A stretch of DNA of 64,000 nt. Source: an uncultured Nitrospinaceae bacterium. GTDB taxonomy: Bacteria > UBA8248. Positions 1 to 64,000 of the stretch are shown piece by piece. Under the pieces are notes generated by a model. The model did not search any database. It had not been told where the DNA came from and saw only the letters and a list, made by a program, of their open reading frames with translations. The stretch covers positions 366 to 64,365 of the forward strand of contig CAXFSR010000049.1 of NCBI GenBank assembly GCA_964005815.1, written 5' to 3'. Position 1 is the stretch's first letter. Each line of letters opens with the position of its first letter. The position numbers were made by a program, and so were the translations under genes.

Positions 1-237
1 GACTACCATAGGACTTCTTGGAAAAGCGATAGCAATACCTGTTGTTAAAAATATATTTTTAGTGACTACTGAACTAATAGCAAGTGGGAGAAATGGGTCG
101 TGTGCGTTCTCCATTGACAATAATCCATCGAACCCCTTTTTTTCATATTCTTTTGCAGAGGTGTTCGCTTTATTTAAATTATCTTGTGGAAGTGTAGTAT
201 AGACAAGCAATAGAGTATCCCCGAGTATACGGGTCAA
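1..237 (-). CDS. LLM-class flavin-dependent oxidoreductase (luciferase/SsuD-like), N-terminal fragment running off the left edge
   Basis: The minus-strand frame is open from a TTG at 235-237 down to position 1, but was not in the ORF track because it is partial. The translation ...KEYEKKGFDGLLSMENAHDPFLPLAISSVVTKNIFLTTGIAIAFPRSPMVV matches the conserved N-terminal core of LLM monooxygenases (GFDxxW...DPFxxLAxxAxxTxxIxLGTGVxxxPxRxP). The start codon is uncertain. Confidence 0.5.
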   Translation of the reverse strand, partial: MTRILGDTLLLVYTTLPQDNLNKANTSAKEYEKKGFDGLLSMENAHDPFLPLAISSVVTKNIFLTTGIAIAFPRSPMVV

Positions 238-266
238 AAAAATAAAGTATTTTTAAAAATTTCAAC

Positions 267-2972
267 TTAATTTTTTAATTCGCTTTGTTTTAATAACTGT
301 CTCAAAACGTATTGTAAAATACCTCCATTTTGGTAATACGCTAGTTCATTTGGAGTATCAATACGAACAATTGCTTTAAAATCCATCTCTTTTTCTGCAG
401 ATTTAGCTTTTACACTCACTTCGTTTGATTCACCCTGATTAAGTCCTATGATCGAAAATGTCTCTTCTCCTGTCAATCCAAGACTCTCTGCATTTTCTTC
501 GGGTTTAAATTGTAACGGCAAAACACCCATTCCAACGAGATTCGAACGATGTATACGTTCAAAACTCTGTGCTATAACCGCCTTTACCCCCAATAAAAGA
601 GAACCTTTCGCTGCCCAATCTCTAGATGAACCAGTTCCATACTCTTTCCCTGCAAGAACTACCAATGGAGTAGAGTCTTCTTTATACCTATTAGCAGCTT
701 CAAAAATATCTAAGACCTCTCCGGTAGGAAAGTATTTCGTAAATCCACCTTCTGTTCCGGGAGCAAGTTGATTTCTGAGTCTTACATTCGCAAATGTCCC
801 CCGCATCATTACTTCATGATTGCCTCTTCTAGAACCATAACTATTAAAATTATCTGGAAGAACATCATTCAAAACAAGAAATTGACCACCAGGACTATCT
901 TTTTTTATTGAACCAGCCGGAGAAATATGATCAGTTGTTATCGAGTCTCCAAGCAAAGCAAGACACCTGGCATCACTAATATCTGACACTGGGTCAGGAT
1001 CTTTTTTCATGCTATCAAAATAAGGCGCCTTTCTTACATACGTGGACATTTCATCCCAAGCGAATTGACTCCCTTCTGGAGTAGAAATACCTTGCCAAGA
1101 TAAATCTCCTGTAAAAACATCGCCATAAGATTTTTCAAAAAGATCAGATTTTACACTACCAACTAAAACTTCCTGTAATTCTTGCTGAGAAGGCCATATA
1201 TCTTTCAGAAAAACATCCTCGCCATTTGAGCTTTTCCCTATAGGTTCAGAGGAAAAATCAATATCTACTTTACCAGCCAATGCATAAGCAACTACTAATG
1301 GCGGAGACGCCAGAAAATTCATTCTTACTTCCGCATGAACACGACCTTCAAAATTTCTATTACCAGATAAAACAGAAGAAACTACTAAATTTTCGTCTGC
1401 TATTGCCTTAGAAATTGGTTGTGCCAACGGTCCAGAATTTCCTATACATGTAGTACATCCATATCCTACAACATTAAATCCTAACTCCTCTAAGTATTGA
1501 TAAAGATCAGATTTATTTAAATACTCTGTCACTACCTTAGAACCAGGAGCAAGACTTGTCTTAACCCAAGGATGAGTTTTTAATCCAGCTTCAACCGCCT
1601 TTTTTGCAAGAATACCAGCAGCAAGCATCACAGATGGATTTGATGTATTAGTACAACTTGTAATGGCAGCAATCACTACTGATCCATGCTCTAAATCGAA
1701 TGAATGTCCATTGTTTTTTATAGATGAAGAAGCAGTTTTCGAAACTGAAGTCTCCATCGAAGAAGAAATTTCTCCTAACATTTTGTCCAATTCATCAGTT
1801 ATTTTTGTTTTTGAATCCTTTAAAGAAATACGATCTTGAGGACGTTTCGGTCCAGAAATACTCGGCTCAACATCTGCAAGATCTAACTCCAGGATATCGG
1901 TATAGGAAGGATCTGGAGAAGAATGATCCCAAAACATTCCTTGTTCGCGAGAATAGGCTTCTACTAAATCAATTTGTTCTTTTGATCTTCCGGTCAGTTG
2001 TAGATATTTAATAGTTTCTTTATCTACTGGGAAAATACCGCAAGTAGCTCCGTACTCAGGCGCCATATTTGAAATCGTAGCTCTATCAGCAAGAGGCAGT
2101 GAAGACATCCCAGAACCAAAAAATTCCACAAATTTTCCAACTACTCCTTTTTTCCTGAGAATCTCTACAATAACTAAAACTAGATCAGTAGCTGTAGTTC
2201 CCTCAGATAATTCTCCAGTCAGTCGAAACCCTATAACCTCAGGTATTAACATTGAATAATGTTGACCAAGCATCGCAGCTTCTGCTTCAATTCCTCCCAC
2301 ACCCCAACCTAAAACTCCAATACCATTGATCATAGTTGTATGAGAATCAGTACCTACTACAGTGTCTGGGAAAGCAAATCTTGATCCATTTATATCCCTT
2401 ACAGAAACAACATCCGCCAAATATTCCAGATTTACCTGATGAACAATTCCTGTCGCAGGGGGTACTACACGAAAATTATCAAATGCATTCTGAGCCCAAC
2501 GCATAAATGAATAACGTTCAGTATTCCTTTCAAATTCAATCTGAGAATTAAAATCGACGGCATCTTTTGTTCCAAATTGATCAACTTGAACAGAATGATC
2601 AATTACAAGATCAACCGGCTGTATAGGATTTATAAGATTTGGATCACCACCAAGCTTTTCCATTGCATCACGCATAGATGCCAAATCAACAACAACTGGC
2701 ACTCCTGTGAAATCCTGCAACAAAACACGACTAGGCATAAAACCTATCTCACTACTTTCTTCACTATTCGGATTCCAGGTTAATAGGTTTTCTATATCAC
2801 TTGATTTAACAGAAACTCCGTCTTCATTACGAAGAAGATTTTCGAGTAAGATTTTCAAAGCAAACGGCAACTTTGTAAAATCTCCCTTTTCTTTCAGAGC
2901 ATCCAACCTAAAAAGTTCATATGAATTAGAACCCACATTGAATTCTGATCGGGAATTAAAAGTATCTTTCAT
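267..2972 (-). CDS. acnA: aconitate hydratase A
   Basis: 901-aa ORF with full-length similarity to the aconitase/IRP family: N-terminus [15 protein letters not shown], Fe-S ligand region and SRDWAAKG C-terminal motif. Confidence 0.9.
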
Positions 2973-3094
2973 AAAATTTCTCCATAAAACAAAAAGAATT
3001 TAAAATGAAATCTCTAAAACCTAAAACATATACTCAAAATGGAAAGGAAAGAGACTAACACAGCTTCATAAGAGCGTGTAGCATCAAAATAAAA

Positions 3095-3547
3095 TTATTC
3101 AAAAATAGGAAAAATATTTTTCTCTGCAGGAGTACTCGCGACCACATAAGTGGCAGTAGCAAACGCTACTGTTCGATTTTCCTCATCACTTACTCTTATT
3201 TCCCAAACAGAAGTTTTTCTTCCTCTATGCAATGGGGATGTTTCTGCAACAACAAATCCTGAAGAAACAGGACGTATGAAATTTACTTTCATCTCAAGAG
3301 TTACTAGATTTTGTCCAGGATAACTTAAATGAGCAGCAACTCCACCAGTACAATCCATTAAAGAAAAAATAGCACCTCCGTGCAAAATTCCAGTTGGTTG
3401 TAAAATTTCAGATTTTAAAGGAAGACGCATTTCAGCAAAATCTTTACCTGCATCTACAAATTCGATACCAACATGCTCATTAAAATTCCCAGACCATCTT
3501 TTTTTGAGAAAATCCCCAACTTGATCCTTGAGTGACTTTTCAGACAC
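3095..3547 (-). CDS. PaaI/YbgC-type hotdog-fold thioesterase
   Basis: 150 aa. The GILHGGAIFSLMDCTGGVAAHL motif is typical of the PaaI/4HBT thioesterase family. Confidence 0.75.
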   Translation of the reverse strand: MSEKSLKDQVGDFLKKRWSGNFNEHVGIEFVDAGKDFAEMRLPLKSEILQPTGILHGGAIFSLMDCTGGVAAHLSYPGQNLVTLEMKVNFIRPVSSGFVVAETSPLHRGRKTSVWEIRVSDEENRTVAFATATYVVASTPAEKNIFPIFE

Positions 3548-3576
3548 ACTTACTCCAAAACTTGAATGTTTTAAAA

Positions 3577-3891
3577 TTAACCAAAGATTTGATTGGGAAC
3601 TCTACCCCAATTTTCAGGATTCGTAACAATACTACCATCCTGTTCTTCGTAATCAAAAAAAAGTGTTTCAGTTTCAGTTTTCGTACCTTTTTTTTCTATT
3701 CTCCTTACACTGATCGTGGGGACATGGATATTAAGTTCAAAATTCTTGGCATGACTTATACTCACAATGGCATTAAATTTTGCAGCACATTTCTCAAGAG
3801 ATTCACGATTGGTCTTAATTGAACCATCGGAAAGGATTTCAGAATCAAAATTTTCTGTTAATTCTACTAAGAAACTATCTGGCTCTAACAT
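3577..3891 (-). CDS. hypothetical protein
   Basis: 104-aa ORF co-directional with neighbours. No recognisable motif. Confidence 0.4.
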   Translation of the reverse strand: MLEPDSFLVELTENFDSEILSDGSIKTNRESLEKCAAKFNAIVSISHAKNFELNIHVPTISVRRIEKKGTKTETETLFFDYEEQDGSIVTNPENWGRVPNQIFG

Positions 3892-3936
3892 TTCATTTTC
3901 TCCTTTAAACTCAGTTTTAAAATAGTTTTCAAACTT

Positions 3937-4704
3937 TTACCAATCCCAGAACATTGTATATGCCCTACCTAAAATCGGGGAGTGCTCATCCCACAATATA
4001 ACAATTCGATTGTTTTCAGCATCAAATTCTGGATATAGACGTCTTTTATTGAAACTGTTAGACGCTCCGTCAGATTCCTCTCTCCTTACACCTATTGGTT
4101 TTCTCTCAAACGGAAGAATCAATGAAAGTTTAAACGAATCTGTAGGATATTCTACAACTAGTGTAACCCACTCATTCCTAGAATTAAATGTATTTGCAAG
4201 AACCATTTCTTCTTGAATTTCAAATGATTCGCCTTCGGTCAAAGGTACAGGCAGAGAAAGACATGCTGAAGAATCTACGCTAGTCATTTTATCTACCTTA
4301 AACTCAACTTCCTCCCAATCTGCTGACTCTCCTGAATCATTGTCTATAGTCCTATACTTATATATTACTGAGCGATCACCTGTACCCGTATGACATCTTG
4401 ATCTGATTTCTGAGAGATCCCTGAGTGCAGAACAATTACGCTTACTTACCATACTTGCCTTTTTACCATTCACATCATGAATAGTATATTCTCTTTGATC
4501 AAGATTAATCTTGTAATCATAAAGTCCTTTTTCCTCATCTTTAGTTGGAGTAACATCTAAGTTTTCTAGAAGTGATAATTTCTCTTCCACACTTTGCAAT
4601 CTATCAATAATAGATTTCTGACGTAAAATGAATTCTTGAAGTTCTTCCCTTAATTTTTCTGTATATTCATTCTTGTCAATCATATTGAAATTACCCCTGC
4701 ACAC
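3937..4704 (-). CDS. hypothetical protein with N-terminal coiled-coil
   Basis: 255-aa ORF. The N-terminal heptad-rich segment (EELQEFILRQKSIIDRLQSVEEKLSLLENL) looks like a coiled coil. No family recognised. Confidence 0.45.
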   Translation of the reverse strand: MCRGNFNMIDKNEYTEKLREELQEFILRQKSIIDRLQSVEEKLSLLENLDVTPTKDEEKGLYDYKINLDQREYTIHDVNGKKASMVSKRNCSALRDLSEIRSRCHTGTGDRSVIYKYRTIDNDSGESADWEEVEFKVDKMTSVDSSACLSLPVPLTEGESFEIQEEMVLANTFNSRNEWVTLVVEYPTDSFKLSLILPFERKPIGVRREESDGASNSFNKRRLYPEFDAENNRIVILWDEHSPILGRAYTMFWDW

Positions 4705-4815
4705 ATAAAATTGGGAATAGTAAAAAAAAAGAAATTCCTAAAAGATTGTAGCACCAGAAACATTTTCTTTAAATTATTAAGTACAAAAGAGATAAATCTT
4801 ATATCCACTAATAAT

Positions 4816-5937
4816 CTAATTTGTTCCGTTCTTTAAAATAGAAATATCTGCAAGTTGACCACAAGCAGCACTAATATCAGCACCTTTACTTTTTCTCACG
4901 GTTGTTACGAAACCGTTCTTTTTAAGTATTTTTTGAAATTTTTCTACATTCTTTTCATCTGGACTTTTAAAATTAACTCCTTGAAATTCATTCCAAGGGA
5001 TAAGATTAATTTTAGTTCGAATTCCATTTAAAATTCTTACTAACTCATTGGCATCTTTCTCAGAGTCGTTTACTCCTTTTAGTAAAACATATTCGAAAGT
5101 TATCCTCTTAATATCTTTCGAAGATAAGTTTCTACAAATTGTAATAAGAGAAGACAAATTCCATTTTTTATTAACTGGAACAAGTTTTGAACGAGTAAAA
5201 TCATCTGAAGCATGTAAGGATATAGCAAGACCAACGTCTGGAATGGATTTTAAGAAATCTTTGATTTTATTTGAAATACCTACTGTAGATACAGTCAATC
5301 TTTTTTTTGCGACTCCTTCAAAACCAGGATCTGTAAGTATCTGTGCAGCTTTTTTCATTTCTTCGAAATTATCAAGAGGCTCACCCATACCCATAAAAAC
5401 AATATTATGGAACCTATCATTCTCTCCTAATCTTCTCTTTGCAGCTAAAAACTGTTCAACGATTTCTCCTGAAGTTAATTGACGAACAAAACCCATCTTT
5501 CCGGTTAAACAAAATTTACATCCCATTGCACAACCCACTTGTGTTGAAATGCAGATAGACCATCTTTTAATATTTCCTGCATGAATCATTGGAATCCTCA
5601 CACTTTCTACAATCGAACTATCTGCGAGAACCCAGGAATATTTCTCTGTACCATCAATAGATTCTTGTATATCCGCGCTGGCAAACCTACCTACTTTCGC
5701 AACTCTCATAAGATTTTGACGAAAAGAACCTGGCAAATTCATCATACGATCAAAGGAAATTTCATCAATATTATAAATCCAATCAAATAATTGTTTCCCC
5801 CTAAAATTCGGCTCACCAAATTTCTCACAAAAATTTTGTAGTTCTCCTAATTCCATGCCTTTCAAATCTATTAAATCAGGCTTGCATTTCTTTGAATACG
5901 GGTTAAGTTCCATAAAATTCGCCAAATCACTTTTCAT
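4816..5937 (-). CDS. rlmN: 23S rRNA (adenine2503-C2)-methyltransferase, radical SAM
   Basis: 373 aa with the CxxxCxxC radical-SAM motif (GCAMGCKFCLTG) and overall RlmN/Cfr architecture. Confidence 0.88.
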   Translation of the reverse strand: MKSDLANFMELNPYSKKCKPDLIDLKGMELGELQNFCEKFGEPNFRGKQLFDWIYNIDEISFDRMMNLPGSFRQNLMRVAKVGRFASADIQESIDGTEKYSWVLADSSIVESVRIPMIHAGNIKRWSICISTQVGCAMGCKFCLTGKMGFVRQLTSGEIVEQFLAAKRRLGENDRFHNIVFMGMGEPLDNFEEMKKAAQILTDPGFEGVAKKRLTVSTVGISNKIKDFLKSIPDVGLAISLHASDDFTRSKLVPVNKKWNLSSLITICRNLSSKDIKRITFEYVLLKGVNDSEKDANELVRILNGIRTKINLIPWNEFQGVNFKSPDEKNVEKFQKILKKNGFVTTVRKSKGADISAACGQLADISILKNGTN

Positions 5938-5955
5938 TAGAAGTCCTTAAATGCT

Positions 5956-6639
5956 ATGTTCCTTAAATTAGTTGAAGCGCTCAAACTATCGGAATCTTTC
6001 AAAATGACAATACGCGCAATCTTATTCGATCACGATGGAACCCTAGTAGACAGTTACGAAGGAATTGCAAAATCATTACAACTTACTTGCAAAGACATTG
6101 ATAAACCTACCCTAAATCAAGATGAAATTCTAGCCTCCATAGGTCCGACTTTAGAAACAAGATTTATGGAATTATGGGGTGAAGAGATTGGAGCCAAAGC
6201 CGTTCCTATATATAGGAAACACTACAAACAACATTTTATCGATGGGACAAAAATATTGCCTAAAGTAGAAAGTACGATTTTATCATTAAAATCAAGGAAA
6301 TATTTACTTGGATGTGTCACAAATAAAACTTACTTGTATGCGAAAGAACAATTAATTCATTTCAACCTCTTTGATAAAATGGAAGTTGTTTATGGAAACT
6401 TACAAGGTTTCAAACCAAAACCCGACCCAGAAATGATTGAAGAAGCATTAAGAAAATTAAAAGTATCTCGCGAAGAGACTATCTTAGTAGGAGACACCCC
6501 AATTGATATTCTTGCTGCAAAAGCTTCAGGAATTCAATCTTGGGCTATACTTGGAAAATATGCGTCCAGAGAATCTATTGAAAATGCTGATCCTGACAAA
6601 CTTTTATTCAAATTCGACGAGATCCTTAACCTTCTTTAG
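5956..6639 (+). CDS. HAD-superfamily hydrolase (phosphoglycolate phosphatase-like)
   Basis: HAD motif I (AILFDHDGTLVDS) and C-terminal motif VGDTPIDILAAKASG. The true start is probably the internal Met near 6004. Confidence 0.75.
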   Translation: MFLKLVEALKLSESFKMTIRAILFDHDGTLVDSYEGIAKSLQLTCKDIDKPTLNQDEILASIGPTLETRFMELWGEEIGAKAVPIYRKHYKQHFIDGTKILPKVESTILSLKSRKYLLGCVTNKTYLYAKEQLIHFNLFDKMEVVYGNLQGFKPKPDPEMIEEALRKLKVSREETILVGDTPIDILAAKASGIQSWAILGKYASRESIENADPDKLLFKFDEILNLL

Positions 6640-6676
6640 TTTAAAGCTACACTATTTTTAAAAACTACAGAAAAAA

Positions 6677-7591
6677 TTGTTTTCCAACTTATCAAAAGGA
6701 TATGGCAAAGTGAACCTAATCGGACAAGGTGAATTATTGGCAATTGCCTCTTCAATCACCTTTGGATTTACTCAAATACTTGTTCGTCAAGGCATTCAGA
6801 ACGCTAGTCCTGTTTCCGCTGCGTTAATTATGAATTCGATGGTATCAATTGGAGGATTGTTGATTGCTATTTATTCAGGAACACTAATGAATTCAACACT
6901 ACCTCCAATTCTATGGTACTTAGCCATAGGAATTACTGGACCTGGAATAGCTAGGGTTATGTATTATATTGGTATTTCAAGAATGGGTGTGAGCAGAACC
7001 GCAGGAATTTCATCCGCTACACCCATTTGGGGTGTAATTTTTGCAGTAATCTTTCTTGGAGAAACACCAAATACACTGGTTATATTAGGAACTCTAGCGG
7101 TTGTTTTTGGGGTAGGTCTTCTTAGTATTCAAGATGATGATTCAAAAACTTTTAAAGACTGGTTTCAAACTGCAATCTTTTTTGCGTTAATTGCATCTAT
7201 TGCTTATGCGATACCGCCAATTCTAGTAAAATTTGCATACAAATATCAGTCAACCCCTGCTGTTGGCATGTTTTTCTCTTTTGCTATGGGGAATATAGTC
7301 CTATTTTCTTGGAGAAAGGTTTTACCTGAAAAAGGACTTATAAAATCAAATAAAAAAGGACTTTTAATTTTAACAACTGCGGGATTTGGAGGAATTGCTA
7401 GTTCATGGTTCCTATGGAATGCATTCAGCATTGCAGACGTCACAACCGCACTCCCTCTTAGCAGAACCGCCCCTATATGGGTTGTCGTTTTTAGCAGAAT
7501 TTTTCTAGGGAAAATAGAGATTATAAATTCAAAAATATGGATAGGAACATTCCTAGTTGTACTAGGAGGAATCGCCGTAGTAATGTCCTAA
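6677..7591 (+). CDS. EamA/DMT-family transporter
   Basis: 304 aa and very hydrophobic, with about 10 predicted TM helices and two EamA-like halves. Confidence 0.75.
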   Translation: MFSNLSKGYGKVNLIGQGELLAIASSITFGFTQILVRQGIQNASPVSAALIMNSMVSIGGLLIAIYSGTLMNSTLPPILWYLAIGITGPGIARVMYYIGISRMGVSRTAGISSATPIWGVIFAVIFLGETPNTLVILGTLAVVFGVGLLSIQDDDSKTFKDWFQTAIFFALIASIAYAIPPILVKFAYKYQSTPAVGMFFSFAMGNIVLFSWRKVLPEKGLIKSNKKGLLILTTAGFGGIASSWFLWNAFSIADVTTALPLSRTAPIWVVVFSRIFLGKIEIINSKIWIGTFLVVLGGIAVVMS

Positions 7592-7619
7592 TAAAAAGTC
7601 ACGAATTATATCAAAATCT

Positions 7620-8009
7620 CTATTTCTTTTGACATAATTCTATTCGAACATTTTCAGGCCCACATATAAAGGCTATCATTCTTCCACCTACACCGGATGC
7701 CTCTGGTTCAACTATGAATTTAGCACCTCTAGCACGTAAAATATTTGCAGATTCTTCAACATTTTCTACTTCTAATCCAAAATGGTCTAACCCTTGGACA
7801 AGTTCTGGCGAAAATGCGTCTGGGTCTTCTCCGGGCCTTACGCCTCTTATAAAAACCCTAAGTCCACCAAATTCAACAACTGTATTTGGCGCACCTTTTA
7901 AATTTTCATCATAACTCAATACTTTTGCTAGAAATAAATCCTGAAAAAATGAAGACATTTCATCAACATTTTCACTAACAATATGCACATGATCTAATCT
8001 GAAATTCAT
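7620..8009 (-). CDS. VOC/glyoxalase-family protein
   Basis: 129 aa. HVHIVSENVDE...HFGLEVENVEE is typical of the glyoxalase/bleomycin-resistance fold. Confidence 0.7.
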   Translation of the reverse strand: MNFRLDHVHIVSENVDEMSSFFQDLFLAKVLSYDENLKGAPNTVVEFGGLRVFIRGVRPGEDPDAFSPELVQGLDHFGLEVENVEESANILRARGAKFIVEPEASGVGGRMIAFICGPENVRIELCQKK

Positions 8010-8056
8010 TTCAAAAAAACTCCTTCCTAAGAATTATTAGAAATCCATTTTTCTTC

Positions 8057-9685
8057 TTATTGTTGTGTTTGGTCTTCACTTTCTTTTTTTGCATTTTCTT
8101 TTTGCTCATTTAAACTTTTGGACCAAGCTAAAAGTGTTGAACGTACCATTTCAAGAAAAAAGGAAGATGTCAGTTCATCACTACTTAACTCCGTTGACAA
8201 CATAAAACATTCACGAGAAAAATCTTTCATTCCTAAATGATGGTAAAGATACGCATTCTCTTCTAATTGAGAAGTCAATCTTCTGATGTAATTCTTATTT
8301 TTATAGATTTCACTAGTTGCAGTTTTTATAGTCCGTTCTAAGAGTTCGTTCCTTTTTTGTTCACTAATTTTCTTGTCAGAATTTAATGAATCTATATAAG
8401 TTTGCACGTAAGGCCTAATGATTTGATCATCAATATACCAACCACTAAAAACCTTATCACTCAGAAGAATGCTTGCATCAATTCTTTCTTTATCTTTCGA
8501 AACATTATTCATCAGTTCGGCAACTGGATGAATATTCATATCTGAAAATTCACTTTTCTCAACAAGTGTATTTAGTAACAATTTAGTTCTAGTAAAACCA
8601 CTTGGAAGAGTTATCCCCAATTTTTCATTCTCCAATTGAGCTCTTTCCAATAACCAATTTGCATAAGAAATTGGCACTTCAGCAGTTGCAAGAGAGTCTT
8701 GTTCTTCTATTTTAGAGAGAAAATTTCGTATCTCCTTGGAAGTAGTTTCAACTAAAGACAAATCTTCTATTCCAGATTTAACTTTTAAATTAAATTCTCC
8801 TAAATAACGACCCTTTGGTTTTTTTGAACGTATGATCCATAATATTTTTCTACCAGTACCATCAGTTGAACTACAAATTGCCTTAGAAATATCATTTCCC
8901 TGAAAAAGATTTGGAGGAAGAGATTTATCTTTAGATGTTTTATTTTTGACATTAATTCCTTTTTTTTCTAAACGAAAAATACTCTTTCTCAAGAGTGACT
9001 TAAATTTTTTGTCCAAAGAATTCTCACTCATATTAACGAGAAAAATTGCTGCATCATTACTACTTAAAGAAACTACTAGATTTATTAGGTCTGGTGAAAA
9101 TTGTTGAGTTTTTTCGAAAACATTTTCAAAAATACGAAATAATTTTTCTATAGATTTAGGTTCTCCCTGATTCAATATTTGACGAAAGATGAGAGATTGC
9201 GAATGAATAGATAATTTCCCAATACTTTCTTCAAGATCATTAGTTTTCACTTTGTTTAAATCATTATGATTTAGAAAAAGATCTATATTTTTTGAAACCT
9301 CTTCCAAATTTTGGTCACTTAAAACATCTGGAATAATTGAATCGGAATCAATAGATAAGATGGTTTCTTTTAGCAATTTTAACTGCTCCGGTGTCCACTT
9401 AAATGACATTGCAAGTTCAAGTAAACTCGGGATGAACTCAGTATTGTTTAATGTTTTAATTGCAAGAAGGCTTGGAAGTACACCCTTGTCGCTCGTAAGA
9501 TTCAGATGTTCTTGCATTCCTCTTATCCCAGCGTCCCCTAATTCTAAGATTTCATCAATTAAAGGAGCGGGAGCCATAGCATCATCAGGCATAGGAGATG
9601 TAAAAGATTTTTCCAAAGCAAAAGCTATAGCCCTTGCCCTTTTAAGGTCCTCTCTTATCACTTTATTTTTCTTGTTTTTTTCCAT
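8057..9685 (-). CDS. large hypothetical protein
   Basis: 542-aa uninterrupted ORF, Lys/Glu/Leu-rich and predicted mostly helical. No recognisable catalytic motif. Confidence 0.5.
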   Translation of the reverse strand: MEKNKKNKVIREDLKRARAIAFALEKSFTSPMPDDAMAPAPLIDEILELGDAGIRGMQEHLNLTSDKGVLPSLLAIKTLNNTEFIPSLLELAMSFKWTPEQLKLLKETILSIDSDSIIPDVLSDQNLEEVSKNIDLFLNHNDLNKVKTNDLEESIGKLSIHSQSLIFRQILNQGEPKSIEKLFRIFENVFEKTQQFSPDLINLVVSLSSNDAAIFLVNMSENSLDKKFKSLLRKSIFRLEKKGINVKNKTSKDKSLPPNLFQGNDISKAICSSTDGTGRKILWIIRSKKPKGRYLGEFNLKVKSGIEDLSLVETTSKEIRNFLSKIEEQDSLATAEVPISYANWLLERAQLENEKLGITLPSGFTRTKLLLNTLVEKSEFSDMNIHPVAELMNNVSKDKERIDASILLSDKVFSGWYIDDQIIRPYVQTYIDSLNSDKKISEQKRNELLERTIKTATSEIYKNKNYIRRLTSQLEENAYLYHHLGMKDFSRECFMLSTELSSDELTSSFFLEMVRSTLLAWSKSLNEQKENAKKESEDQTQQ

Positions 9686-9832
9686 TTACCTTTTTATAAA
9701 TTAACCTCATTAATAAAAAAACAAAAAAAAATGCAAATTTATACGAATCCTCAAAAATGATAACATCTCAAAGAGTTTCTTGTAAAAAATATATTTGTAA
9801 CGATTGCTTTTAAAATTTAAGTAGAGGTTCTT

Positions 9833-10621
9833 TTGAATAAGCCTATTTTTTTTGATGTTGCTTTTAGCTATACCGATGTTCAGGAACATATACTAGAAAT
9901 TAAAAACCGTTTAAAAATAGAACATCAAGATGTTAATTGTGCTGTAGTAGATGTTCTTCGAGCAACAACTACTATTATTTCTTCTTTACACAATAAATGC
10001 TCAGAAATTTATCCAGTAATATCCAAGAATGCTGCAAAGCTTAAAGCAAAAGAATTAATGGGGGAAAATATCAAGAAACAGATCCTGTTAGCCGGAGAAA
10101 AAGATGGAAAAGCTTTAGAAGGATTCGATTTAGGAAATTCACCGTCAAACTTCGATCGTGAGATTGTAGAAAATAATATTCTGATTATATCTACCAGTAA
10201 TGGAACAAAAGCAATAGATGCAGTAAAGCAACAGAAATACGTTATTCTTTTCTCTTTAGCTAATTTAAGTGCGACCGCCTCATCGATTATCAAACCCATC
10301 ATGAAAAATCATAATCTTTTGATTATTTGTTCGGGAAGAAATGGAAAATATTGCGAAGAAGATTCAATAGCTTCTGGGCTCTTAATCAACAAAATAACTA
10401 GTCTTTGGAACGAAAAAGAATTCATCTGTTCTGATAGTGCAAAGGCATCTATACATATAGCGAATTTCTACAAAAAAGACATTCATAAAGCATTCCTGAA
10501 TTGTTCTTGGGGAAAACACCTGATTCAACTAGGTTTGAAAGAAGATTTAGAATTTTGTTCCAGGACAGACTGGTCAGATGTAGTCCCAAAATTAAAAGAT
10601 GGAAAGATTATAGCGTCCTAA
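9833..10621 (+). CDS. 2-phosphosulfolactate phosphatase (ComB) family protein
   Basis: 262 aa. The N-terminal AVVDVLRATTTI motif is characteristic of the ComB family. Confidence 0.7.
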   Translation: MNKPIFFDVAFSYTDVQEHILEIKNRLKIEHQDVNCAVVDVLRATTTIISSLHNKCSEIYPVISKNAAKLKAKELMGENIKKQILLAGEKDGKALEGFDLGNSPSNFDREIVENNILIISTSNGTKAIDAVKQQKYVILFSLANLSATASSIIKPIMKNHNLLIICSGRNGKYCEEDSIASGLLINKITSLWNEKEFICSDSAKASIHIANFYKKDIHKAFLNCSWGKHLIQLGLKEDLEFCSRTDWSDVVPKLKDGKIIAS

Positions 10622-11427
10622 TCTTCTTTACTTTTAAAAATATTTTCTATTATGTTTTTAAAATCTTTTTTAGAATTTTCCATATTAAAGTGTATAAAAA
10701 ATTCTCTATTCCCTTTAGTTCCAAGAATTGGACTATCAGTAACGTTACATGGAGAAAAACCCAAATCTTTTGATTCTTGCCAGATATTGAACAAAACCTC
10801 TTCATGTAATTTCTGATCACGAACAATTCCACCCTTACCGACTCTATTTTTTCCTACTTCAAACTGTGGTTTCACTAAAGCAACAATTTCATTAGGAAAA
10901 GAAATTAGCTTTTGAATCACTGGAAGAATTTTCATGAGAGAAATGAATGAAACATCAATTACAGCAAATTCAAAATTTAGATCACAATCAGATGAACTCA
11001 ATATCTGTCTATTTAAATATCGGGCATTAACTCCTTCTATTATCGTTACCCTACTATCGTTTCTCAAACTCCAGTCGAGCAAACCTTTCCCCACATCAAC
11101 GCAAACAACATGCGCAGCTTGCCTTTTGAGTAAAACATCCGTAAAACCACCGGTTGACGAACCAACATCCAAACAAGACTTGGAAATAGGATCTATTCTA
11201 AAGTAATCTAAGGCATGAAAAAGTTTTTCTCCACCTCTGCTTACAAATTCTCTTTTACTCTCAGTGATGGAAATGGACGAATTTACATCATAGGAATGGC
11301 CAACTTTATCTGCTACAAAACCGTCAACTTTAATTCTACCAGAAAGAACAAGTCTCTTTGCATGCTCACGACTTTTCACAAAGCCTTTTTCAACGAGAAG
11401 TTTATCAATTCTTTCTTTTTTTTTCAC
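10618..11427 (-). CDS. tlyA: TlyA-family rRNA 2'-O-methyltransferase (hemolysin A-like)
   Basis: S4 RNA-binding N-terminus (RIDKLLVEKGFVKSREHAKRLVLSGRIKVDG) followed by an FtsJ-like MTase with the GxGxG motif DVGSSTGGFTDVLL. Confidence 0.85.
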   Translation of the reverse strand: MKKKERIDKLLVEKGFVKSREHAKRLVLSGRIKVDGFVADKVGHSYDVNSSISITESKREFVSRGGEKLFHALDYFRIDPISKSCLDVGSSTGGFTDVLLKRQAAHVVCVDVGKGLLDWSLRNDSRVTIIEGVNARYLNRQILSSSDCDLNFEFAVIDVSFISLMKILPVIQKLISFPNEIVALVKPQFEVGKNRVGKGGIVRDQKLHEEVLFNIWQESKDLGFSPCNVTDSPILGTKGNREFFIHFNMENSKKDFKNIIENIFKSKED

Positions 11428-13334
11428 GAAATAACGCTACGCATGTGATCATCAATATCTATTAGATCGCGTGCAGCTTGAGTTATATCACCCGATGTTA
11501 GGCCACAATCTTCTCTTTGCAAAGCTGGGCTCCCATGAGATATAAAACGATCGGGAATACCAAGGACAGAAACTGGAATATTACTCATCTTATTTTCTGA
11601 AAGAATTTCTAAAACACCCGAACCCATACCACCAATTTTTGTCCCTTCTTCTATTGTTACGATTCTCTTACACAAATTAGCCTGTTCAAGTATTTTTTTC
11701 TTGTCCATAGGTTTCACAAATCTAAGATTCAGGACTGAAGCTTGAATTCCTATCTCTTCTAATTGTGAGGAAGCCTCGAGTGCAAGTGGAACCATTGGAC
11801 CTAGAGCAATCAATAGCACATCTCTTCCTTCCCTTAACAACTCTGATTCACCAATTGGAATACTTTTAACCTTATCTTGTAATTCAACACCTAAACCAGA
11901 ACCTCTACAGAAACGAAGCGCTGCGGGACCGGGGTATTCTATTGATGTAAGAAGCATACTTTGCAATTCGCTCTCATCCTTTGGAGACATCACGATTGCA
12001 TTTGGCAAACATCTCAAATAGGCTATGTCAAAAGCACCATGATGCGTAGGACCATCTTCTCCGACTAAACCTGCACGATCTATTGCAAAAGTCACAGAAA
12101 CATTCGTAAGACAAATATCATGAACTATCTGATCATAGGCTCTTTGTAAAAAAGTACTATAAATTGCAACAACTGGCTTCATATTCTCTAAAGATAGTCC
12201 AGCCGCAAATGTTACACCATGCTGTTCACACATTCCGACATCAAAACATCTATCAGGAAAAAGACTCTGATATTCTACTAAAGCTGTTCCTTCCAACATA
12301 GCTGCAGTTATTGCCACTATCTTTGGATCCTTCTTACTCAATTTAATCATTGTATCCGCAAAAACTTTAGAATAACTTGGAGGGCCTGGTTTCTTTTTCA
12401 GAAATTTTCCAGTTTCAGGATCAAATTTGGTAACACCATGGTAAGTAATTGGTTCAGCTTCACTATATGGATAACCATGCCCTTTTTTTGTAACTACATG
12501 TACTAAATTAGGACCCTTTAATTTACGAACATTCCGTAAAGCTGGAATTAGCAAATCTAATCTATGACCATCAATTGGACCTATATAACGAAAACCTAAT
12601 TCTTCAAATAGAATGCCAGGAACAAATAAATTCTTCATGGAATCTTCAAATCTCGTCATGAAATTAACAGCAGATTCACCAAAAACAGGAAGATGAGAAA
12701 CAATTTTTTGTATTTCATTTCTAAACTTCCTTGCGCGATTAGCCCATTCTCCAGTCATAATCCTTGCAAGATAAGAACACATAGCACCAACATTTTTTGA
12801 AATACCCATTTTATTATCATTTAAGATTACAGTTAGATCTCTCTTAGAATCTCCAGCATTATTTAACGCTTCCATTGACATACCAGATGTAAGACTTCCA
12901 TCTCCAATAATTGCAACAACACTAAAATTTTCTTTACTTAGATCTCTTGCAGTTGCCATTCCAGACGCCGCAGATATCGAAGTACCTCCATGTGCGACAT
13001 TCATATGATCATATGGACTTTCTAGTCTATCTGGGAAACCAGCAATTCCTCCCCACTGTCTAAGAGTTTCAAATTCCGTTTTTCTTCCGGTCAATACTTT
13101 ATGTGCATAAGCCTGGTGACCAACATCCCAAATAAGTTTATCGATAGGTGTCTGAAAAACATAATGCAAAGCAACTACTAATTCAGTTGCACCTAAAGAT
13201 GCCCCCAAGTGTCCACCGGTTTTAGAAGTAACGCCAACAATAAATTCTCTTAACTCTTCTACTACAGTCTGCAGTTCATCTTCAGATAGTTTTCTGAGAT
13301 CTTCCGGAGAATCTATTTGTGCTAGTTTTTTCAC
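11424..13334 (-). CDS. dxs: 1-deoxy-D-xylulose-5-phosphate synthase
   Basis: 636 aa with the TPP-binding GDG motif (IIGDGSLTSG) and transketolase-like domains. It sits in the conserved ispA-dxs synteny. Confidence 0.92.
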   Translation of the reverse strand: MKKLAQIDSPEDLRKLSEDELQTVVEELREFIVGVTSKTGGHLGASLGATELVVALHYVFQTPIDKLIWDVGHQAYAHKVLTGRKTEFETLRQWGGIAGFPDRLESPYDHMNVAHGGTSISAASGMATARDLSKENFSVVAIIGDGSLTSGMSMEALNNAGDSKRDLTVILNDNKMGISKNVGAMCSYLARIMTGEWANRARKFRNEIQKIVSHLPVFGESAVNFMTRFEDSMKNLFVPGILFEELGFRYIGPIDGHRLDLLIPALRNVRKLKGPNLVHVVTKKGHGYPYSEAEPITYHGVTKFDPETGKFLKKKPGPPSYSKVFADTMIKLSKKDPKIVAITAAMLEGTALVEYQSLFPDRCFDVGMCEQHGVTFAAGLSLENMKPVVAIYSTFLQRAYDQIVHDICLTNVSVTFAIDRAGLVGEDGPTHHGAFDIAYLRCLPNAIVMSPKDESELQSMLLTSIEYPGPAALRFCRGSGLGVELQDKVKSIPIGESELLREGRDVLLIALGPMVPLALEASSQLEEIGIQASVLNLRFVKPMDKKKILEQANLCKRIVTIEEGTKIGGMGSGVLEILSENKMSNIPVSVLGIPDRFISHGSPALQREDCGLTSGDITQAARDLIDIDDHMRSVIS

Positions 13335-13409
13335 GATAAAATAATCCTAAAAAAGATACTTGTACATTTAAAAACTAATATTGCAAATTTCAAAAATCAC
13401 AATTCAGAA

Positions 13410-14336
13410 CTAGAGACTACGGAAAACTATAAATTTTGCAAGAGCCTCTAAAGTTTCAGCATCTTTTCCAAAAACTTTCAAAAAACCTAAAGATTTCTCT
13501 AATGTAGAATTTGCTATTTCCTTTGATTTTTCAATACCATACATTGATAAATAAGTAATTTTTCCAGAAGCAAGATCGGAACCAACTGGCTTTCCTAACA
13601 AATTCTCATCTCCTTCAAAATCAAGTATATCGTCAACAATTTGAAATGCTAATCCAATATACCTACCAAAATTACTCAACGCATTTTGTTCTTCTTCATT
13701 AGCACCACCTAATATTCCTCCTATACAAACAGAAACTCGAATCATTTCAGAAGTCTTGAGCAAATGAATCTGTTCTAAATACTTCGAATCTACTTCAATC
13801 GAATCGGCTTTTATATCTAAATATTGACCACCTACCATTCCTGAAGGACCTGCAGCAGAAGATAAAAGTGAGATAGAATCTATCAATTTGTCTGACCCAA
13901 ATTTTTTCTTCATTGTATTGGAAGATATCAATTCAAACGCTTTTGTTAAAAGACCGTCTCCAGAAAGTATAGCCGAAGCCTCTCCAAAAGCTTTATGACT
14001 AGTAGGCTTTCCTCTCCTCAAATCATCATCATCCATTGCGGGCAAATCATCATGGATCAAAGAATAAGAATGAATACATTCTATTGCGCAAGCAGGTATT
14101 AATACATCATTAGGATCCCCTTTTACAGACTCGCATCCAGCTATACACAAAATCGGTCTGATCCTTTTTCCTCCATTTAACAAGCTATACGACATGACTT
14201 TATATAATTCAAACGGTTCAGATTGTTCATTAGTAAATAAGATTCTTAATTGTTCATTCACTAATTCATTCCATTTTTCCATATAACCTAAGACATCAAA
14301 TGAAGAAGACAAATTACTTTTCCTCACTTTCTTCAT
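13410..14336 (-). CDS. ispA: (2E,6E)-farnesyl/geranylgeranyl diphosphate synthase
   Basis: Polyprenyl synthase family: first DDxxD (LIHDDLPAMDDDDLRRGKP) and second DDxxD (FQIVDDILDF). Confidence 0.85.
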   Translation of the reverse strand: MKKVRKSNLSSSFDVLGYMEKWNELVNEQLRILFTNEQSEPFELYKVMSYSLLNGGKRIRPILCIAGCESVKGDPNDVLIPACAIECIHSYSLIHDDLPAMDDDDLRRGKPTSHKAFGEASAILSGDGLLTKAFELISSNTMKKKFGSDKLIDSISLLSSAAGPSGMVGGQYLDIKADSIEVDSKYLEQIHLLKTSEMIRVSVCIGGILGGANEEEQNALSNFGRYIGLAFQIVDDILDFEGDENLLGKPVGSDLASGKITYLSMYGIEKSKEIANSTLEKSLGFLKVFGKDAETLEALAKFIVFRSL

Positions 14337-14583
14337 CTAAAGGCTTCATAGAAAATGTGCCATCTTCAGTTATAGTTAGTTCTTCAATTTTTTTCTGAGC
14401 AGAATGTAATTGATCCTGCGTAAACTTAAACAATTTGACCCCTTCCTCATATAAAGCAATTGCATCTTCCAAAGTTAAGTCTCCGTCTTCTAAAGTTCCC
14501 ACAATTTCCTCTAGTCTAGAAGATGCATCCTCAAAACTCTTTGGCGAATCAAAAGATGGTTTTTTCTTTTTCGAAGAACTCAT
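14314..14583 (-). CDS. xseB: exodeoxyribonuclease VII small subunit
   Basis: 89-aa helical protein (FEDASSRLEEIVGTLEDGDLTLEDAIALYEEGVKL) in the classic position upstream of ispA. Confidence 0.8.
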   Translation of the reverse strand: MSSSKKKKPSFDSPKSFEDASSRLEEIVGTLEDGDLTLEDAIALYEEGVKLFKFTQDQLHSAQKKIEELTITEDGTFSMKPLDEESEEK

Positions 14584-15974
14584 TGTGTTTCTCCTTTTTG
14601 ATTTGTTTTTTCAACCCTACAATCTAATTCTCCATCCGACAATTTAATTTGAAGCAATTCTTGATTCTCTACTTGTCGAATACTACGAATGAGCGAATTG
14701 TCTTTTGCCCGATAGGTCAAACTATATCCGCGTGCCAAAATTGATATTGGGGAAACAGATTCAAGTCTAAGAATTAAATTTTCCACTTCTAAGTTCTTTA
14801 CAAAGAATATTTTTTCAATACTAATTTTAATTTTCTCAAAATATTCCTCAATTGTTTTTACTTTACTTGAATGAAGACTCAAAGGAGAAACAACTCTAAG
14901 TCTAGGCAAAATCGAAAAAGCACGATTCGTAAAACCTGATAGGACATACTTAGTTTCTTTTGAAAGACTTTCAAAGAGCATATCAACTTTTTGCTGCAGT
15001 TCCTGAATAAACAAAGCGGGTTCTTCTAATATTTTTATTCTCTCATAAAATGCAACTTCATCTTTTCTGTTCTTTAGGAACATTTTAACGTATCGTTCCA
15101 TCTCAGAAGGAAATCTCATAAAACGTTCTAAAAAAACATCCCAGTTGCTACATACTTTCTCAGCGGCTGCCGTAGGTGTTGAAGAAAAATCATCTGATAC
15201 TAAATCAGAAAGCGAACTATCCACTTCATGACCAATGGCCGTTAAAATTGGAATACTGCAGTTGGCAATGGCGCGAATAACTATCTCATCATTAAATGCA
15301 CTGAGATCTTCATTACTACCTCCACCTCTAGAAAGGATTATTAAGTCAGCAGGAGAATTTATTCTATTATTTTCTTCAGCAACCTGAATGGCTCTTTCGA
15401 TAGATCTTGGAGCATATTCTCCTTGCACAAGTGTATGGATGATTGTTAGTTCCACAAAAGGAATACGCATTGACAAAATTGGAAGCATGTCACGTAAGGC
15501 TGCTCCTTCACGACTGGTAACCAAAATAATTCTTCCTGGTCTTATTGGAAGGACTTTTTTCCTTTCCTTGGAAAAAAGTCCTTCCAATTCTAATTTCTCT
15601 CTTAGTTGTCTAAACTTTACATCTAAAATTCCTTCTCCTAATGGTTCCAAAGAGAAAACAGACAATTGGAACCTACCCTCCCGCTCAAAAAGAGTCACGC
15701 TACACTTAACCAAAACTCTCATCCCGACTTCAGGAATAAAATCAAGTGATTTTCTTCTACCTGCAAACATAACAGCATTTATTTTTGAATTAGAATCCTT
15801 TAAAACAAGATATGCATGATTCGATGGATATACCTTCCAACTTGAAATCTCACCTTCAACCAAAATATTGCTGAATTCTTGCTCAAGATGACCACGAACT
15901 TTCGAATTAAGTTGAGAAACCGTATAGATTTGATCTGACATTGTTTTCGTGGAACCCAATAAATCAATGTTCAA
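14580..15974 (-). CDS. xseA: exodeoxyribonuclease VII large subunit
   Basis: 464 aa with an OB-fold N-terminus and the catalytic ExoVII_large core. Overlaps xseB by 4 nt. Confidence 0.88.
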   Translation of the reverse strand: MNIDLLGSTKTMSDQIYTVSQLNSKVRGHLEQEFSNILVEGEISSWKVYPSNHAYLVLKDSNSKINAVMFAGRRKSLDFIPEVGMRVLVKCSVTLFEREGRFQLSVFSLEPLGEGILDVKFRQLREKLELEGLFSKERKKVLPIRPGRIILVTSREGAALRDMLPILSMRIPFVELTIIHTLVQGEYAPRSIERAIQVAEENNRINSPADLIILSRGGGSNEDLSAFNDEIVIRAIANCSIPILTAIGHEVDSSLSDLVSDDFSSTPTAAAEKVCSNWDVFLERFMRFPSEMERYVKMFLKNRKDEVAFYERIKILEEPALFIQELQQKVDMLFESLSKETKYVLSGFTNRAFSILPRLRVVSPLSLHSSKVKTIEEYFEKIKISIEKIFFVKNLEVENLILRLESVSPISILARGYSLTYRAKDNSLIRSIRQVENQELLQIKLSDGELDCRVEKTNQKGETQ

Positions 15975-15986
15975 AAAATTCTTCCT

Positions 15987-16868
15987 TTAAGTCACTGAAA
16001 TATGATTTTCAAATGCATTCACTGTATTAACCATTAACATAGATATAGTCATGGGACCAACACCTCCGGGTACTGGAGTTATAGCCGAAACTTTTCCCAT
16101 CAGTGATGCAAAATCACAATCTCCTACCAATTTATCATCTAGTCTGTTTGTCCCAACGTCAACAACTATAGCTCCTTCCTTCACCATCTCTGCACTCACA
16201 AAATTTGCTCTACCAACTGCAGCGATTAATATATCTGCACTTTTCGTTACCTCACCAATTTTTTCTGTCCTAGAATGACAAATAGTTACGGTCGCATTCT
16301 CATGTAACATAAGAATGGATAATGGAAGACCGACGATTTTACTCCTTCCAATTATAACAACATTTTTTCCTTCCATTTGAAAACCATAGAATTTCAATAT
16401 TTCAAGTACCCCAGCGGGAGTACAAGATTTAGGCCCTGGTTGCTTTAAAGATAATTTCCCGAAATTTTCACTATGAAAAACATCAACATCTTTTAATGGA
16501 TCAACTTTCTTAAGGATTTCTGTTTCATCAAAAGTTGAAGGAAGAGGGAGTTGAACAAGTATACCGTCAATTTTTGAATCCTGATTTAGTTTTTCTATTA
16601 AATCAGATAGTTCTTGAAAAGAAACATCAGAAGACAATCTATAGTCGTACGTTTCTATCCCAATTTTATCAGCCATTTTACCTTTTAGACGTACGTATAC
16701 CTGAGATGCAGGGTCTTCCCCAACTAATATAACCGCTAAACCAGGAGATCTACCAGAAGATTTTTTTAATCTTTCAATTCTTGAAACGAGAACTTTTATT
16801 ATTTTGTCTGATACCGGTTTGCCTTTCATTATTAACGTGTCTATCTTTTTATTCATTTTTGTTGGCAC
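15987..16868 (-). CDS. folD: bifunctional 5,10-methylene-THF dehydrogenase / methenyl-THF cyclohydrolase
   Basis: 293 aa with GLAVILVGEDPASQVYV and GRSKIVGLP motifs. Confidence 0.9.
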   Translation of the reverse strand: MPTKMNKKIDTLIMKGKPVSDKIIKVLVSRIERLKKSSGRSPGLAVILVGEDPASQVYVRLKGKMADKIGIETYDYRLSSDVSFQELSDLIEKLNQDSKIDGILVQLPLPSTFDETEILKKVDPLKDVDVFHSENFGKLSLKQPGPKSCTPAGVLEILKFYGFQMEGKNVVIIGRSKIVGLPLSILMLHENATVTICHSRTEKIGEVTKSADILIAAVGRANFVSAEMVKEGAIVVDVGTNRLDDKLVGDCDFASLMGKVSAITPVPGGVGPMTISMLMVNTVNAFENHISVT

Positions 16869-17016
16869 CTCTAAATAATTTTAGCTTCTTATATTCTGTG
16901 TAATTTTGTTATACTACATTTGGTGGAGAAAAAAACAAATTGCTTTAACAATTCAAACCCCTTACAAAAAAGTAAGAGAAGAAAACTAGCTACGTAGTTT
17001 CTAAATTAAGGGAAAA

Positions 17017-17685
17017 ATGAAAAATTTTATATATGCAATTCAAACCGATTTAGACGCCGCATTTGCAAGAGATCCTGCTGTTAATAGTAAGATAGAAATT
17101 ATTCTCTGTTATCCTGGATTTCACGCAATATTTATTCATCGTATTTCGCACTTCATTTTCAAAAAAGGATTAAAGTTAATTCCGCGATTTTTAAGTCATA
17201 TAGGTAGACTACTTACAGGAATTGAAATTCATCCGGGAGCACAGATAGACATAGGGTTTTTTATAGACCATGGGATGGGAGTTGTAATTGGAGAAACCTC
17301 TGTTATCGGAAAGAACTGCACAATTTATCATGGCGTAACTCTTGGGGGCGTAAGCCTAAAAAAAGAGAAAAGGCACCCTACTCTCGAAGATAATGTTTTA
17401 GTTGGAGTAGGGGCACGTATACTTGGACCACATATAATAGGCAAAAACAGTAGAATAGGGGCAGGGTCAGTAGTTATTTCTGATGTCCCTCCGGATTGCA
17501 CAGTTATAGGAGTTCCTGCACGGATTGTTTCAGGATTAAGAAAGGAACCCAATCAAAAACAACAAGAAACTTCTTTTGAACACGACGAACTTCCAGATCC
17601 TATACAAAATTCTATTCAAAATTTAGAAAAAAGAATACAAGACCTTGAAAAAAGAACGAAAGATGAGGAGGCTCCTGGTTTATGA
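17017..17685 (+). CDS. cysE: serine O-acetyltransferase
   Basis: Left-handed beta-helix hexapeptide repeats and an N-terminal SATase domain (DPAVNSKIEIILCYPGFHAIFIHRISH). Confidence 0.85.
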   Translation: MKNFIYAIQTDLDAAFARDPAVNSKIEIILCYPGFHAIFIHRISHFIFKKGLKLIPRFLSHIGRLLTGIEIHPGAQIDIGFFIDHGMGVVIGETSVIGKNCTIYHGVTLGGVSLKKEKRHPTLEDNVLVGVGARILGPHIIGKNSRIGAGSVVISDVPPDCTVIGVPARIVSGLRKEPNQKQQETSFEHDELPDPIQNSIQNLEKRIQDLEKRTKDEEAPGL

Positions 17686-18839
17686 AAAGAATTTATTTAG
17701 ACCACAACTCTACAACACCTATACGTCCTGAAGTGATCAAAATTGCAGAACCTTTCATTACAAATTTTTACGGAAATCCAAGTAGTGTTCACTCTTTTGG
17801 AAGAGAAACCAGAGAAGCAATAGAAAATTCCCGTATTAAAATAGCATCGACAATAAATGCTTCTGATCCAAATGAGATTTTTTTTACTTCTGGTGGAACT
17901 GAGAGTGACAATCTCGCAATTAGAGGAGTTTTTAATAATCAAGAATCAAAATCACATATTATTACAACTCAAATTGAACATAATGCCGTTTTAGATACTT
18001 GCAATCACCTTAGTAGCGAAAGATCGTTAGAAGTAACCTATATAAAACCGGACAAAGATGGTTTAGTGTCTTCGAAAAGAATCAAAGATGCAGTGAAAAA
18101 AAACACAAAATTAATATCCGTAATTTTGGGAAATAATGAAATAGGTACTATTCAACCAATTTCTGAAATTTCAACATTTTGTAAAAATTTGGGGATATTA
18201 TTTCATACAGACGCGGTACAAGCAGTTGGAAAAATGAAAATAGATGTGCAAAAAGATAACATAGATTTATTATCTGGAAGTGGTCACAAAATTAATGCTC
18301 CAAAAGGTATTGGTTTCCTTTATGCAAGAAAAAACACTCCACTTAATGCAATTCTAACTGGAGGTGGCCAAGAACAAAACATAAGATCGGGTACCGAAAA
18401 TGTAGCTGGAATAGTTGCACTAGGTGAAGCATGCAAAATTTTAGATACAGAAGGAAATGAGCTTTGGGGTAATGTTTTAAAATTGAGAGATAGATTAGAA
18501 AATGAGATTTGTGAAAAGATTCCTGATGTTGAAATCATTGGACACAAGACTCAACGTCTTCCTGGAACATCAAATATCGCGTTCTCAAATGCTGAAGGAG
18601 AAACTTTATTAATCAGACTAGATCTTGAAGGGATAGCTGTAAGTACAGGTGCAGCCTGCAGCTCTGGATCAACTGAACCTAGTCATGTTTTACTTTCAAT
18701 GGATCTGCCACAAAATCTTGTTCGTGGTTCTCTTCGTTTTAGTCTGGGTTGGGGAAGTACTGATGAAGATATAGATTATTTAATGGATAAATTACCTTCT
18801 GCAGTTAAAAAGGTTAGAGAAATTGCGCCAAAGAATTAG
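17682..18839 (+). CDS. nifS: cysteine desulfurase (NifS/IscS class)
   Basis: 385 aa. PLP-lysine motif SGSGHKINAPKG and active Cys in STGAACSSG. Start overlaps the cysE stop. Confidence 0.88.
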   Translation: MKRIYLDHNSTTPIRPEVIKIAEPFITNFYGNPSSVHSFGRETREAIENSRIKIASTINASDPNEIFFTSGGTESDNLAIRGVFNNQESKSHIITTQIEHNAVLDTCNHLSSERSLEVTYIKPDKDGLVSSKRIKDAVKKNTKLISVILGNNEIGTIQPISEISTFCKNLGILFHTDAVQAVGKMKIDVQKDNIDLLSGSGHKINAPKGIGFLYARKNTPLNAILTGGGQEQNIRSGTENVAGIVALGEACKILDTEGNELWGNVLKLRDRLENEICEKIPDVEIIGHKTQRLPGTSNIAFSNAEGETLLIRLDLEGIAVSTGAACSSGSTEPSHVLLSMDLPQNLVRGSLRFSLGWGSTDEDIDYLMDKLPSAVKKVREIAPKN

Positions 18840-18862
18840 TTCTAAATTACTAAAGGTAAAAA

Positions 18863-19243
18863 ATGAATAATAGCAACTATCATTATAATTCTATTGTATT
18901 GTCACATATTGCATCGCCTCAAAATGTTGGTATTTTAGAGGACCCTAACTATTTAGGAAAAGGAACTAATCCCTCTTGTGGCGATGAGGTAGAATTGTAT
19001 ATCAAAACAAATGGAGAAAAGATTATTGACGCTAAAATTAAAATCCTTGGGTGTGGAGCAATTACAGCTTCAATGAGTCTACTAAGTAATTTACTTATAG
19101 GTAAATCAATCCAAGATGCAAAAAAAATATCCTCCGAAGATATTGAAAGAAACTTAGGAGGACTTCCTAAACACAAACAGCATTGTTCTAAATTAGCATG
19201 TAGAGTCCTCCAAAACGCTTTTGATAAATCAGAAAATGAATAA
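18863..19243 (+). CDS. nifU: Fe-S cluster assembly scaffold (NifU/IscU N-terminal type)
   Basis: 126 aa with the three scaffold Cys (GNPSCGDE, GCGAITAS, HCSKLA). Confidence 0.85.
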   Translation: MNNSNYHYNSIVLSHIASPQNVGILEDPNYLGKGTNPSCGDEVELYIKTNGEKIIDAKIKILGCGAITASMSLLSNLLIGKSIQDAKKISSEDIERNLGGLPKHKQHCSKLACRVLQNAFDKSENE

Positions 19244-19703
19244 AATATTAGAAAATCCTATGCAAATTCAAATCATTAAGAAAGACCCTATAGAAGGTTC
19301 AGGCATTTCTACATATGGAGATACCACACCTGAGAAAGTAGGACTATTAAGAGGTCAATTTCTTAAACTAATCGGTCATTTACAAATCTTGGACGGAGAT
19401 TGTTATGGAGTCCTATCACCTAACGATAGTTACAAAACTTTTTTGCCAAAAAAGTATCTTTATTCAAATATTGAAAATTTTACTACAATCCAAATTAAAT
19501 CCAACTTATATGCGATAGGAATTCATGAAGGAAGTTACCGAAATTTACCTCAATCACAGGAGAAAATTTTGAAAAATATTAAGGAAAAAGGTCTTGAAAA
19601 AACGGATGACCCTATAGTCCACCGCTTCATGAATGATCCTAGAAAAACTACAGTCCAAGAACTCAGAACAGAAATATGGATAGGAATAATCCAGAAAAAT
19701 TAG
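19236..19703 (+). CDS. hypothetical protein downstream of nifU
   Basis: Its ATG overlaps the nifU stop in an ATGA arrangement (ORF-track start 19221 trimmed to the Met at 19236). No recognisable family. Confidence 0.4.
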   Translation: MNKILENPMQIQIIKKDPIEGSGISTYGDTTPEKVGLLRGQFLKLIGHLQILDGDCYGVLSPNDSYKTFLPKKYLYSNIENFTTIQIKSNLYAIGIHEGSYRNLPQSQEKILKNIKEKGLEKTDDPIVHRFMNDPRKTTVQELRTEIWIGIIQKN

Positions 19704-19719
19704 AACCTATCAATAAACA

Positions 19720-22692
19720 TTATATTTTCTTAATTTTACATAGCAGACTTTTTAAATTTGTCTGACCTGAGATTGGATCTCTCTGTTCTTTACTTGTTAA
19801 GAAATTAACTGAAAACCAAGGATTGTAAGGTTGTTTTTCACCCCATCCAATAGGGATAAAAACAGAATTCTTTCTAATTCCACGATAAAGATAAGCTCTA
19901 GCCGTTATTTTTCCATGGGCTGACTCAACCTCAATAATTTCTCCATCTTCTATGTTTAACGCCCTCGCATGTTCAGGATGAATTTGACAAAAAAGATCTG
20001 GCCACATTTCTTGCGCTTGCCAAAAATAGTGTGTCCAACTGTGAAAATGTGGTGCGGGAGGTCTTCCAGTTATTAGTTCGGTATTAAAACCCTTTTCCCT
20101 TAAACTTCTGGATAAACTTCCTTCCTGCGTTGAGACTATCTTTGCTTTTGATGTTCCAGTAGGAACATCAAAAAATGGAGAAATCACATCTAATCTTTCA
20201 TCATTATCTTCAATTTCTAAAAAGGGCAAATCTATTAGAATCTCTGGATCTGAGTAAAATTCGGGTAAAGCAGATAGATCTAAACAATTAAATTTGTCTT
20301 CCAATTCTTTAGTCCAAAACTCTAGTTTTCCGCTTTTTGTTGGGAATCTTTTTCCTTCTGGTTGACCAACTGCCGTTGTTCCTTCTAAGTAAAGGGTTTC
20401 TTGTTCAAGAGAATCTTCATATTTTACTGGGTATCGAACCCATCTATAAGGAACTGAATGTAGTCGTTTCTGAGTCACTCCACTGAGAAAATCATTTTGT
20501 ATACACATTTCATCCCAAAATATTTTTGGATCCTTGTATTCTTCCTTAAGAACATCATTAAATCCTAAACGTTTTCCCAATTCTATCCATATCCACCCAT
20601 CAGGTTTTGCCTCTCCAGGAGGATCTATCAATTTATCAATCCAAACAATTCGTCGATCATCATTGCTTCTTCCTATTTCTCCCTTTTCGATTCCCGTTGC
20701 TGCAGGTAATACATAATCAGCAAATGCAGAAGTCTCGTTTTGAAACAACTCAATATGCACTAGAAGATCTAAGTTCCTTAAGGCATCTCTTACATTATTT
20801 TGATCTGGCCACTGAGCTAAGGGATTACTTGAACTTATCATTCCTTTTACAGGATAAGGTTTCTCATGTTTCATTGCATTAAGCCAACCGACGGGACTCT
20901 TCCTTATTTTTGGCCTGTTAATTTTTTCTCTTCTTTCTAATGGAGCATTTGGCGAAATAGGTGGGCCTGCCGTCATATTGAAATAAGCTCCCCCCTTACG
21001 TCCCCAATTACCAGTAATAGCGCTTACAAACATCCAGGCTCGATTTGTTTGCAAAGAATTCATATGTTGATTTATACCCCTACTCGCAAAAATTACACAT
21101 CCATCTGAATTAGCAATCTCACTTGCAAGCAATTCAATCTCTTTTTGAGGCAAATCAATTATTTCAGAAGCCCATTCCGGACTATAATCTTTTTCAAAGA
21201 TAAATTCTTTCCATTCTTCCCACCCTAAAACCCAATCATTACAAAACTTTGCGTCATGCAAATTCTTTGAAAAAACCTCGTGTGCTATTGATAATGCTAA
21301 TGCCATATCTGTCCCAGGTCGTATTGGCAACCATTTATCTGCTTTACTAGCTGTTACAGTCTGTCTAGGATCAATAACAACCATCTTTGCTTTATTTTTG
21401 ACTCTCCAATCATTAATCTTTCCAAAATAAACTGGACGTGTTTCAGCCTGATTATCCCCTACATAAAGGTACATTTCTGCACTACCAAGATCAGTCGGGG
21501 TATAACTATTTCCACTTCCATTTACTCCCTGAGTAATCTGATAAGAGATTGTTTTTCCAGAAGCACAAAATGGGTCAGTACCTTCAATATTATGGGTTCC
21601 CCACAACTGACTAAATAATCTCGTATACCCTTTTTGAGTAAGAATGCCAGTTCTAGTCCCAATAAATATAGCAAGTGCTTCCGGTCCCCATTTTTCTTTT
21701 AACTGTCTTAACTTTTCAGCAATTTCATCTAACGCTTGCTCCCATGTAATTTTCTCAAACTTATTTTCACCTCTTTTTCCTACTCTTTTCAGAGGAGTTA
21801 GAAGCCTTTTTTTATTATGATGAAGTTGCAATCCAAATTGTGCTTTAGGACATATTTTTCCCTCCAAAACAGGATCTTCATCATTCCCAGTTATTTGTAC
21901 TAGTTTGTCATCCTCAAAATGAAATTTTGTAGTACAGCAATTAAAGCAAATATTGCAACCACCCGGTTCGATTCTAGTGTCAATCTTCCGATTTTTTTCA
22001 AAACCAAATGGAAAGTTTGCCTCTAATTTTTTAGGTGAAATAGGATCATTTTTAAAATCAGACTTTTGAGATCGTATTCTATTTTGAACATGATTTTTTT
22101 CCATTATAGGAATAGATGAACTGGGACCTTTTAATCTCTCTAAATAAATTGTCTGCGGTTTCAGTAAAAAGCTATCAACATCTTTAATAACTCTCTCTTG
22201 TTTTTTAGCAATTTTAAGTAATTCAGAACGTTCTCCAAAAGTAATCGCATATCCTGGACATACAATAGAACAAGCTGGTTCTAATTCATTCTCACGTCTC
22301 TCAGAACAAAGGTCACATTTAACAGAGTGATGTCCTTCTCCATCAAAACCCATAGCACTATAAGGACAGGACAGAATACATTCACCACATCCTGTACATA
22401 ATTCTTCATGGACTTTTACTACACCAGTTTCTTCGTCTTTAGTTATCGCTTTTGGATTTACAGGACATGATCTAAGACAAGCAGGTCGTTCACAATGTTG
22501 GCAAGTTAACGTAAAGAAATCTATATCCGGACTATTCTCATTTCCAAGCCATACAACTTTATTCCTGTATGTTCCCGGTTTTAGATGATGCTCCTGTTTA
22601 CATGCTGCCTCGCAACTTTTACAACCGAAACATCTTTCTAAATCAATCATTAGTGCTAGTCGATTCAATTTCAATCCTTTTCCATTAGACAA
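19720..22692 (-). CDS. molybdopterin (bis-MGD) oxidoreductase with fused N-terminal 4x[4Fe-4S] ferredoxin (beta-alpha fusion); substrate unknown
   Basis: 990 aa. Residues 1-150 carry four CxxCxxCxxxCP clusters as in DmsB/PsrB/FdnH. Then comes a MopB FS0 motif (CNICFNCC...C) and a long molybdopterin catalytic domain. There is no Tat signal and no in-frame UGA. Confidence 0.8.
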   Translation of the reverse strand: MSNGKGLKLNRLALMIDLERCFGCKSCEAACKQEHHLKPGTYRNKVVWLGNENSPDIDFFTLTCQHCERPACLRSCPVNPKAITKDEETGVVKVHEELCTGCGECILSCPYSAMGFDGEGHHSVKCDLCSERRENELEPACSIVCPGYAITFGERSELLKIAKKQERVIKDVDSFLLKPQTIYLERLKGPSSSIPIMEKNHVQNRIRSQKSDFKNDPISPKKLEANFPFGFEKNRKIDTRIEPGGCNICFNCCTTKFHFEDDKLVQITGNDEDPVLEGKICPKAQFGLQLHHNKKRLLTPLKRVGKRGENKFEKITWEQALDEIAEKLRQLKEKWGPEALAIFIGTRTGILTQKGYTRLFSQLWGTHNIEGTDPFCASGKTISYQITQGVNGSGNSYTPTDLGSAEMYLYVGDNQAETRPVYFGKINDWRVKNKAKMVVIDPRQTVTASKADKWLPIRPGTDMALALSIAHEVFSKNLHDAKFCNDWVLGWEEWKEFIFEKDYSPEWASEIIDLPQKEIELLASEIANSDGCVIFASRGINQHMNSLQTNRAWMFVSAITGNWGRKGGAYFNMTAGPPISPNAPLERREKINRPKIRKSPVGWLNAMKHEKPYPVKGMISSSNPLAQWPDQNNVRDALRNLDLLVHIELFQNETSAFADYVLPAATGIEKGEIGRSNDDRRIVWIDKLIDPPGEAKPDGWIWIELGKRLGFNDVLKEEYKDPKIFWDEMCIQNDFLSGVTQKRLHSVPYRWVRYPVKYEDSLEQETLYLEGTTAVGQPEGKRFPTKSGKLEFWTKELEDKFNCLDLSALPEFYSDPEILIDLPFLEIEDNDERLDVISPFFDVPTGTSKAKIVSTQEGSLSRSLREKGFNTELITGRPPAPHFHSWTHYFWQAQEMWPDLFCQIHPEHARALNIEDGEIIEVESAHGKITARAYLYRGIRKNSVFIPIGWGEKQPYNPWFSVNFLTSKEQRDPISGQTNLKSLLCKIKKI

Positions 22693-22694
22693 TG

Positions 22695-23474
22695 CTATTT
22701 AGATATATGCCACCAGTATATATCAGAGCCATCGGAAACATAGCTAGCAAAAAAAGTAACTACAATTATATGAGCAATAAGACCAAGAAAAAAAATAATC
22801 GATAAAGATATATGAATCGATCTCCAAAAACGAATAAAAAAATTATATTCAAATTTTTTTCTTATACAAGAATTTTCTTGACGGACTAAATTATAAAATT
22901 GAATGGAAAAAATAGGATGGCAAAACCAATGTTTAAGACTAAGAGAAAAAGTACCCTCTTCACTATCAGGGTCAAACGATAACAATAATTTTTCTTTCTT
23001 GGAAATTATCAATTCTATTTTTTCTTTTTCATGGGGTTCCATAGTGTGAAAGACTTCAATTTTTGAAGCAAAAAGTTTTGCATTCCTCTTAGAAATATAA
23101 AACCTTGCAAAAACCCCTAAAAGTGTTAGAGCTAAGAGTGCTAAAAGTAGTAATGCTGGAGCGTACCTTAAATGACCAGAAGAGTGAATTGTAACTAAGA
23201 CAGAACCAATAACTGCTGTTACTACGTGACAATTAAACCAAAATACTGGTTTTTTACTTACGTTTGTTCTCTTAAGCAATAAGAAAAGGATAGAAACAGA
23301 TAAAAATAAAGAACCAATCACACCAAAAACATAAAGTACTGGGGAACCTGGCATATGCCACATAGATGGCAATAAATGCAAAAATGAAAAATATCCAAAC
23401 AAACTAAGGGAAGCAATAGATATAAGGTATGCAAGTATCCTATCTTGTATTGATAAAGACTGCTTTTTTTTCAT
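22695..23474 (-). CDS. integral membrane protein, putative heme-b membrane anchor of the molybdoenzyme
   Basis: 259 aa with about 5 TM helices and conserved-looking His residues inside the helices (FLHLLPSMWHM, CHVVT...TIHSSGHL, LIAHIIVV). It lies immediately upstream of the Mo-enzyme gene, and its 4-nt start overlap with the greA stop supports co-expression. Confidence 0.55.
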   Translation of the reverse strand: MKKKQSLSIQDRILAYLISIASLSLFGYFSFLHLLPSMWHMPGSPVLYVFGVIGSLFLSVSILFLLLKRTNVSKKPVFWFNCHVVTAVIGSVLVTIHSSGHLRYAPALLLLALLALTLLGVFARFYISKRNAKLFASKIEVFHTMEPHEKEKIELIISKKEKLLLSFDPDSEEGTFSLSLKHWFCHPIFSIQFYNLVRQENSCIRKKFEYNFFIRFWRSIHISLSIIFFLGLIAHIIVVTFFASYVSDGSDIYWWHISK

Positions 23475-23950
23475 TCAAATTCTATTTTTGAAACTTTAAC
23501 TATCTCAAAAGTTCTAATACCACCAGGAAGTTTAATAACTACCTCGTCCCCAGATTCCTTCTGCATCAATCCTCTTGCAAGGGGAGCGTTGAAAGAAATA
23601 ATACCTTTAGACAAATCACTTTCTTCTTCACCAAGAATTTGGTAGGTCATTTCTTCATCCTTGTCGATATCATATAGTTGAACCTCAGTCCCAACGGAAA
23701 CTTTATCACCAGATATAGGAAGTTCTTCAATTATTTGTGCAGTTCGTATTTTCTCTTTCAATCTACTTACTTCATGTTGTAAATTTCTTTGGAGTTCAAT
23801 AGCAGCCTCCCATTCTGCATTTTCACTTAAATCCCCAAGATCAGCAGCTTTCCCGATTTCTTTTGCCACATCATGTTTAAGACGATGCTCTATTTCCTCA
23901 ACCTTATCTTTTAAATTTATTAGGCTTTGATTTGTTAAATAAAATGCCAT
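23471..23950 (-). CDS. greA: transcription elongation factor GreA
   Basis: 159 aa with an N-terminal coiled-coil and a C-terminal FKBP-like domain (GDEVVIKLPGGIRTFEIVKV). Confidence 0.85.
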   Translation of the reverse strand: MAFYLTNQSLINLKDKVEEIEHRLKHDVAKEIGKAADLGDLSENAEWEAAIELQRNLQHEVSRLKEKIRTAQIIEELPISGDKVSVGTEVQLYDIDKDEEMTYQILGEEESDLSKGIISFNAPLARGLMQKESGDEVVIKLPGGIRTFEIVKVSKIEFE

Positions 23951-23994
23951 CTTTTACCTCTTTTACTAATTAAAAAAACAAAATCATATTATAC

Positions 23995-24912
23995 TTAAAC
24001 AGACAAATCTCTAAAATCAAATCCTGTCTCAGAAACGAATTCGTTAATTATCTTTTCAGTTATTGGACCGGGCACAGGATTTTTTGGAAAAAAACGATCT
24101 ATTTGATTTACAGGCATCGCACAAATAGCACTTGATGTCAGAAAAAATTCATCTGCCTGGCTTAAATCATAGAGAGTTATATCTCTCTCTTCAAAAGCAA
24201 CACCTAACTTTCTAGCCATTTCTAATACTGTTAGCCTTGTAACGCCTTGAAGAACATTTTTTTCATAAGGAGTGTAAAGCACATTATCTTTAACCATAAA
24301 AAAGTTTGCTACTGAATTCTCAGCAACATTTCCATAAATATCAAGCATTAGGGATAGAGAACCATTAGAAGAAGCATCAAGTTCTGCTAAAATTTGATTC
24401 ATTTTACTGGTCACTTTTGCCCTAGCTTCAAGACATTGGGGTGGAACCCTTCTTGTCGCCACAACTGATAATTTCACCCCCTTAGAATATTTATCTATTA
24501 GTTTATCAGAAGGAGATTCTCTCCAGAAAATGAAAATTGTCGGCCTATCTGATTCACTTGCAACCATAGAGGGATCATCCAATCCTCTTGATACCCAATG
24601 GCCAACTCGATAAATCTTTCCCTCTCCAAGTGAATCTTGATTTGCTTTTAATGTTTTAAGAGTTGCTTCTCTCATCTCTTCTATATCTAAATGGCAATGA
24701 ATTTGAGTATATCTCAAAGATCTATAAAGTCGTTTTAGATGGTCATCAAGACGGAATAATTTGCCATTAAAACAAGGAGTAACCTCATAAACTCCGTCCC
24801 CCCATAAAAATCCACGATCAAAAGGAGAAATTAGAGCCTCACTCTCTCCTATTATTTCCCCATTTAAATAAACATAGCGTTCTAAAGACATAAAAAATAC
24901 TTTCAATTTCAT
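23995..24912 (-). CDS. class IV aminotransferase (branched-chain / D-amino-acid aminotransferase family)
   Basis: 305 aa. FDRGFLWGDGVYE and a class-IV fold signature. Confidence 0.8.
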   Translation of the reverse strand: MKLKVFFMSLERYVYLNGEIIGESEALISPFDRGFLWGDGVYEVTPCFNGKLFRLDDHLKRLYRSLRYTQIHCHLDIEEMREATLKTLKANQDSLGEGKIYRVGHWVSRGLDDPSMVASESDRPTIFIFWRESPSDKLIDKYSKGVKLSVVATRRVPPQCLEARAKVTSKMNQILAELDASSNGSLSLMLDIYGNVAENSVANFFMVKDNVLYTPYEKNVLQGVTRLTVLEMARKLGVAFEERDITLYDLSQADEFFLTSSAICAMPVNQIDRFFPKNPVPGPITEKIINEFVSETGFDFRDLSV

Positions 24913-24956
24913 TAATAGAAACAGTAAGACATTTTAATCATATCAAATTTCTGCTC

Positions 24957-26561
24957 TCAATTTAATTTTTTCTTTCCCCAACCACCTCCACCAGGAGTTT
25001 CTAATCTTATTATGTCTCCTTTTTCTAGATACAGGCGTTGTTTCCCCTTACACTTAATTCTCTTTCCATCTTTTTTTAAAACCGAATTCTTTCCTTTCTT
25101 ACCTGGGAAACCACCTTGCAGAGCCCAAGGTGAAAATTTTCGCCTTTCTGTCATAAAAGAAACCGTAGCAGAACTTAAAAGTTCTATTTCTCTAATTATT
25201 CCATCCCCACCTGTCATTAAACCTTTTCCTCCACTTTTTCTTCTAACTCCATACTTATTAACTCTTAGAGGATATGAATGCTCAATAGCTTCTATAGGGG
25301 TATTTCTCGTATTCGTTAGGTGGGTATGTATTGCATTTTCACCATTTCCCCATTTTCCGGCACCCATTCCACCTCCTGTGGTTTCATAATATGCAAAAGG
25401 TTTCCTTCTTTCTTTCTTAGAACGTATATCATTACCTCCAATGGTAAGATTATTCATCGACCCACACGAAGCGGAGGGTATTTTATCAGGGCATGCTTTC
25501 GACATAGCACCAAGGACTACGTCAACCATCCTTTGACTAGTCTCTACATTTCCTCCAGCAACAGCAGATGGAAATTTAGAATTAACTACGGTTCCAAATG
25601 GCGCAATTACCTTAATAGGTTCCATACAACCAGAGTTATTTGGAATTTCAAATGGTATCAAACAACGAATAGCATAATAAACTGCTGTTCTAGCTATAGA
25701 TTCAACCGCATTAATATTTCCATCTGTTTGGAGAGAAGAACCAGTGAAATCAGCTACAATAGAGTCTTTTCGAATAATAATTTTCACACTAATTTTCACG
25801 GGATTCTCAGATATACCGTCATCATCCATAAAATCCGTAAAATCAAATTCCCCTTCTGGCATCTTAGAAATTGCGACTCTTGTCATTCGCTCAGAATAGC
25901 GTTGTAACTCAGTTGTATAAAAAGAAGTATTTTTTAGTCCATATCTATCAATGATCATCTCAATTCTTCTTTGTCCTACAAGATTTGCAGAAATTTGTGC
26001 CAGGACATCACCTTTTCGTTCTTCCGGTGTTCTTACATTCGATAAAACAATAGATAATAAATCTTCTTGTATTATTCCTTTCCTAACTATTTTAACAGGC
26101 GGAATAACTAATCCATCTTGAAAAATTTCTTTAGTTAAACTCATTGAACCTGGCGCAATGCCTCCAATATCGGCGTGATGTGCTCTATTTGCAACAAAAT
26201 ATTGAAGAGAAAATCTTCTGTTCCTCTTTATAAATATCGGAGATATCATTGTTAGATCTGGCAAATGATTGCCTCCATGAAACGGATCATTGAGAACAAC
26301 CATATCGCCAGGGTCCAAATTCATAGTTTCAATAACATGTTCAACCGACATTGGCATTGAACCAAGATGTGCAGGTAGATGAGCCGCTTGAGATACCATT
26401 TTTGCATTCTTATCAAAAATAGCACATGAATAATCTCTTCTCTCTTTAATATTTGGAGAAAAAGAAGACTTACATAGAGAAACTCCCATTTCTTCTGCAG
26501 TTGACAAGAAAAGATTTTTAAATATCTCTAATAAAATTGGATCTAAGCTATTCTTTCCCAT
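24957..26561 (-). CDS. hydantoinase B / oxoprolinase family protein
   Basis: 534 aa with HyuB-like motifs (NDPFHGGNHLPD). Paired with a HyuA-family gene downstream. Confidence 0.85.
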   Translation of the reverse strand: MGKNSLDPILLEIFKNLFLSTAEEMGVSLCKSSFSPNIKERRDYSCAIFDKNAKMVSQAAHLPAHLGSMPMSVEHVIETMNLDPGDMVVLNDPFHGGNHLPDLTMISPIFIKRNRRFSLQYFVANRAHHADIGGIAPGSMSLTKEIFQDGLVIPPVKIVRKGIIQEDLLSIVLSNVRTPEERKGDVLAQISANLVGQRRIEMIIDRYGLKNTSFYTTELQRYSERMTRVAISKMPEGEFDFTDFMDDDGISENPVKISVKIIIRKDSIVADFTGSSLQTDGNINAVESIARTAVYYAIRCLIPFEIPNNSGCMEPIKVIAPFGTVVNSKFPSAVAGGNVETSQRMVDVVLGAMSKACPDKIPSASCGSMNNLTIGGNDIRSKKERRKPFAYYETTGGGMGAGKWGNGENAIHTHLTNTRNTPIEAIEHSYPLRVNKYGVRRKSGGKGLMTGGDGIIREIELLSSATVSFMTERRKFSPWALQGGFPGKKGKNSVLKKDGKRIKCKGKQRLYLEKGDIIRLETPGGGGWGKKKLN

Positions 26562-26584
26562 ATATTCAATCCTAAGAAAACAAA

Positions 26585-28585
26585 TTATTTTTTATCAGAA
26601 TTTACTATTTTCGATAAAATCAAATTACTCTCTTTATCCACTTTACAATTCCAAAATGGTGGAATTATAGATGTAGCACTAAATTCAGAGACTAAAGCAG
26701 GTCCACAGAAATCTTCCCCTGGTTGTAGATTTGTACGATCAAAAACCATAGCTTCATATGATTTTCCATCAAAAACCATCTTTTGTGTTTTCTCTTTTTT
26801 CTTTTTCATATTGTCACTTTTTTTATTTAGTTCAACTGTCTTTGTAGAACCTATTGCCCTAACTCTTATGTTAACGATTTCCACCTCTTGTTCAGAATTT
26901 AAAGTTAGATATCTTTTTTTATAAAATTTAGTAAATAACGAATACAAATCCACATGGAAGTTCGATGTAATCTCCCCAATTGGAATGGTTAGTTCGTGCG
27001 ATTGTCCTAAATAACGCATATCTAAAAATTTTTCTATTTTAAATTGATTAACCCCTTCTTTTTCCAAATCTACTTTTGCTTGTTTTAGAAGAGGGGAAAA
27101 AGAGTCCTCCAAGTTTTGACTCTTAATATTCTCCAATTTCAGAAGCACTGTTTTAGAGTAATCTTTGATTATATCGGCTAAAAACATTCCTCTTGCTGAA
27201 AGGGTTCCGGGATCTGCTGGAATAAGTACTCTTTTCATATTAAGAGTTTCCGCAAGCGCACAAGCATGCATGGGTCCTGCTCCACCGAATGCCATCAGTG
27301 TAAAAATACGAGGATCATATCCTCTCTCAATACTCATAAGTCTAACAGCATTAGCCATATGTTCGTTAGCAATTGTTAAAATTCCCTCAGCAGTTTCTAA
27401 TAGACTAAGAGATAATTCTTTTGCTAGAACTTTTATTCCTTTTTCTGACCTACAAGGATCAATTTTCATCTTTCCACCAAGAAAATTCAGAGGATCTATC
27501 CTTCCTAAAAATAAATTCGCATCAGTCACAGTCACTTTATTTCCGTTTCCATAGCACATAGGCCCAGGATCTCCTCCTGCACTTTTTGGTCCTACTACAA
27601 GCGCTCCTCCTAGATCACATTCTGCAATTGAACCACCTCCTGCACCAACAGTATGAATATCAATAACTGGCACTCTAACGGGCAGACCAGATAATTCTGT
27701 CTCAGAAGTGAAACTTAAATTCTCATCGATAATTGAGACATCAGCACTCGTTCCACCCATATCAATAGTTAAAAATTTAGATAATTTGGTTTTTTTAGCT
27801 ACATGGAATGCTCCGACAACTCCTCCTGCAGGGCCAGACAAAATTGTCCTAACAGCTTCATTGCTAGCTACTTCAGAAGAAATAATTCCGCCATTACTTT
27901 GCATTACACGGAAATGTTTTAATGTTTCTTCTTTTGCAAGTTTATCTAAATAATTTTTCATCAACGGTGATACATAGGCATTCACTGCTGTTGTACTAGT
28001 CCTCTCAAACTCCCTATATTCGGGCAAAATAAGACTAGAGACAGAAACAGGAAAACCTTCTTTTATAAAAAAATTTGATGCCTCTAACTCGTGTATATTA
28101 TTTGCATAAGAATGAAGTAAACAAATTGCTAAAGATTGTATTTTGTTCCTTTTTAATTTTAAGAGTATTTTCTTTAATTCAGATTTAGAAAGATTGTGCA
28201 AAATATCACCATTTTCATTCATTCTTTCCCTTAGTCCAAAACGATTTTCTTTATCAACAATAGATTTAGGCCTTTGGTATTTCAGATCATAAAGGACATC
28301 CCTATTCTGACGTCCAATTTCAATTACATCTTCAAACCCAGATGTTGTAATAAGACCAACTTTTGCACCCTCTCTAGACAAAAGAGCATTTGTCGCGACT
28401 GTCGAACCATGAATAAGATCAACTGGTCTATTATCAGTATTTTTTTCGGCTATCCCTTGTATGATTGCAGTAGCCGGATTCGAAGGTGTAGAAGGCAATT
28501 TATGAACATTTAGCTTTCCATTTTCAAGAAAAACAAAATCGGTAAATGTCCCACCAGTATCAACTGCAACACGAAAATCTGTCAA
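26585..28585 (-). CDS. hydantoinase A / oxoprolinase family protein
   Basis: 666 aa. The N-terminal VDTGGTFTDFV motif is the HyuA/acetone-carboxylase-beta ASKHA fold. Confidence 0.85.
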   Translation of the reverse strand: MTDFRVAVDTGGTFTDFVFLENGKLNVHKLPSTPSNPATAIIQGIAEKNTDNRPVDLIHGSTVATNALLSREGAKVGLITTSGFEDVIEIGRQNRDVLYDLKYQRPKSIVDKENRFGLRERMNENGDILHNLSKSELKKILLKLKRNKIQSLAICLLHSYANNIHELEASNFFIKEGFPVSVSSLILPEYREFERTSTTAVNAYVSPLMKNYLDKLAKEETLKHFRVMQSNGGIISSEVASNEAVRTILSGPAGGVVGAFHVAKKTKLSKFLTIDMGGTSADVSIIDENLSFTSETELSGLPVRVPVIDIHTVGAGGGSIAECDLGGALVVGPKSAGGDPGPMCYGNGNKVTVTDANLFLGRIDPLNFLGGKMKIDPCRSEKGIKVLAKELSLSLLETAEGILTIANEHMANAVRLMSIERGYDPRIFTLMAFGGAGPMHACALAETLNMKRVLIPADPGTLSARGMFLADIIKDYSKTVLLKLENIKSQNLEDSFSPLLKQAKVDLEKEGVNQFKIEKFLDMRYLGQSHELTIPIGEITSNFHVDLYSLFTKFYKKRYLTLNSEQEVEIVNIRVRAIGSTKTVELNKKSDNMKKKKEKTQKMVFDGKSYEAMVFDRTNLQPGEDFCGPALVSEFSATSIIPPFWNCKVDKESNLILSKIVNSDKK

Positions 28586-28670
28586 TTTTTCTCTCTGAAT
28601 ACTTGATTTTGAAAGTTTGGTTGAAATTCAATACGACAAAAAAAGAATAATAAATGTTCTATTAAACAAA

Positions 28671-29837
28671 TCAAGAAAAAGTAGAAATTGCGTGAGAAAT
28701 ACGATGAATCGCTTCCTCTAAATTTTCGATACTATTTGCAAAACACATACGTAAATGATTATCTGCGTATTGGCCAAAAGCAGAACCGGGCAATGTTGCC
28801 ACACCAACCTCATCAAGTAAATAATCTGACAATTTTTCCGCAGACATTGGAATTTCACTAACATTAGGAAAAGCATAAAATGCCCCTTCCGGAAACTTAC
28901 ATGAGATCCCATCAATTGAATTTAAACCATTTATAAACACATCTCTCCTTTTTTTAAATTCAGTCATCATTTTAATACTATCAGCTTGTTCCCCATTCAA
29001 TGCTTCTACACCAGCCATTTGAACAAAAGGGGGAACACAACTCACTGAATTTGTTATAAGTTGAGATAAAGGATCTGATAACCATGATGGAGCAGCTATA
29101 AAACCTAATCTCCATCCAGTCATTGCATAAGTCTTTGAAAAAGTCTCTAGCAAGATTGTTCTTTCGCGCATTCCATCAAGTGTCCCAATGGAAACATGGT
29201 TACCCTCAAATAACATATTCGCATAAACTTCATCAGATAAAATGACAAAATCATTCTCAATCGCAAGATTTCCTATTTCTACTAATTCTTTATAACTCAA
29301 TGTACCTCCGGTAGGATTATGCGGATAATTAAGAATTAACAATCTGGTATTCTTCGAAATTCGACTTTTCAAATCATCAATAGTAAATTTAAAATCATTT
29401 TCTTCAAGAATAGGAAGAGGCACAGGCTTAGCGCCTGCATACAATGTAACTGATTCATATACAGGGAAACCCGGATCAGGATATATCACTTCATCTCCTA
29501 CTCCAGATGTAGCCATAATTGTGTAATAAAGGAATGGCTTCCCACCTGGTCCAATTACAATTTCTTCTGGGGAATATTCTCCACGTTTATTTTTTTTAAT
29601 CCAATCGCAACAAGCTTCTCTAAGTTCAAGAACTCCAGCAGAAGGACAATAATGAGTATTTCCGGAACTTACTTCGTCACAAACAACATTAATAATATTT
29701 GAAGGAGTATCAAAATCAGTATCACCTATCTCGAGGTGAATAATACTTCTACCCTCCCTCTCAAGTTGATTTGCTTTAGCAAGAACAACAAAAGAGTTTT
29801 CGGTTTTTAAAAGACTCATTCTATCAGCTAGACGCAT
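28671..29837 (-). CDS. PLP-dependent aminotransferase, class I/II
   Basis: 388 aa with an aspartate-aminotransferase-fold signature (SFSKTYAMTGWRLGF with the PLP lysine). Confidence 0.8.
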   Translation of the reverse strand: MRLADRMSLLKTENSFVVLAKANQLEREGRSIIHLEIGDTDFDTPSNIINVVCDEVSSGNTHYCPSAGVLELREACCDWIKKNKRGEYSPEEIVIGPGGKPFLYYTIMATSGVGDEVIYPDPGFPVYESVTLYAGAKPVPLPILEENDFKFTIDDLKSRISKNTRLLILNYPHNPTGGTLSYKELVEIGNLAIENDFVILSDEVYANMLFEGNHVSIGTLDGMRERTILLETFSKTYAMTGWRLGFIAAPSWLSDPLSQLITNSVSCVPPFVQMAGVEALNGEQADSIKMMTEFKKRRDVFINGLNSIDGISCKFPEGAFYAFPNVSEIPMSAEKLSDYLLDEVGVATLPGSAFGQYADNHLRMCFANSIENLEEAIHRISHAISTFS

Positions 29838-30453
29838 TAGGAAACTCCATATTATCTATATTTTGTGATATTCCAAATTCTTTCAAAACCTTCAAAATCT
29901 CCTTTAAGGGGAATCCTATTACATTAGTGTAACTCCCATTTATCTTATCCACAAGGAAATATCCTTTCCCTTGGATAGCATATCCTCCAGCTTTATCTAA
30001 AGACTCATTTTCTGATATATATTGATTTATTTCAACAGAATTGAGTTTCCGAAATTTTACTTCTGTTACTACATTTTGAATTTTTTGAGTCTTAGAAGAC
30101 ATAACCGAAAACCCAGTAATCACGTGATGTCGTTCTCCTGATAAAGATTTAATCATGTTAAATGCATCTTCTAAATCTTTGGGCTTCCCTAAAATTTTTT
30201 CACCTTTCACAACAATCGTATCTGCTGCTAGTACAATACATTCAGGAAATATTTTAAGAATACTCGAAGCTTTTGCTTCAGCAATTTGCATTGCTAGTTC
30301 TTTTGAGTTGCCGGTCTTACAAAACCCTTCTTCAATAGACGAATCTGGAGGAACAACTTTAAATTCTATGTTTGTCTCTGTTAAAAGAGCAATTCTTCGA
30401 GGTGAACTTGAAGCTAACACCAATGAATCTTTTTTTTCAATATTGTTAATCAA
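29824..30453 (-). CDS. maf: Maf-like nucleoside triphosphate pyrophosphatase
   Basis: 209 aa. LVLASSSPRR...ADTIV is the Maf/Ham1 signature. Confidence 0.8.
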   Translation of the reverse strand: MINNIEKKDSLVLASSSPRRIALLTETNIEFKVVPPDSSIEEGFCKTGNSKELAMQIAEAKASSILKIFPECIVLAADTIVVKGEKILGKPKDLEDAFNMIKSLSGERHHVITGFSVMSSKTQKIQNVVTEVKFRKLNSVEINQYISENESLDKAGGYAIQGKGYFLVDKINGSYTNVIGFPLKEILKVLKEFGISQNIDNMEFPNASS

Positions 30454-30455
30454 AG

Positions 30456-31433
30456 TTAAAAATTTCTATCAACAACAAAATCAGCCAAATAAATAAGGGA
30501 CTCCAAGTATTCAGATTCTTTCATAATAGATAAAGATGATTTTGCTCTTTCTGCGTATTCTTTTGCCAAATTTCTTGTATAAGAAACTGATTCAAACTCT
30601 TCCATTAATCCAAGTACAAAACTTAAATCCTCTTCATGAAGTTCTTCCGATTCTAAAATAATTTTTTTAAGTCTTTCTTTACGAGTCTCGTCAATCCTAG
30701 ACAAGAGATGTAAGAGAGGTAGAGTTATATTACCATCAGTTAAATCGTTTCCAATCTTCTTTCCAGTCTTATTTTCATCGCCCATATAATCTAATGCATC
30801 ATCGATTAACTGAAATGAAAATCCTATATTCTTACCATAGGAATTAAGAGACTCAATGACACAATCAGGAGAATCGCTTAAAATTGCACCTAACTTACAA
30901 CTAGCAGCTATTAAAGCTGCAGTCTTTCTAAAAACAACTTTTAGATACTCCTCTTCTGTTATATCTGTATTATAAAGATTTATAAGCTGCAACACTTCGC
31001 CCTCAGAGAGTAGAGTACACGCCTCGGACATTGTTTTCATAATTCGAGTATCCTTTTCAGAGGACATAAGTTCAAAACTCTTTGCAAAAAGAAAATCACC
31101 CACTAGAACGCTTGCCTCATTCCCCCATTTTGAGTTTGCAGATGGATTTCCTCTTCTTACATCTGCATCGTCTACAACATCATCATGCAATAATGTCGCA
31201 GTATGAATAAACTCTACAACACAACTGTGTTTAATAGCTTTTTTCCCTCTATATCCACAGGCTCTAGATGAAAGAAGAAGTAGTAATGGACGTATTCTCT
31301 TTCCACCTGAGGAACTCAAATATTCACTGACATCAGGTATTAAAACTACATCAGAGTGGAAATTTTTCTTGATCTCTTTCTCAACTTCCTCTAGGTCAGA
31401 AGAAAGTGAATTTGTGATTTCTGAAAAAATCAA
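30456..31433 (-). CDS. ispB: polyprenyl (octaprenyl) diphosphate synthase
   Basis: 325 aa, trans-IPPS family with two DDxxD motifs (LLHDDVVDDADVRRG and FQLIDDALDY). Confidence 0.8.
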   Translation of the reverse strand: MIFSEITNSLSSDLEEVEKEIKKNFHSDVVLIPDVSEYLSSSGGKRIRPLLLLLSSRACGYRGKKAIKHSCVVEFIHTATLLHDDVVDDADVRRGNPSANSKWGNEASVLVGDFLFAKSFELMSSEKDTRIMKTMSEACTLLSEGEVLQLINLYNTDITEEEYLKVVFRKTAALIAASCKLGAILSDSPDCVIESLNSYGKNIGFSFQLIDDALDYMGDENKTGKKIGNDLTDGNITLPLLHLLSRIDETRKERLKKIILESEELHEEDLSFVLGLMEEFESVSYTRNLAKEYAERAKSSLSIMKESEYLESLIYLADFVVDRNF

Positions 31434-31615
31434 ATGAATGACCCTTCTTTAAAAAACAATCTATGGCATCGAAACCGTATGCTATCGTAGTAGTTTGTAT
31501 ATAATAAAAACAATTACAAAAAAAAAATTAACCCTATTGCCGAAAACAACGAAATATCATACTAAATTGTCTTATTAAATCATAAGGCATTAAAAGAAAG
31601 AATTATTTTATAGAG

Positions 31616-32851
31616 ATGAAAATGGAAACATTAGCAAAAGAAAAAAGTGAAAAATATAACTATGTATTGGTTCACTATAATGAAATAGGCATAAAAGGGA
31701 AAAATCGCTATAAATTTATTGACCTTCTCATCGACAGAATACGGAAATCATTAAATATATATGGCAAAATAATTGTAAAGAAAAAAACAGGCAGAATTTT
31801 AGTTGAATATGACTCAAAAATCTCATGGAATAAAATAGAAAAAAGCTTATCTACCTGCTTTGGTATCGCATATTTTTCTAAGACTTACAAAAGTCCGATA
31901 AATCTTCCATTAGTAAAAGATAAAATTTCAAAATTAATTTCTGACAAAGAAATACAGACTTTCAAAGTTCGAACAAGAAAAAGTTTTAAGAATATACCAA
32001 TAAGTACAAAAGAATGGGACAAAGAAATTGGGTCTCATGTCCAGTCAGAACGTCATTTGCCTGTTGAACTGAAAGAAGACAACTTTACAATTTATATTGA
32101 AGTAATTCCAAATGAAGTTTACATATATTTTAAAAAAATATCCGGTTCAGGTGGTCTTCCACAGGGAATAAGTGGTCATATGACTAGTCTTCTTTCGGGA
32201 GGAATTGATTCACCTGTAGCATCATGGAGAATGATGAAAAGAGGTTGCGAGGTAATATTCGTTCATTTTCATGGAGCTCCTTTTTTGAGCCGCGTTTCTG
32301 CAGAAAAAGCCTTAGACCTTGCAGAAATTTTGAACGAATACCAGATAAATAGTAAAGTTTATCTGGTTCCCTTTGGGGAACTTCAAAAACAAATTGTTCT
32401 TTCAACCAAGCCGGAACACAGGGTTATTCTATACCGTCGTTTCATGCTTCGTATTGCTGAGTTAATTTCTAACAAAGAAAAAGTGTCTTCTCTGATTACA
32501 GGTGAAAGTTTAGGTCAGGTTGCAAGTCAAACACTTTCCAATATTTCAACTATTCAAAATGCTGTAGAGATGCCAATTTTAAGACCTTTAATCGGTATGG
32601 ATAAAGAAGAAATAATAAAACAAGCAAAAAAAATTAACACTTTCGAAATTTCGATTGAACCTGATCAAGACTGTTGTACCTTATTCGTACCCAAACACCC
32701 CGCAGTCCGATCTAAACTCTTTGTTATTGAAAAAATCGAAAGTCAACTTCCGATAGAAGATATGATAAAAACAGTTCTTGAAAAAACTGAAATCTATATT
32801 CTAGAAAAAGGCAAAAAAAAGACTAAAATTCAACCAAATGAAATAGATTAA
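31616..32851 (+). CDS. thiI: tRNA 4-thiouridine(8) synthase
   Basis: 411 aa with a THUMP N-terminus and PP-loop SGGIDSPVA. Confidence 0.88.
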   Translation: MKMETLAKEKSEKYNYVLVHYNEIGIKGKNRYKFIDLLIDRIRKSLNIYGKIIVKKKTGRILVEYDSKISWNKIEKSLSTCFGIAYFSKTYKSPINLPLVKDKISKLISDKEIQTFKVRTRKSFKNIPISTKEWDKEIGSHVQSERHLPVELKEDNFTIYIEVIPNEVYIYFKKISGSGGLPQGISGHMTSLLSGGIDSPVASWRMMKRGCEVIFVHFHGAPFLSRVSAEKALDLAEILNEYQINSKVYLVPFGELQKQIVLSTKPEHRVILYRRFMLRIAELISNKEKVSSLITGESLGQVASQTLSNISTIQNAVEMPILRPLIGMDKEEIIKQAKKINTFEISIEPDQDCCTLFVPKHPAVRSKLFVIEKIESQLPIEDMIKTVLEKTEIYILEKGKKKTKIQPNEID

Positions 32852-33759
32852 TTCACATCAATTAGCTGTTTAAGAGCCTCTGCAGGCAAGGGTTCGCAAG
32901 ACATACAATTCTGTTTCGCTTGCTCTTCAGTTCTAATTCCAGGAATAACACAAGAAACATCAGGGTTAGAAACACAAAAACGTATTGCTGTCTCTGCAGG
33001 GGAAATACCTAATTGACTTGATATGTTTCTCAATTTATTTAATTTACTTTGAAATTTTCTTATATTGTCCGCACTTAAAATTCTACTTCTTCTATCTCCT
33101 TCAACAAATTCAAATGTTTCATCTATTCTTCCTGACAAAAAACCTCTCTTAAGTGGAACCCTTGAAATTATTCCAACATTCGCAGATTTTGCCCTAGAAA
33201 AAGCTTCTGTAGCTTCTTGGCTAATAATATTATATTCCATTTGTAAACAAGCAGCAGTCCCCTGCTCTGTTACATAATCACATTCTTCTTTTGTATTTAC
33301 AGAAACACCCCAATGAGCAATTTTTCCATCTTGTTTAGCTTTGTCCAGTAGAGCATAACTATCTTCTGCCATCATATTATCAATAGTTGGATTATGCAGT
33401 TGATAATAATCAATTCTATCGACACCCAACCTTTTCAGACTTGCTTCAAGGCAATTTCCTATATATTCAGGAGTATAGTTATATTCTCCTGTTACCATAT
33501 TGTTGCCACCCTTAGTAAAAACAAGAATATCTTCATTATCTTTTCTTTCTTTCAAAAATTTTCCTATCACAGACTCACTATGTCCTTGCCCATACGCGTC
33601 GGAAGTATCAATAAAATTCATTCCATTGTCTATAGATGCGTGAAGAGCACGATTACTCTCTGAATCATCTACAGGTCCGTAAATCTCCCCTATAGTCATA
33701 GCACCAAAACCTATAACCGTTACTTCCAAACCAGTTGATCCAAGAATACGCTTTTCCAT
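32848..33759 (-). CDS. aldo/keto reductase
   Basis: 303 aa AKR fold (IDTSDAYGQGHSE). Its stop overlaps the thiI stop on the opposite strand. Confidence 0.8.
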   Translation of the reverse strand: MEKRILGSTGLEVTVIGFGAMTIGEIYGPVDDSESNRALHASIDNGMNFIDTSDAYGQGHSESVIGKFLKERKDNEDILVFTKGGNNMVTGEYNYTPEYIGNCLEASLKRLGVDRIDYYQLHNPTIDNMMAEDSYALLDKAKQDGKIAHWGVSVNTKEECDYVTEQGTAACLQMEYNIISQEATEAFSRAKSANVGIISRVPLKRGFLSGRIDETFEFVEGDRRSRILSADNIRKFQSKLNKLRNISSQLGISPAETAIRFCVSNPDVSCVIPGIRTEEQAKQNCMSCEPLPAEALKQLIDVN

Positions 33760-34003
33760 CTCTTCCCTCCAAAGAAATACGGTTAATTGTAAAGATAGAC
33801 TGTAAAGGCAAGTTTTTTACACTAATTTACTCTATAGTATAAAAAATCACACAAAACACCAATAATTGAAATATTTTAATTTCAAAAATAGATAGGAAAA
33901 TTTCTATTTTATTATATTGATTCAATTTAGCTTTTTAACAATATCAGATACTATTTTTAATACCTAATAAAAACAGCCTAATAGACAAAAGGGGATAAAA
34001 CTC

Positions 34004-34429
34004 ATGCCTTACTATAATTTATATGGAATGGAGAAATTGAGAGAAAGTGAAACTCCTCTTGCCGAAATACAAAAAGTAAAAGGAGAATTTATGAAAACGG
34101 GTCTTGTCACTTACAATCAAGGTGGACACCCACGACCCCATTTCCATCCAAACGAAGAACAATTTGTTTTTATATTAGAGGGAAAAAGATATTCGATTCT
34201 AGGAGATGAAGAAAAAGTTGTAGGTCCAGGCGACCTGCTACACATCCCAAGAAATACTCGTCATTGTGCTATTACTCTAGATGAAAAATGTGTTGCATAC
34301 GTTACTAAAAGTCCAGCTGGCACAGGTCATCTTGCTCAAGATTATAACGAATCTGACGATGCGGATGAGGTAGAAAAAAGGCTCCAAGAAAAACTTGAAG
34401 AATATAAGAAAACTGGGACTATAAAGTAA
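34004..34429 (+). CDS. cupin-domain protein
   Basis: 141 aa with cupin His motifs (HPRPHFHPNEEQFVFILEG...H). Good SD (AAGGGGA) upstream. Confidence 0.65.
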   Translation: MPYYNLYGMEKLRESETPLAEIQKVKGEFMKTGLVTYNQGGHPRPHFHPNEEQFVFILEGKRYSILGDEEKVVGPGDLLHIPRNTRHCAITLDEKCVAYVTKSPAGTGHLAQDYNESDDADEVEKRLQEKLEEYKKTGTIK

Positions 34430-34455
34430 AAAACTATTTATATTGAAAGGGAAAA

Positions 34456-36102
34456 ATGAACTCTAATTTCATTCCAAACGATCCGGAAAGAGTCCGAAAT
34501 ATTTATCCATCAGTAACTCCTCAATGGCCTTTCAATCAACCCCCAAAGACCAGAGAAAGTTCTCAGCCCATATACAATATTCAATCTGATACAAACTTAA
34601 AAATTATGATGAGAGATGGCGTAAGAATAGCAGCAGATGTTTTCAGACCTAGTTCGAGTGGTCAAAAATTTCCCGCACTATTAGCAATTTCACCATATAC
34701 TAAAGGGCTTCAATCTACGAACGTTCCGATTGCCCAAAACGAAGCAGGAATAACTGAGTTTTGGGTTCCAAGGGGCTATGCACATATAATTATTGACTCA
34801 AGAGGAACAAATGACTCAGAGGGAAAATTCGATAACAGAGGAGAAATAGAACAACAAGACTTTGTAGAATTAATATATTGGGCTGCAAATCAATCCTGGT
34901 GTGATGGAACCGTTGGGATGGTAGGTTGCTCTTATTTTTCTTTAGTTCAACTTTTATCTGCAAAACACCAACCCGAACCACTAAAAGCAATCTTTCCTTA
35001 TGATGCATGGACAGATAGATACAGACACCTTTTTTATCCTGGAGGAATACCTCAAACCGGATATATGTGGATGTGGTTTTCTGCAATGTCAAACCTACAT
35101 TTTAACAGTGGGAGATCAAATGATTTATCAGGTCTAATAGAAATGATGGAAGAAGGCATGGGATTTGAAAATCCATTTGATGGAGAATTTCATTGGAAAT
35201 CTTCACCTCAACCTTTTTTAAAACAAATTAAAATCCCGACATATTTAGGTTCTGACTGGTCATTTTACTGGGATCATCTACCTGGAGTCTTTGCTGGGTG
35301 GGAAGAAATTCAAGATCCACCCAAAAGAATGCTAGTAGGTCCTAAACCTTCACCTTGGAGACCTTTTGCCGCATATCACCAAGAAACTTTACGTTGGTAT
35401 GATCAATGGCTTAAAGGAATGGATACGGGTGTTATGGATGGACCACCCATACAGCTTTTTATTCAAGGAACAAACAAATGGAGAGGAGAAAACGAGTGGC
35501 CTCTTAACAGAACAGAATGGAAAAAATTATATCTTGGAGGTCCTGATTCTGGATTAGAAGGAACCTTAACTGATTCAGAACAAAGTCAATCAGAAAGATC
35601 GTACATAAATGACCCTTTATCATCTGAGTGGCGTTACGGACATCCTAGACTTATTTACAGAACAGAAGCATTATCTGAACCTATAGAAATCACAGGTCCT
35701 TTATCTCTTCATTTAGTAGCTCATTCAAGCGCAGAAGACGTAGATTGGATTGTTTATCTATTCGATGAATCTCCAGAGGGTACGGCCCGTTTATTAACAA
35801 GAGGTTGTCTACGTGCTTCTCACAGAGAAGTAGATGCCTCTAAATCAAAACCGGGAAGACCTTGGCATCCCCACGATAGAAAAATACTCCTCATACCCAA
35901 TCAGACAGAAATTTTTGAGATTGAGATAGTTCCAACCTCCAATATTTTTCTTAAAGATCACCGAATTCGACTAGAAATTTGTAGTTGTACCTCAGCTGTT
36001 AAACGTGTCGCATATTTAGACACCTTAGCAGTAAAAGCAAAAAATACTGTTATAGAAGGACAAAATGGTTCATACTTATTTTATTCTTCGATTCCTTCTT
36101 GA
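34456..36102 (+). CDS. CocE/NonD-family alpha/beta hydrolase (X-Pro dipeptidyl-peptidase S15-like)
   Basis: 548 aa. MRDGVRIAADVFRP...LLAISPY followed by a serine hydrolase core and a C-terminal beta-sandwich. A paralog lies at 57836-59461. Confidence 0.8.
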   Translation: MNSNFIPNDPERVRNIYPSVTPQWPFNQPPKTRESSQPIYNIQSDTNLKIMMRDGVRIAADVFRPSSSGQKFPALLAISPYTKGLQSTNVPIAQNEAGITEFWVPRGYAHIIIDSRGTNDSEGKFDNRGEIEQQDFVELIYWAANQSWCDGTVGMVGCSYFSLVQLLSAKHQPEPLKAIFPYDAWTDRYRHLFYPGGIPQTGYMWMWFSAMSNLHFNSGRSNDLSGLIEMMEEGMGFENPFDGEFHWKSSPQPFLKQIKIPTYLGSDWSFYWDHLPGVFAGWEEIQDPPKRMLVGPKPSPWRPFAAYHQETLRWYDQWLKGMDTGVMDGPPIQLFIQGTNKWRGENEWPLNRTEWKKLYLGGPDSGLEGTLTDSEQSQSERSYINDPLSSEWRYGHPRLIYRTEALSEPIEITGPLSLHLVAHSSAEDVDWIVYLFDESPEGTARLLTRGCLRASHREVDASKSKPGRPWHPHDRKILLIPNQTEIFEIEIVPTSNIFLKDHRIRLEICSCTSAVKRVAYLDTLAVKAKNTVIEGQNGSYLFYSSIPS

Positions 36103-36111
36103 GGTTTTAAA

Positions 36112-37434
36112 ATGGAAGAAATTAAAAAAATAGCTTTAGAATTTATTGAAAGTCAAAAAGGAGAGGCAAAACAGATTTCTCGTGAGATTTGGAATTTTGC
36201 AGAAATAGCTCTAGAGGAATTCAAAAGTTCCGAATTACTTGTTGAGATCCTTCAGCAATACGGATTTGACGTACAATACGGAATTGGGGATCTTCCAACT
36301 GCTTTTATTGCAACTTGGGGAGATTCTGGTCCAACTATTGGTATTTTAGGCGAATATGATGCACTCCCTCACTGCGGAAACCAACATGACAAAAATGGAC
36401 ACGGCTGTGGACACAATTTGTTTGGAACTGCGTGTGTTTACGCCGCAATTTCTATATCTAAAGCACTAGAAAGAACTAAAACACCAGGTAAAGTTGTTTG
36501 CTTTGGATGCCCCGCAGAAGAAACTCTAGAAGGAAAAGTCTATATGGCTCGTGATGGTGCATTTGAAGGATTAGACGCAGTACTAACATGGCATCCTCAT
36601 TGGGCAAACTATGCTAGGGGTGGAAGTTCAAATGCAATGGACTCAATGGTTTTCGAATTTCATGGGAAAAGTTCGCATGCTGCAAGAGACCCATGGAATG
36701 GCAGAAGTGCATTAGATGGAATAGAAATCATGAACTACGGTGTCAATATGATGCGTGAACATATTATTGAAGAAGCAAGAATTCACTATGTAATAAGGGA
36801 TGGAGGAGTCCAGCCAAATGTAGTTCCTTCGTATTCACGAGTTTGGTATTACGTAAGAGCACCGAAACGCTCAATAGTAGATGAACTAAGTAGAAGGGTA
36901 CGTCAATGCGCCCAAGCTGGCGCTATAGCTTCTGAAACAGAATTTAAGGAAACTCTTTTGACGGGAGTGTATGAAACTTTACCTAATTTAGCTCTTGCTA
37001 ACTGTATACAAAGAAATCTTGAATTGGTAGGAGGACATAAATACAACAATGAAGAAAAAGATTTTGCCAAGGAATTAGGTTTCGAAGATCCCCTATTTGA
37101 AGAAATTCTTCCTTTAAATTTAGAGCATACTCGTCCTAGTAATGAACGTGGCAATGTGAGCTGGCTTGCACCTCTTGGAAGTTTTTACACTGCATGCCAC
37201 GCACCAGGAACCCCCGGTCATCATTGGCTAGCCACCCAGCAATATGGAATGGAAATAGGAGAAAAAGGAATGGAAACCGCTGCAAAAACAATCGCCACAT
37301 CTGCTTTAGAACTTATTTGCAATCCTGATGTTCTTAGTGAAGTTCAAAAAGAATTTAAAGAAAAAACAAAAGAATTTGTATATGACCCATTAGTACCAAA
37401 GGGACAAAAACCCAATCCTCTAGGGATCAGATAG
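36112..37434 (+). CDS. M20-family amidohydrolase (AbgB/hippurate hydrolase-like)
   Basis: 440 aa with an M20D metal-binding His/Asp/Glu pattern (GHGCGHNL...). Confidence 0.8.
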   Translation: MEEIKKIALEFIESQKGEAKQISREIWNFAEIALEEFKSSELLVEILQQYGFDVQYGIGDLPTAFIATWGDSGPTIGILGEYDALPHCGNQHDKNGHGCGHNLFGTACVYAAISISKALERTKTPGKVVCFGCPAEETLEGKVYMARDGAFEGLDAVLTWHPHWANYARGGSSNAMDSMVFEFHGKSSHAARDPWNGRSALDGIEIMNYGVNMMREHIIEEARIHYVIRDGGVQPNVVPSYSRVWYYVRAPKRSIVDELSRRVRQCAQAGAIASETEFKETLLTGVYETLPNLALANCIQRNLELVGGHKYNNEEKDFAKELGFEDPLFEEILPLNLEHTRPSNERGNVSWLAPLGSFYTACHAPGTPGHHWLATQQYGMEIGEKGMETAAKTIATSALELICNPDVLSEVQKEFKEKTKEFVYDPLVPKGQKPNPLGIR

Positions 37435-37451
37435 ACATTTTGAAAAAAACA

Positions 37452-37937
37452 TTAATGACATCCGCCTGTGATCCCACGCTTTAGAAAATAACTCTGATGA
37501 TATTCTTCAGCAGGCCAAAAAGTAGTCGCTCTAGTTATCTCTGTTACAATTGGGTTAGAAAATTTTCCTGAATTATTCCATTTTTCGCGAGAAATTTGCG
37601 CTAATTTCTCTTCATCAACCTCAGCAAAAAAGATAGCTGAGCGATATTGTTCTCCTATGTCAGGTCCTTGCCTATTTAACGTTGTAGGATCATGTAAATT
37701 CCAAAAACAATCTAGTAACTCTTCATAAGTAATTATAGTAGGATCAAATTCAACCCTAACAGCCTCTGCATGACCTGTACTTGAATAACACACTTCTTCG
37801 TATGTCGGATTTTCTTTACTCCCACCAATATATCCTACAGAAGTCTTTAAAACTCCATTTAAACTTTGAAAAGTAGACTCTACTCCCCAAAAACAACCAG
37901 CAGCAAAAATAGCAACAGACAATTTCAAAACCTCCAA
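37452..37937 (-). CDS. msrA: peptide methionine-S-sulfoxide reductase
   Basis: 161 aa. The GCFWGVE active-site motif is present. Confidence 0.88.
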   Translation of the reverse strand: MEVLKLSVAIFAAGCFWGVESTFQSLNGVLKTSVGYIGGSKENPTYEEVCYSSTGHAEAVRVEFDPTIITYEELLDCFWNLHDPTTLNRQGPDIGEQYRSAIFFAEVDEEKLAQISREKWNNSGKFSNPIVTEITRATTFWPAEEYHQSYFLKRGITGGCH

Positions 37938-37957
37938 TTAAATTATTTTTTTGAAAA

Positions 37958-39049
37958 TTAAAGGTTAACCGTTATTTTTCTTTCTTTTCCTTCCACTACT
38001 TCTCCTATTATAGACGAACAAGAAGAACCAGTAGAAATCAATTTTTGTATCATCTCCTCAGACCTTGAAGGTTCTACAGCAATTATCAAACCTCCAGAAG
38101 TTTGAGCATCGTTCAGAACGGCAATCATATTTTGGTCTAATTTATCTGAATAAGAAACAAAAGAACTAGTCCACTCTCTATTTCTTTCTCCACCTCCAGC
38201 TGTACCTTGAATAGCGTGAGATAAAACTCCTTCAAAAAGAGGTATATCTGAAAATGAAATCTCAGCATCTAATCCACTTGCATCAAGTATATTGTGAAGG
38301 TGTCCTAAAAGTCCAAAACCAGTTACGTCGGTACAAGCATTGACTGGAAATTTCAACATAACTTCGCTAGCGGTTTTGTTAAGAGTTTTCATTGAATTAA
38401 TAGATTCCTCAAAAACACCTTCCTTTAATTTGTTATTTTTAGATTTAAGCACTCTTGAAATTTTTTTTATAGGACTAGTACTTTTGTTGAGATTCGTAAT
38501 TATTCCCGTTCCTATTTTCTTTGTCAAAATCAATTTGTCTCCAGGTTTCGCCCCGCTATTTAAAATCATATCTTTAGGCTCTATAACCCCAGTTACAGCA
38601 ATCCCGTACTTTGGTTCTTGATCATCTACACTATGACCACCTAAGATAACAGCCCCTGATTCGCGAACTTTCTCGGCTCCTCCGGAAAGGATCAAGCTTA
38701 ATATATCCATTCCCAAATTACACGGGAAAGACACTAAACTCAGAGCAGTAACCGGTCTAGCTCCTATCGTATAACAGTCACTAAGAGCATTTGCAGCAGC
38801 GATCTGTCCAAAATCAAAGGGGTCATCAACAATTGGAGTGAAAAAATCTACAGTCTGAACAATTGCCAAGTCTTCTCTTAATTTGTATACACCAGTGTCA
38901 TCACAAGGATTTGTCCCATAAATTAAATTTGGATCTACAAATGGTTCAAATCCTGACAGGGCTTTTCTGAGGTCCTCCGGACCAATTTTTGAACCTCAAC
39001 CACCCGCTTTAACCATACTCGTCAAAAAAACTTTTTTTTCATTCTTCAT
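37958..39049 (-). CDS. selD: selenide, water dikinase (selenophosphate synthetase) with in-frame UGA selenocysteine
   Basis: The ORF track's TTG start at 38869 is internal. The same frame stays open upstream through a TGA (38996-38998 on the minus strand) to an ATG at 39047-39049. This gives MKNEKKVFLTSMVKAGG-U-GSKIGPEDLRKAL...FVDPNL..., which aligns residue-for-residue with E. coli SelD (HGAGC17GCKISPKVLETIL...FVDPNL). The UGA sits exactly at the Cys17 position. Confidence 0.85.
38941..38995 (-). promoter_or_regulatory. candidate SECIS stem-loop immediately 3' of the selD UGA
   Basis: mRNA after the UGA reads GGUUCAAAAAUUGGUCCGGAGGACCUCAGAAAAGCCCUGUCAGGAUUUGAACC. It has an apical GGUCC-GGA-GGACC hairpin starting 13 nt after the UGA. 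The outer arms GGUUCAAA and UUUGAACC are also complementary. Confidence 0.5.
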
Positions 39050-39232
39050 TAAATTAATCCCAAAAAAACATATACAAAAATATATTTTTATTATCGTAGA
39101 AAGGAAGCGATTAGAAAACCACAAAAATTAAATACCATTCTATTTGCAAAAAAAAATCAAAAGAAATGTTTTTTTTTATTTAATCTTAGTAAAATCTATT
39201 TTGGAATTTTTCATATAAACAAGGCAAAAAAA

Positions 39233-40201
39233 ATGAAAATTATCATATCTGACGATTATCAAAGAGCAATCGAATCTTTAGAATGTTTTCATAAAATTGC
39301 ACATCACGATGTAGTCATTCATAACAATACTGTTTTTGAAACTGAAGATTTAGTTAAAAGATTTTATGAAGCAGAAGGAATTGTTCTCATAAGACAACGC
39401 ACAAAGATTAATGAAGAACTTCTATCAAAACTCCCAAACTTGAAAATTATCAGTGCAACTGGAGCGAATTATGCTGGTCACATAGATGTAGAAGCTTGTT
39501 CAAAATATAACGTAGCAGTTGCTGCAGGCGGAAGCGGAACACGTTCAACTTGTGAACTAGCCTGGGGACTGATAATTTCGAGCATGCGCTCTATTCCCAA
39601 AGAAGTTTCAAGCTTAAAAAATGGTGGATGGCAAAGTTCACTTGGTGAAGATTTAAATGGAAAAACAATCGGTATATATGCTTACGGAAAAATAGGAAGA
39701 CAAATGGCACAAATTGCAAATGCATTTAATATGAATGTTCTGATTTGGGGCAGAGAATCATCAATGGAAAAAGCACAAGAAGATGGATTCAACTTTGCAA
39801 AAAATAGAGAATATTTTTTTTCTACCTCAGATATTATAAGTATTCACCTGCCTTTAAAAAAAGAGACCGAAGGGATTATAACTTCAGAGGATCTTGCTCT
39901 CATGAAAACGAACTCTGTTTTCGTAAATACAAGTCGTGCAAAAATCATAAAATCAGGAGATTTAGAAAAAGCGCTCCTTGAAGGCAGGCCTGGATTTGCA
40001 TGTGTCGATGTTTATGAAAAAGAACCAATCTACAATTCGCAAAATTCATTTATCCAAATGAAAAATACATTATGTACCCCTCACTTAGGATATGTTACTA
40101 GAGGAACATATGAAAAATATTTTGGACTTGCTTTTGATCAAATAAACTCTTTTTGTGAAGGAAAACCGATTAATCTGGTAAACCCAGAAATTTTAAAATA
40201 G
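39233..40201 (+). CDS. D-isomer-specific 2-hydroxyacid dehydrogenase (NAD-binding)
   Basis: 322 aa. Rossmann GxGxxG (IGIYAYGKIGRQ) and the catalytic R/E/H pattern of the D-2-HADH family. Confidence 0.8.
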   Translation: MKIIISDDYQRAIESLECFHKIAHHDVVIHNNTVFETEDLVKRFYEAEGIVLIRQRTKINEELLSKLPNLKIISATGANYAGHIDVEACSKYNVAVAAGGSGTRSTCELAWGLIISSMRSIPKEVSSLKNGGWQSSLGEDLNGKTIGIYAYGKIGRQMAQIANAFNMNVLIWGRESSMEKAQEDGFNFAKNREYFFSTSDIISIHLPLKKETEGIITSEDLALMKTNSVFVNTSRAKIIKSGDLEKALLEGRPGFACVDVYEKEPIYNSQNSFIQMKNTLCTPHLGYVTRGTYEKYFGLAFDQINSFCEGKPINLVNPEILK

Positions 40202-40245
40202 AATTAATATGAAAATATTTTCAATTTAACAGATAGGGGATCACC

Positions 40246-41388
40246 GTGGATTTTGAATTTGATGAAAAACAGAAATTAATGCAAAGAACTTTAGATGATT
40301 TGCTCAAAAGAGTTTGTCCCCAAGAATATTCTATGGAATGTGACGAAAAAGGCGAAGCACCAATGGAAGCCTATAAAGAAATGGCTAAAGATGGATGGAT
40401 TGGGGTATCTACTCCTGAAGAATTTGGGGGTATGGGAGGAAATGAAATTGATATGTCTATAGTTTTAGAAACCGCGGGACATCATTATCTAGATTTGGGA
40501 ACTATGATTTTTCGGAATATCTGCTATGGATGTGATGCAATCTTAACAAGTGGAACTCCAGAACAGAAGAAAAAATTTGTAACTTCAACCGTCAAGGGAG
40601 AAACTTACTTTGCATTCAGTTTAACCGAACCCGATGCAGGCTCTGATGCTGCTTCTATTATAACCCGAGCAGATAGAGAACAGGACGTTTTCAAAATTAC
40701 TGGAACGAAAAATTATACTTCTGGCATGCCTATAGCTACAGATGTTTTAGTTGCAGTCAGAACAAACAAAAACGCAAAAAAACATGAAGGAATTACCAAC
40801 TTCATCATCCCTGCCGATAGAGAAGGTATTGAATGGAAAAAACTGCGTTTGATGGGACATAGAGCAATGGGAACATGTGAAGTTCATTACAATGGTGTCG
40901 AAGCTTCAGAAACAGAAATTTTAGGAGATCTAGATGATGGATGGAATGGATTAATGAAATACATTACAACAGAGAGATTATGTCTATCTGCAGCCAGAAC
41001 AGGTGCTGCAGCAAGCGCTCTAAAAATGGCGATAAAACACGCTCAAGAACGGCATCAATTTGGAAGACCTATTGGAAAGTTTCAAGCTGTTAGCCACATG
41101 ATTACGGAAATGCATACTCTAGTAGATACTGCTCGATTGCAAGTTTATAGATTTGCATGGCTTGCCTCCCAAGGTCATGCTGGGAGGTTAGAAGCTGCCA
41201 CCCTAAAACTATACGCTGCTGAGGCCTATAAAAAAGTTGCAGATTTAGGTGTACAAGTACTAGGAGGATATGGATATAGTGCAGAATTTCCAATGGAAAG
41301 ACATTATAGAGATGCGCGCCTTGCGACTATTGGAGCAGGTTCAAGTGAAATTCAAAGGAATATTATTGCAAAGGAATTAGGACTGTAG
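40246..41388 (+). CDS. acyl-CoA dehydrogenase
   Basis: 380-aa ACAD fold (three domains). The C-terminal GGYGYSAEFPMERHYRDARLATIGAGSSEIQ matches the ACAD signature. Confidence 0.85.
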   Translation: MDFEFDEKQKLMQRTLDDLLKRVCPQEYSMECDEKGEAPMEAYKEMAKDGWIGVSTPEEFGGMGGNEIDMSIVLETAGHHYLDLGTMIFRNICYGCDAILTSGTPEQKKKFVTSTVKGETYFAFSLTEPDAGSDAASIITRADREQDVFKITGTKNYTSGMPIATDVLVAVRTNKNAKKHEGITNFIIPADREGIEWKKLRLMGHRAMGTCEVHYNGVEASETEILGDLDDGWNGLMKYITTERLCLSAARTGAAASALKMAIKHAQERHQFGRPIGKFQAVSHMITEMHTLVDTARLQVYRFAWLASQGHAGRLEAATLKLYAAEAYKKVADLGVQVLGGYGYSAEFPMERHYRDARLATIGAGSSEIQRNIIAKELGL

Positions 41389-41426
41389 TAACTATTTATA
41401 ACAAATTAAAATTTCAGGAGTAATAA

Positions 41427-41894
41427 ATGGCTTTAGATTTAAAAGTTTTAGAAATGGATTTCCCTGAATTTGAAATTTTAGTTGAAAGAGGAAAAATAAG
41501 AGAATACGTCTCTGTTTTGGGACTGGAAGACCCTGTTCATTTTGATGTTCAGGCGGCAAAAGATGCAGGGTATAATGATCTGTTAGCACCAGCAACATTT
41601 ACTAGACAGTTCTGGCATGAAAATAACGAAAATGACCCTATGCAACATTTAGGTTATGACCCAAAAAGAAGACTGCATGGGGAACAAGAATTTGAATATT
41701 TCAAACCCTTGACTGCTGGAATGACATTGAAAGGAAAAAACGTGATCGTCTCCCACAAAGAGAAAGAAGGAAAACGGGGTGGAAAAATGACATTTGTTGT
41801 CATTGAAACTAAATTTTTAGACGAAAATGGGGAACTAGTCCAAATCGCAAGAAGGACTTTGATTGAAACCGCGGCTCCCCCTAAAAATAATTAA
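41427..41894 (+). CDS. MaoC-N-like hotdog protein (non-catalytic partner of a heterodimeric R-specific enoyl-CoA hydratase)
   Basis: 155 aa, MaoC_dehydrat_N/HadA-ChsH1-like. About 60% identical by eye to the ORF at 43992-44441. Confidence 0.7.
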   Translation: MALDLKVLEMDFPEFEILVERGKIREYVSVLGLEDPVHFDVQAAKDAGYNDLLAPATFTRQFWHENNENDPMQHLGYDPKRRLHGEQEFEYFKPLTAGMTLKGKNVIVSHKEKEGKRGGKMTFVVIETKFLDENGELVQIARRTLIETAAPPKNN

Positions 41895-41908
41895 AGGAAT
41901 ATATTAAA

Positions 41909-42334
41909 ATGACATTTGTTAAAGAAGAAATTCTCTGGGAAAAAATAAATGAAGGTGATGAAAAAGAACTCACTGTTGGACCAATTACTAGAACGGATTT
42001 AGTGAAATATGCAGGTGCTAGTGGAGACTTTAATCCTAATCATCATGACGAAATCTACTCTATACGCTCTGGTTTCGAAAAACCATTCGCACACGGAATG
42101 TTACAAGGAGGCATCCTAAGTCGTCTAATTACAGATTGGTTTGGAGTAGAAACTTTACGATATTTCAGACTTCGTTTTAGTGCACAAACCTGGCCAGGAG
42201 ATACAATAAACTGCAAAGCAAAAGTAATTAATAAAATAGAAGAAGAAAACTCCATAGAAATAGAAGCAGAAGCAACAAATGCAAGTAATGTTCTCTTAAT
42301 TAAAGCGAAAGCGAAAGTAGAAATCAAAAAATGA
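41909..42334 (+). CDS. MaoC-like (R)-specific enoyl-CoA hydratase, catalytic hotdog subunit
   Basis: 141 aa with the motif GASGDFNPNHHDE. Paralog at 43552-43995. Confidence 0.75.
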   Translation: MTFVKEEILWEKINEGDEKELTVGPITRTDLVKYAGASGDFNPNHHDEIYSIRSGFEKPFAHGMLQGGILSRLITDWFGVETLRYFRLRFSAQTWPGDTINCKAKVINKIEEENSIEIEAEATNASNVLLIKAKAKVEIKK

Positions 42335-43533
42335 AATTTTTACAAGATTACAGGATAATAGATTTAGGCCAAGTAATTGCAGGAACAATCGGAGGACTTA
42401 TTCTTGCTGATTTTGGTGCAGATGTAATAAAGGTTGAGTCCCCTAGTGGGGATATAGGCAGGAATCCTAACATAGCAGGTGTAGGAGACGTTTCGGGAAT
42501 TTTTCTTACTTTTAATAGAGGAAAAAAGGGTTTAGTCATAGACCTAAAAAATGAAGAAGGAAAAAAAGTTTTTCTTGATTTAGTTGCTGTATCTGATGCA
42601 GTTATCGCTAATTTCAGACCCGGCACACTTGATCGCCTTGGGATAGGTTTTAAAGAAATGAAAAAACACAATTCCGAAATAATTTTTGTTGACTCAAGTG
42701 GTTATGGTGAAGAAGGTCCCTGGAGAGATAAACCTGCTTTTGATGTTGTTGAGCAGGCCATGAGTGGTCATATGGCTATTACAGGAGAACCTGGTGGACC
42801 ACCATTAAGAAATGGCTCTCCAACTGCAGATATTTCTACTGCTTTATACACTGCTATTGCATGTATGGCTGGACTCCTTGGAAAACAAAAAGGAAAGGGA
42901 GCAAAACATTTTGAGGTTCCTATGTTTGATGTCCAACTATCTATGCTTGGTTACATCTCAACTATGTATCTAAATAATGGAGATATTCCTGAACCTCCAG
43001 GTAGTGCACATGAATATATGGTTCCTTATCAAGCATTTCCAACTGCTACAATCCACATTGTTTTATCTCCCAGGGAAGAAAGATTTTATAAGAAAATGTG
43101 TGAAGTGATGAATATTCCTGAATACGCAACAGACCCCCGATTTCTAACAAACGATTTACGTGTCAAAAACAAAAATGAGCTATTACCAAAACTGAAAGAA
43201 ATATTGCTTCAAAAACCTGGAGAAGAGTGGTGTAAACTATTTGAAGCTGCAGGAGTCCCTGCAGCTCCCGTCAATACTCTTGACAGAGCACTAGACAACG
43301 AACAAGTTGAGCAAAGAGGTTTGATTAAAACTTTCAAATACCCTGGATCGGGGGATGTGAGAGTGGTTGGGAACCCAATTATGGACATGGGCAGTGAAAA
43401 AAGTTCTACATGTGAACCTGCTCCTATGCACGGAGAACATACGATAGAAATTTTGAGAGAAACCCTCGGATATCAAAAAGAGAAAATTGATTCGCTTCTA
43501 GAAAATAATGTTGTTCAAACCGAAAAAAAATAA
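42331..43533 (+). CDS. family III CoA-transferase (CaiB/BaiF/Frc family)
   Basis: 400 aa with the N-terminal IIDLGQVIAGTIGGLILADFGADVIKVE signature. Start overlaps the hydratase stop. Confidence 0.85.
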   Translation: MKFLQDYRIIDLGQVIAGTIGGLILADFGADVIKVESPSGDIGRNPNIAGVGDVSGIFLTFNRGKKGLVIDLKNEEGKKVFLDLVAVSDAVIANFRPGTLDRLGIGFKEMKKHNSEIIFVDSSGYGEEGPWRDKPAFDVVEQAMSGHMAITGEPGGPPLRNGSPTADISTALYTAIACMAGLLGKQKGKGAKHFEVPMFDVQLSMLGYISTMYLNNGDIPEPPGSAHEYMVPYQAFPTATIHIVLSPREERFYKKMCEVMNIPEYATDPRFLTNDLRVKNKNELLPKLKEILLQKPGEEWCKLFEAAGVPAAPVNTLDRALDNEQVEQRGLIKTFKYPGSGDVRVVGNPIMDMGSEKSSTCEPAPMHGEHTIEILRETLGYQKEKIDSLLENNVVQTEKK

Positions 43534-43551
43534 GATTCAAAAATCAAGTTT

Positions 43552-43995
43552 TTAACCTTCGGGGACTGCAGTTAGTGTCCCCTGAACTAGCTTAATTCCG
43601 TTTTGATTGTTTACTTCTGCGTCTATTTCTATAATATTTTTACCCGATTCTTCATACTGCTTTACTACTCTACCTTTACAAGTAAGCAAATCGCCTGGCC
43701 AAGCCTGAGAGACAAAACGAATTTCAAATCTTCGAAAAGAGGTGGGACCAAGATTCTCAATTAACATTCTCGATAGATAACCTAATGAAAGAGGTCCCAT
43801 AGCAAAAACTTTCTCAAAACCACTTCTAATAGCAAAAATTTCATCATGATGATTAGGATTAAAATCACCCGAGGCTCCAGCAAAACGAACAATATCAGTA
43901 CGAGTTATAGGACCAACGTCCAGAGAAAGTTCCGTTCCAGGTGTTAATTCATTGGATTTTTTATACATTCGTGCCATAGAATCTCCTTTTGTCAA
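43552..43995 (-). CDS. MaoC-like (R)-specific enoyl-CoA hydratase, catalytic hotdog subunit (paralog)
   Basis: 147 aa. The GASGDFNPNHHDE motif is repeated here. Confidence 0.75.
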   Translation of the reverse strand: MTKGDSMARMYKKSNELTPGTELSLDVGPITRTDIVRFAGASGDFNPNHHDEIFAIRSGFEKVFAMGPLSLGYLSRMLIENLGPTSFRRFEIRFVSQAWPGDLLTCKGRVVKQYEESGKNIIEIDAEVNNQNGIKLVQGTLTAVPEG

Positions 43996-44441
43996 CCTGT
44001 TTCAATCAGAGTACGAAAATCTATTTGAACAATCTCCCCATCTTCGTCTCTAAATTCTGTTTTAATTACCACAAAAGTCATTTCACCTCCTTTTCTTCCT
44101 TTTTTTACTTCCGAGGATACAACAGAATTTTTTCCAATTAGCTTCATCCCGGCAAAAATTGGTTTGATGTATTCAAATCTGTATCCCCCTAAAAGTCTTT
44201 TTCCTAGATCAAAACCAAGATGACGCATTGGATCATTATCATCGTTGTCAAACCAAAACTGTCTCGTGAAAGTAGGAGGTGCAACCAAATTTGGATAGCC
44301 AGCCTCTTTCGCAGCATCCACATCAGTATAAACAGGATCTTTTAATCCTAAAGCTTTGGCATATTCACGAATTTTGCCTGTTTCTACAATAAATTCAAAT
44401 TCTTTGAAATTTCTGTCGAGAACTGACTTATCGAAAGGCAT
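43992..44441 (-). CDS. MaoC-N-like hotdog partner subunit (paralog)
   Basis: 149 aa with a 4-nt overlap with the downstream catalytic subunit. Strongly similar to 41427-41894. Confidence 0.7.
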   Translation of the reverse strand: MPFDKSVLDRNFKEFEFIVETGKIREYAKALGLKDPVYTDVDAAKEAGYPNLVAPPTFTRQFWFDNDDNDPMRHLGFDLGKRLLGGYRFEYIKPIFAGMKLIGKNSVVSSEVKKGRKGGEMTFVVIKTEFRDEDGEIVQIDFRTLIETG

Positions 44442-44483
44442 AACGAAATCCTTTTTAAAAATATATTATTCTAATTAATATAT

Positions 44484-44924
44484 TTAATCAGTAAGATTAA
44501 CTACATTTCCATTGATTTTTAAACTACTTTCAATTTCTACAGGGTTTTTTAAAGTCCACTCCGCGAAACAACCACCTTTTGCATTTTTAGCAAGTTTTAT
44601 TACCTCTTCTGGAGAAGCATCAGAATCAATAGAAAGAAAAGAACGAAAACTATTGCAACCGCTTTCAACTGTCCCTTTTAAAACAGAACCTCTCAAGAAA
44701 AAATCATATTCAATCCTGCATTTTGCTTTCTTAAATGGTATTTTCATCATGTGCGCGTACCGCGCAACTTGGGTCAAAAGTCAAAAACCCACACCAAGTG
44801 CAAAATAATTTAACGGTTGTGGATACTCTCCGTCACCTCCTAATCTCGCTGGTTCATCACAATAAATTTCAAAATCTCCACTCTTCCCAACTTTTAGTTG
44901 TCCTTTTCCTTCTATGGTTTCCAT
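44484..44924 (-). CDS. OsmC/Ohr-family peroxiredoxin-like protein with in-frame UGA (candidate selenoprotein)
   Basis: ORF-track entries 44781-45101 and 44484-44777 are in the same frame, separated only by a TGA at 44781-44783. Read through, they give ...GDGEYPQPLNYFALGVGF-U-LLTQVARYA...AKNAKGGCFAEWTL. This resembles OsmC (NPEELIGAAHAAC59FSMAL ... KAGC125PVSQVL), with the UGA at the peroxidatic-Cys position. The start is uncertain: Met at 44924 is preferred, because the longer ORF to 45101 overlaps the SNase gene. Confidence 0.6.
44748..44768 (-). promoter_or_regulatory. candidate SECIS hairpin 3' of the OsmC-like UGA
   Basis: mRNA reads UGA-CUUUUGACCCAAG-UUGCGCGGUACGCGCAC. There is a GC-only stem GCGC(G)/CGCGC with a GGUAC/GUA loop about 14 nt after the UGA. 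This is a conspicuous GC block in an AT-rich gene. Confidence 0.4.
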
Positions 44925-45043
44925 CTCTGCCACTATTGTATTTACGTATCCTTGAGCGGGATGCTCTGGTTGATCGATTACCCTCTTTCCTGGGACATTA
45001 CTTTGATCTGCTGCAGTTGTCGGCTTCAAAACGTGAACTCCTT

Positions 45044-45553
45044 TTAAAAATTTAAGAAATCTTTTATCTTCTTTTTTCTTCTTAATTTCCTCCATTTCCA
45101 AGGAGGAAGAGGATTACTATGACTCCAAACTCCTATCTTTTTTTTTCGCGCTTTCGATTCTGCTTCTGATAAACTTAAATTATTTTTAGCGTATTTTTTG
45201 TACCACCAACAAAGCCCTTCAGAAACAAGTACTAATCCAAGATCAATATTCCCTTGAAAAAATACTTTTCCTATAACTCTGCCATAACGATCATACCCTT
45301 TACCCACAACTTTTACCTTCTTTTTAAAAATCAATTCTTTCACTCTTCTTTTTGCACTTACTCCACCCAATTGTCTTATCTCAGGACAATCGATTCCAGA
45401 TAATCTTATTTTAAATTTCTTAAAATTTTTCCTAAGATGAATTGTGTCTCCGTCTGGCACAAAAGATACCTCACCAAAAAAAGTTTCAGAAAATAGAATA
45501 CTAGGTGTGAAGAAAAAGAAAATCAAAAAAACAAAATATAGAAAGAATCTCAT
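45044..45553 (-). CDS. secreted thermonuclease (SNase-like) family protein
   Basis: 169 aa with an N-terminal signal peptide. DGDTIHLR...RLSGIDCPE...DRYGR matches staphylococcal-nuclease fold catalytic residues. The C-terminus is Lys/Arg-rich. Confidence 0.7.
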   Translation of the reverse strand: MRFFLYFVFLIFFFFTPSILFSETFFGEVSFVPDGDTIHLRKNFKKFKIRLSGIDCPEIRQLGGVSAKRRVKELIFKKKVKVVGKGYDRYGRVIGKVFFQGNIDLGLVLVSEGLCWWYKKYAKNNLSLSEAESKARKKKIGVWSHSNPLPPWKWRKLRRKKKIKDFLNF

Positions 45554-45681
45554 TAGTATCTCTCTTCTAATAAAATAAGTTTGAAGTATTATATTTCATT
45601 TAAAAATTTTAAGTACCCTTAGTAAGTTCAAAAACACTTCTGTTTTTTAAAAGTTGAAAAAAAATTATTTTTCATATAATT

Positions 45682-46185
45682 TTGAATTATTCATATTTTT
45701 TTAAAGGAGAAGCTATGAATTTTTACAAAATATGTTTTTTAGCTATTTTATCGTTTAGTTTTCTAGCAAATCCCTTTTTTGTCGAATCGGCATATGCACA
45801 TAAAGGAAAAAAGAAATCTCGTAAAATGCTTTTAAATTTGGCATTACGACACAGCACAAGAGTAGGTCTTAATAAATCTCAAATTTCAAAGTTAAGAAGT
45901 TTAAGAACAAATTTCAGAAAATCGAAAATAATGAATAGAGCTAGAATACGAATTATGAAAATAGATTTAAGTTCATTAATTCGAACTGAACCTATGAATA
46001 TGAAAGAAATTCAAAAGTTAGTTCAAAGAATCACGTCACAAAAGGAAATTATGTGGATATCTTTAATTAAAACAATTGCAAAAACAAAAAATATTTTGAC
46101 TAGCAAACAATTAGAAGAAATAAAAAAAATCAGAAAAAGAATGCGAAAGAGAAGAACAAGATCTCGAAAAAAAAGAACAAGATAA
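45682..46185 (+). CDS. periplasmic LTXXQ-motif protein (Spy/CpxP/ZraP-like), tentative
   Basis: 167 aa with a signal peptide (FLAILSFSFLANPFFVESAYA), two LxxxQ/LTxxQ motifs (LNKSQISKL, LTSKQLEEI) and a very basic C-terminus. Confidence 0.4.
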   Translation: MNYSYFFKGEAMNFYKICFLAILSFSFLANPFFVESAYAHKGKKKSRKMLLNLALRHSTRVGLNKSQISKLRSLRTNFRKSKIMNRARIRIMKIDLSSLIRTEPMNMKEIQKLVQRITSQKEIMWISLIKTIAKTKNILTSKQLEEIKKIRKRMRKRRTRSRKKRTR

Positions 46186-46228
46186 AATTCGAAAAGAAAA
46201 AGTTTTTTAAATTTTTATTGGAAATTTA

Positions 46229-47941
46229 ATGGGTATAGAACTGCAAAAAGCTTCATGTGATGTTTTAATCATAGGCGGCGGTGTCGCAGGTATGCTAGCA
46301 GCTATTGAAGCTAAAAAAGAAGGTGTTGATGTTATTCTGTTAACAAAAGCAACTTTTCCTTCTGGTAGTTCGTCCATGGCACGCGGCGGATTTTCCAGTG
46401 CACTAGGACACCAAGACAGTAGAGATAACCCGAGAGTACACTGGAAAGATACAATAGAGGGGGGTTATGAAATAAACAATCCCAGACTAGTTGAAGTGAT
46501 GACTGAAGAAGTTATCGAACGTACTTTTACTATTGATTCTTGGGGCTTGGGATTAGTTAAAAAAGAAAACGACAAATACGATCAACGAAAAAGTGCAGAT
46601 GATACATACGCTCGTTTTCTACATTGTGCAGGAATGATCGGAAAACCTTTGATGTCTTCTTTGTCAAAAAAAGTTACAGATTCAGGAATACAAGTTGAAA
46701 GTAATGTTTTTATTATTGATCTAATCTTAGACAAAGACGGGGTTGTATCTGGAGCTTGGGGAATAAAACATAAAGAAGATATTGCCATGCTCATTTCTAG
46801 TAAGAGCACCGTACTTTGTTCAGGAGGAGCACCACAATTACACGAAGTCAACGACTCTCCACCTCAGGTAACCGGAGATGGATACGCCATGGCCTATAGA
46901 GCAGGTGCAGAACTTATTGATATGGAAATGATTGACTATCAGCTTATGACTGGATGGCCTAAAAAGATGATAGGTTATAACCCTTATGCAACTGGATTCA
47001 TTAGAATTGGTTCACATTTAAAGAATAAAGATGGCTTCAGATTTATGCAAAAATGGAACCCAAATGCACCAGATCTAAATTATGAACAAACAACACGTTC
47101 GCTTTTTAATAGAGGCGTAGGGTTTGAGATTTTTGAAGGTAGAGGAACAGAACATGGAACTGTATATATGGATGCATCACATTGCATGAATATAGATCAT
47201 GGAGGAGAAATAGAGATTATTAAAAGAGCTTTTAGGAATGGTGGCATTGATATTACTAAAGAACCTATGGAAGTTTGTAGTGGACCGCATACTTTTTTAG
47301 GAGGAATACGAATTGACGAATTTGGAAGAACCAATGTGCCAGGTTTATATGCAGGCGGAGAGGCAGGTGGAGGAATTCATGGTTCAAATCGTCTTTCAGG
47401 AGCTGCACTTGCAGACAGTTTTGTCTTTGGATCACGTTCAGGAAAATTTGCAGCACAAGACTCAAAAAAGAATCATTCTAAAAATGGTATAGAAATAAAT
47501 GTGTCAGATAAACTTTCTTCACTATTTGACAGAATTAAAGATTCTGGGAATATGAGTGCTAAAGAATTCCGTCTTTCTCTTCAAAAGAATGTTTTCGATA
47601 ATCTGGGCCAAATTAGATCAGAAGAAAGATTGCAAGTCGGACTCGAAAAATTGGATTCCCTCAAAAAGAATTCCGTTTCTATAGAAAAGGACAAAAAGAG
47701 ACCTACGTCTAAAATAAATGAAATAAAAAGTGTCATTGAAACTGAAAATTTAATAGATGTTGCAAAAATGCTTGGAACAGCAGCATTAGAAAGGGAAGAA
47801 AGTCGGGGAGGCCACTATAGATATGACTTTCCAGAAACAGATAACGAAAACTGGAAAGCAAATATAATTGTCTCTAAAAATATTGCAATCGATGAAATTA
47901 AAACGAAAATTAATCAGATTTCAAAAAACGGTTCAAGATAA
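46229..47941 (+). CDS. FAD-binding oxidoreductase of the SdhA/FrdA/AprA (FAD_binding_2) family, stand-alone
   Basis: 570 aa. N-terminal DVLIIGGGVAGMLAAIEA dinucleotide fold and the C-terminal ESRGGHYRYDFPETD motif. No adjacent Fe-S or membrane subunits. Confidence 0.75.
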   Translation: MGIELQKASCDVLIIGGGVAGMLAAIEAKKEGVDVILLTKATFPSGSSSMARGGFSSALGHQDSRDNPRVHWKDTIEGGYEINNPRLVEVMTEEVIERTFTIDSWGLGLVKKENDKYDQRKSADDTYARFLHCAGMIGKPLMSSLSKKVTDSGIQVESNVFIIDLILDKDGVVSGAWGIKHKEDIAMLISSKSTVLCSGGAPQLHEVNDSPPQVTGDGYAMAYRAGAELIDMEMIDYQLMTGWPKKMIGYNPYATGFIRIGSHLKNKDGFRFMQKWNPNAPDLNYEQTTRSLFNRGVGFEIFEGRGTEHGTVYMDASHCMNIDHGGEIEIIKRAFRNGGIDITKEPMEVCSGPHTFLGGIRIDEFGRTNVPGLYAGGEAGGGIHGSNRLSGAALADSFVFGSRSGKFAAQDSKKNHSKNGIEINVSDKLSSLFDRIKDSGNMSAKEFRLSLQKNVFDNLGQIRSEERLQVGLEKLDSLKKNSVSIEKDKKRPTSKINEIKSVIETENLIDVAKMLGTAALEREESRGGHYRYDFPETDNENWKANIIVSKNIAIDEIKTKINQISKNGSR

Positions 47942-47952
47942 ATTTTTTTAGC

Positions 47953-47978
47953 AAAATAGGATTGTTACCTATTTTTTT
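47953..47978. terminator. putative bidirectional rho-independent terminator
   Basis: AAAATAGG-attgtta-CCTATTTT is an 8-bp perfect stem followed by a T-run (TTTTTTTGA) on the plus strand. It overlaps the stop of the convergent minus-strand gene. Confidence 0.35.
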
Positions 47979-49041
47979 GAATATACTTACAAAGAACATC
48001 CCCAACTTCCTTTGTTTTTAAATTCCCGCCAAGATCTCCCGTAACCGATTTCTCTCTAATTGCGTTTTTCACAGCACTTAGAATAATGTCTGCCGAAGCA
48101 TCATAACCCAATGAACCAAGAAGAATACGAGCAGTAAGAGTTGTTGCGAATGGATTGGCAATACCCTTCAATGCTATATCTGGTGCAGTTCCATGAACAG
48201 GCTCAAACATAGAAACTTTCCCAGGGTGTATACAACCTGAAGGAGCCATACCAACTCCTCCTACAAGACCTGCACACACATCACTTAAAATATCCCCATA
48301 CATATTATTAGTAACAATTACAGAAAACTCTTCAGGATGTTGGATCAGATCCATACACAAAGTATCTATAAAATAATGTTCCCCTTCCACTTCAGGGAAC
48401 TCATCGTTAATTTGCCAGAAAACTCTCTGCCATAAATCATGTGCATGGACTAGAGAACCAAATTTGTCAGCCATCGTTACTTTTGGATAGTTATGTTTTT
48501 TTGCATATTCAAATGCATATCTACATATCCTTTCTACTCCCTTAAAAGTGTTCACATCCTCCTGAATTGCTACTTCATCTTTTGTTCCCTTTTTGAAATT
48601 TCCTCCAAGCCTAACCATCACTCCCTCAGTATTTTCTCGCATTACTGTCAAATCTATAGGAACTTCTTTTCGAAGAGGACTATAACTAGGATCAAATAAA
48701 AAAGCTGGCCGTAGGTTTACGTAAAGATCTAACTCTAAACGAAGTGCCCTAAGAAGATCTCTACAATTTACGTCTGGAGGAATACGAGGATCTAAACCTG
48801 CACTACCAAATAAAATAGCATCATGTTTACTTGCAAGATCGTGAACTAACGCGGGAACGTCCTCTGGAAGAGGCGAACCTTCATCAAGATATCTCAATGC
48901 TCCATAGTTATATACTGTAGGATCTACTTGAACTTCATCTGCTAGGGCTGCCTCTTTCATTACTTCTGTCACAACAGGCAAAATATCATGACCAACTCCG
49001 TCACCCAAGATGACTGCTAATGAAAGCTTTGTCTCATTCAT
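47965..49041 (-). CDS. isocitrate/isopropylmalate dehydrogenase-family enzyme (tartrate/D-malate dehydrogenase-like)
   Basis: 358 aa. NMYGDILSD substrate/metal motif and the N-terminal AVILGDGVGHDI. Confidence 0.8.
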   Translation of the reverse strand: MNETKLSLAVILGDGVGHDILPVVTEVMKEAALADEVQVDPTVYNYGALRYLDEGSPLPEDVPALVHDLASKHDAILFGSAGLDPRIPPDVNCRDLLRALRLELDLYVNLRPAFLFDPSYSPLRKEVPIDLTVMRENTEGVMVRLGGNFKKGTKDEVAIQEDVNTFKGVERICRYAFEYAKKHNYPKVTMADKFGSLVHAHDLWQRVFWQINDEFPEVEGEHYFIDTLCMDLIQHPEEFSVIVTNNMYGDILSDVCAGLVGGVGMAPSGCIHPGKVSMFEPVHGTAPDIALKGIANPFATTLTARILLGSLGYDASADIILSAVKNAIREKSVTGDLGGNLKTKEVGDVLCKYIQKNR

Positions 49042-49050
49042 TTTTTCCCT

Positions 49051-50226
49051 CTAAAGATGTTTGACAACTTTCATTCTTTGAACTGCATCACCTGCTAAAT
49101 GAGTCCATACAGCACCGTCTCTTTGCAATTTTTCTGCACCAACATCTTTCATCACGCCCTCTCCACCATGGATATCAACATTTAAACAGGTAACCCTTTG
49201 TATTACATCAGAGGAAAAATTCATGCAAAGTATTCCATGCCTAGGGTCACGTTTATTTCCAAGTTCACTATCACAAGCAGTCCTTAACACATAAGATCTC
49301 AGAGCTTCTGTAAGCATATGCATCTCCGCAAGTTTCAGTTGAATCGCCTGATGTTCAATAATATATTTCCCCCCCTGCCATCTTGTCCTAGCATGATTCA
49401 TCGCCATATCACATGCAGCTTGACAGACTCCTGTGGCATTAGCAGCTAACTCCAAATCATTAAATTCAGAGGTATCCCCTCGCCTAACTTTAATACCTTC
49501 ATTAACCCCCCCAATCATATTCGCATGCGGAACACGTGCATTTTCAAAAATCAGCTCCGCGTTTTGGTAAAAACGCCAACCAGTTTTATCGTATACCTTT
49601 CCAACTCTAAAACCAGGGGTATCAGTTGGAACCAAAAAAAGAGTCGAACCATCAACCATGTTGACTGATGGATCTGTTCTAGCATCTATAAAGAAAAGTT
49701 TTGCAACACTTCCATTTGCTATATAACGCTTTGTTCCATTTAAAATCCATTCGTCTCCATCTCTCTCGGCTTTCATCATCCAACCGGTCGAGGGATCATC
49801 AAGTTGCAATCGATTATCTGAGCCTGCAGCAGGCTCAGTACCACCTTTCCCTAACAAATAAGTATCGTCAGCAATAAATGGCTTCAGGAATCGTTCCTTC
49901 TGATCTTCTGTACAAATAGCCGAAATTAAATGACTCCACTTCCAACATTGACTAAATGTCTTTGCAATAGCACTATCACCACGTGCAAGTTCTTCCATTA
50001 CTAGAACCTGAGTAACGAAATCTATCCCATGACCACCCCATTCTTTAGCAACTACTGCGGTTCTAAAACCTAATGCAGAACCCTTCTTTATAATCTCCCA
50101 ATCAAACGTTTCTCTAGGATCTAGTATCTGGTCTCTTTCCAGAGAGATGGGCTTTATTTCTTCCTCAGCAAATTTCCTTGCTTTCATCTGCCAGGAAATC
50201 TGTTCTTCATTGAGTTTAAAATCCAT
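49051..50226 (-). CDS. acyl-CoA dehydrogenase family protein
   Basis: 391 aa with an ACAD three-domain pattern. Second ACAD in the island. Confidence 0.8.
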   Translation of the reverse strand: MDFKLNEEQISWQMKARKFAEEEIKPISLERDQILDPRETFDWEIIKKGSALGFRTAVVAKEWGGHGIDFVTQVLVMEELARGDSAIAKTFSQCWKWSHLISAICTEDQKERFLKPFIADDTYLLGKGGTEPAAGSDNRLQLDDPSTGWMMKAERDGDEWILNGTKRYIANGSVAKLFFIDARTDPSVNMVDGSTLFLVPTDTPGFRVGKVYDKTGWRFYQNAELIFENARVPHANMIGGVNEGIKVRRGDTSEFNDLELAANATGVCQAACDMAMNHARTRWQGGKYIIEHQAIQLKLAEMHMLTEALRSYVLRTACDSELGNKRDPRHGILCMNFSSDVIQRVTCLNVDIHGGEGVMKDVGAEKLQRDGAVWTHLAGDAVQRMKVVKHL

Positions 50227-50262
50227 TATTAAGAACTCCTATTTTAATTAACAATTTTGAAT

Positions 50263-51852
50263 TTAATTTTCTAAAAATGGCTTAGGTACTTGTGTCCACC
50301 ATTTATCAATATTTAAGTCTTCACAAATTGCATTCGCAGCATTATAACCAGGTGCACCATTGAGTCCACCTCCATGACAACTAGAACCACATAAATAAAA
50401 TTTTTCTAATGGAGTCCTCATTCCAGAAAGTAAAGGATGTGGACGATTAACACCCAGTTGATCCGAAGTATAAGCTCCCATTCTAACCGCGCCCTCCACA
50501 ATATTCTTGTTCCTAATATTTAAATCATTAGGAGAATATAATTTTGCAGCACGAATAATATTACCTTTTAAATTAGGAGCATATTCACTCCATATGTCAA
50601 TTAATTGTTGTGTCACCGATTCCTTAATTTCATTCCATTTTTCAGGAGAATCACCGCCAATTCTATAGGGAGCGCCAGGCCACCAGAATGCAACATGGCC
50701 ATCTTCCGGAGCGTAACTTGAATCAAATAAACTGTTACATGCACCGTTTCCCATGGGCATTGAGGGAAATTTTCCACTTCGTCTTTCCTCAGTATTTTTT
50801 GAGACTTCCTCATCTGTATCAGCACCGAAAATTACATTAAAAGATTTTGCTACATCAGGATCATATTTCTCTGCGAAATATTTCGGTGCTTCACTGAGAG
50901 CTAGGTGTAATGTCATCAACGAATGAAATCCCCAATCCCAATTATTCATTTTTTCATTTACTTCCTCTGGGAAAGCGTCCTCTCCTGCAATACGAATTGA
51001 AGAAGGAGCATTTAAACCACTTGCAATAAATGAACTTGCAGAAATCTTTGAACCATTTTCAAGAACTACTCCTCCCGCATTTCCATTTTCACGATAAACT
51101 TCCTCTACCTTGCAATCTCTAAAAACTTCACCGCCATAGGATTTAATTAATTTTTCTAAAGATTTTGGTAATTCAAGAGCACCCCCAACAGAAAGACCTA
51201 AAGTAGTTTGAGATGAAAAAAGACTAGGCAAAAACATTCCTGTTCCTGGTTCATCTTCTACAGTGATTGCGTGAGCAAACAATTTAAATAATGTTCTCAA
51301 TTTAGGATGCTCAAAATAGGTATCTATTGCCTCTCCAATACTCATTTTTGCGAATGAGAGCAACTCTTTCCCTTTTTCCCCCGTAATCCTATTTCCAATT
51401 TCTTCAGGAGATAGTGGAGCATGAAAAAGAAAACTTCGTAAAAGAGGTCCTAATTCTACTGCATATCGCTCGAATAAATAATTATAGGATTCAGCATCGT
51501 TTTTTGAGATTCGAGAAATAGAAGAAACGCTTTTTTCTACATCTCTATGAAGAACTACAGACGTGCCATCTCTATATAGTGCAGCATGTTGAACTTCTGG
51601 TGTTACCCATTTAAATCCATACTTAGATAATTCCAAATCATTAACGATTGGAAAATCTTCTAATCCAATAAAAAAATTAGCATGCATATTAGACTTGTAG
51701 CCAGGAAGGAGGAATTCTTCTGTAGAAGCGGCACCACCTATTTCTGATTCTGATTCAAAAACAGCAACCTTAAGACCACATTTTGCCAAGTAAGCAGCAC
51801 AAACTAGACTGTTGTGACCAGCTCCAATTAAAATACCGTCATATGTATCCAC
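50263..51852 (-). CDS. phytoene desaturase-family NAD(P)/FAD-dependent oxidoreductase (CrtI-like)
   Basis: 529 aa. N-terminal DGILIGAGHNSLVCAAYLAKCGLKVAVFE is an FAD Rossmann fold of CrtI-family topology. Confidence 0.75.
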   Translation of the reverse strand: MDTYDGILIGAGHNSLVCAAYLAKCGLKVAVFESESEIGGAASTEEFLLPGYKSNMHANFFIGLEDFPIVNDLELSKYGFKWVTPEVQHAALYRDGTSVVLHRDVEKSVSSISRISKNDAESYNYLFERYAVELGPLLRSFLFHAPLSPEEIGNRITGEKGKELLSFAKMSIGEAIDTYFEHPKLRTLFKLFAHAITVEDEPGTGMFLPSLFSSQTTLGLSVGGALELPKSLEKLIKSYGGEVFRDCKVEEVYRENGNAGGVVLENGSKISASSFIASGLNAPSSIRIAGEDAFPEEVNEKMNNWDWGFHSLMTLHLALSEAPKYFAEKYDPDVAKSFNVIFGADTDEEVSKNTEERRSGKFPSMPMGNGACNSLFDSSYAPEDGHVAFWWPGAPYRIGGDSPEKWNEIKESVTQQLIDIWSEYAPNLKGNIIRAAKLYSPNDLNIRNKNIVEGAVRMGAYTSDQLGVNRPHPLLSGMRTPLEKFYLCGSSCHGGGLNGAPGYNAANAICEDLNIDKWWTQVPKPFLEN

Positions 51853-51914
51853 TTTAACCCCCCATTTGGTTAAATTAGAACAAATACAGTCGAAATCTAA
51901 AAAAAATTATCAAG

Positions 51915-53039
51915 CTATTTCGTTAATTCAGATTGTAATACTTCAGGTTCAATTGGGAGAGCTAGCGGCGCCTCCATTTTGGCAGATAAATCACAAGCCA
52001 TTGTTAACATTAAATTCCTATGTCCTTCCTCGGCAGTACAATGAGGGGTGTCTACTCCTGCGTATATTCTTGCAAGCCAAGAATTTGTTTCTTCACGCAT
52101 GGGACCCCAGAACTGCCCCCTTGAAATATCGCCAGGTGGATAACTAGCTAAGAAGTTAACATGTCTTTCGTCACCACGATGGGCAACCCAAGGCTTTTCT
52201 GTAGCCATAACCATATCTCTATGTGTATCGTCAATAGTAAGAACTCCACCTGTTCCAACTATTCCAATTTCTAAACTATAAGTTGAAGCAGGCCATACAA
52301 CTGGCAAGCCCCAACTACAAGACATGCTCCATAAAGTACCATCCTCAAAAGTGAAAATACTGTAGGTAGAGTCCTGAGTCCCCAGACCAGTTAGAGCCTT
52401 CGCAACCGAACGAGCATATATTTCAGTTGGTTTCTTACCTTCACCTAAGACCCAAAGTATAACGTCTAATGCGTGAGTTCCAGAAATCACCATTGGAGTT
52501 AATAAAGAACGATCCTCGTTTGCTTCTAAGCGCGTTATCCCAACCATTCTATTCAAAAATGCCCTAGTTGTTGCAGATGTTATATCTCCTAATTGACCGG
52601 AGGCAACTTGCTCTCTAGCAACTAACCATTTTCTCCTGAACCTTTGTGTATAACCAACAACTAGATCTATATTTGCGTCTTGTGCTGCTTTAACTATTTT
52701 TGCAGATTCAACTACATTAGTCGCCAGAGGCTTTTCTGCGATGATTCTATGTCCATGTTCTATAGATTCAAAAAGTGTTTCTGCATGTACGTTTTCATCC
52801 GTAGCTAGAACGGCAGAATTAACTTCTGACCTTTTTAATAATTCCTTATAATCAGTCGTAAAAAAGTCTGCATTCAAATCTTCAGCTAGCTGTTTACCTT
52901 TTTTCTCATCAATATCACAACAGCCGATCCACTCTGTACCAGGATATTCTAATGCACAACGCCCTCTAATTCTTCCAACACGACCACAACCTACAATTGC
53001 TAATCCAATTGGAGTCTTTGTTTTATCATTCTCTGGCAC
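51915..53039 (-). CDS. Gfo/Idh/MocA-family oxidoreductase
   Basis: 374 aa with an N-terminal GxGxxG NAD(P) fold (IGLAIVGCGRVGRIRG) and a C-terminal GFO_IDH_MocA_C region. Confidence 0.8.
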   Translation of the reverse strand: MPENDKTKTPIGLAIVGCGRVGRIRGRCALEYPGTEWIGCCDIDEKKGKQLAEDLNADFFTTDYKELLKRSEVNSAVLATDENVHAETLFESIEHGHRIIAEKPLATNVVESAKIVKAAQDANIDLVVGYTQRFRRKWLVAREQVASGQLGDITSATTRAFLNRMVGITRLEANEDRSLLTPMVISGTHALDVILWVLGEGKKPTEIYARSVAKALTGLGTQDSTYSIFTFEDGTLWSMSCSWGLPVVWPASTYSLEIGIVGTGGVLTIDDTHRDMVMATEKPWVAHRGDERHVNFLASYPPGDISRGQFWGPMREETNSWLARIYAGVDTPHCTAEEGHRNLMLTMACDLSAKMEAPLALPIEPEVLQSELTK

Positions 53040-53193
53040 TTTCTTTTTCCCCCATTTTATGCAAAAAAATATATATACATTTTTTCAAGTGAATTTAAGA
53101 ACATTGGTAATATTTATGTAACAAGTATATTGCAAATCATACACAAAATATAATTAAAATTGAGAAAATAAATTAATTTTTAAGGAGAGACCT

Positions 53194-54867
53194 ATGCCGG
53201 AGATAAAGGGAGCTCGATATATCGGAGAGTTCTTAGTTAAGTACGGAGTAAGTACCTTTTTTTTCAAACCATCAGTACTCAGCAAAACTTTAGCGCAGAT
53301 GGATGATTTGCCTATCAAAAGAGTTTTAACTCACGGAGAAAAATCAGCTGCTTATATGGCGGATGGTTACGCAAGAGCATCTGGAAAACCCGGTGTATGC
53401 GGCGCACAAACTGTAGGTGCCGCAAATTTAGCTGCAGGACTCCGAGACGCTTATATGGAGAATAGTCCAGTCATTTCGTTGACGGGAGGCAGATTTCCAC
53501 ACTCGAAACATAAAAGACCTTACCAAGAAATAGATGACTATCCTATATTCGAACCTCTTACAAAAGCAAACTATCAGATAGATGAAGTTGAAAGAATTCC
53601 TGATCTTATGAGACAAGCTTTTAGGGACGCCACATCTGGAACCCCAGGACCAGTGAATCTTCAGTTTCTAGGCCTGCACGGAGAGATTGAAAATGACACT
53701 GCAGATCTAGAAATGATCGTAGAAAAAGAATTTACGCAACTTCCTTCTTACAGGTCGTATCCAGATCATGAACTTCTTGACAAATTACTTGTTAAATTAG
53801 AAAACGCTGAACGTCCAGTAATAATAGTCGACTCTGAAGCAAGGAGATCCGGTGCCGGAAAAGAGTTGTCTGCTCTTTCGGTAAAACTATCCATCCCAAT
53901 CGCAACATCGACTGGAGCATATGCCCTTATACCAGATGATCATCCCAATTATATTGGAGTACCTGGCACATATTCTAGATCATGTTCAAATCAAATATTA
54001 TCTAAGTCTGATTTGGTTATCTTCATTGGTAGTGAATTGGGTGGACAAATTACACATTTTTGGAAACTTCCTGTTCCAGGAACAGAAGTTATTCAAATTG
54101 GAAATGACAGTTCTGAATTCGGAAGAACTTACCCAAATACACTATCAGTTTTAGGAGATGTAAAAGTCACGATACGTGAACTTATAAAAAAGATTCAGCA
54201 AGATAAAGAAGCAACGTCATGGCTTTTAGAAACAAGAAAAATAGTAGAAGAATGGAAAAAAGAACAATCTATTTTTAGAGATTCAGTATCCTCTCCAATG
54301 CGCCCTGAAAGAATAATGAAAGAATTAGGCAATTCCCTTCCAGAAGATGTTCTCTTAGTTTGTGATACTGGACATTCAGCATTATGGGTAACACAACAAT
54401 TATGGATAAATAGTAAATCATGGGATATGATTCGATGTGCTGGCTCTCTTGGGTGGGCATTTCCTGCCTCTATTGGAGCAAAATGTGCTCTACCCGAACG
54501 TCCTGTTGTTTGTTTCACAGGAGATGGTGGTTTTTGGTATCATATTCAAGAAATTGAGACTGCTGCAAGATGCAAAATACCAACTGTAACTGTTGTCAAT
54601 AACAATCATTCAATGAATCAAGAAATAAATGTTTACACCGCTGCTTATGATGGAAACCCATCTGATAAATGGGGAGACATGTGGATTTTTAATAAGGTTA
54701 ATTTCTCTAAAATTGCAAATGAAATGGGTGCTCAAGGAATTAGGGTCGAGGATCCAAATGATATATCATCAGCTTTGGATAAAGGACTCAATACACTTGA
54801 CAAGCCAACCGTAATAGAAGTGATCTCTGATATAAATGCTTTAGCTCCAAAAACATGGACGCCTTAA
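53194..54867 (+). CDS. thiamine-pyrophosphate enzyme (acetolactate synthase / oxalyl-CoA decarboxylase / 2-hydroxyacyl-CoA lyase superfamily)
   Basis: 557 aa with three TPP-enzyme domains and the TPP-binding GDGGF...NN motif (CFTGDGGFWYHIQEIETAARCKIPTVTVVNNN). Paralog at 59480-61168. Confidence 0.8.
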   Translation: MPEIKGARYIGEFLVKYGVSTFFFKPSVLSKTLAQMDDLPIKRVLTHGEKSAAYMADGYARASGKPGVCGAQTVGAANLAAGLRDAYMENSPVISLTGGRFPHSKHKRPYQEIDDYPIFEPLTKANYQIDEVERIPDLMRQAFRDATSGTPGPVNLQFLGLHGEIENDTADLEMIVEKEFTQLPSYRSYPDHELLDKLLVKLENAERPVIIVDSEARRSGAGKELSALSVKLSIPIATSTGAYALIPDDHPNYIGVPGTYSRSCSNQILSKSDLVIFIGSELGGQITHFWKLPVPGTEVIQIGNDSSEFGRTYPNTLSVLGDVKVTIRELIKKIQQDKEATSWLLETRKIVEEWKKEQSIFRDSVSSPMRPERIMKELGNSLPEDVLLVCDTGHSALWVTQQLWINSKSWDMIRCAGSLGWAFPASIGAKCALPERPVVCFTGDGGFWYHIQEIETAARCKIPTVTVVNNNHSMNQEINVYTAAYDGNPSDKWGDMWIFNKVNFSKIANEMGAQGIRVEDPNDISSALDKGLNTLDKPTVIEVISDINALAPKTWTP

Positions 54868-54919
54868 AATTTTAACATTAAACTACTAAATAAATTCGAA
54901 AATTGATGCGAGGGGAAAA

Positions 54920-56110
54920 ATGTCGGAAAACAACTTACCATTATCTAGATTTAAAGTTCTCGATTTAACTACCGCAAGATCTGGTCCAACCGCCGTAAAA
55001 CAACTCGCAGACTGGGGTGCAGATGTTATTAAGATCGAACCTTCAAGAAAAATTATTGCTTCTGGCGGTGGATTATCCAGAGATAGACATGGATATGAAA
55101 TGCAAAACCTTCATAGAAACAAACGAGGGATGACATTAAATCTAAAAAGTGAAGAAGGCAGAGAGATTTTTTATAACCTTGTCAAAAATTCAGACGTAGT
55201 CATAGAAAATTATCGACCAGATGTCAAAAATCGTCTGAAAATAGATTATGAAACTTTAAAATCTATAAACAAAAAAATAATTCTAGGGAGTATCTCAGGT
55301 TTTGGTCAATTTGGTCCGTATTCTAGTCGACCGGGTTTAGACCAGATTGCCCAAGGGTTAAGTGGATTGATGTCCGTAACTGGCATGCCTGAAAATGGAC
55401 CAACAAGAGTAGGTGTTCCAATTGGAGACCTCACCGCAGGAATGATGCTAGCACAAGGTGTACTTCTAGCTTTGCTAGAAAGAGAGAAATCGGGTGAAGG
55501 TCAATGGGTACATACTTCCCTTCTAGAAGGTCTAATTCAAATAATGGATTTACAAGCCGCTCGTTTCTTAATGGCAGGAGAAGTTCCTAAACAAGTTGGG
55601 AACCTACATCCAGTTTATCTACCAACTGGAGTTTTTCCAACTTCTGATTCTTCTATGAATATACAATCTCCCGGTCAAGTTTTTTGGAAAAGATTAAGTG
55701 CTGCCTTAGGAAAACCCGAACTGTTTGAAGATGAAGATTTCAAAACTCCAGAAGACCGATGGAATAATAAAGATAGATTAAACAAAGAAATTTCAGAATT
55801 GACAATGCAGAAAACTACCGCGGAATGGGTTGAAATCCTAAATGATGCCGGAGTGCCTTGTGGCCCAATTCACAGTGTAAATGAGACATTTGCAGATCCG
55901 CAAGTTCAGCAATTAAATATGAATCCTGAACTCGAGCACCCTGTGATCGGAAAGATAAATGTCGTTGGACAGGCAATTAAATTAAGTAGAACTCCGCAAA
56001 AAATGAGATTTACTACACCGGAAGTTGGGGAGCATAATGATCAAATTCTATCTGAGCTAAATTACAGTGAAGAGGACATAGAAAAATTCAAACAAGAGGA
56101 TATCATCTAA
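54920..56110 (+). CDS. family III CoA-transferase (CaiB/BaiF/Frc family)
   Basis: 396 aa. FKVLDLTTARSGPTAVKQLADWGADVIKIE N-terminal signature. Immediately downstream of the TPP-enzyme gene. Confidence 0.85.
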   Translation: MSENNLPLSRFKVLDLTTARSGPTAVKQLADWGADVIKIEPSRKIIASGGGLSRDRHGYEMQNLHRNKRGMTLNLKSEEGREIFYNLVKNSDVVIENYRPDVKNRLKIDYETLKSINKKIILGSISGFGQFGPYSSRPGLDQIAQGLSGLMSVTGMPENGPTRVGVPIGDLTAGMMLAQGVLLALLEREKSGEGQWVHTSLLEGLIQIMDLQAARFLMAGEVPKQVGNLHPVYLPTGVFPTSDSSMNIQSPGQVFWKRLSAALGKPELFEDEDFKTPEDRWNNKDRLNKEISELTMQKTTAEWVEILNDAGVPCGPIHSVNETFADPQVQQLNMNPELEHPVIGKINVVGQAIKLSRTPQKMRFTTPEVGEHNDQILSELNYSEEDIEKFKQEDII

Positions 56111-56114
56111 AATC

Positions 56115-56885
56115 TTAAATCATAAGAATTCCACCATTTACATCTAAGGTTACACCGGTAATGTAACTTGCTTGTCGACTACATAAAAATAGAATCGGCC
56201 AGGCAATTTCTTCCGGATCACACATTCTACCTAAAGGAGAGTTCTTTCTTATTCTGTCCATCTGTTCTTCTGTTCTCATTGCGATAGTTCTAGGAGTATT
56301 CACGTTCGCAGGAGCAACAGAATTTACGGTAATTCCAAAGGGGCCGAACTCTTTAGCTGCTTGTCTTGTTAATGAAAGTAATCCTCCTTTAGAAGCGGTA
56401 TAATGAGGAGAATGTGTAGCAACACGGGCAGCAGCACTTGAAAGAGAGATGATTCTTCCGTAGTTATTTTTTTTCATCAAAGGAGTAATTGCTTTCAGTA
56501 ACAAAAAAAAACTTTTTAAATTGTTATCTACAATATCATCCCACTCATCTACAGGAAGATCCGTGAGTGAAATATATTGTGGAAAACCACCTGCACTATG
56601 AACTAAGGAATGGATATGTCCTGCTTCATTTTCAATTCTTTTGACCGACTTTTGAATTGCTAACCAATCGGTTAAATCAAGGCAGGCAACAAGAGCCTTA
56701 CCTCCTGAGCCAGTAATATCATTGGCAACTCTCTCTACCCCTTTTTTATCGAAATCCATAACTACAACATTCGCACCCCGCGATGCAAATAATTTTGCGC
56801 ACATTTCGCCTATCCCAGTTGCAGCACCTGTAACAACCGCGACCTCTCCATCAAAATTCATAATTAATGAGTCGTGTTTAATCAT
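56115..56885 (-). CDS. SDR-family oxidoreductase
   Basis: 256 aa with TGAATGIG cofactor motif and YxxxK (YTASK) catalytic dyad. Confidence 0.85.
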   Translation of the reverse strand: MIKHDSLIMNFDGEVAVVTGAATGIGEMCAKLFASRGANVVVMDFDKKGVERVANDITGSGGKALVACLDLTDWLAIQKSVKRIENEAGHIHSLVHSAGGFPQYISLTDLPVDEWDDIVDNNLKSFFLLLKAITPLMKKNNYGRIISLSSAAARVATHSPHYTASKGGLLSLTRQAAKEFGPFGITVNSVAPANVNTPRTIAMRTEEQMDRIRKNSPLGRMCDPEEIAWPILFLCSRQASYITGVTLDVNGGILMI

Positions 56886-56897
56886 TATTTTAATTTT

Positions 56898-57791
56898 CTA
56901 ATCGAATCTCTCAGGCAAACCAGCCATTTTTCTTAGAACTTCAAAAACTGCCACAGAATCTCTCTCAGCATGACCATTTTCGTATGCATTTTGTGCTAAT
57001 TGAGACCATATACTAGTCATTAACATTGGAGAACCAAATCTTTGTCCTTGTTCCAACATCAATCTTGAATCCTTTAAAGAAATTTTGATTAAACCTTCTG
57101 GGCTATAATCTCCATTGATCATTTTTGGACCTTTATCTATCATCGTTTTAGATGAACATGCTCCATCTTGAAGTACTTCAAGTAAGTTATTCAATTCCAT
57201 ACCAGCCTTTGTTCCTAAAGACAGGGCCTCAGCAAGTGCAAGTCGATTGCCTGCAAGAACTAAATTGATAATCAATTTCGTAAGAGCTCCAGAACCAACC
57301 GCACCCATCAAATATGAAGCTCGACTAAATCCATCAAAATATGGTTTGCAAGCATTAAAATCTTCTTGTTCCCCTCCTGCAATGATTATCAAATCTTTTT
57401 TCCAAGCCATTGCACTTGTTCCACTAACTGCAGCATCAAGAAAGCGAATCCCTTTCTCTGCTAATTCTTTTCCCAAAACCTCTGAATCTTCAGGTCTCGA
57501 GGTAGTAGCATCAGCTATAATAAGACCTTCTTCTGCACTTTCCATAATCCCATTATTGCCGAAAATTACTTCTCTGACGATATCACTAGTAGGCAGAGAA
57601 GTTATCAGCCAATTTACTCCTTTAGCTGCTGCTGAAGGAGATTCCGCAGAAATTCCACCTCTTTCTACAAATTCGTCAACTCTTTTCCCATCTAAGTCAA
57701 AACCCTGCACCTCATAACCAGCATTAAGAAGATTCCCTGAAATAGCTGAACCCATCAATCCGATTCCTACAATACCAACACGCTCTGACAT
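56898..57791 (-). CDS. NAD(P)-dependent beta-hydroxyacid dehydrogenase (3-hydroxyisobutyrate dehydrogenase family)
   Basis: 297 aa with N-terminal VGIVGIGLMGSAISGNL and an MmsB/6PGDH NAD-binding fold. Confidence 0.8.
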   Translation of the reverse strand: MSERVGIVGIGLMGSAISGNLLNAGYEVQGFDLDGKRVDEFVERGGISAESPSAAAKGVNWLITSLPTSDIVREVIFGNNGIMESAEEGLIIADATTSRPEDSEVLGKELAEKGIRFLDAAVSGTSAMAWKKDLIIIAGGEQEDFNACKPYFDGFSRASYLMGAVGSGALTKLIINLVLAGNRLALAEALSLGTKAGMELNNLLEVLQDGACSSKTMIDKGPKMINGDYSPEGLIKISLKDSRLMLEQGQRFGSPMLMTSIWSQLAQNAYENGHAERDSVAVFEVLRKMAGLPERFD

Positions 57792-57835
57792 ACATTAACC
57801 TCCAACATTAAAATTCTTTAAAATAAAATAGTTAG

Positions 57836-59461
57836 CTATCTAGGAATAAATGGAACAATCAATCTAGATTGTTCCTTCCCAGTTAAAATAGTGTTAGTGA
57901 CAGGTCTAGGAATTGGATCATGTGTGTAAATTAAATTTGTTACTGGATCACATGATGAAATTTCTAATTTTAATGAATGCCCCTCAAGGAACAAATTACA
58001 CGTAGAGACTATTTCAATTTCGTACTCATACACTTCACCAGGATTAATCAACTCTACTTTATTATGAGGGTGCCAAGGTCTCCAATTCTTACTTTTTTGT
58101 GAATCTAATGCTCTATGAGAAGCTTTTAAACAACCACGAGTTAAAACTTTCTCTGAACCATCGGGAAATTCATCTTTAACAAAAACAAACCAATCCGTAT
58201 CATCCTGATCAGAAATTGCAAATAATTTCAGAACTAATGGTCCTGTAATTTCAAATGGTTTTTCCGCTGGTTCAGTTCTAAAAACTAATTTTGGTTCACC
58301 GAGTTTTGACTCTGACGTTCCAGGAACAAATTTATAACATCTCTCCCCATAAGAGGAAACATTTTCAGTAAGCCTTTCGCCATCAAGATAAAGCTCCTTC
58401 CAATCCGTTCTCTCTAAAGGCCATTCTTTCTCAGTCCTCCAAGTATTTTCTCCTTGAATAAAAATATTAATCGGAGGACCTTCATTTACTCCTGTATCCA
58501 ATTCTTTCAAATAATGGTCATACCAGCGAAGAGCCTCAAAATGATATACGCCAAAAGGTCTTCTAGGCTGGGGTTCAGGACCAATCAACATTCTTTTTGG
58601 GGTACTTTGAGGTATTAAATCCCAACCCTCAAAAGCCCCTCTTAAATGAAGACCATAAAAATTCCAATCGCATCCAAGATATGTGGGAACTTCTATTTTG
58701 CATAAATTAGACCATGAAGACCGCTCTTGAAAGTACTCACAGTCAAGACTATCTTTTCCACTTAAAACTCGATTAAAATGATAATTAAAACCAGAGAGAT
58801 CTTTCACACGACCACTTGTATGATTCAAGAACATTAAACTCGTGAACCAAAAACGCGCCCAAGCAGAATAGATTCCTCCATGATAATAGGCATCACGATA
58901 TAAATCAGTCATTGCATCATATGGAAAGATTGCAGAAAGTCCTTCGGGTTGCTGTTGCGCGGCAAGTAATTGACTCATCCCAAAATAAGAACATCCAATC
59001 ATACCTACTTTTCCATTACACCAAGGTTGATTAGCAATAAACTCTATCATCTCTTTTAAGTCTTTTTGTTCTTCTGGACCCCAATGATCCCATGCCCCTC
59101 CCGAATCATTAGAACCTCTAACATCTGCAATAATTTGAACATAGCCCCTAGGCACCCAAAATTCAGTCAGTCCTGCCTCATTTTGTCCGATAGGAACCAT
59201 GGTTGGCTGTAGTTGTCGAGTGTATGGAGACCAAGAAAGCAGAGCTGGAAATTTTTCGCCAGAAACATTAGGTCTATACACATCATAAAAGATATCTATC
59301 CCATCTCTTACCGTAAGTGTTTTTGAGTTTTCTATGAAAACAGAATATTTAGGAAGAGAAATTTCCCTGCTCTTGGGTTCTTCATTAAAAGGATATTGCG
59401 GCCAGGAAGATGGATTGATAGTTCGAATGCTTTCCGGATTCACTTTGGGAAATTGATTCAT
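57836..59461 (-). CDS. CocE/NonD-family hydrolase (paralog)
   Basis: 541 aa. Collinear similarity to 34456-36102 (e.g. VRDGIDIFYDVYRP...LLSWSPY; GPPINIFIQGENTWR). Confidence 0.8.
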   Translation of the reverse strand: MNQFPKVNPESIRTINPSSWPQYPFNEEPKSREISLPKYSVFIENSKTLTVRDGIDIFYDVYRPNVSGEKFPALLSWSPYTRQLQPTMVPIGQNEAGLTEFWVPRGYVQIIADVRGSNDSGGAWDHWGPEEQKDLKEMIEFIANQPWCNGKVGMIGCSYFGMSQLLAAQQQPEGLSAIFPYDAMTDLYRDAYYHGGIYSAWARFWFTSLMFLNHTSGRVKDLSGFNYHFNRVLSGKDSLDCEYFQERSSWSNLCKIEVPTYLGCDWNFYGLHLRGAFEGWDLIPQSTPKRMLIGPEPQPRRPFGVYHFEALRWYDHYLKELDTGVNEGPPINIFIQGENTWRTEKEWPLERTDWKELYLDGERLTENVSSYGERCYKFVPGTSESKLGEPKLVFRTEPAEKPFEITGPLVLKLFAISDQDDTDWFVFVKDEFPDGSEKVLTRGCLKASHRALDSQKSKNWRPWHPHNKVELINPGEVYEYEIEIVSTCNLFLEGHSLKLEISSCDPVTNLIYTHDPIPRPVTNTILTGKEQSRLIVPFIPR

Positions 59462-59479
59462 CGCATTCCTCTAAAATCT

Positions 59480-61168
59480 CTAAAATTCTGAATATGCTCC
59501 TGGAGCAAGCGCTTTTATGTCAGTAACAACGTCTACAATAATGGGACCAGTTTTTGTTTTTAAGGCTGTCTGAAGTTTTGATTTAAGATCTTTTTCTTTT
59601 TCAATCCGAATTCCCTTAGCACCCATAGATTTCGCAACTTGGACAAAATTAGTTTTCTCGAAATGCCAAAGTTCATGCGCTTTACCGTGTTGTTTCCCAC
59701 CATACGCATCATCAAAAATTTTTGTTTCTTGATTTTGTGAACTATTGTTATTTACAAGAATAACCAAAGGGATTTTCCAACGAACTGCTGTCTCAATTTC
59801 TCCTATGTGATACCAGAAACCAGCATCCCCAGTAAAAAGGACAACTGGACGATTGGGGGCAGCACACTTAGCTCCGATTGCAGCAGGGAAACCCCACCCC
59901 AGATGACCCGCAGCTCTTATGAAACTATTCTCTCCGCCATTTAAATCAAGGTATCCACCTGTCCACATCCCAGAATGTCCGGTATCAGACAAGAGGATTG
60001 AATCATTTGGAAGAATATCTGAGAGAATCTGACAAACTCTCTCTGGTCTTATAGGATTTTTCTTTGAATTTAGCAAAGGAGCAAATTCTTTCCTCCAATT
60101 TGAAACTATTTTTTGGAATCTTTTTTTCCAATTTACTCTCTTACTATTTTGACTATCATCACAAAACTCAATTAATTTGCTTAAGGAGATTTTTGCATCT
60201 CCGTTAATAGATGCAAGCAAAGGATAATTTCTTCCAAGTTCTTCTGGGTCTATGTCTAACTGAATGGCAGAAACCCCGATCTTAGGAACCTTCCAAAAAT
60301 GAGTAGTCATTCCACCCGTTTTTGTACCTATAAAGAAAACAAGATCTGCTTCTGAAACAATTTGGTTCGCACTTCTTCTAGAATAACTACCGACAACACC
60401 AACAGATAGTTCATGATTGCCTGGAATAACTTCTTTAGCATTCATAGAAGTAGCGACCGGGATAGAAAGTTTTTCTGCAAGCTCCACTAGTTCTTTATGA
60501 GCTAAAGATGTACGCACACCTCCACCACAGACAATAACGGGCTTTTTACTAGAACTAAGTATTTTCGCCACTTTTTTTAACGAATCAATACTAGGCTCTG
60601 GACGATAGGCAGGAGTACACTTGAAATCTTCTTCTACAACAAGTTTAAGGTTTGCTTTCTTCTGTTCTATTTGTCCTAAATTTCCAGCAAATCTTAAATG
60701 CACTGGGCCAGGCGTACCAGATGTAGCTACTCTAAAAGCTTGTCTTAATAAATCAGGAAATCTTTCAACATCATCCACATATGCATTGAATTTCGTAACT
60801 GGATCGAACGCAGAAATATCTTCTACTTCTTGATATGGATTCCTATAACGAATCGATGGAGTTGTCCCACCTGTGAAAGCTATCACTGGCGAGGAAGCTA
60901 AATATGCTTCTCTAAGCCCCGCAGCGAGATTAACTCCTCCTACAATTTGCGCCATACAAATACCAGGGCGTCCGGATATTCGGGCATAAGCGTCAGCCAT
61001 ATATGCTGCAGATTTTTCTCCATGTGTTAAAACTCTAGAAATTCCCGTGTTCTTTTTATCCATTTGGGCCAAAGAATGGCTCAGAATTGTGGGAACGAAA
61101 AAAATATGCGTGACACCATATGCTTTCATAGTATCGGCCATAAACTCAGCACCTGACATTCTTGGCAT
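59480..61168 (-). CDS. thiamine-pyrophosphate enzyme (paralog of 53194-54867)
   Basis: 562 aa. RVLTHGEKSAAYMADAYAR... and the TGDAGFWYHIGEIETAVRWKIPLVILVNNN TPP motif. Confidence 0.8.
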   Translation of the reverse strand: MPRMSGAEFMADTMKAYGVTHIFFVPTILSHSLAQMDKKNTGISRVLTHGEKSAAYMADAYARISGRPGICMAQIVGGVNLAAGLREAYLASSPVIAFTGGTTPSIRYRNPYQEVEDISAFDPVTKFNAYVDDVERFPDLLRQAFRVATSGTPGPVHLRFAGNLGQIEQKKANLKLVVEEDFKCTPAYRPEPSIDSLKKVAKILSSSKKPVIVCGGGVRTSLAHKELVELAEKLSIPVATSMNAKEVIPGNHELSVGVVGSYSRRSANQIVSEADLVFFIGTKTGGMTTHFWKVPKIGVSAIQLDIDPEELGRNYPLLASINGDAKISLSKLIEFCDDSQNSKRVNWKKRFQKIVSNWRKEFAPLLNSKKNPIRPERVCQILSDILPNDSILLSDTGHSGMWTGGYLDLNGGENSFIRAAGHLGWGFPAAIGAKCAAPNRPVVLFTGDAGFWYHIGEIETAVRWKIPLVILVNNNSSQNQETKIFDDAYGGKQHGKAHELWHFEKTNFVQVAKSMGAKGIRIEKEKDLKSKLQTALKTKTGPIIVDVVTDIKALAPGAYSEF

Positions 61169-61216
61169 ATAAAAACTCCTTATCTCTTTTTAAATTTCAG
61201 AAACTACGTCTTATTT

Positions 61217-62011
61217 CTATAAACCTATTATCGCTTTAGCCTCGTCAACCGAAGCGATTTCTCTACCTAATATTTTTGCAATATTCGCTATTCGATTTAC
61301 ATGCTCTGGATTATCTCCAAAGACACCAGGACTTAGAAATGGCTCATCTTCTGTACCGACACGAACATGACCACCTTCCATTACGGCCATAGTCTCTAGG
61401 TGTAAATGAGTATTACCCGTAACGCTTGTAATGTATATTGAGTCCTCAGGAAGTGCAGAAACTCTATGCAAGAATTCTTTCATCGTCGCAGGTGACCACG
61501 CACCACCAGGTCTACCGAAAAATACTGTCATTAGTACTGGAGTTTTAATTAAATCTTTATCTAACAAATCATTGATCATCCATAATTCGCCGATACTAAA
61601 TACTTCAAATTCTGGTTTCACATTATAGTCAGCACAAAGTTTCATCATATCTGCAATTTCATCTCGGGGATGCAACATCATAACGTCACCCTGTAAAAAA
61701 GCCATATTATGCGCTCCAACCGCAACAGACATCATTTCAGGCTGAAACTTCACTACTTCACGTCTTTGTTCAAGAGTCTGCGTAGAAATTCCATACTGCA
61801 ACATAACGGGACAACAATCACGAATCGCTTTTGTATGATTTTCCCAAGCTTCATAATTTGTAGGAGGTGCGTGGATATGAGCGATACAAGAACCTGATTC
61901 CCATCCTTTTTTAACAGAACTCGCTAGAACTTCCGAATCATGGAATCTTTTTTCAACGCCTTCGTGCATAGATGTATCTGCTGCACAGTTTATAATCATA
62001 AGTTTTGACAT
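61217..62011 (-). CDS. beta-keto acid cleavage enzyme (BKACE/DUF849, 3-keto-5-aminohexanoate cleavage enzyme-like)
   Basis: 264 aa. KLMIINCAAD...HIH...GGHVRVGTEDEP matches the TIM-barrel BKACE signature. Confidence 0.65.
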   Translation of the reverse strand: MSKLMIINCAADTSMHEGVEKRFHDSEVLASSVKKGWESGSCIAHIHAPPTNYEAWENHTKAIRDCCPVMLQYGISTQTLEQRREVVKFQPEMMSVAVGAHNMAFLQGDVMMLHPRDEIADMMKLCADYNVKPEFEVFSIGELWMINDLLDKDLIKTPVLMTVFFGRPGGAWSPATMKEFLHRVSALPEDSIYITSVTGNTHLHLETMAVMEGGHVRVGTEDEPFLSPGVFGDNPEHVNRIANIAKILGREIASVDEAKAIIGL

Positions 62012-62036
62012 TAATAATCCCTCATTACTAAAAAAT

Positions 62037-62840
62037 TTAATTTAGCCCTAGAATTTGTTTGGTTTCATCAACAGTTGCAGGTTCTCTACCTAGTTCTTTT
62101 GAAATTCGAACCATTCTCGAAACAAGCTGTGCATTATCCTCGGCTAAGACCCCTTTTGTATAATAAGGTTCATCCTCCGTACCAACTCGGACATGACCTC
62201 CTTGAATAATAGAAACCGTTTCTAAAGCAACATTACTCAAACCAGCAGCACTAACAGAAAAAACAGAATTTTCAGGTAAATGTTCAATTCGATGCAACAG
62301 TTCTTTTAAAGTTGCTGGAGACCAAAATCCGCCTGGCCATCCGAAAAAAATGGTCAAAACGACCGGATTTTTTACTAAATCTTTCTCTAAGAGCCATTCT
62401 AAATTCCATAAATGTCCCAAATTAAAACATTCAAATTCTGGATGCACTCCATTGTCATTGAATAGTCTTACTTGATCTTCAATTTCCTGTCTTGAATGTT
62501 CAACTAACAAATCTGCATCAACAAACGCAAAATCATGAGAACCAAGAGCGATAGAAGCCATATCAGGTTTCAAATGAACTATTTTCTTTCTTCCTGGCAA
62601 ACCCATAGCAGCAATTCCGAATTGAATGAGAATTTCAGGACAAGCTTCTCGTACTGCATTCGTAAAAGGTTCCCAACTATCTAACTGCATTGGAATTCCA
62701 TGAATATGTGCTATCGAAGCACCTGCGTCGTAACTTGCCTTAATTTCACTTGCAAGAGATTCCGCAGTCTGAAGACGTTTTGGGACACCTGGATGCTTAC
62801 GACTATCTGCTGCACAATTAGTTATTATTAACTTTTCGAT
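62037..62840 (-). CDS. BKACE/DUF849 paralog, apparently initiating at a non-canonical AUC codon
   Basis: The ORF-track Met at 62690 is internal. The frame is open upstream to a TAG at 62853-62855. The upstream translation IEKLIITNCAADSRKHPGV...ASIAHIHGIP aligns with the paralog N-terminus MSKLMIINCAADTSMHEGV...CIAHIHAPP. An ATC sits exactly where the paralog has its ATG, and a perfect AGGAGG lies 8 nt upstream. Confidence 0.6.
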   Translation of the reverse strand: MEKLIITNCAADSRKHPGVPKRLQTAESLASEIKASYDAGASIAHIHGIPMQLDSWEPFTNAVREACPEILIQFGIAAMGLPGRKKIVHLKPDMASIALGSHDFAFVDADLLVEHSRQEIEDQVRLFNDNGVHPEFECFNLGHLWNLEWLLEKDLVKNPVVLTIFFGWPGGFWSPATLKELLHRIEHLPENSVFSVSAAGLSNVALETVSIIQGGHVRVGTEDEPYYTKGVLAEDNAQLVSRMVRISKELGREPATVDETKQILGLN

Positions 62841-62883
62841 GTTAACTTCCTCCTACAATAGAAAAGACTGGGAATAATAATGA

Positions 62884-63654
62884 TTAATCAATAGTACTTT
62901 CAGCGTATAACAAACCTCTAATCCTTTGGGTTAACTTAACAAATTCAGGATCTCCCATTGTCTTAAGATCTCGAGGACGTGGAATATCTACTGGAATGAT
63001 CTCCGCAATTTTTCCAGGTCTTGCTGTCATGACAACAATTCGATCTCCTAGAAAAACAGCCTCTGGTATACTATGAGTGATAAAGAAAACCGTTTTTTTA
63101 CTTTCTAACCAGATTCTCTGTAGTTCTAAATTCATTTGTTCTCTAGTCATAGCATCCAATGCACCAAAAGGTTCATCCATCAGAAGTAAACTGGGATCAT
63201 GAATTAATGCTCTAATTATAGAGTTTCTTTGCTTCATTCCACCTGATAATTCATGAGGGTATTTATCTTCAAATCCATCAAGACCAACCAAATTGATTAA
63301 TTCTTTAGCTCTTTTAGTTGTTACTTCTGAATCAAGATTTAAGATTTCAGAGGGAAGAAGTGTATTTTGTAATACAGTTCTCCAGAGAAGAAGAACAGGA
63401 TCCTGGAAAACAATTCCAACATCATTTCGAGGACCTTCAATCGCAGTATTATTTAAAGTAACCACTCCGGACGTTTTTGCTAAGAGACCACTTAAAATTT
63501 TTAATAATGTACTTTTGCCACAACCACTTGGCCCAACAACAGAGACAAACTCTCCTTCAGAAATATCCAAGTTTATGTCAGATAGAGCATGCACAATTTC
63601 ACCAGTTGAGGTGATGTATTCCTTTTCTAAATTTTTAACGGAAATGTAAGACAT
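62884..63654 (-). CDS. ABC transporter ATP-binding protein (nitrate/sulfonate/taurine NitT-TauT family)
   Basis: 256 aa. Walker A GPSGCGKST, signature LSGGMKQR and Walker B LLLMDEPFGALD. Overall TauB/SsuB-like. Confidence 0.85.
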   Translation of the reverse strand: MSYISVKNLEKEYITSTGEIVHALSDINLDISEGEFVSVVGPSGCGKSTLLKILSGLLAKTSGVVTLNNTAIEGPRNDVGIVFQDPVLLLWRTVLQNTLLPSEILNLDSEVTTKRAKELINLVGLDGFEDKYPHELSGGMKQRNSIIRALIHDPSLLLMDEPFGALDAMTREQMNLELQRIWLESKKTVFFITHSIPEAVFLGDRIVVMTARPGKIAEIIPVDIPRPRDLKTMGDPEFVKLTQRIRGLLYAESTID

Positions 63655-63684
63655 TTTTAAATTTCAATTTTAAGTTTTAAAAAA

Positions 63685-64000
63685 TTAAGTTCCTGTTGTT
63701 TGTTCTGTTTCTGGTGCCCAAAACAGTATTTTCTTTTTTGTAATTTGAACCATTTTATGCATCGCCAAACCAATCATTGAAAGCAAAACAAGAATCGCAA
63801 ATGTACCTGTTGTATCAGCTGCAAAACTCATTTGCATTAAGAGGACTCCTAATCCACATTGTCCTTTTCCACCCCACATACACATTCCTGCTCCTACAAA
63901 TTCTCCTAAAATAGCACCTAGTAAACTAAAGACTACTGCTATTTCAAATCCAGCAAAAATAAACGGTAGTGCATTAGGAAATTGCAATTTTCTAAATGTC
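63685..64000 (-). CDS. ABC transporter permease (TauC/SsuC-like), C-terminal part; gene continues beyond the window
   Basis: Hydrophobic C-terminal TM segments directly upstream of the ATPase gene. The reading frame is open to the window edge. Confidence 0.6.
   Translation of the reverse strand, partial: TFRKLQFPNALPFIFAGFEIAVVFSLLGAILGEFVGAGMCMWGGKGQCGLGVLLMQMSFAADTTGTFAILVLLSMIGLAMHKMVQITKKKILFWAPETEQTTGT

Follow-up and report, generated by a model that had tools for sequence, protein, structure and literature searches.

Two pairs of short hotdog-fold genes face each other in the genome of an uncultured marine Nitrospinaceae bacterium, with a single CoA-transferase gene between them, and the question raised by this locus is whether the pairs are copies of one enzyme or two separate enzymes, and on which substrates they would act. 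Within the window, as we call the whole stretch of 64,000 nucleotides that was analysed, the genes considered are the following.

39233..40201, plus strand: D-isomer-specific 2-hydroxyacid dehydrogenase (PF02826 and PF00389), opening the conserved operon
40246..41388, plus strand: ACAD1, acyl-CoA dehydrogenase (PF00441/PF02771/PF02770)
41427..41894, plus strand: A1, HadA-like hotdog subunit, non-catalytic, type 1 (PF13452, E 2e-26)
41909..42334, plus strand: B1, HadB-like MaoC subunit, predicted catalytic, type 1 (PF01575, E 5e-18)
42331..43533, plus strand: CoAT1, family III CoA-transferase, between both pairs (PF02515, E 1e-108)
43552..43977, minus strand: B2, HadB-like MaoC subunit, predicted catalytic, type 2 (PF01575, E 1e-15)
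43992..44441, minus strand: A2, HadA-like hotdog subunit, non-catalytic, type 2 (PF13452, E 4e-27)
44484..45101, minus strand: OsmC-like gene with an in-frame TGA at 44780-44778 (weak PF02566 match)

Gene organisation and the conserved operon

A preliminary description of this DNA had proposed the five open reading frames from A1 to A2, and all are present exactly where it placed them; likewise, the Pfam domains bear out the acyl-CoA dehydrogenase that it had recognised beside pair 1. The A and B subunits are 141-155 aa long, with PF13452 or PF01575 as their sole domain. The start of B2 is more likely the ATG at 43977 than the alternative TTG at 43995, because this ATG is preceded by an AAGGAG ribosome-binding site, yields a protein of 141 aa, equal to B1, and leaves an A-to-B spacer of 14 nt, identical to that of pair 1. 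The stop codon of B1 and the start codon of CoAT1 overlap in an ATGA, and these two genes appear to be translationally coupled. The OsmC-like gene precedes A2 by 42 nt on the minus strand and may be co-transcribed with it, although its belonging to the system is uncertain. Its TGA and the GC hairpin downstream are kept in loci L001, L002, L008 and L090, and its order relative to pair 2 is the same in L089 and L090.

The neighbourhood analysis suggested in the preliminary description recovered a conserved operon in Nitrospinota/Tectomicrobia, in the order 2-hydroxyacid dehydrogenase, acyl-CoA dehydrogenase (ACAD), A, B and CoA-transferase. The A-B-CoA-transferase unit is present in 16/16 clade loci, with the ACAD immediately upstream of A-B in 14 of them, and in 11 species-level loci of Nitrospinota/Tectomicrobia the 2-hydroxyacid dehydrogenase is encoded beside the operon; in one locus (L021), it directly precedes A-B-CoA-transferase, without the ACAD. 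Since SelD, MsrA and M20 upstream of the operon are conserved as well, the linkage of the dehydrogenase could be partly inherited synteny. Among the conserved-operon loci, a second pair is confined to the closest relatives of the window. Most relatives have type 1 alone, and L088 has type 2 alone. Thiolase, Etf and 3-hydroxyacyl-CoA dehydrogenase genes were not found in the conserved operon. More generally, A and B are neighbours in 74 of 80 species-level loci, and the gene contexts of the wider A-B family are heterogeneous, many pairs being accompanied only by an ACAD and an SDR.

The same analysis revealed a CitE-like lyase and a TAXI-TRAP transporter in two deep-branching relatives. L022 encodes ACAD, A, B, CoA-transferase, CitE-like lyase, an Asp/Glu-racemase-family protein and TAXI-TRAP, and L088 encodes TAXI-TRAP, CitE-like lyase, A and B of type 2 and then a CoA-transferase fragment 74% identical to CoAT1. 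Both lyases score under the citE and RipC cutoffs. No CitE-like lyase was detected by tblastn in the 64-kb window, the main-clade Nitrospinota operons have none either, and the link to a lyase therefore rests on these two relatives.

The 2-hydroxyacid dehydrogenase reached no NCBIfam equivalog, and its top PDB match is an uncharacterised PGDH-related protein (3gg9, 6e-89). The top NCBIfam profiles of ACAD1 (AcrC, CaiA-like and 3-sulfinopropanoyl-CoA desulfinase-like) are all far under cutoff; its top PDB match is CarC (1e-59), with methylsuccinyl-CoA dehydrogenase (6es9) at 4e-43, so that ACAD1 does not appear specifically close to this solved enzyme.

Two probable split hydratases of ancient divergence

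The top NCBIfam profiles for A and B are HadA and HadB, the subunits of the (3R)-hydroxyacyl-ACP dehydratase. The cutoffs of these equivalogs (NF040624 / NF010246) are not reached, as A1 and A2 score 74 and 69 bits against 180, and B1 and B2 score 57 and 43 bits against 203. Both B1 and B2 contain the GDFNPNHHD motif, and the Asp/His dyad (D40 and H45) is invariant in B. In A the dyad is incomplete: Leu takes the place of the Asp, and where B has its His, A1 likewise has His and A2 has Tyr. Thus, each pair consists of an inert hotdog subunit gene beside a dyad-bearing subunit gene. A search of PDB sequences likewise paired A with HadA and B with HadB. The fold rankings agree with the profiles: the A1 model (pLDDT 87) is most similar to HadA (4rlw_A, TM 0.78) and the B1 model (pLDDT 88.6) to HadB (4rlj_B, TM 0.84), both ranking before ChsH1/H2, PaIch and the Mch-like double hotdog in the structure comparison that the preliminary description had called for. 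In ChsH1/ChsH2, the catalytic and the binding subunit differ in helix pattern (PMC11321319), and the predicted models suggest the same arrangement here, the central helix being long in B and short and broken in A.

These observations uphold the initial view of split, HadAB-type heteromeric hotdog hydratases. The preliminary description had also allowed that profiles might place the pairs in some established pathway, for instance that of steroid side chains, and no profile does so. It is probable that the pairs are HadAB-like heteromeric hydratases acting on CoA esters, within which we infer the formation of A-B heterodimers and the use of CoA rather than ACP substrates.

The two pairs are paralogous to each other, as the preliminary description had stated, with identities far above chance: 61% over 149 aa between A1 and A2 (E 8e-68) and 52% over 130 aa between B1 and B2 (E 1e-49). 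Its term "inverted duplication" holds for the layout, but not at the DNA level, where no inverted repeat is left between the pairs (the best is 27 nt at 85%). Nucleotide identity between the copies is 66% (A) and 56% (B), and synonymous sites are saturated (dS 1.7-1.8). In our reconstructions with concatenated A and B (NJ, 281 columns), pair 1 branched with the single-copy Nitrospinota/Tectomicrobia orthologs (87% bootstrap) and pair 2 with the L088 pair, located on another contig (98%), and the monophyly of pairs 1 and 2 was recovered in only 0.4%, which lends no support to a local duplication event. The A and B trees are congruent. Pair 2 therefore appears to be an ancient paralog whose nearest relative lies on another contig.

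The dN/dS values are 0.02-0.05 for A1, 0.04-0.08 for B1, 0.05-0.09 for A2 and 0.14-0.19 for B2, the B subunits evolving faster than the A subunits. Both pairs are intact and, judged from these ratios, under purifying selection; the pairs are thus not the near-identical copies, one of them decayed, that the preliminary description had considered as its own counter-case. Near the active site, beside the invariant Gly63, the two types differ, with AHGM in type 1 and AMGP in type 2.

Substrates and rival explanations

CoAT1 matches PF02515 over its full length (profile positions 1-366; 363.9 bits against a gathering score of 23.3). No substrate-specific equivalog cutoff (succinate-glutarate, oxalate, mesaconate, formyl, carnitine) was reached: the three highest NCBIfam scores, 242, 238 and 230 bits, fall well short of their cutoffs (750, 522 and 700), and the succinate-glutarate, oxalate and mesaconate transferase models are near-equal in score. 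The top PDB matches are SUGCT (1e-72), YfdE and Rv3272, the latter having itaconate:succinyl-CoA transferase activity (PMC11789021). The contexts of L022 and L088, with their CitE-like lyase and TAXI-TRAP, support by analogy a dicarboxylyl-CoA substrate. Therefore, the CoA-transferase-initiated dicarboxylate route proposed in the preliminary description, as opposed to beta-oxidation, is favoured indirectly by the relatives of CoAT1, by the absence of beta-oxidation genes from the operon and by L022 and L088, whereas the absence of a lyase from the window weighs against it.

From this context, the most likely substrate class is that of small dicarboxylic acids, methylsuccinate and itaconate being examples. 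We give about an even chance to the full reading, dicarboxylate assignment included, in which two anciently diverged and independently functional HadAB-type (R)-specific enoyl-CoA hydratases share CoAT1. Each hydratase would consist of an inert, substrate-binding A and a catalytic B bearing the Asp/His dyad, and both pairs would work with the one SUGCT/Rv3272-like family III CoA-transferase encoded between them. This transferase would activate a short (branched) dicarboxylate (methylsuccinate, itaconate, mesaconate or succinate) with a CoA-thioester as donor, the ACAD would desaturate saturated esters to the enoyl-CoA, and A-B would hydrate the latter to a 3-hydroxy-dicarboxylyl-CoA of the citramalyl, beta-methylmalyl or malyl type. 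A CitE-like lyase encoded outside the locus could then split this product; alternatively, CoAT1 itself could remove the CoA, and the 2-hydroxyacid dehydrogenase could oxidise the released acid. The pairs would divide labour between two different enoyl-CoA isomers or substrates, and the two related substrates envisaged initially are plausible.

Other readings of the pairs themselves must be weighed against this one. The HadA and HadB rankings, together with the detectable similarity to ChsH1 and ChsH2, could indicate true HadAB-type (3R)-hydroxyacyl-ACP dehydratases (FAS-II-like) or ChsH1/ChsH2-type steroid side-chain hydratases. Nevertheless, the scores lie far under the equivalog cutoffs, the pairs have an ACAD and a CoA-transferase beside them, and the similarity to ChsH is weak (E 3e-5, 12-22% identity). 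No ACP or KAS (ketosynthase) genes were found in the window, which also lacks DUF35, thiolase-like, Ltp2-type aldolase and steroid genes; either identity is largely refuted by this genomic context and very improbable. As regards assembly, HadB takes alternative inert partners (HadA, HadC or HadD) that set chain-length specificity (PMC11321319), and here a single transferase lies between the pairs and is presumably served by both, with B evolving faster than A. An obligate mixed complex (A1B1A2B2) or partner swapping (A1B2, A2B1) could be imagined on these grounds, but relatives carrying type 1 only, or type 2 only in L088 with the same transferase lineage, argue that each type works alone, and the congruent A and B trees and the identical 14-nt spacers favour cognate pairing. 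Such mixing is accordingly improbable, and the obligate hetero-tetramer raised in the preliminary description is unlikely.

The nature of the substrate and the direction of the pathway are open to two further explanations. The hydratases could instead be PhaJ-like and (R)-specific, acting on ordinary or branched monocarboxylic acyl-CoAs in a partial beta-oxidation, PHA-supply or sulfur-acid module (for 3,3'-thiodipropionyl-CoA or an MMPA-type compound, for instance), with the CoA-transferase standing in for an acyl-CoA synthetase. The generic similarities of ACAD1, the closeness of the predicted B1 fold to PhaJ (TM 0.83-0.86), the many wider-family pairs beside only an ACAD and an SDR, and the adjacent Ech-20 and Ech-30 of Variovorax, each needed for growth on thiodipropionate (PMC6370202), are consistent with it. 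However, the conserved operon has neither thiolase nor 3-hydroxyacyl-CoA dehydrogenase, the closest relatives of CoAT1 are dicarboxylate enzymes, and a CitE-like lyase together with TAXI-TRAP, as in L022 and L088, usually marks dicarboxylate catabolism, which leaves this explanation unlikely, although to be kept in mind. Rather more doubtful is a reductive closed CoA-transferase loop, like the Cai, Fld and Had pathways, in which the dehydrogenase would reduce a 2-oxo-dicarboxylate, the end product would give its CoA to the hydroxy acid, A-B would dehydrate it and the ACAD would act as an enoyl-CoA reductase (for example, oxaloacetate to malate, malyl-CoA, fumaryl-CoA and succinyl-CoA). The 2-hydroxyacid dehydrogenase kept with the operon, including its position in L021, the lack of a lyase in the main clade and the top matches of ACAD1 to enoyl-CoA reductases (AcrC and CaiA by NCBIfam, CarC by PDB) would fit this loop. 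Against it, these matches are far under cutoff and marginally above ordinary dehydrogenases, the window has no Etf or other low-potential electron-donor genes, L022 and L088 indicate catabolic uptake and a lyase, and sequence alone gives no direction.

Returning to the dicarboxylate reading with two hydratases, a more speculative extension, to which we attach little probability, is that the lyase-less Nitrospinota operon is a self-contained, ATP-free CoA-shuttle interconverting a saturated dicarboxylate and a 2-oxo acid via enoyl- and hydroxyacyl-CoA. Each hydrated product would pass its CoA, by way of the transferase, to another molecule of substrate, as in a conversion of methylsuccinate to beta-methylmalate and 2-oxobutyrate. 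If true, its reverse (oxaloacetate to malyl-CoA, fumaryl-CoA and succinyl-CoA) would be a soluble, CoA-level bypass of fumarate reductase in a phylum whose CO2 fixation runs through the reductive TCA cycle. Pair 2 would open a side route for another isomer.

Relation to known systems

By sequence and structure, HadAB is the closest system to A/B (26-31% identity, with the TM values given above), and the mycobacterial FAS-II dehydratases HadAB, HadBC and HadBD likewise have adjacent genes for an inert hotdog and a dyad-bearing MaoC subunit. The Had dehydratases are also a precedent for alternative subunits tuning specificity (PMC11321319). They differ in their FAS-II/ACP context, replaced here by an acyl-CoA context (ACAD and CoA-transferase), and in that only the inert partner is multiplied there, whereas both subunits are duplicated here. 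ChsH1-ChsH2, with one active site per heterodimer, a short-helix binding subunit and CoA thioester substrates (PMC11321319), is also a heteromeric MaoC type, structurally similar to the predicted A/B models (TM 0.75-0.79), although its sequence similarity is much weaker than that of HadAB.

The CoA-transferase loop pathways (CaiABD; FldAHBC/HadA-LdhA) likewise combine a family III CoA-transferase, a (de)hydratase and an ACAD-type oxidoreductase, to which the Fld and Had pathways add a D-2-hydroxyacid dehydrogenase. Instead of MaoC heteromers, they use dehydratases that are either crotonase-like (CaiD) or radical [4Fe-4S] enzymes, and the window, unlike them, contains no Etf genes. In Variovorax paradoxus, growth on the dicarboxylic acid 3,3'-thiodipropionate depends on each of two enoyl-CoA hydratase genes that lie side by side, Ech-20 and Ech-30, Ech-20 is stabilised by the CoA ester, and a putative MaoC-like heteromer of the two was raised as a possibility by the authors (PMC6370202). 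By this description they would be comparable to A and B in arrangement, although their neighbours differ (crotonases, CaiD, IlvX).

Regarding metabolic context, the itaconate/methylsuccinate operons (P. aeruginosa, C. necator operon 1 and M. tuberculosis Rv2498c/Rv2499c/Rv3389c/Rv3272) share with the locus a CoA-transferase, an ACAD and a MaoC-superfamily hydratase, and the dicarboxylate-related family III CoA-transferase accompanies A-B throughout the clade. The gene sets of L022 and L088 are a functional gene-for-gene match to P. aeruginosa PA0878-PA0886, which comprises Ich, Mcd, Ict, Ccl, an MmgE/PrpD isomerase and TRAP (PMC13491972), the lyase and TRAP being matched in both and a putative isomerase in L022. 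The window and the main Nitrospinota clade differ in having a 2-hydroxyacid dehydrogenase instead of the lyase, and no RipC/Ccl, mesaconate-transferase or other equivalog cutoff was reached. In the known Ich and Mch enzymes, the two hotdogs are fused in one chain or the protein is a homodimer, whereas the genes are split here; in the fold search with the A/B models, PaIch ranked 35-42 (TM 0.63-0.65) and the Chloroflexus Mch-like double hotdog 4e3e ranked 50 (16% identity), and both were absent from the PDB sequence matches of A and B. By fusion or close similarity, A and B thus fall outside Ich/Mch. M. tuberculosis and C. necator provide precedents for duplicated C5-dicarboxylate hydratases and transferases (PMC13491972, PMC11789021). 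The locus is a real and uncharacterised variant of known enzyme kinds, rather than a new kind of system.

Composition of the locus and relationships of its proteins

The hydratase locus contains two functional, anciently diverged HadAB-like gene pairs around a single family III CoA-transferase (CoAT1), each pair encoding one inert, HadA-like hotdog subunit (A) and one catalytic, HadB-like MaoC subunit (B).

Genes of the hydratase locus, with Pfam assignments
39233-40201, upstream of ACAD1: D-2-hydroxyacid dehydrogenase (assigned by Pfam)
40246-41388, upstream of A1: acyl-CoA dehydrogenase, ACAD1 (assigned by Pfam)
41427-41894, plus strand: A1, PF13452 (MaoC N-terminal-like region)
41909-42334, plus strand: B1, PF01575 (MaoC)
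42331-43533, plus strand: CoAT1, PF02515
43552-43995 as listed, minus strand: B2, PF01575 (MaoC), with a likelier start at 43977
43992-44441, minus strand: A2, PF13452

The five ORFs from A1 to A2 in the preliminary description coincide exactly with our ORF list, and the paralogy that it claimed for both pairs is borne out by pairwise protein alignment, with 61% identity between A1 and A2 (gap-free, E 8e-68) and 52% between B1 and B2 (E 1e-49). For B2, the ATG at 43977, preceded by an AAGGAG ribosome-binding site, is the most likely start; with it, B2 has 141 aa like B1 and the A-to-B spacer is 14 nt in both pairs. The B1 stop and CoAT1 start overlap (ATGA), and 18 nt separate the convergent stop codons of CoAT1 and B2. 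Scanning the locus and this convergent junction for promoters and terminators gave counts below the shuffle expectation and hence no usable signal.

None of the seven genes reached an NCBIfam equivalog cutoff. The best match was HadA for A1 and A2 (74 and 69 bits, cutoff 180) and HadB for B1 and B2 (57 and 43 bits, cutoff 203), CoAT1 gave similar scores with the transferase models for succinate-glutarate (242 bits), oxalate (238 bits), and mesaconate (230 bits), whose cutoffs are 522-750, and the best models for ACAD1, of the AcrC, CaiA, and desulfinase types, were each far under cutoff. In PDB sequence searches, A matched fused MaoC dehydratases (5i7n, 4v12) and HadA, B matched HadB at 5e-13 and ChsH1/ChsH2 no better than about 3e-5, and CoAT1 matched human SUGCT (1e-72), YfdE, and Rv3272. 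ACAD1 matched CarC (1e-59) and many ordinary acyl-CoA dehydrogenases, and the solved methylsuccinyl-CoA dehydrogenase 6es9 only at 4e-43; the 2-hydroxyacid dehydrogenase matched uncharacterised PGDH-related proteins.

The AlphaFold models were good (pLDDT 88.6 for B1 and 87.0 for A1) and, compared with the Mch, Ich, HadAB, and ChsH structures with which the preliminary description had proposed a comparison, they were closest to the HadAB type. The best match of B1 was HadB (4rlj_B, TM 0.84, 30% identity), with PhaJ at TM 0.83-0.86, ChsH1 at 0.79, and the Chloroflexus Mch-like 4e3e at rank 50 (16% identity), while that of A1 was HadA (4rlw_A, TM 0.78, 26% identity), with ChsH2 at about 0.75 and PaIch at 0.63-0.65. 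The catalytic dyad of B sits in GDFNPNHHD, where D40 and H45 match up with the HadB motif GDLNPIHWD and are invariant (17/17 B sequences). In A, the Asp position is occupied by Leu and the His position by His (A1) or Tyr (A2). The models also display a central helix that is long in B (residues 63-78) and short and broken in A, a difference that marks the catalytic versus the binding subunit in heteromeric MaoC hydratases (PMC11321319). Each pair would be a heteromer with one active site.

Distribution and age of the two pairs

B1 is 96% identical to its counterpart in an uncultured Nitrospinaceae MAG (locus L008 of the genome collection) and B2 has an all but identical counterpart among Tara Oceans proteins; judged by sequence, the host is a marine Nitrospinaceae bacterium. 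The B proteins belong to a large, unnamed family: 1,966 proteins fall within E ≤ 1e-10, and species-representative genomes contribute at least 577 loci, which are spread over Nitrospinota, Tectomicrobia, Binatia, Methylomirabilota, Actinomycetota, Myxococcota, and delta-type MAGs.

Neighbourhoods were analysed by tblastn with the window proteins against 87 loci. Of the 80 genome-collection loci, 74 have A directly upstream of B, and four of the other six lie at the end of a contig. In the Nitrospinota/Tectomicrobia clade (L008-L023), the pairs are tightly linked to the other operon genes: A-B-CoA-transferase is found in all 16 loci, an ACAD1 ortholog directly upstream in 14, and the 2-hydroxyacid dehydrogenase in 11, the contigs of the rest being incomplete, L022 excepted. 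The second, convergent pair is limited to the closest relatives, namely L008 and L023 in the genome collection and L001, L002, L089, and L090 in metagenomes. Contexts in the wider family are heterogeneous: when flanking ORFs were clustered without bias, using clear families alone given the spurious antisense ORFs of high-GC loci (cluster C1), an acyl-CoA dehydrogenase was recovered in 23 of 81 loci, a CoAT1-type transferase in 14, and the 2-hydroxyacid dehydrogenase in 10, and Actinomycetota pairs adjoin housekeeping genes (e.g., LigA, PknB-like kinases). In two MAGs labelled Deltaproteobacteria or Margulisiibacteriota (L033, L038), an acyl-CoA dehydrogenase is directly followed by a B-type gene with no A gene detectable between them; the catalytic subunit may lack a dedicated partner in some lineages.

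The inverted duplication proposed in the preliminary description does not hold as a recent event. The pairs are linked by no DNA inverted repeat of note (the best has 27 nt at 85%, at homologous codons), their nucleotide identity is 66% for A1 versus A2 and 56% for B1 versus B2, and dS between paralogs is saturated (1.7-1.8). Neighbor-joining trees of A and B, built separately, are congruent. In the concatenated A+B tree (281 columns, 500 bootstraps, supports scored as unrooted bipartitions), the pair 2 clade received 100%, its grouping with the pair of the deep-branching locus L088 98%, and that of pair 1 with the whole set of single-copy Nitrospinota/Tectomicrobia orthologs 87%, while the monophyly of pairs 1 and 2, the signature of a lineage-specific duplication, received 0.4%. 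Therefore, the two pairs represent ancient paralogous types, and recent inverted duplication or gene conversion is rejected. Their adjacency only in this lineage reflects either retention with loss elsewhere or acquisition of type 2.

Values of dN/dS against orthologs are 0.02-0.05 for A1, 0.04-0.08 for B1, 0.05-0.09 for A2, and 0.14-0.19 for B2, the highest in the locus, indicating that both pairs are maintained by selection. The opposite scenario of the preliminary description, near-identical copies of which one has decayed, is ruled out by the saturated dS, by the intact state of both pairs with the motif kept, and by dN/dS below 0.2 throughout. The B subunits evolve faster than the A subunits and the flanking genes, as exemplified by L023 (B1 77% identical versus 95% for A1, 94% for the acyl-CoA dehydrogenase, and 92% for the transferase). 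Fixed differences between the types are few, with five positions in A and two in B; the change from AHGM (type 1) to AMGP (type 2) adjoins the invariant Gly63 of B, presumably near the oxyanion-hole region by analogy with MaoC enzymology.

Probable selenoprotein genes and other neighbours

Two genes near the locus contain an in-frame TGA. The selenophosphate synthetase gene selD (37958-39049, minus strand) carries it at 38998-38996, exactly at the catalytic Cys/Sec position (MKNEKKVFLTSMVKAGG-TGA-GSKIGPEDL), and a GC-rich palindromic hairpin, GGTCC-TCC-GGACC (38971-38983), starts 13 nt 3' of it. Together, these features indicate that the organism decodes selenocysteine; because of the TGA, the ORF finder lists only a truncated 303-aa part. 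An OsmC-like gene (44484-45101, minus strand), which shares the strand of A2 and lies 42 nt upstream of it, is split by one TGA (44780-44778; …FALGVGF-U-LLTQVARYA…) followed after 18 nt by the hairpin GCGCG-GUA-CGCGC. Since TGA and hairpin are kept in L001, L002, L008, and L090, this is probably a selenoprotein gene rather than a pseudogene. OsmC-like selenoproteins are an already described family (PMC1088965).

Other genes of the window
19720-22692, minus strand: 990-aa molybdopterin oxidoreductase with a fused N-terminal 4Fe-4S dicluster domain
24957-28585, minus strand: hydantoinase/oxoprolinase A+B pair
46229-47941: fumarate-reductase/TfrA-like flavoprotein, an orphan without iron-sulfur subunit
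47965-49041: non-canonical isopropylmalate/tartrate-dehydrogenase-like gene (336 bits versus cutoff 393)
49051-50226: second acyl-CoA dehydrogenase
Same cluster, to 53039: amine-oxidase-like flavoprotein and GFO/IDH/MocA oxidoreductase
53194-54867: ThDP-dependent enzyme, directly upstream of the next gene
54920-56110: second family III CoA-transferase, 30% identical to CoAT1
56115-57791: SDR and 3-hydroxyisobutyrate-dehydrogenase-like gene, near the BKACE ORFs
59480-61168: second ThDP enzyme
61217-62690, minus strand: two tandem ORFs (264 and 217 aa) for BKACE (beta-keto acid cleavage enzyme)

The cluster at 46229-50226 (and to 53039) is conserved in the close relatives L001, L002, L008, and L023 and could represent further dicarboxylate/hydroxy-acid metabolism linked to the hydratases. 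The pairing at 53194-56110 is reminiscent of oxalyl-CoA decarboxylase plus formyl-CoA transferase, or of a 2-hydroxyacyl-CoA lyase pair. Both BKACE ORFs match only part of the profile, at their N-termini. A Hydantoinase_B gene also adjoins the L022 operon.

Substrate clues and comparison with known systems

Two deep-branching relatives, L022 and L088, have fuller operons with lyase and TRAP genes. L022 encodes an acyl-CoA dehydrogenase (53% identical to ACAD1), A, B, a CoA-transferase (52%), a CitE-like HpcH/HpaI lyase, an Asp/Glu-racemase-family protein, a TAXI-type TRAP binding protein, and a fused DctQM permease; L088 encodes a cupin, Amidohydro_2, a second CoA-transferase, TAXI, DctM, a CitE-like lyase, A, B, and a CoA-transferase fragment. 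The best models for both lyases, under cutoff, are citE and RipC/Ccl of the itaconate pathway. This gene set is a function-for-function counterpart of the P. aeruginosa and C. necator itaconate/methylsuccinate operon, made up of Ict, Ich, Ccl, and Mcd together with an isomerase and a TRAP transporter (PMC13491972). [quoted passage not shown] The terminal fragment of L088 is 74% identical to CoAT1, as close as genuine Nitrospinota orthologs; therefore, type 1 and type 2 pairs both occur immediately upstream of the same transferase lineage, which argues that the two window pairs serve the single transferase between them.

The CoA-transferase-initiated dicarboxylate route of the preliminary description finds indirect support in the lyase and TRAP context of these relatives and none in a lyase of its own: no CitE-like lyase, Etf, or thiolase was found within the 64-kb window, and the main Nitrospinota clade operon is without lyase in the tblastn neighbourhoods. 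Along this route, the substrates would be short (branched) dicarboxylyl-CoA thioesters made by the transferase and desaturated by ACAD1, with different enoyl-CoA isomers for the two pairs. The hydrated product might be cleaved by a lyase encoded elsewhere or, alternatively, freed by that transferase itself and passed to the 2-hydroxyacid dehydrogenase for oxidation.

That the pairs are HadAB-like heteromeric hydratases acting on CoA esters is, in our view, highly probable, and we hold the dicarboxylate assignment of their substrate to be evenly poised. Monocarboxylic or thioether acyl-CoA substrates, for which the Variovorax Ech-20/Ech-30 pair offers a possible parallel (PMC6370202), are unlikely, and a reductive, Cai/Fld-like CoA loop is a shade less likely again. 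Partner swapping or a mixed complex of both pairs seems decidedly improbable. True membership in HadAB (FAS-II) or ChsH (steroid) is hardly credible, as genomic context and scores together rule it out.

If the dicarboxylate reading is correct, dicarboxylyl-CoA metabolism would have its first assigned HadAB-type split hydratase, which would replace, without being orthologous to them, the fused Ich/Mch of the itaconate, mesaconate, and methylsuccinate pathways. The assignment would also extend marine Nitrospinaceae, known mainly for chemolithoautotrophic nitrite oxidation, into organic-acid metabolism, and provide a natural test case for the way in which a heteromeric hotdog enzyme with both subunits duplicated diversifies in specificity around a shared CoA-transferase. 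We found no literature linking MaoC hydratases to Nitrospinota. The locus is a reasonable enzymology target and not a surprising system; it is not of a new kind, every component belonging to a well-known family, and heteromeric MaoC hydratases are already known (HadAB, HadBC, HadBD, ChsH1/ChsH2). Three of its features appear to be undescribed: a HadAB-type split hydratase within a CoA-transferase/acyl-CoA dehydrogenase operon of dicarboxylate type (with lyase and TRAP genes in relatives), two ancient paralogous pairs flanking one transferase, and a conserved lyase-less Nitrospinota operon with a 2-hydroxyacid dehydrogenase.

Follow-up and report, generated by a model that had tools for sequence, protein, structure and literature searches.

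Two open reading frames lie end to end on the minus strand of a 64,000-nt stretch of DNA (hereafter the window) from an uncultured Nitrospinaceae bacterium, and the question raised by this locus is whether the TGA between them ends a broken gene or is read as a codon of an intact one. The two ORFs (44781–45101 and 44484–44777) share a frame and only the TGA at 44783–44781 separates them, as the first-pass annotation had described. The joined gene has 181 codons, with this TGA as its single in-frame TGA. The upstream ORF had been drawn as far as 45101, a purely mechanical limit that takes it, out of frame, into the upstream nuclease gene (the TAA of the nuclease gene is at 45046–45044). The likely start, judged from the sequence, is the TTG at 45029, because AAGGAG stands 8 nt upstream of it and the N-termini of homologues (MKPTT.. 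or MPKPTT..) agree with it. The gene had also been taken to be about 30% GC; its measured GC content is 38%, against 32% for the surrounding 2 kb. The evidence below makes it very probable that the two half ORFs form one gene, which encodes a selenocysteine-containing OsmC-like redox protein of a low-GC marine bacterium. The features of the locus are listed in Table 1.

Table 1. Features of the OsmC-like selenoprotein gene and of selD in the window (positions are those of the window)
Feature	Position	Strand	Description and basis
OsmC-like selenoprotein CDS	44484..45029	-	TTG start, 181 codons + TAA, Sec at residue 83; sequence and frame
Shine-Dalgarno AAGGAG	45038..45043	-	8 nt upstream of TTG 45029; read from sequence
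In-frame UGA = Sec83, motif GF-U-LLT (UxxT)	44781..44783	-	Codon read; Cys in homologues; TGA in relatives
SECIS-like hairpin UGCGCG-GUA-CGCGCA	44752..44766	-	14 nt after UGA; spans codons V88-A-R-Y-A-H93; folded
Cys154 codon (AKGGC-FAE), presumed resolving Cys	44568..44570	-	Invariant in alignment of Cys-type homologues
selD (selenide, water dikinase), itself a selenoprotein	37958..39049	-	TIGR00476, 344.4 bits vs cut-off 125; translation
SelD in-frame UGA, residue 18, AGG-U-GSK (KAGG*GSK)	38996..38998	-	Codon in translation
SelD SECIS-like mini-hairpin GGUCC-GGA-GGACC	38971..38983	-	12 nt after SelD UGA; folded

Profile searches were run on the read-through product with Cys put in place of the stop. 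The Pfam OsmC profile (PF02566) matches residues 65–168 with 42.3 bits against a gathering score of 27.5; the match takes in positions 1–99 of the 100 in the profile and runs across the UGA. The NCBIfam model NF041052 (OsmC_like_Se, "OsmC-related (seleno)protein") is matched over its full length (2–144 of 144) with 168.5 bits against a cut-off of 95. The resemblance of the joined product to OsmC, first noticed by eye, is thus borne out by both models. The UxxT motif listed for the family is present as GF-U83-L-L-T86, with U at the site where homologues P0001–P0007 have an invariant Cys. The Ohr equivalog NF052637 was not reached in the profile search of the read-through product (23.4 bits, cut-off 240). 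As far as its sequence can tell, the gene agrees with NF041052 and with the OsmC-like selenoprotein family on every testable point, which makes it a correct rediscovery and not a new find.

The two redox positions are defined by comparison with Cys-type proteins. At positions 83 and 154, Cys is invariant among seven full-length Cys-type homologues (41–48% identity). The profile built from these seven picks PDB entry 3cje_A ('OsmC-like protein') as the best solved relative, with E = 2.4e-16 over residues 24–161. The first conserved Cys of PDB entries 3cje, 2opl, 9wo1, 2onf and 1vla aligns with U83, and the second, in those chains where it is present, aligns with C154. In 3cje_A both Cys align, and the C-x-x-T-Q and K-x-G-C-F motifs are shared; being solved, this homologue also settles the fold. 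It differs in being a Cys form without the extreme N-terminal segment, and it has no assigned function, only the depositor's name. Direct profile alignments with the E. coli proteins are short and include one Cys each. The alignment with E. coli OsmC is confined to the AKAGC125 region, which faces AKGGC154 and pairs Cys125 with C154, and the alignment with E. coli YhfA is confined to the segment around the first Cys, which matches U83. The equivalence of U83 to the first Cys of the E. coli proteins therefore rests on the Pfam coverage, the PDB alignments and the equal spacing between Pro and the first Cys, which is 11 residues both in E. coli OsmC (P48–C59) and here (P72–U83). Two earlier proposals, that the UGA takes the place of the first redox Cys of OsmC and that the second motif mirrors the resolving-Cys motif KAGC125PV, both agree with these alignments.

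A TGA at a Cys codon can also be a lesion. An OsmC-like gene killed by a nonsense mutation at this codon would need only one base change (TGC or TGT to TGA), and gene callers split or shorten genes of this kind, as seen in the database entries P0010 and P0011. The relatives of the gene tell otherwise. Scans of genome and metagenome collections gave 159 related loci and truncated database proteins led to two more, making 161. These loci contain 164 motif-matching sites, and all 164 have TGA at the codon 83 position. They are labelled Nitrospinota/Nitrospinaceae, Tectomicrobia, Betaproteobacteria/Burkholderiales and Acidimicrobiia, and their GC content ranges from 34 to 72%. Identity is highest, at 91–92%, to low-GC contigs of 'Nitrospinaceae' MAGs and to marine contigs from TARA/JGI (L003, L082, L083). 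A relative of 59% GC (L084) has 91% of its amino acids in common with the gene product before the UGA and 82% after it, but only 18% and 34%, respectively, of the bases at third codon positions, and there are no further stops. Among orthologues the downstream half keeps an amino-acid identity of 82–92% and an intact reading frame, with third positions saturated. Amino acids are conserved on both sides of the UGA and third positions have diverged, showing that both halves are under purifying selection as one protein. The TGA at all 164 sites and the protein-level conservation on both sides exclude a pseudogene, and the covarying Sec-specific hairpin that follows the codon also speaks against it; we give this explanation a negligible probability. 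The earlier judgement that read-through is more plausible than a pseudogene is strengthened by the same three observations. The comparative evidence thus supports that one conserved protein is translated across the UGA and that the UGA stands at the first redox-Cys position.

Read-through by itself does not specify the amino acid. UGA could be decoded as an ordinary residue (Trp or Gly), by an alternative code or by non-specific read-through, and one database homologue (P0008) does have W at the Sec position. However, the window uses the standard genetic code, since 7 of its 44 long ORFs close with TGA. When all 64 kb were scanned for in-frame TGA, only two turned up in conserved coding sequence, in SelD and in the OsmC-like gene, both at catalytic Cys positions, and no further Sec candidate was found. 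Homologues carry Cys at the site and neither Trp nor Gly, and the SECIS-like hairpin is conserved and a Sec-containing SelD is present. Decoding as Trp or Gly is therefore highly improbable, and Sec insertion at codon 83 is well supported by the comparative data. Two of the database sequences show irregularities of their own. P0008 also leaves the frame further on. In the locus that gives P0010 (L002, around 520–540), a run of G before the Cys154 codon seems one base short, which causes a frameshift, so that AKSARGVVSPNG is called and not AKSARGGCFAEW; this is probably a sequencing error.

The hairpin lies exactly 14 nt after the UGA, in the SECIS-like position that had been proposed for it. 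A GC stem of at least 5 bp with a GUA loop, 14–15 nt downstream of the UGA, is kept in all inspected relatives but one. In an alignment of 120 distinct downstream sequences, 96.5% of the cells of the six-pair stem are paired. Three of the six pairs have changed on both sides, and none of 500 shuffles reaches the observed covariation score. The stem pair 20–30 is CG in 100 sequences, GC in 16, AU in 2 and GU in 2, and it is never broken. Compensatory variants of the stem include GGGCG/CGCCC, GAGCG/CGCUC and CUCGCG/CGCGAG. The A-R-Y-A peptide encoded over the stem is also conserved in Cys-type forms, hence part of the nucleotide conservation reflects constraint on the protein. The codons show an extra constraint at the RNA level. 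The Arg codon CGG is invariant in all 120 aligned Sec-form sequences, yet it makes up 1.7% of the Arg codons of the window, and four Cys-type genes (L162–L165) encode the same peptide with other codons, in which the equivalent hairpin is weak or absent. The hairpin codons GCG-CGG-UAC-GCG are rare in the window in general (GCG accounts for 11% of the Ala codons and TAC for 22% of the Tyr codons), and the joint probability of the set under window codon usage is about 5e-5.

The first-pass annotation held that the hairpin stands out in its surroundings. In conservation, covariation and rare codons it does; in folding energy it does not. The region downstream of the UGA does fold into the hairpin, but the energy of the 76-nt region is unremarkable on its own (z = -0.69), and the significance of the hairpin is drawn from the other three properties for this reason. 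Rfam gave no SECIS or other credible match, either in the whole window at gathering thresholds or in a permissive scan of 44650–44850. As published (PMC1088965), a bacterial SECIS element is a stem-loop that follows closely on the UGA and has G in its small apical loop, and the present hairpin fits this description. Its behaviour in the alignments supports a SECIS-like role. For a wider comparison we considered what is reportedly the bSECIS consensus of Zhang and Gladyshev from 2005, with the E. coli fdhF type as the bacterial SECIS of reference. In common with fdhF-type elements, the hairpin lies within the coding sequence directly 3' of the UGA, its upper stem is GC-rich, its small apical loop opens with G, and the loop is about 20 nt from the UGA. 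Unlike them, it is very compact (5–6 bp with a 3-nt loop), shows no evident bulged U and is nearly invariant in sequence across phyla. This near invariance is explained by its coincidence with the conserved ARYA codons.

A second in-frame TGA lies 5.8 kb away in selD, confirming the Sec-containing SelD that had been noted at about 6 kb. The UGA at residue 18 falls at what we take to be the position of Cys17 in the GAGCGCK motif of E. coli SelD. The candidate mini-hairpin that follows it has the same architecture as the hairpin of the OsmC-like gene. Since SelD itself contains Sec, a working Sec-decoding system is implied. Profile search, inspection of large ORFs and tRNA search did not find selA, selB or tRNA-Sec within the 64-kb window, which contains no tRNA genes. 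On the sequence evidence the organism is a Sec user, and the OsmC-like selenoprotein gene marks it as such. An msrA gene (37937–37452, minus strand; TIGR00401, 206 bits) begins 20 nt downstream of selD, and the two (37452–39049, minus strand) may form a small selenium/oxidative-repair operon. On a metagenome contig (L096, 5290–6213) a SelD homologue with 30% identity to that of the window lies about 2–3 kb from the Sec-type OsmC-like gene.

In the mechanism that we propose, UGA at codon 83 would be read as Sec during translation, with the hairpin (5–6 bp stem, GUA loop starting with G) presumably recruiting SelB with Sec-tRNA(Sec), a role suggested by its conservation. The product would have the two-cysteine layout of OsmC and Ohr, with Sec83 as the first, peroxidatic residue within UxxT and Cys154 as the second, resolving residue. 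The selenolate of Sec83 would attack a hydroperoxide or another oxidant to give a selenenic acid, Cys154 would attack the selenenic acid to form an intramolecular selenenylsulfide, and an external thiol system of lipoyl, AhpD or thioredoxin type would reduce it. OsmC and Ohr are reduced through lipoylated proteins or AhpD (PMC8945050). By analogy with OsmC and Ohr, peroxide chemistry at Sec83 and Cys154 is the most likely function, and the peroxidase assignment is the weakest step of the mechanism. The earlier proposal of Sec at the peroxidatic Cys of a peroxidase is accordingly kept for the position, which aligns with the first Cys, while the words 'peroxidase' and 'peroxidatic' are carried over from the OsmC and Ohr subfamilies.

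The protein shares with E. coli OsmC and Ohr the Pfam domain, the small size and two redox residues at equivalent positions. It differs from them in having Sec for the first Cys, an N-terminal extension of about 45–60 residues and very low sequence similarity. The catalytic Glu of the 'NPEEL' motif and the catalytic Arg are also not evident: in a weak, Pro-anchored alignment, N-P-E-E-L of E. coli OsmC faces Q-P-L-N-Y, and the upstream segment has no invariant Arg. R90 is invariant, but in the same weak alignment it stands at a position other than that of the OsmC/Ohr catalytic Arg. Together with T86, Q87, D58 and E59, which are likewise invariant, it is a candidate for a substitute of the OsmC/Ohr Arg and Glu. 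The E. coli proteins are lipoyl-dependent organic hydroperoxide reductases, and such activity of the present protein is putative. The protein may instead be a true selenoprotein but no hydroperoxide reductase, that is, a YhfA-like selenol/thiol oxidoreductase acting on another substrate such as a protein disulfide, a persulfide or a metal/metalloid. The YhfA-type proteins, a third OsmC branch of no known activity, retain both Cys but have neither the catalytic Arg nor the catalytic Glu (PMC8945050). The Glu that is not conserved here, the nearest solved structure, which is uncharacterised, and the distance to the Ohr equivalog (only 23 bits) all fit such a protein. On the other side, Cys-based hydroperoxide reduction, as in OsmC and Ohr, appears to be the sole biochemistry known in the fold, the two-Cys geometry is retained, and exchange of a redox Cys for Sec would be typical of peroxide-reducing enzymes. 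We regard the YhfA-like alternative as a serious possibility, although we lean to the other side, towards the peroxidase-like chemistry at Sec83 and Cys154.

The family to which the gene belongs is already known. The 'OsmC-like protein' UxxT selenoprotein family (COG1765/PF02566) was described in 2005 by Zhang, Fomenko and Gladyshev from the Sargasso Sea, with three sequences and a SECIS figure (PMC1088965); it appeared again with five sequences in the GOS data in 2008 (PMC2398784), is listed in a 2026 review (PMC13188914), and is curated as NCBIfam NF041052. The present gene has the full-length HMM match, the UxxT motif (U83-L-L-T86), the UGA aligned with Cys, the stem-loop after the UGA with its small, G-containing apical loop and a marine source in common with that family. 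There is no essential difference; the source of this copy is a Nitrospinaceae genome of low GC content. Where the early papers could draw on 3–5 metagenomic sequences, the public data searched here contain more than 160 sites, including multi-copy and tandem ones. Since the 2005 publication already covers the family together with its UxxT motif and SECIS, and an NCBI model exists, nothing new is added to selenoprotein biology. The value lies mainly in annotation. Standard gene callers split or shorten this gene, as in fragments P0010 and P0011, and recognition of the UGA yields the correct 181-residue selenoprotein.

Across several phyla the Sec form apparently dominates this OsmC-like subfamily in the sequences collected here. 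MAGs of Tectomicrobia and MAGs labelled Nitrospinota carry 2–4 Sec-type genes each; examples are JAPYQX01 (L005, L045, L054, L070) and MGDP01 (L032, L033, L043). Tandem pairs of Sec-type genes occur in L014 (6241, 6854), L017 (1262, 1868) and L032 (5790, 6378). The window contains only one copy, and two are present in close relatives of its organism (L003 and L046; L004 and L034). With 48–54 selenoprotein genes, MAGs labelled 'Nitrospinota' (GTDB UBA8248) rank among the richest bacteria in BSepDB (PMC13326102), and one of these MAGs, FO_M_Nitrospinota_01, is the source of two of our loci (L014, L030). One could read the subfamily as predominantly, perhaps ancestrally, a selenoprotein family, in which a compact GUA-triloop SECIS is fused to the ARYA codons and gene and SECIS moved together between phyla, and the 2–4-copy expansion (some of it tandem) in Nitrospinota-labelled and Tectomicrobia MAGs as a major selenium-dependent peroxide defence of nitrite oxidisers. 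We consider this combined reading rather unlikely and offer it tentatively.

The gene neighbourhood varies between lineages. In the window the upstream gene (45044–45553, minus strand) encodes a secreted thermonuclease-like protein (SNase/EcnA-like), whose stop lies 15 nt before the selenoprotein start. Only close relatives (L003, L004, L082 and L083) share the order nuclease, OsmC-like gene, HadA/HadB-like hotdog pair and CoA-transferase. Clustering of neighbour genes across the related loci, in a set that also included spurious high-GC ORFs as contaminants, revealed no partner conserved throughout the family. The genes that recur near the Sec-type gene in relatives encode TctC-type binding proteins, a 2-hydroxyacid dehydrogenase, a MIP channel and an FAD protein; their occurrence looks lineage-specific. 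The MIP/aquaporin-like channel gene is near the Sec-type gene in L014 (5391–5781) and in 23 other loci of one MAG group, and this proximity may be due to synteny within the lineage and not to a functional link. In one short contig of 843 bp (L001, 360–725; P0011) the N-terminal ~35 residues are replaced by a 2Fe-2S ferredoxin-like domain (PF00111) and the ORF ends at the UGA; the fusion is either genuine or an assembly chimera. In the window, an acyl-CoA metabolism cluster (40246–44441) adjoins the selenoprotein gene and contains an acyl-CoA dehydrogenase, a family III CoA-transferase (CaiB/Frc-like) and the HadA/HadB-like hotdog dehydratase pair. The stop and start codons of this pair overlap, and two small ORFs in the cluster resemble the pair in tblastn cross-hits.
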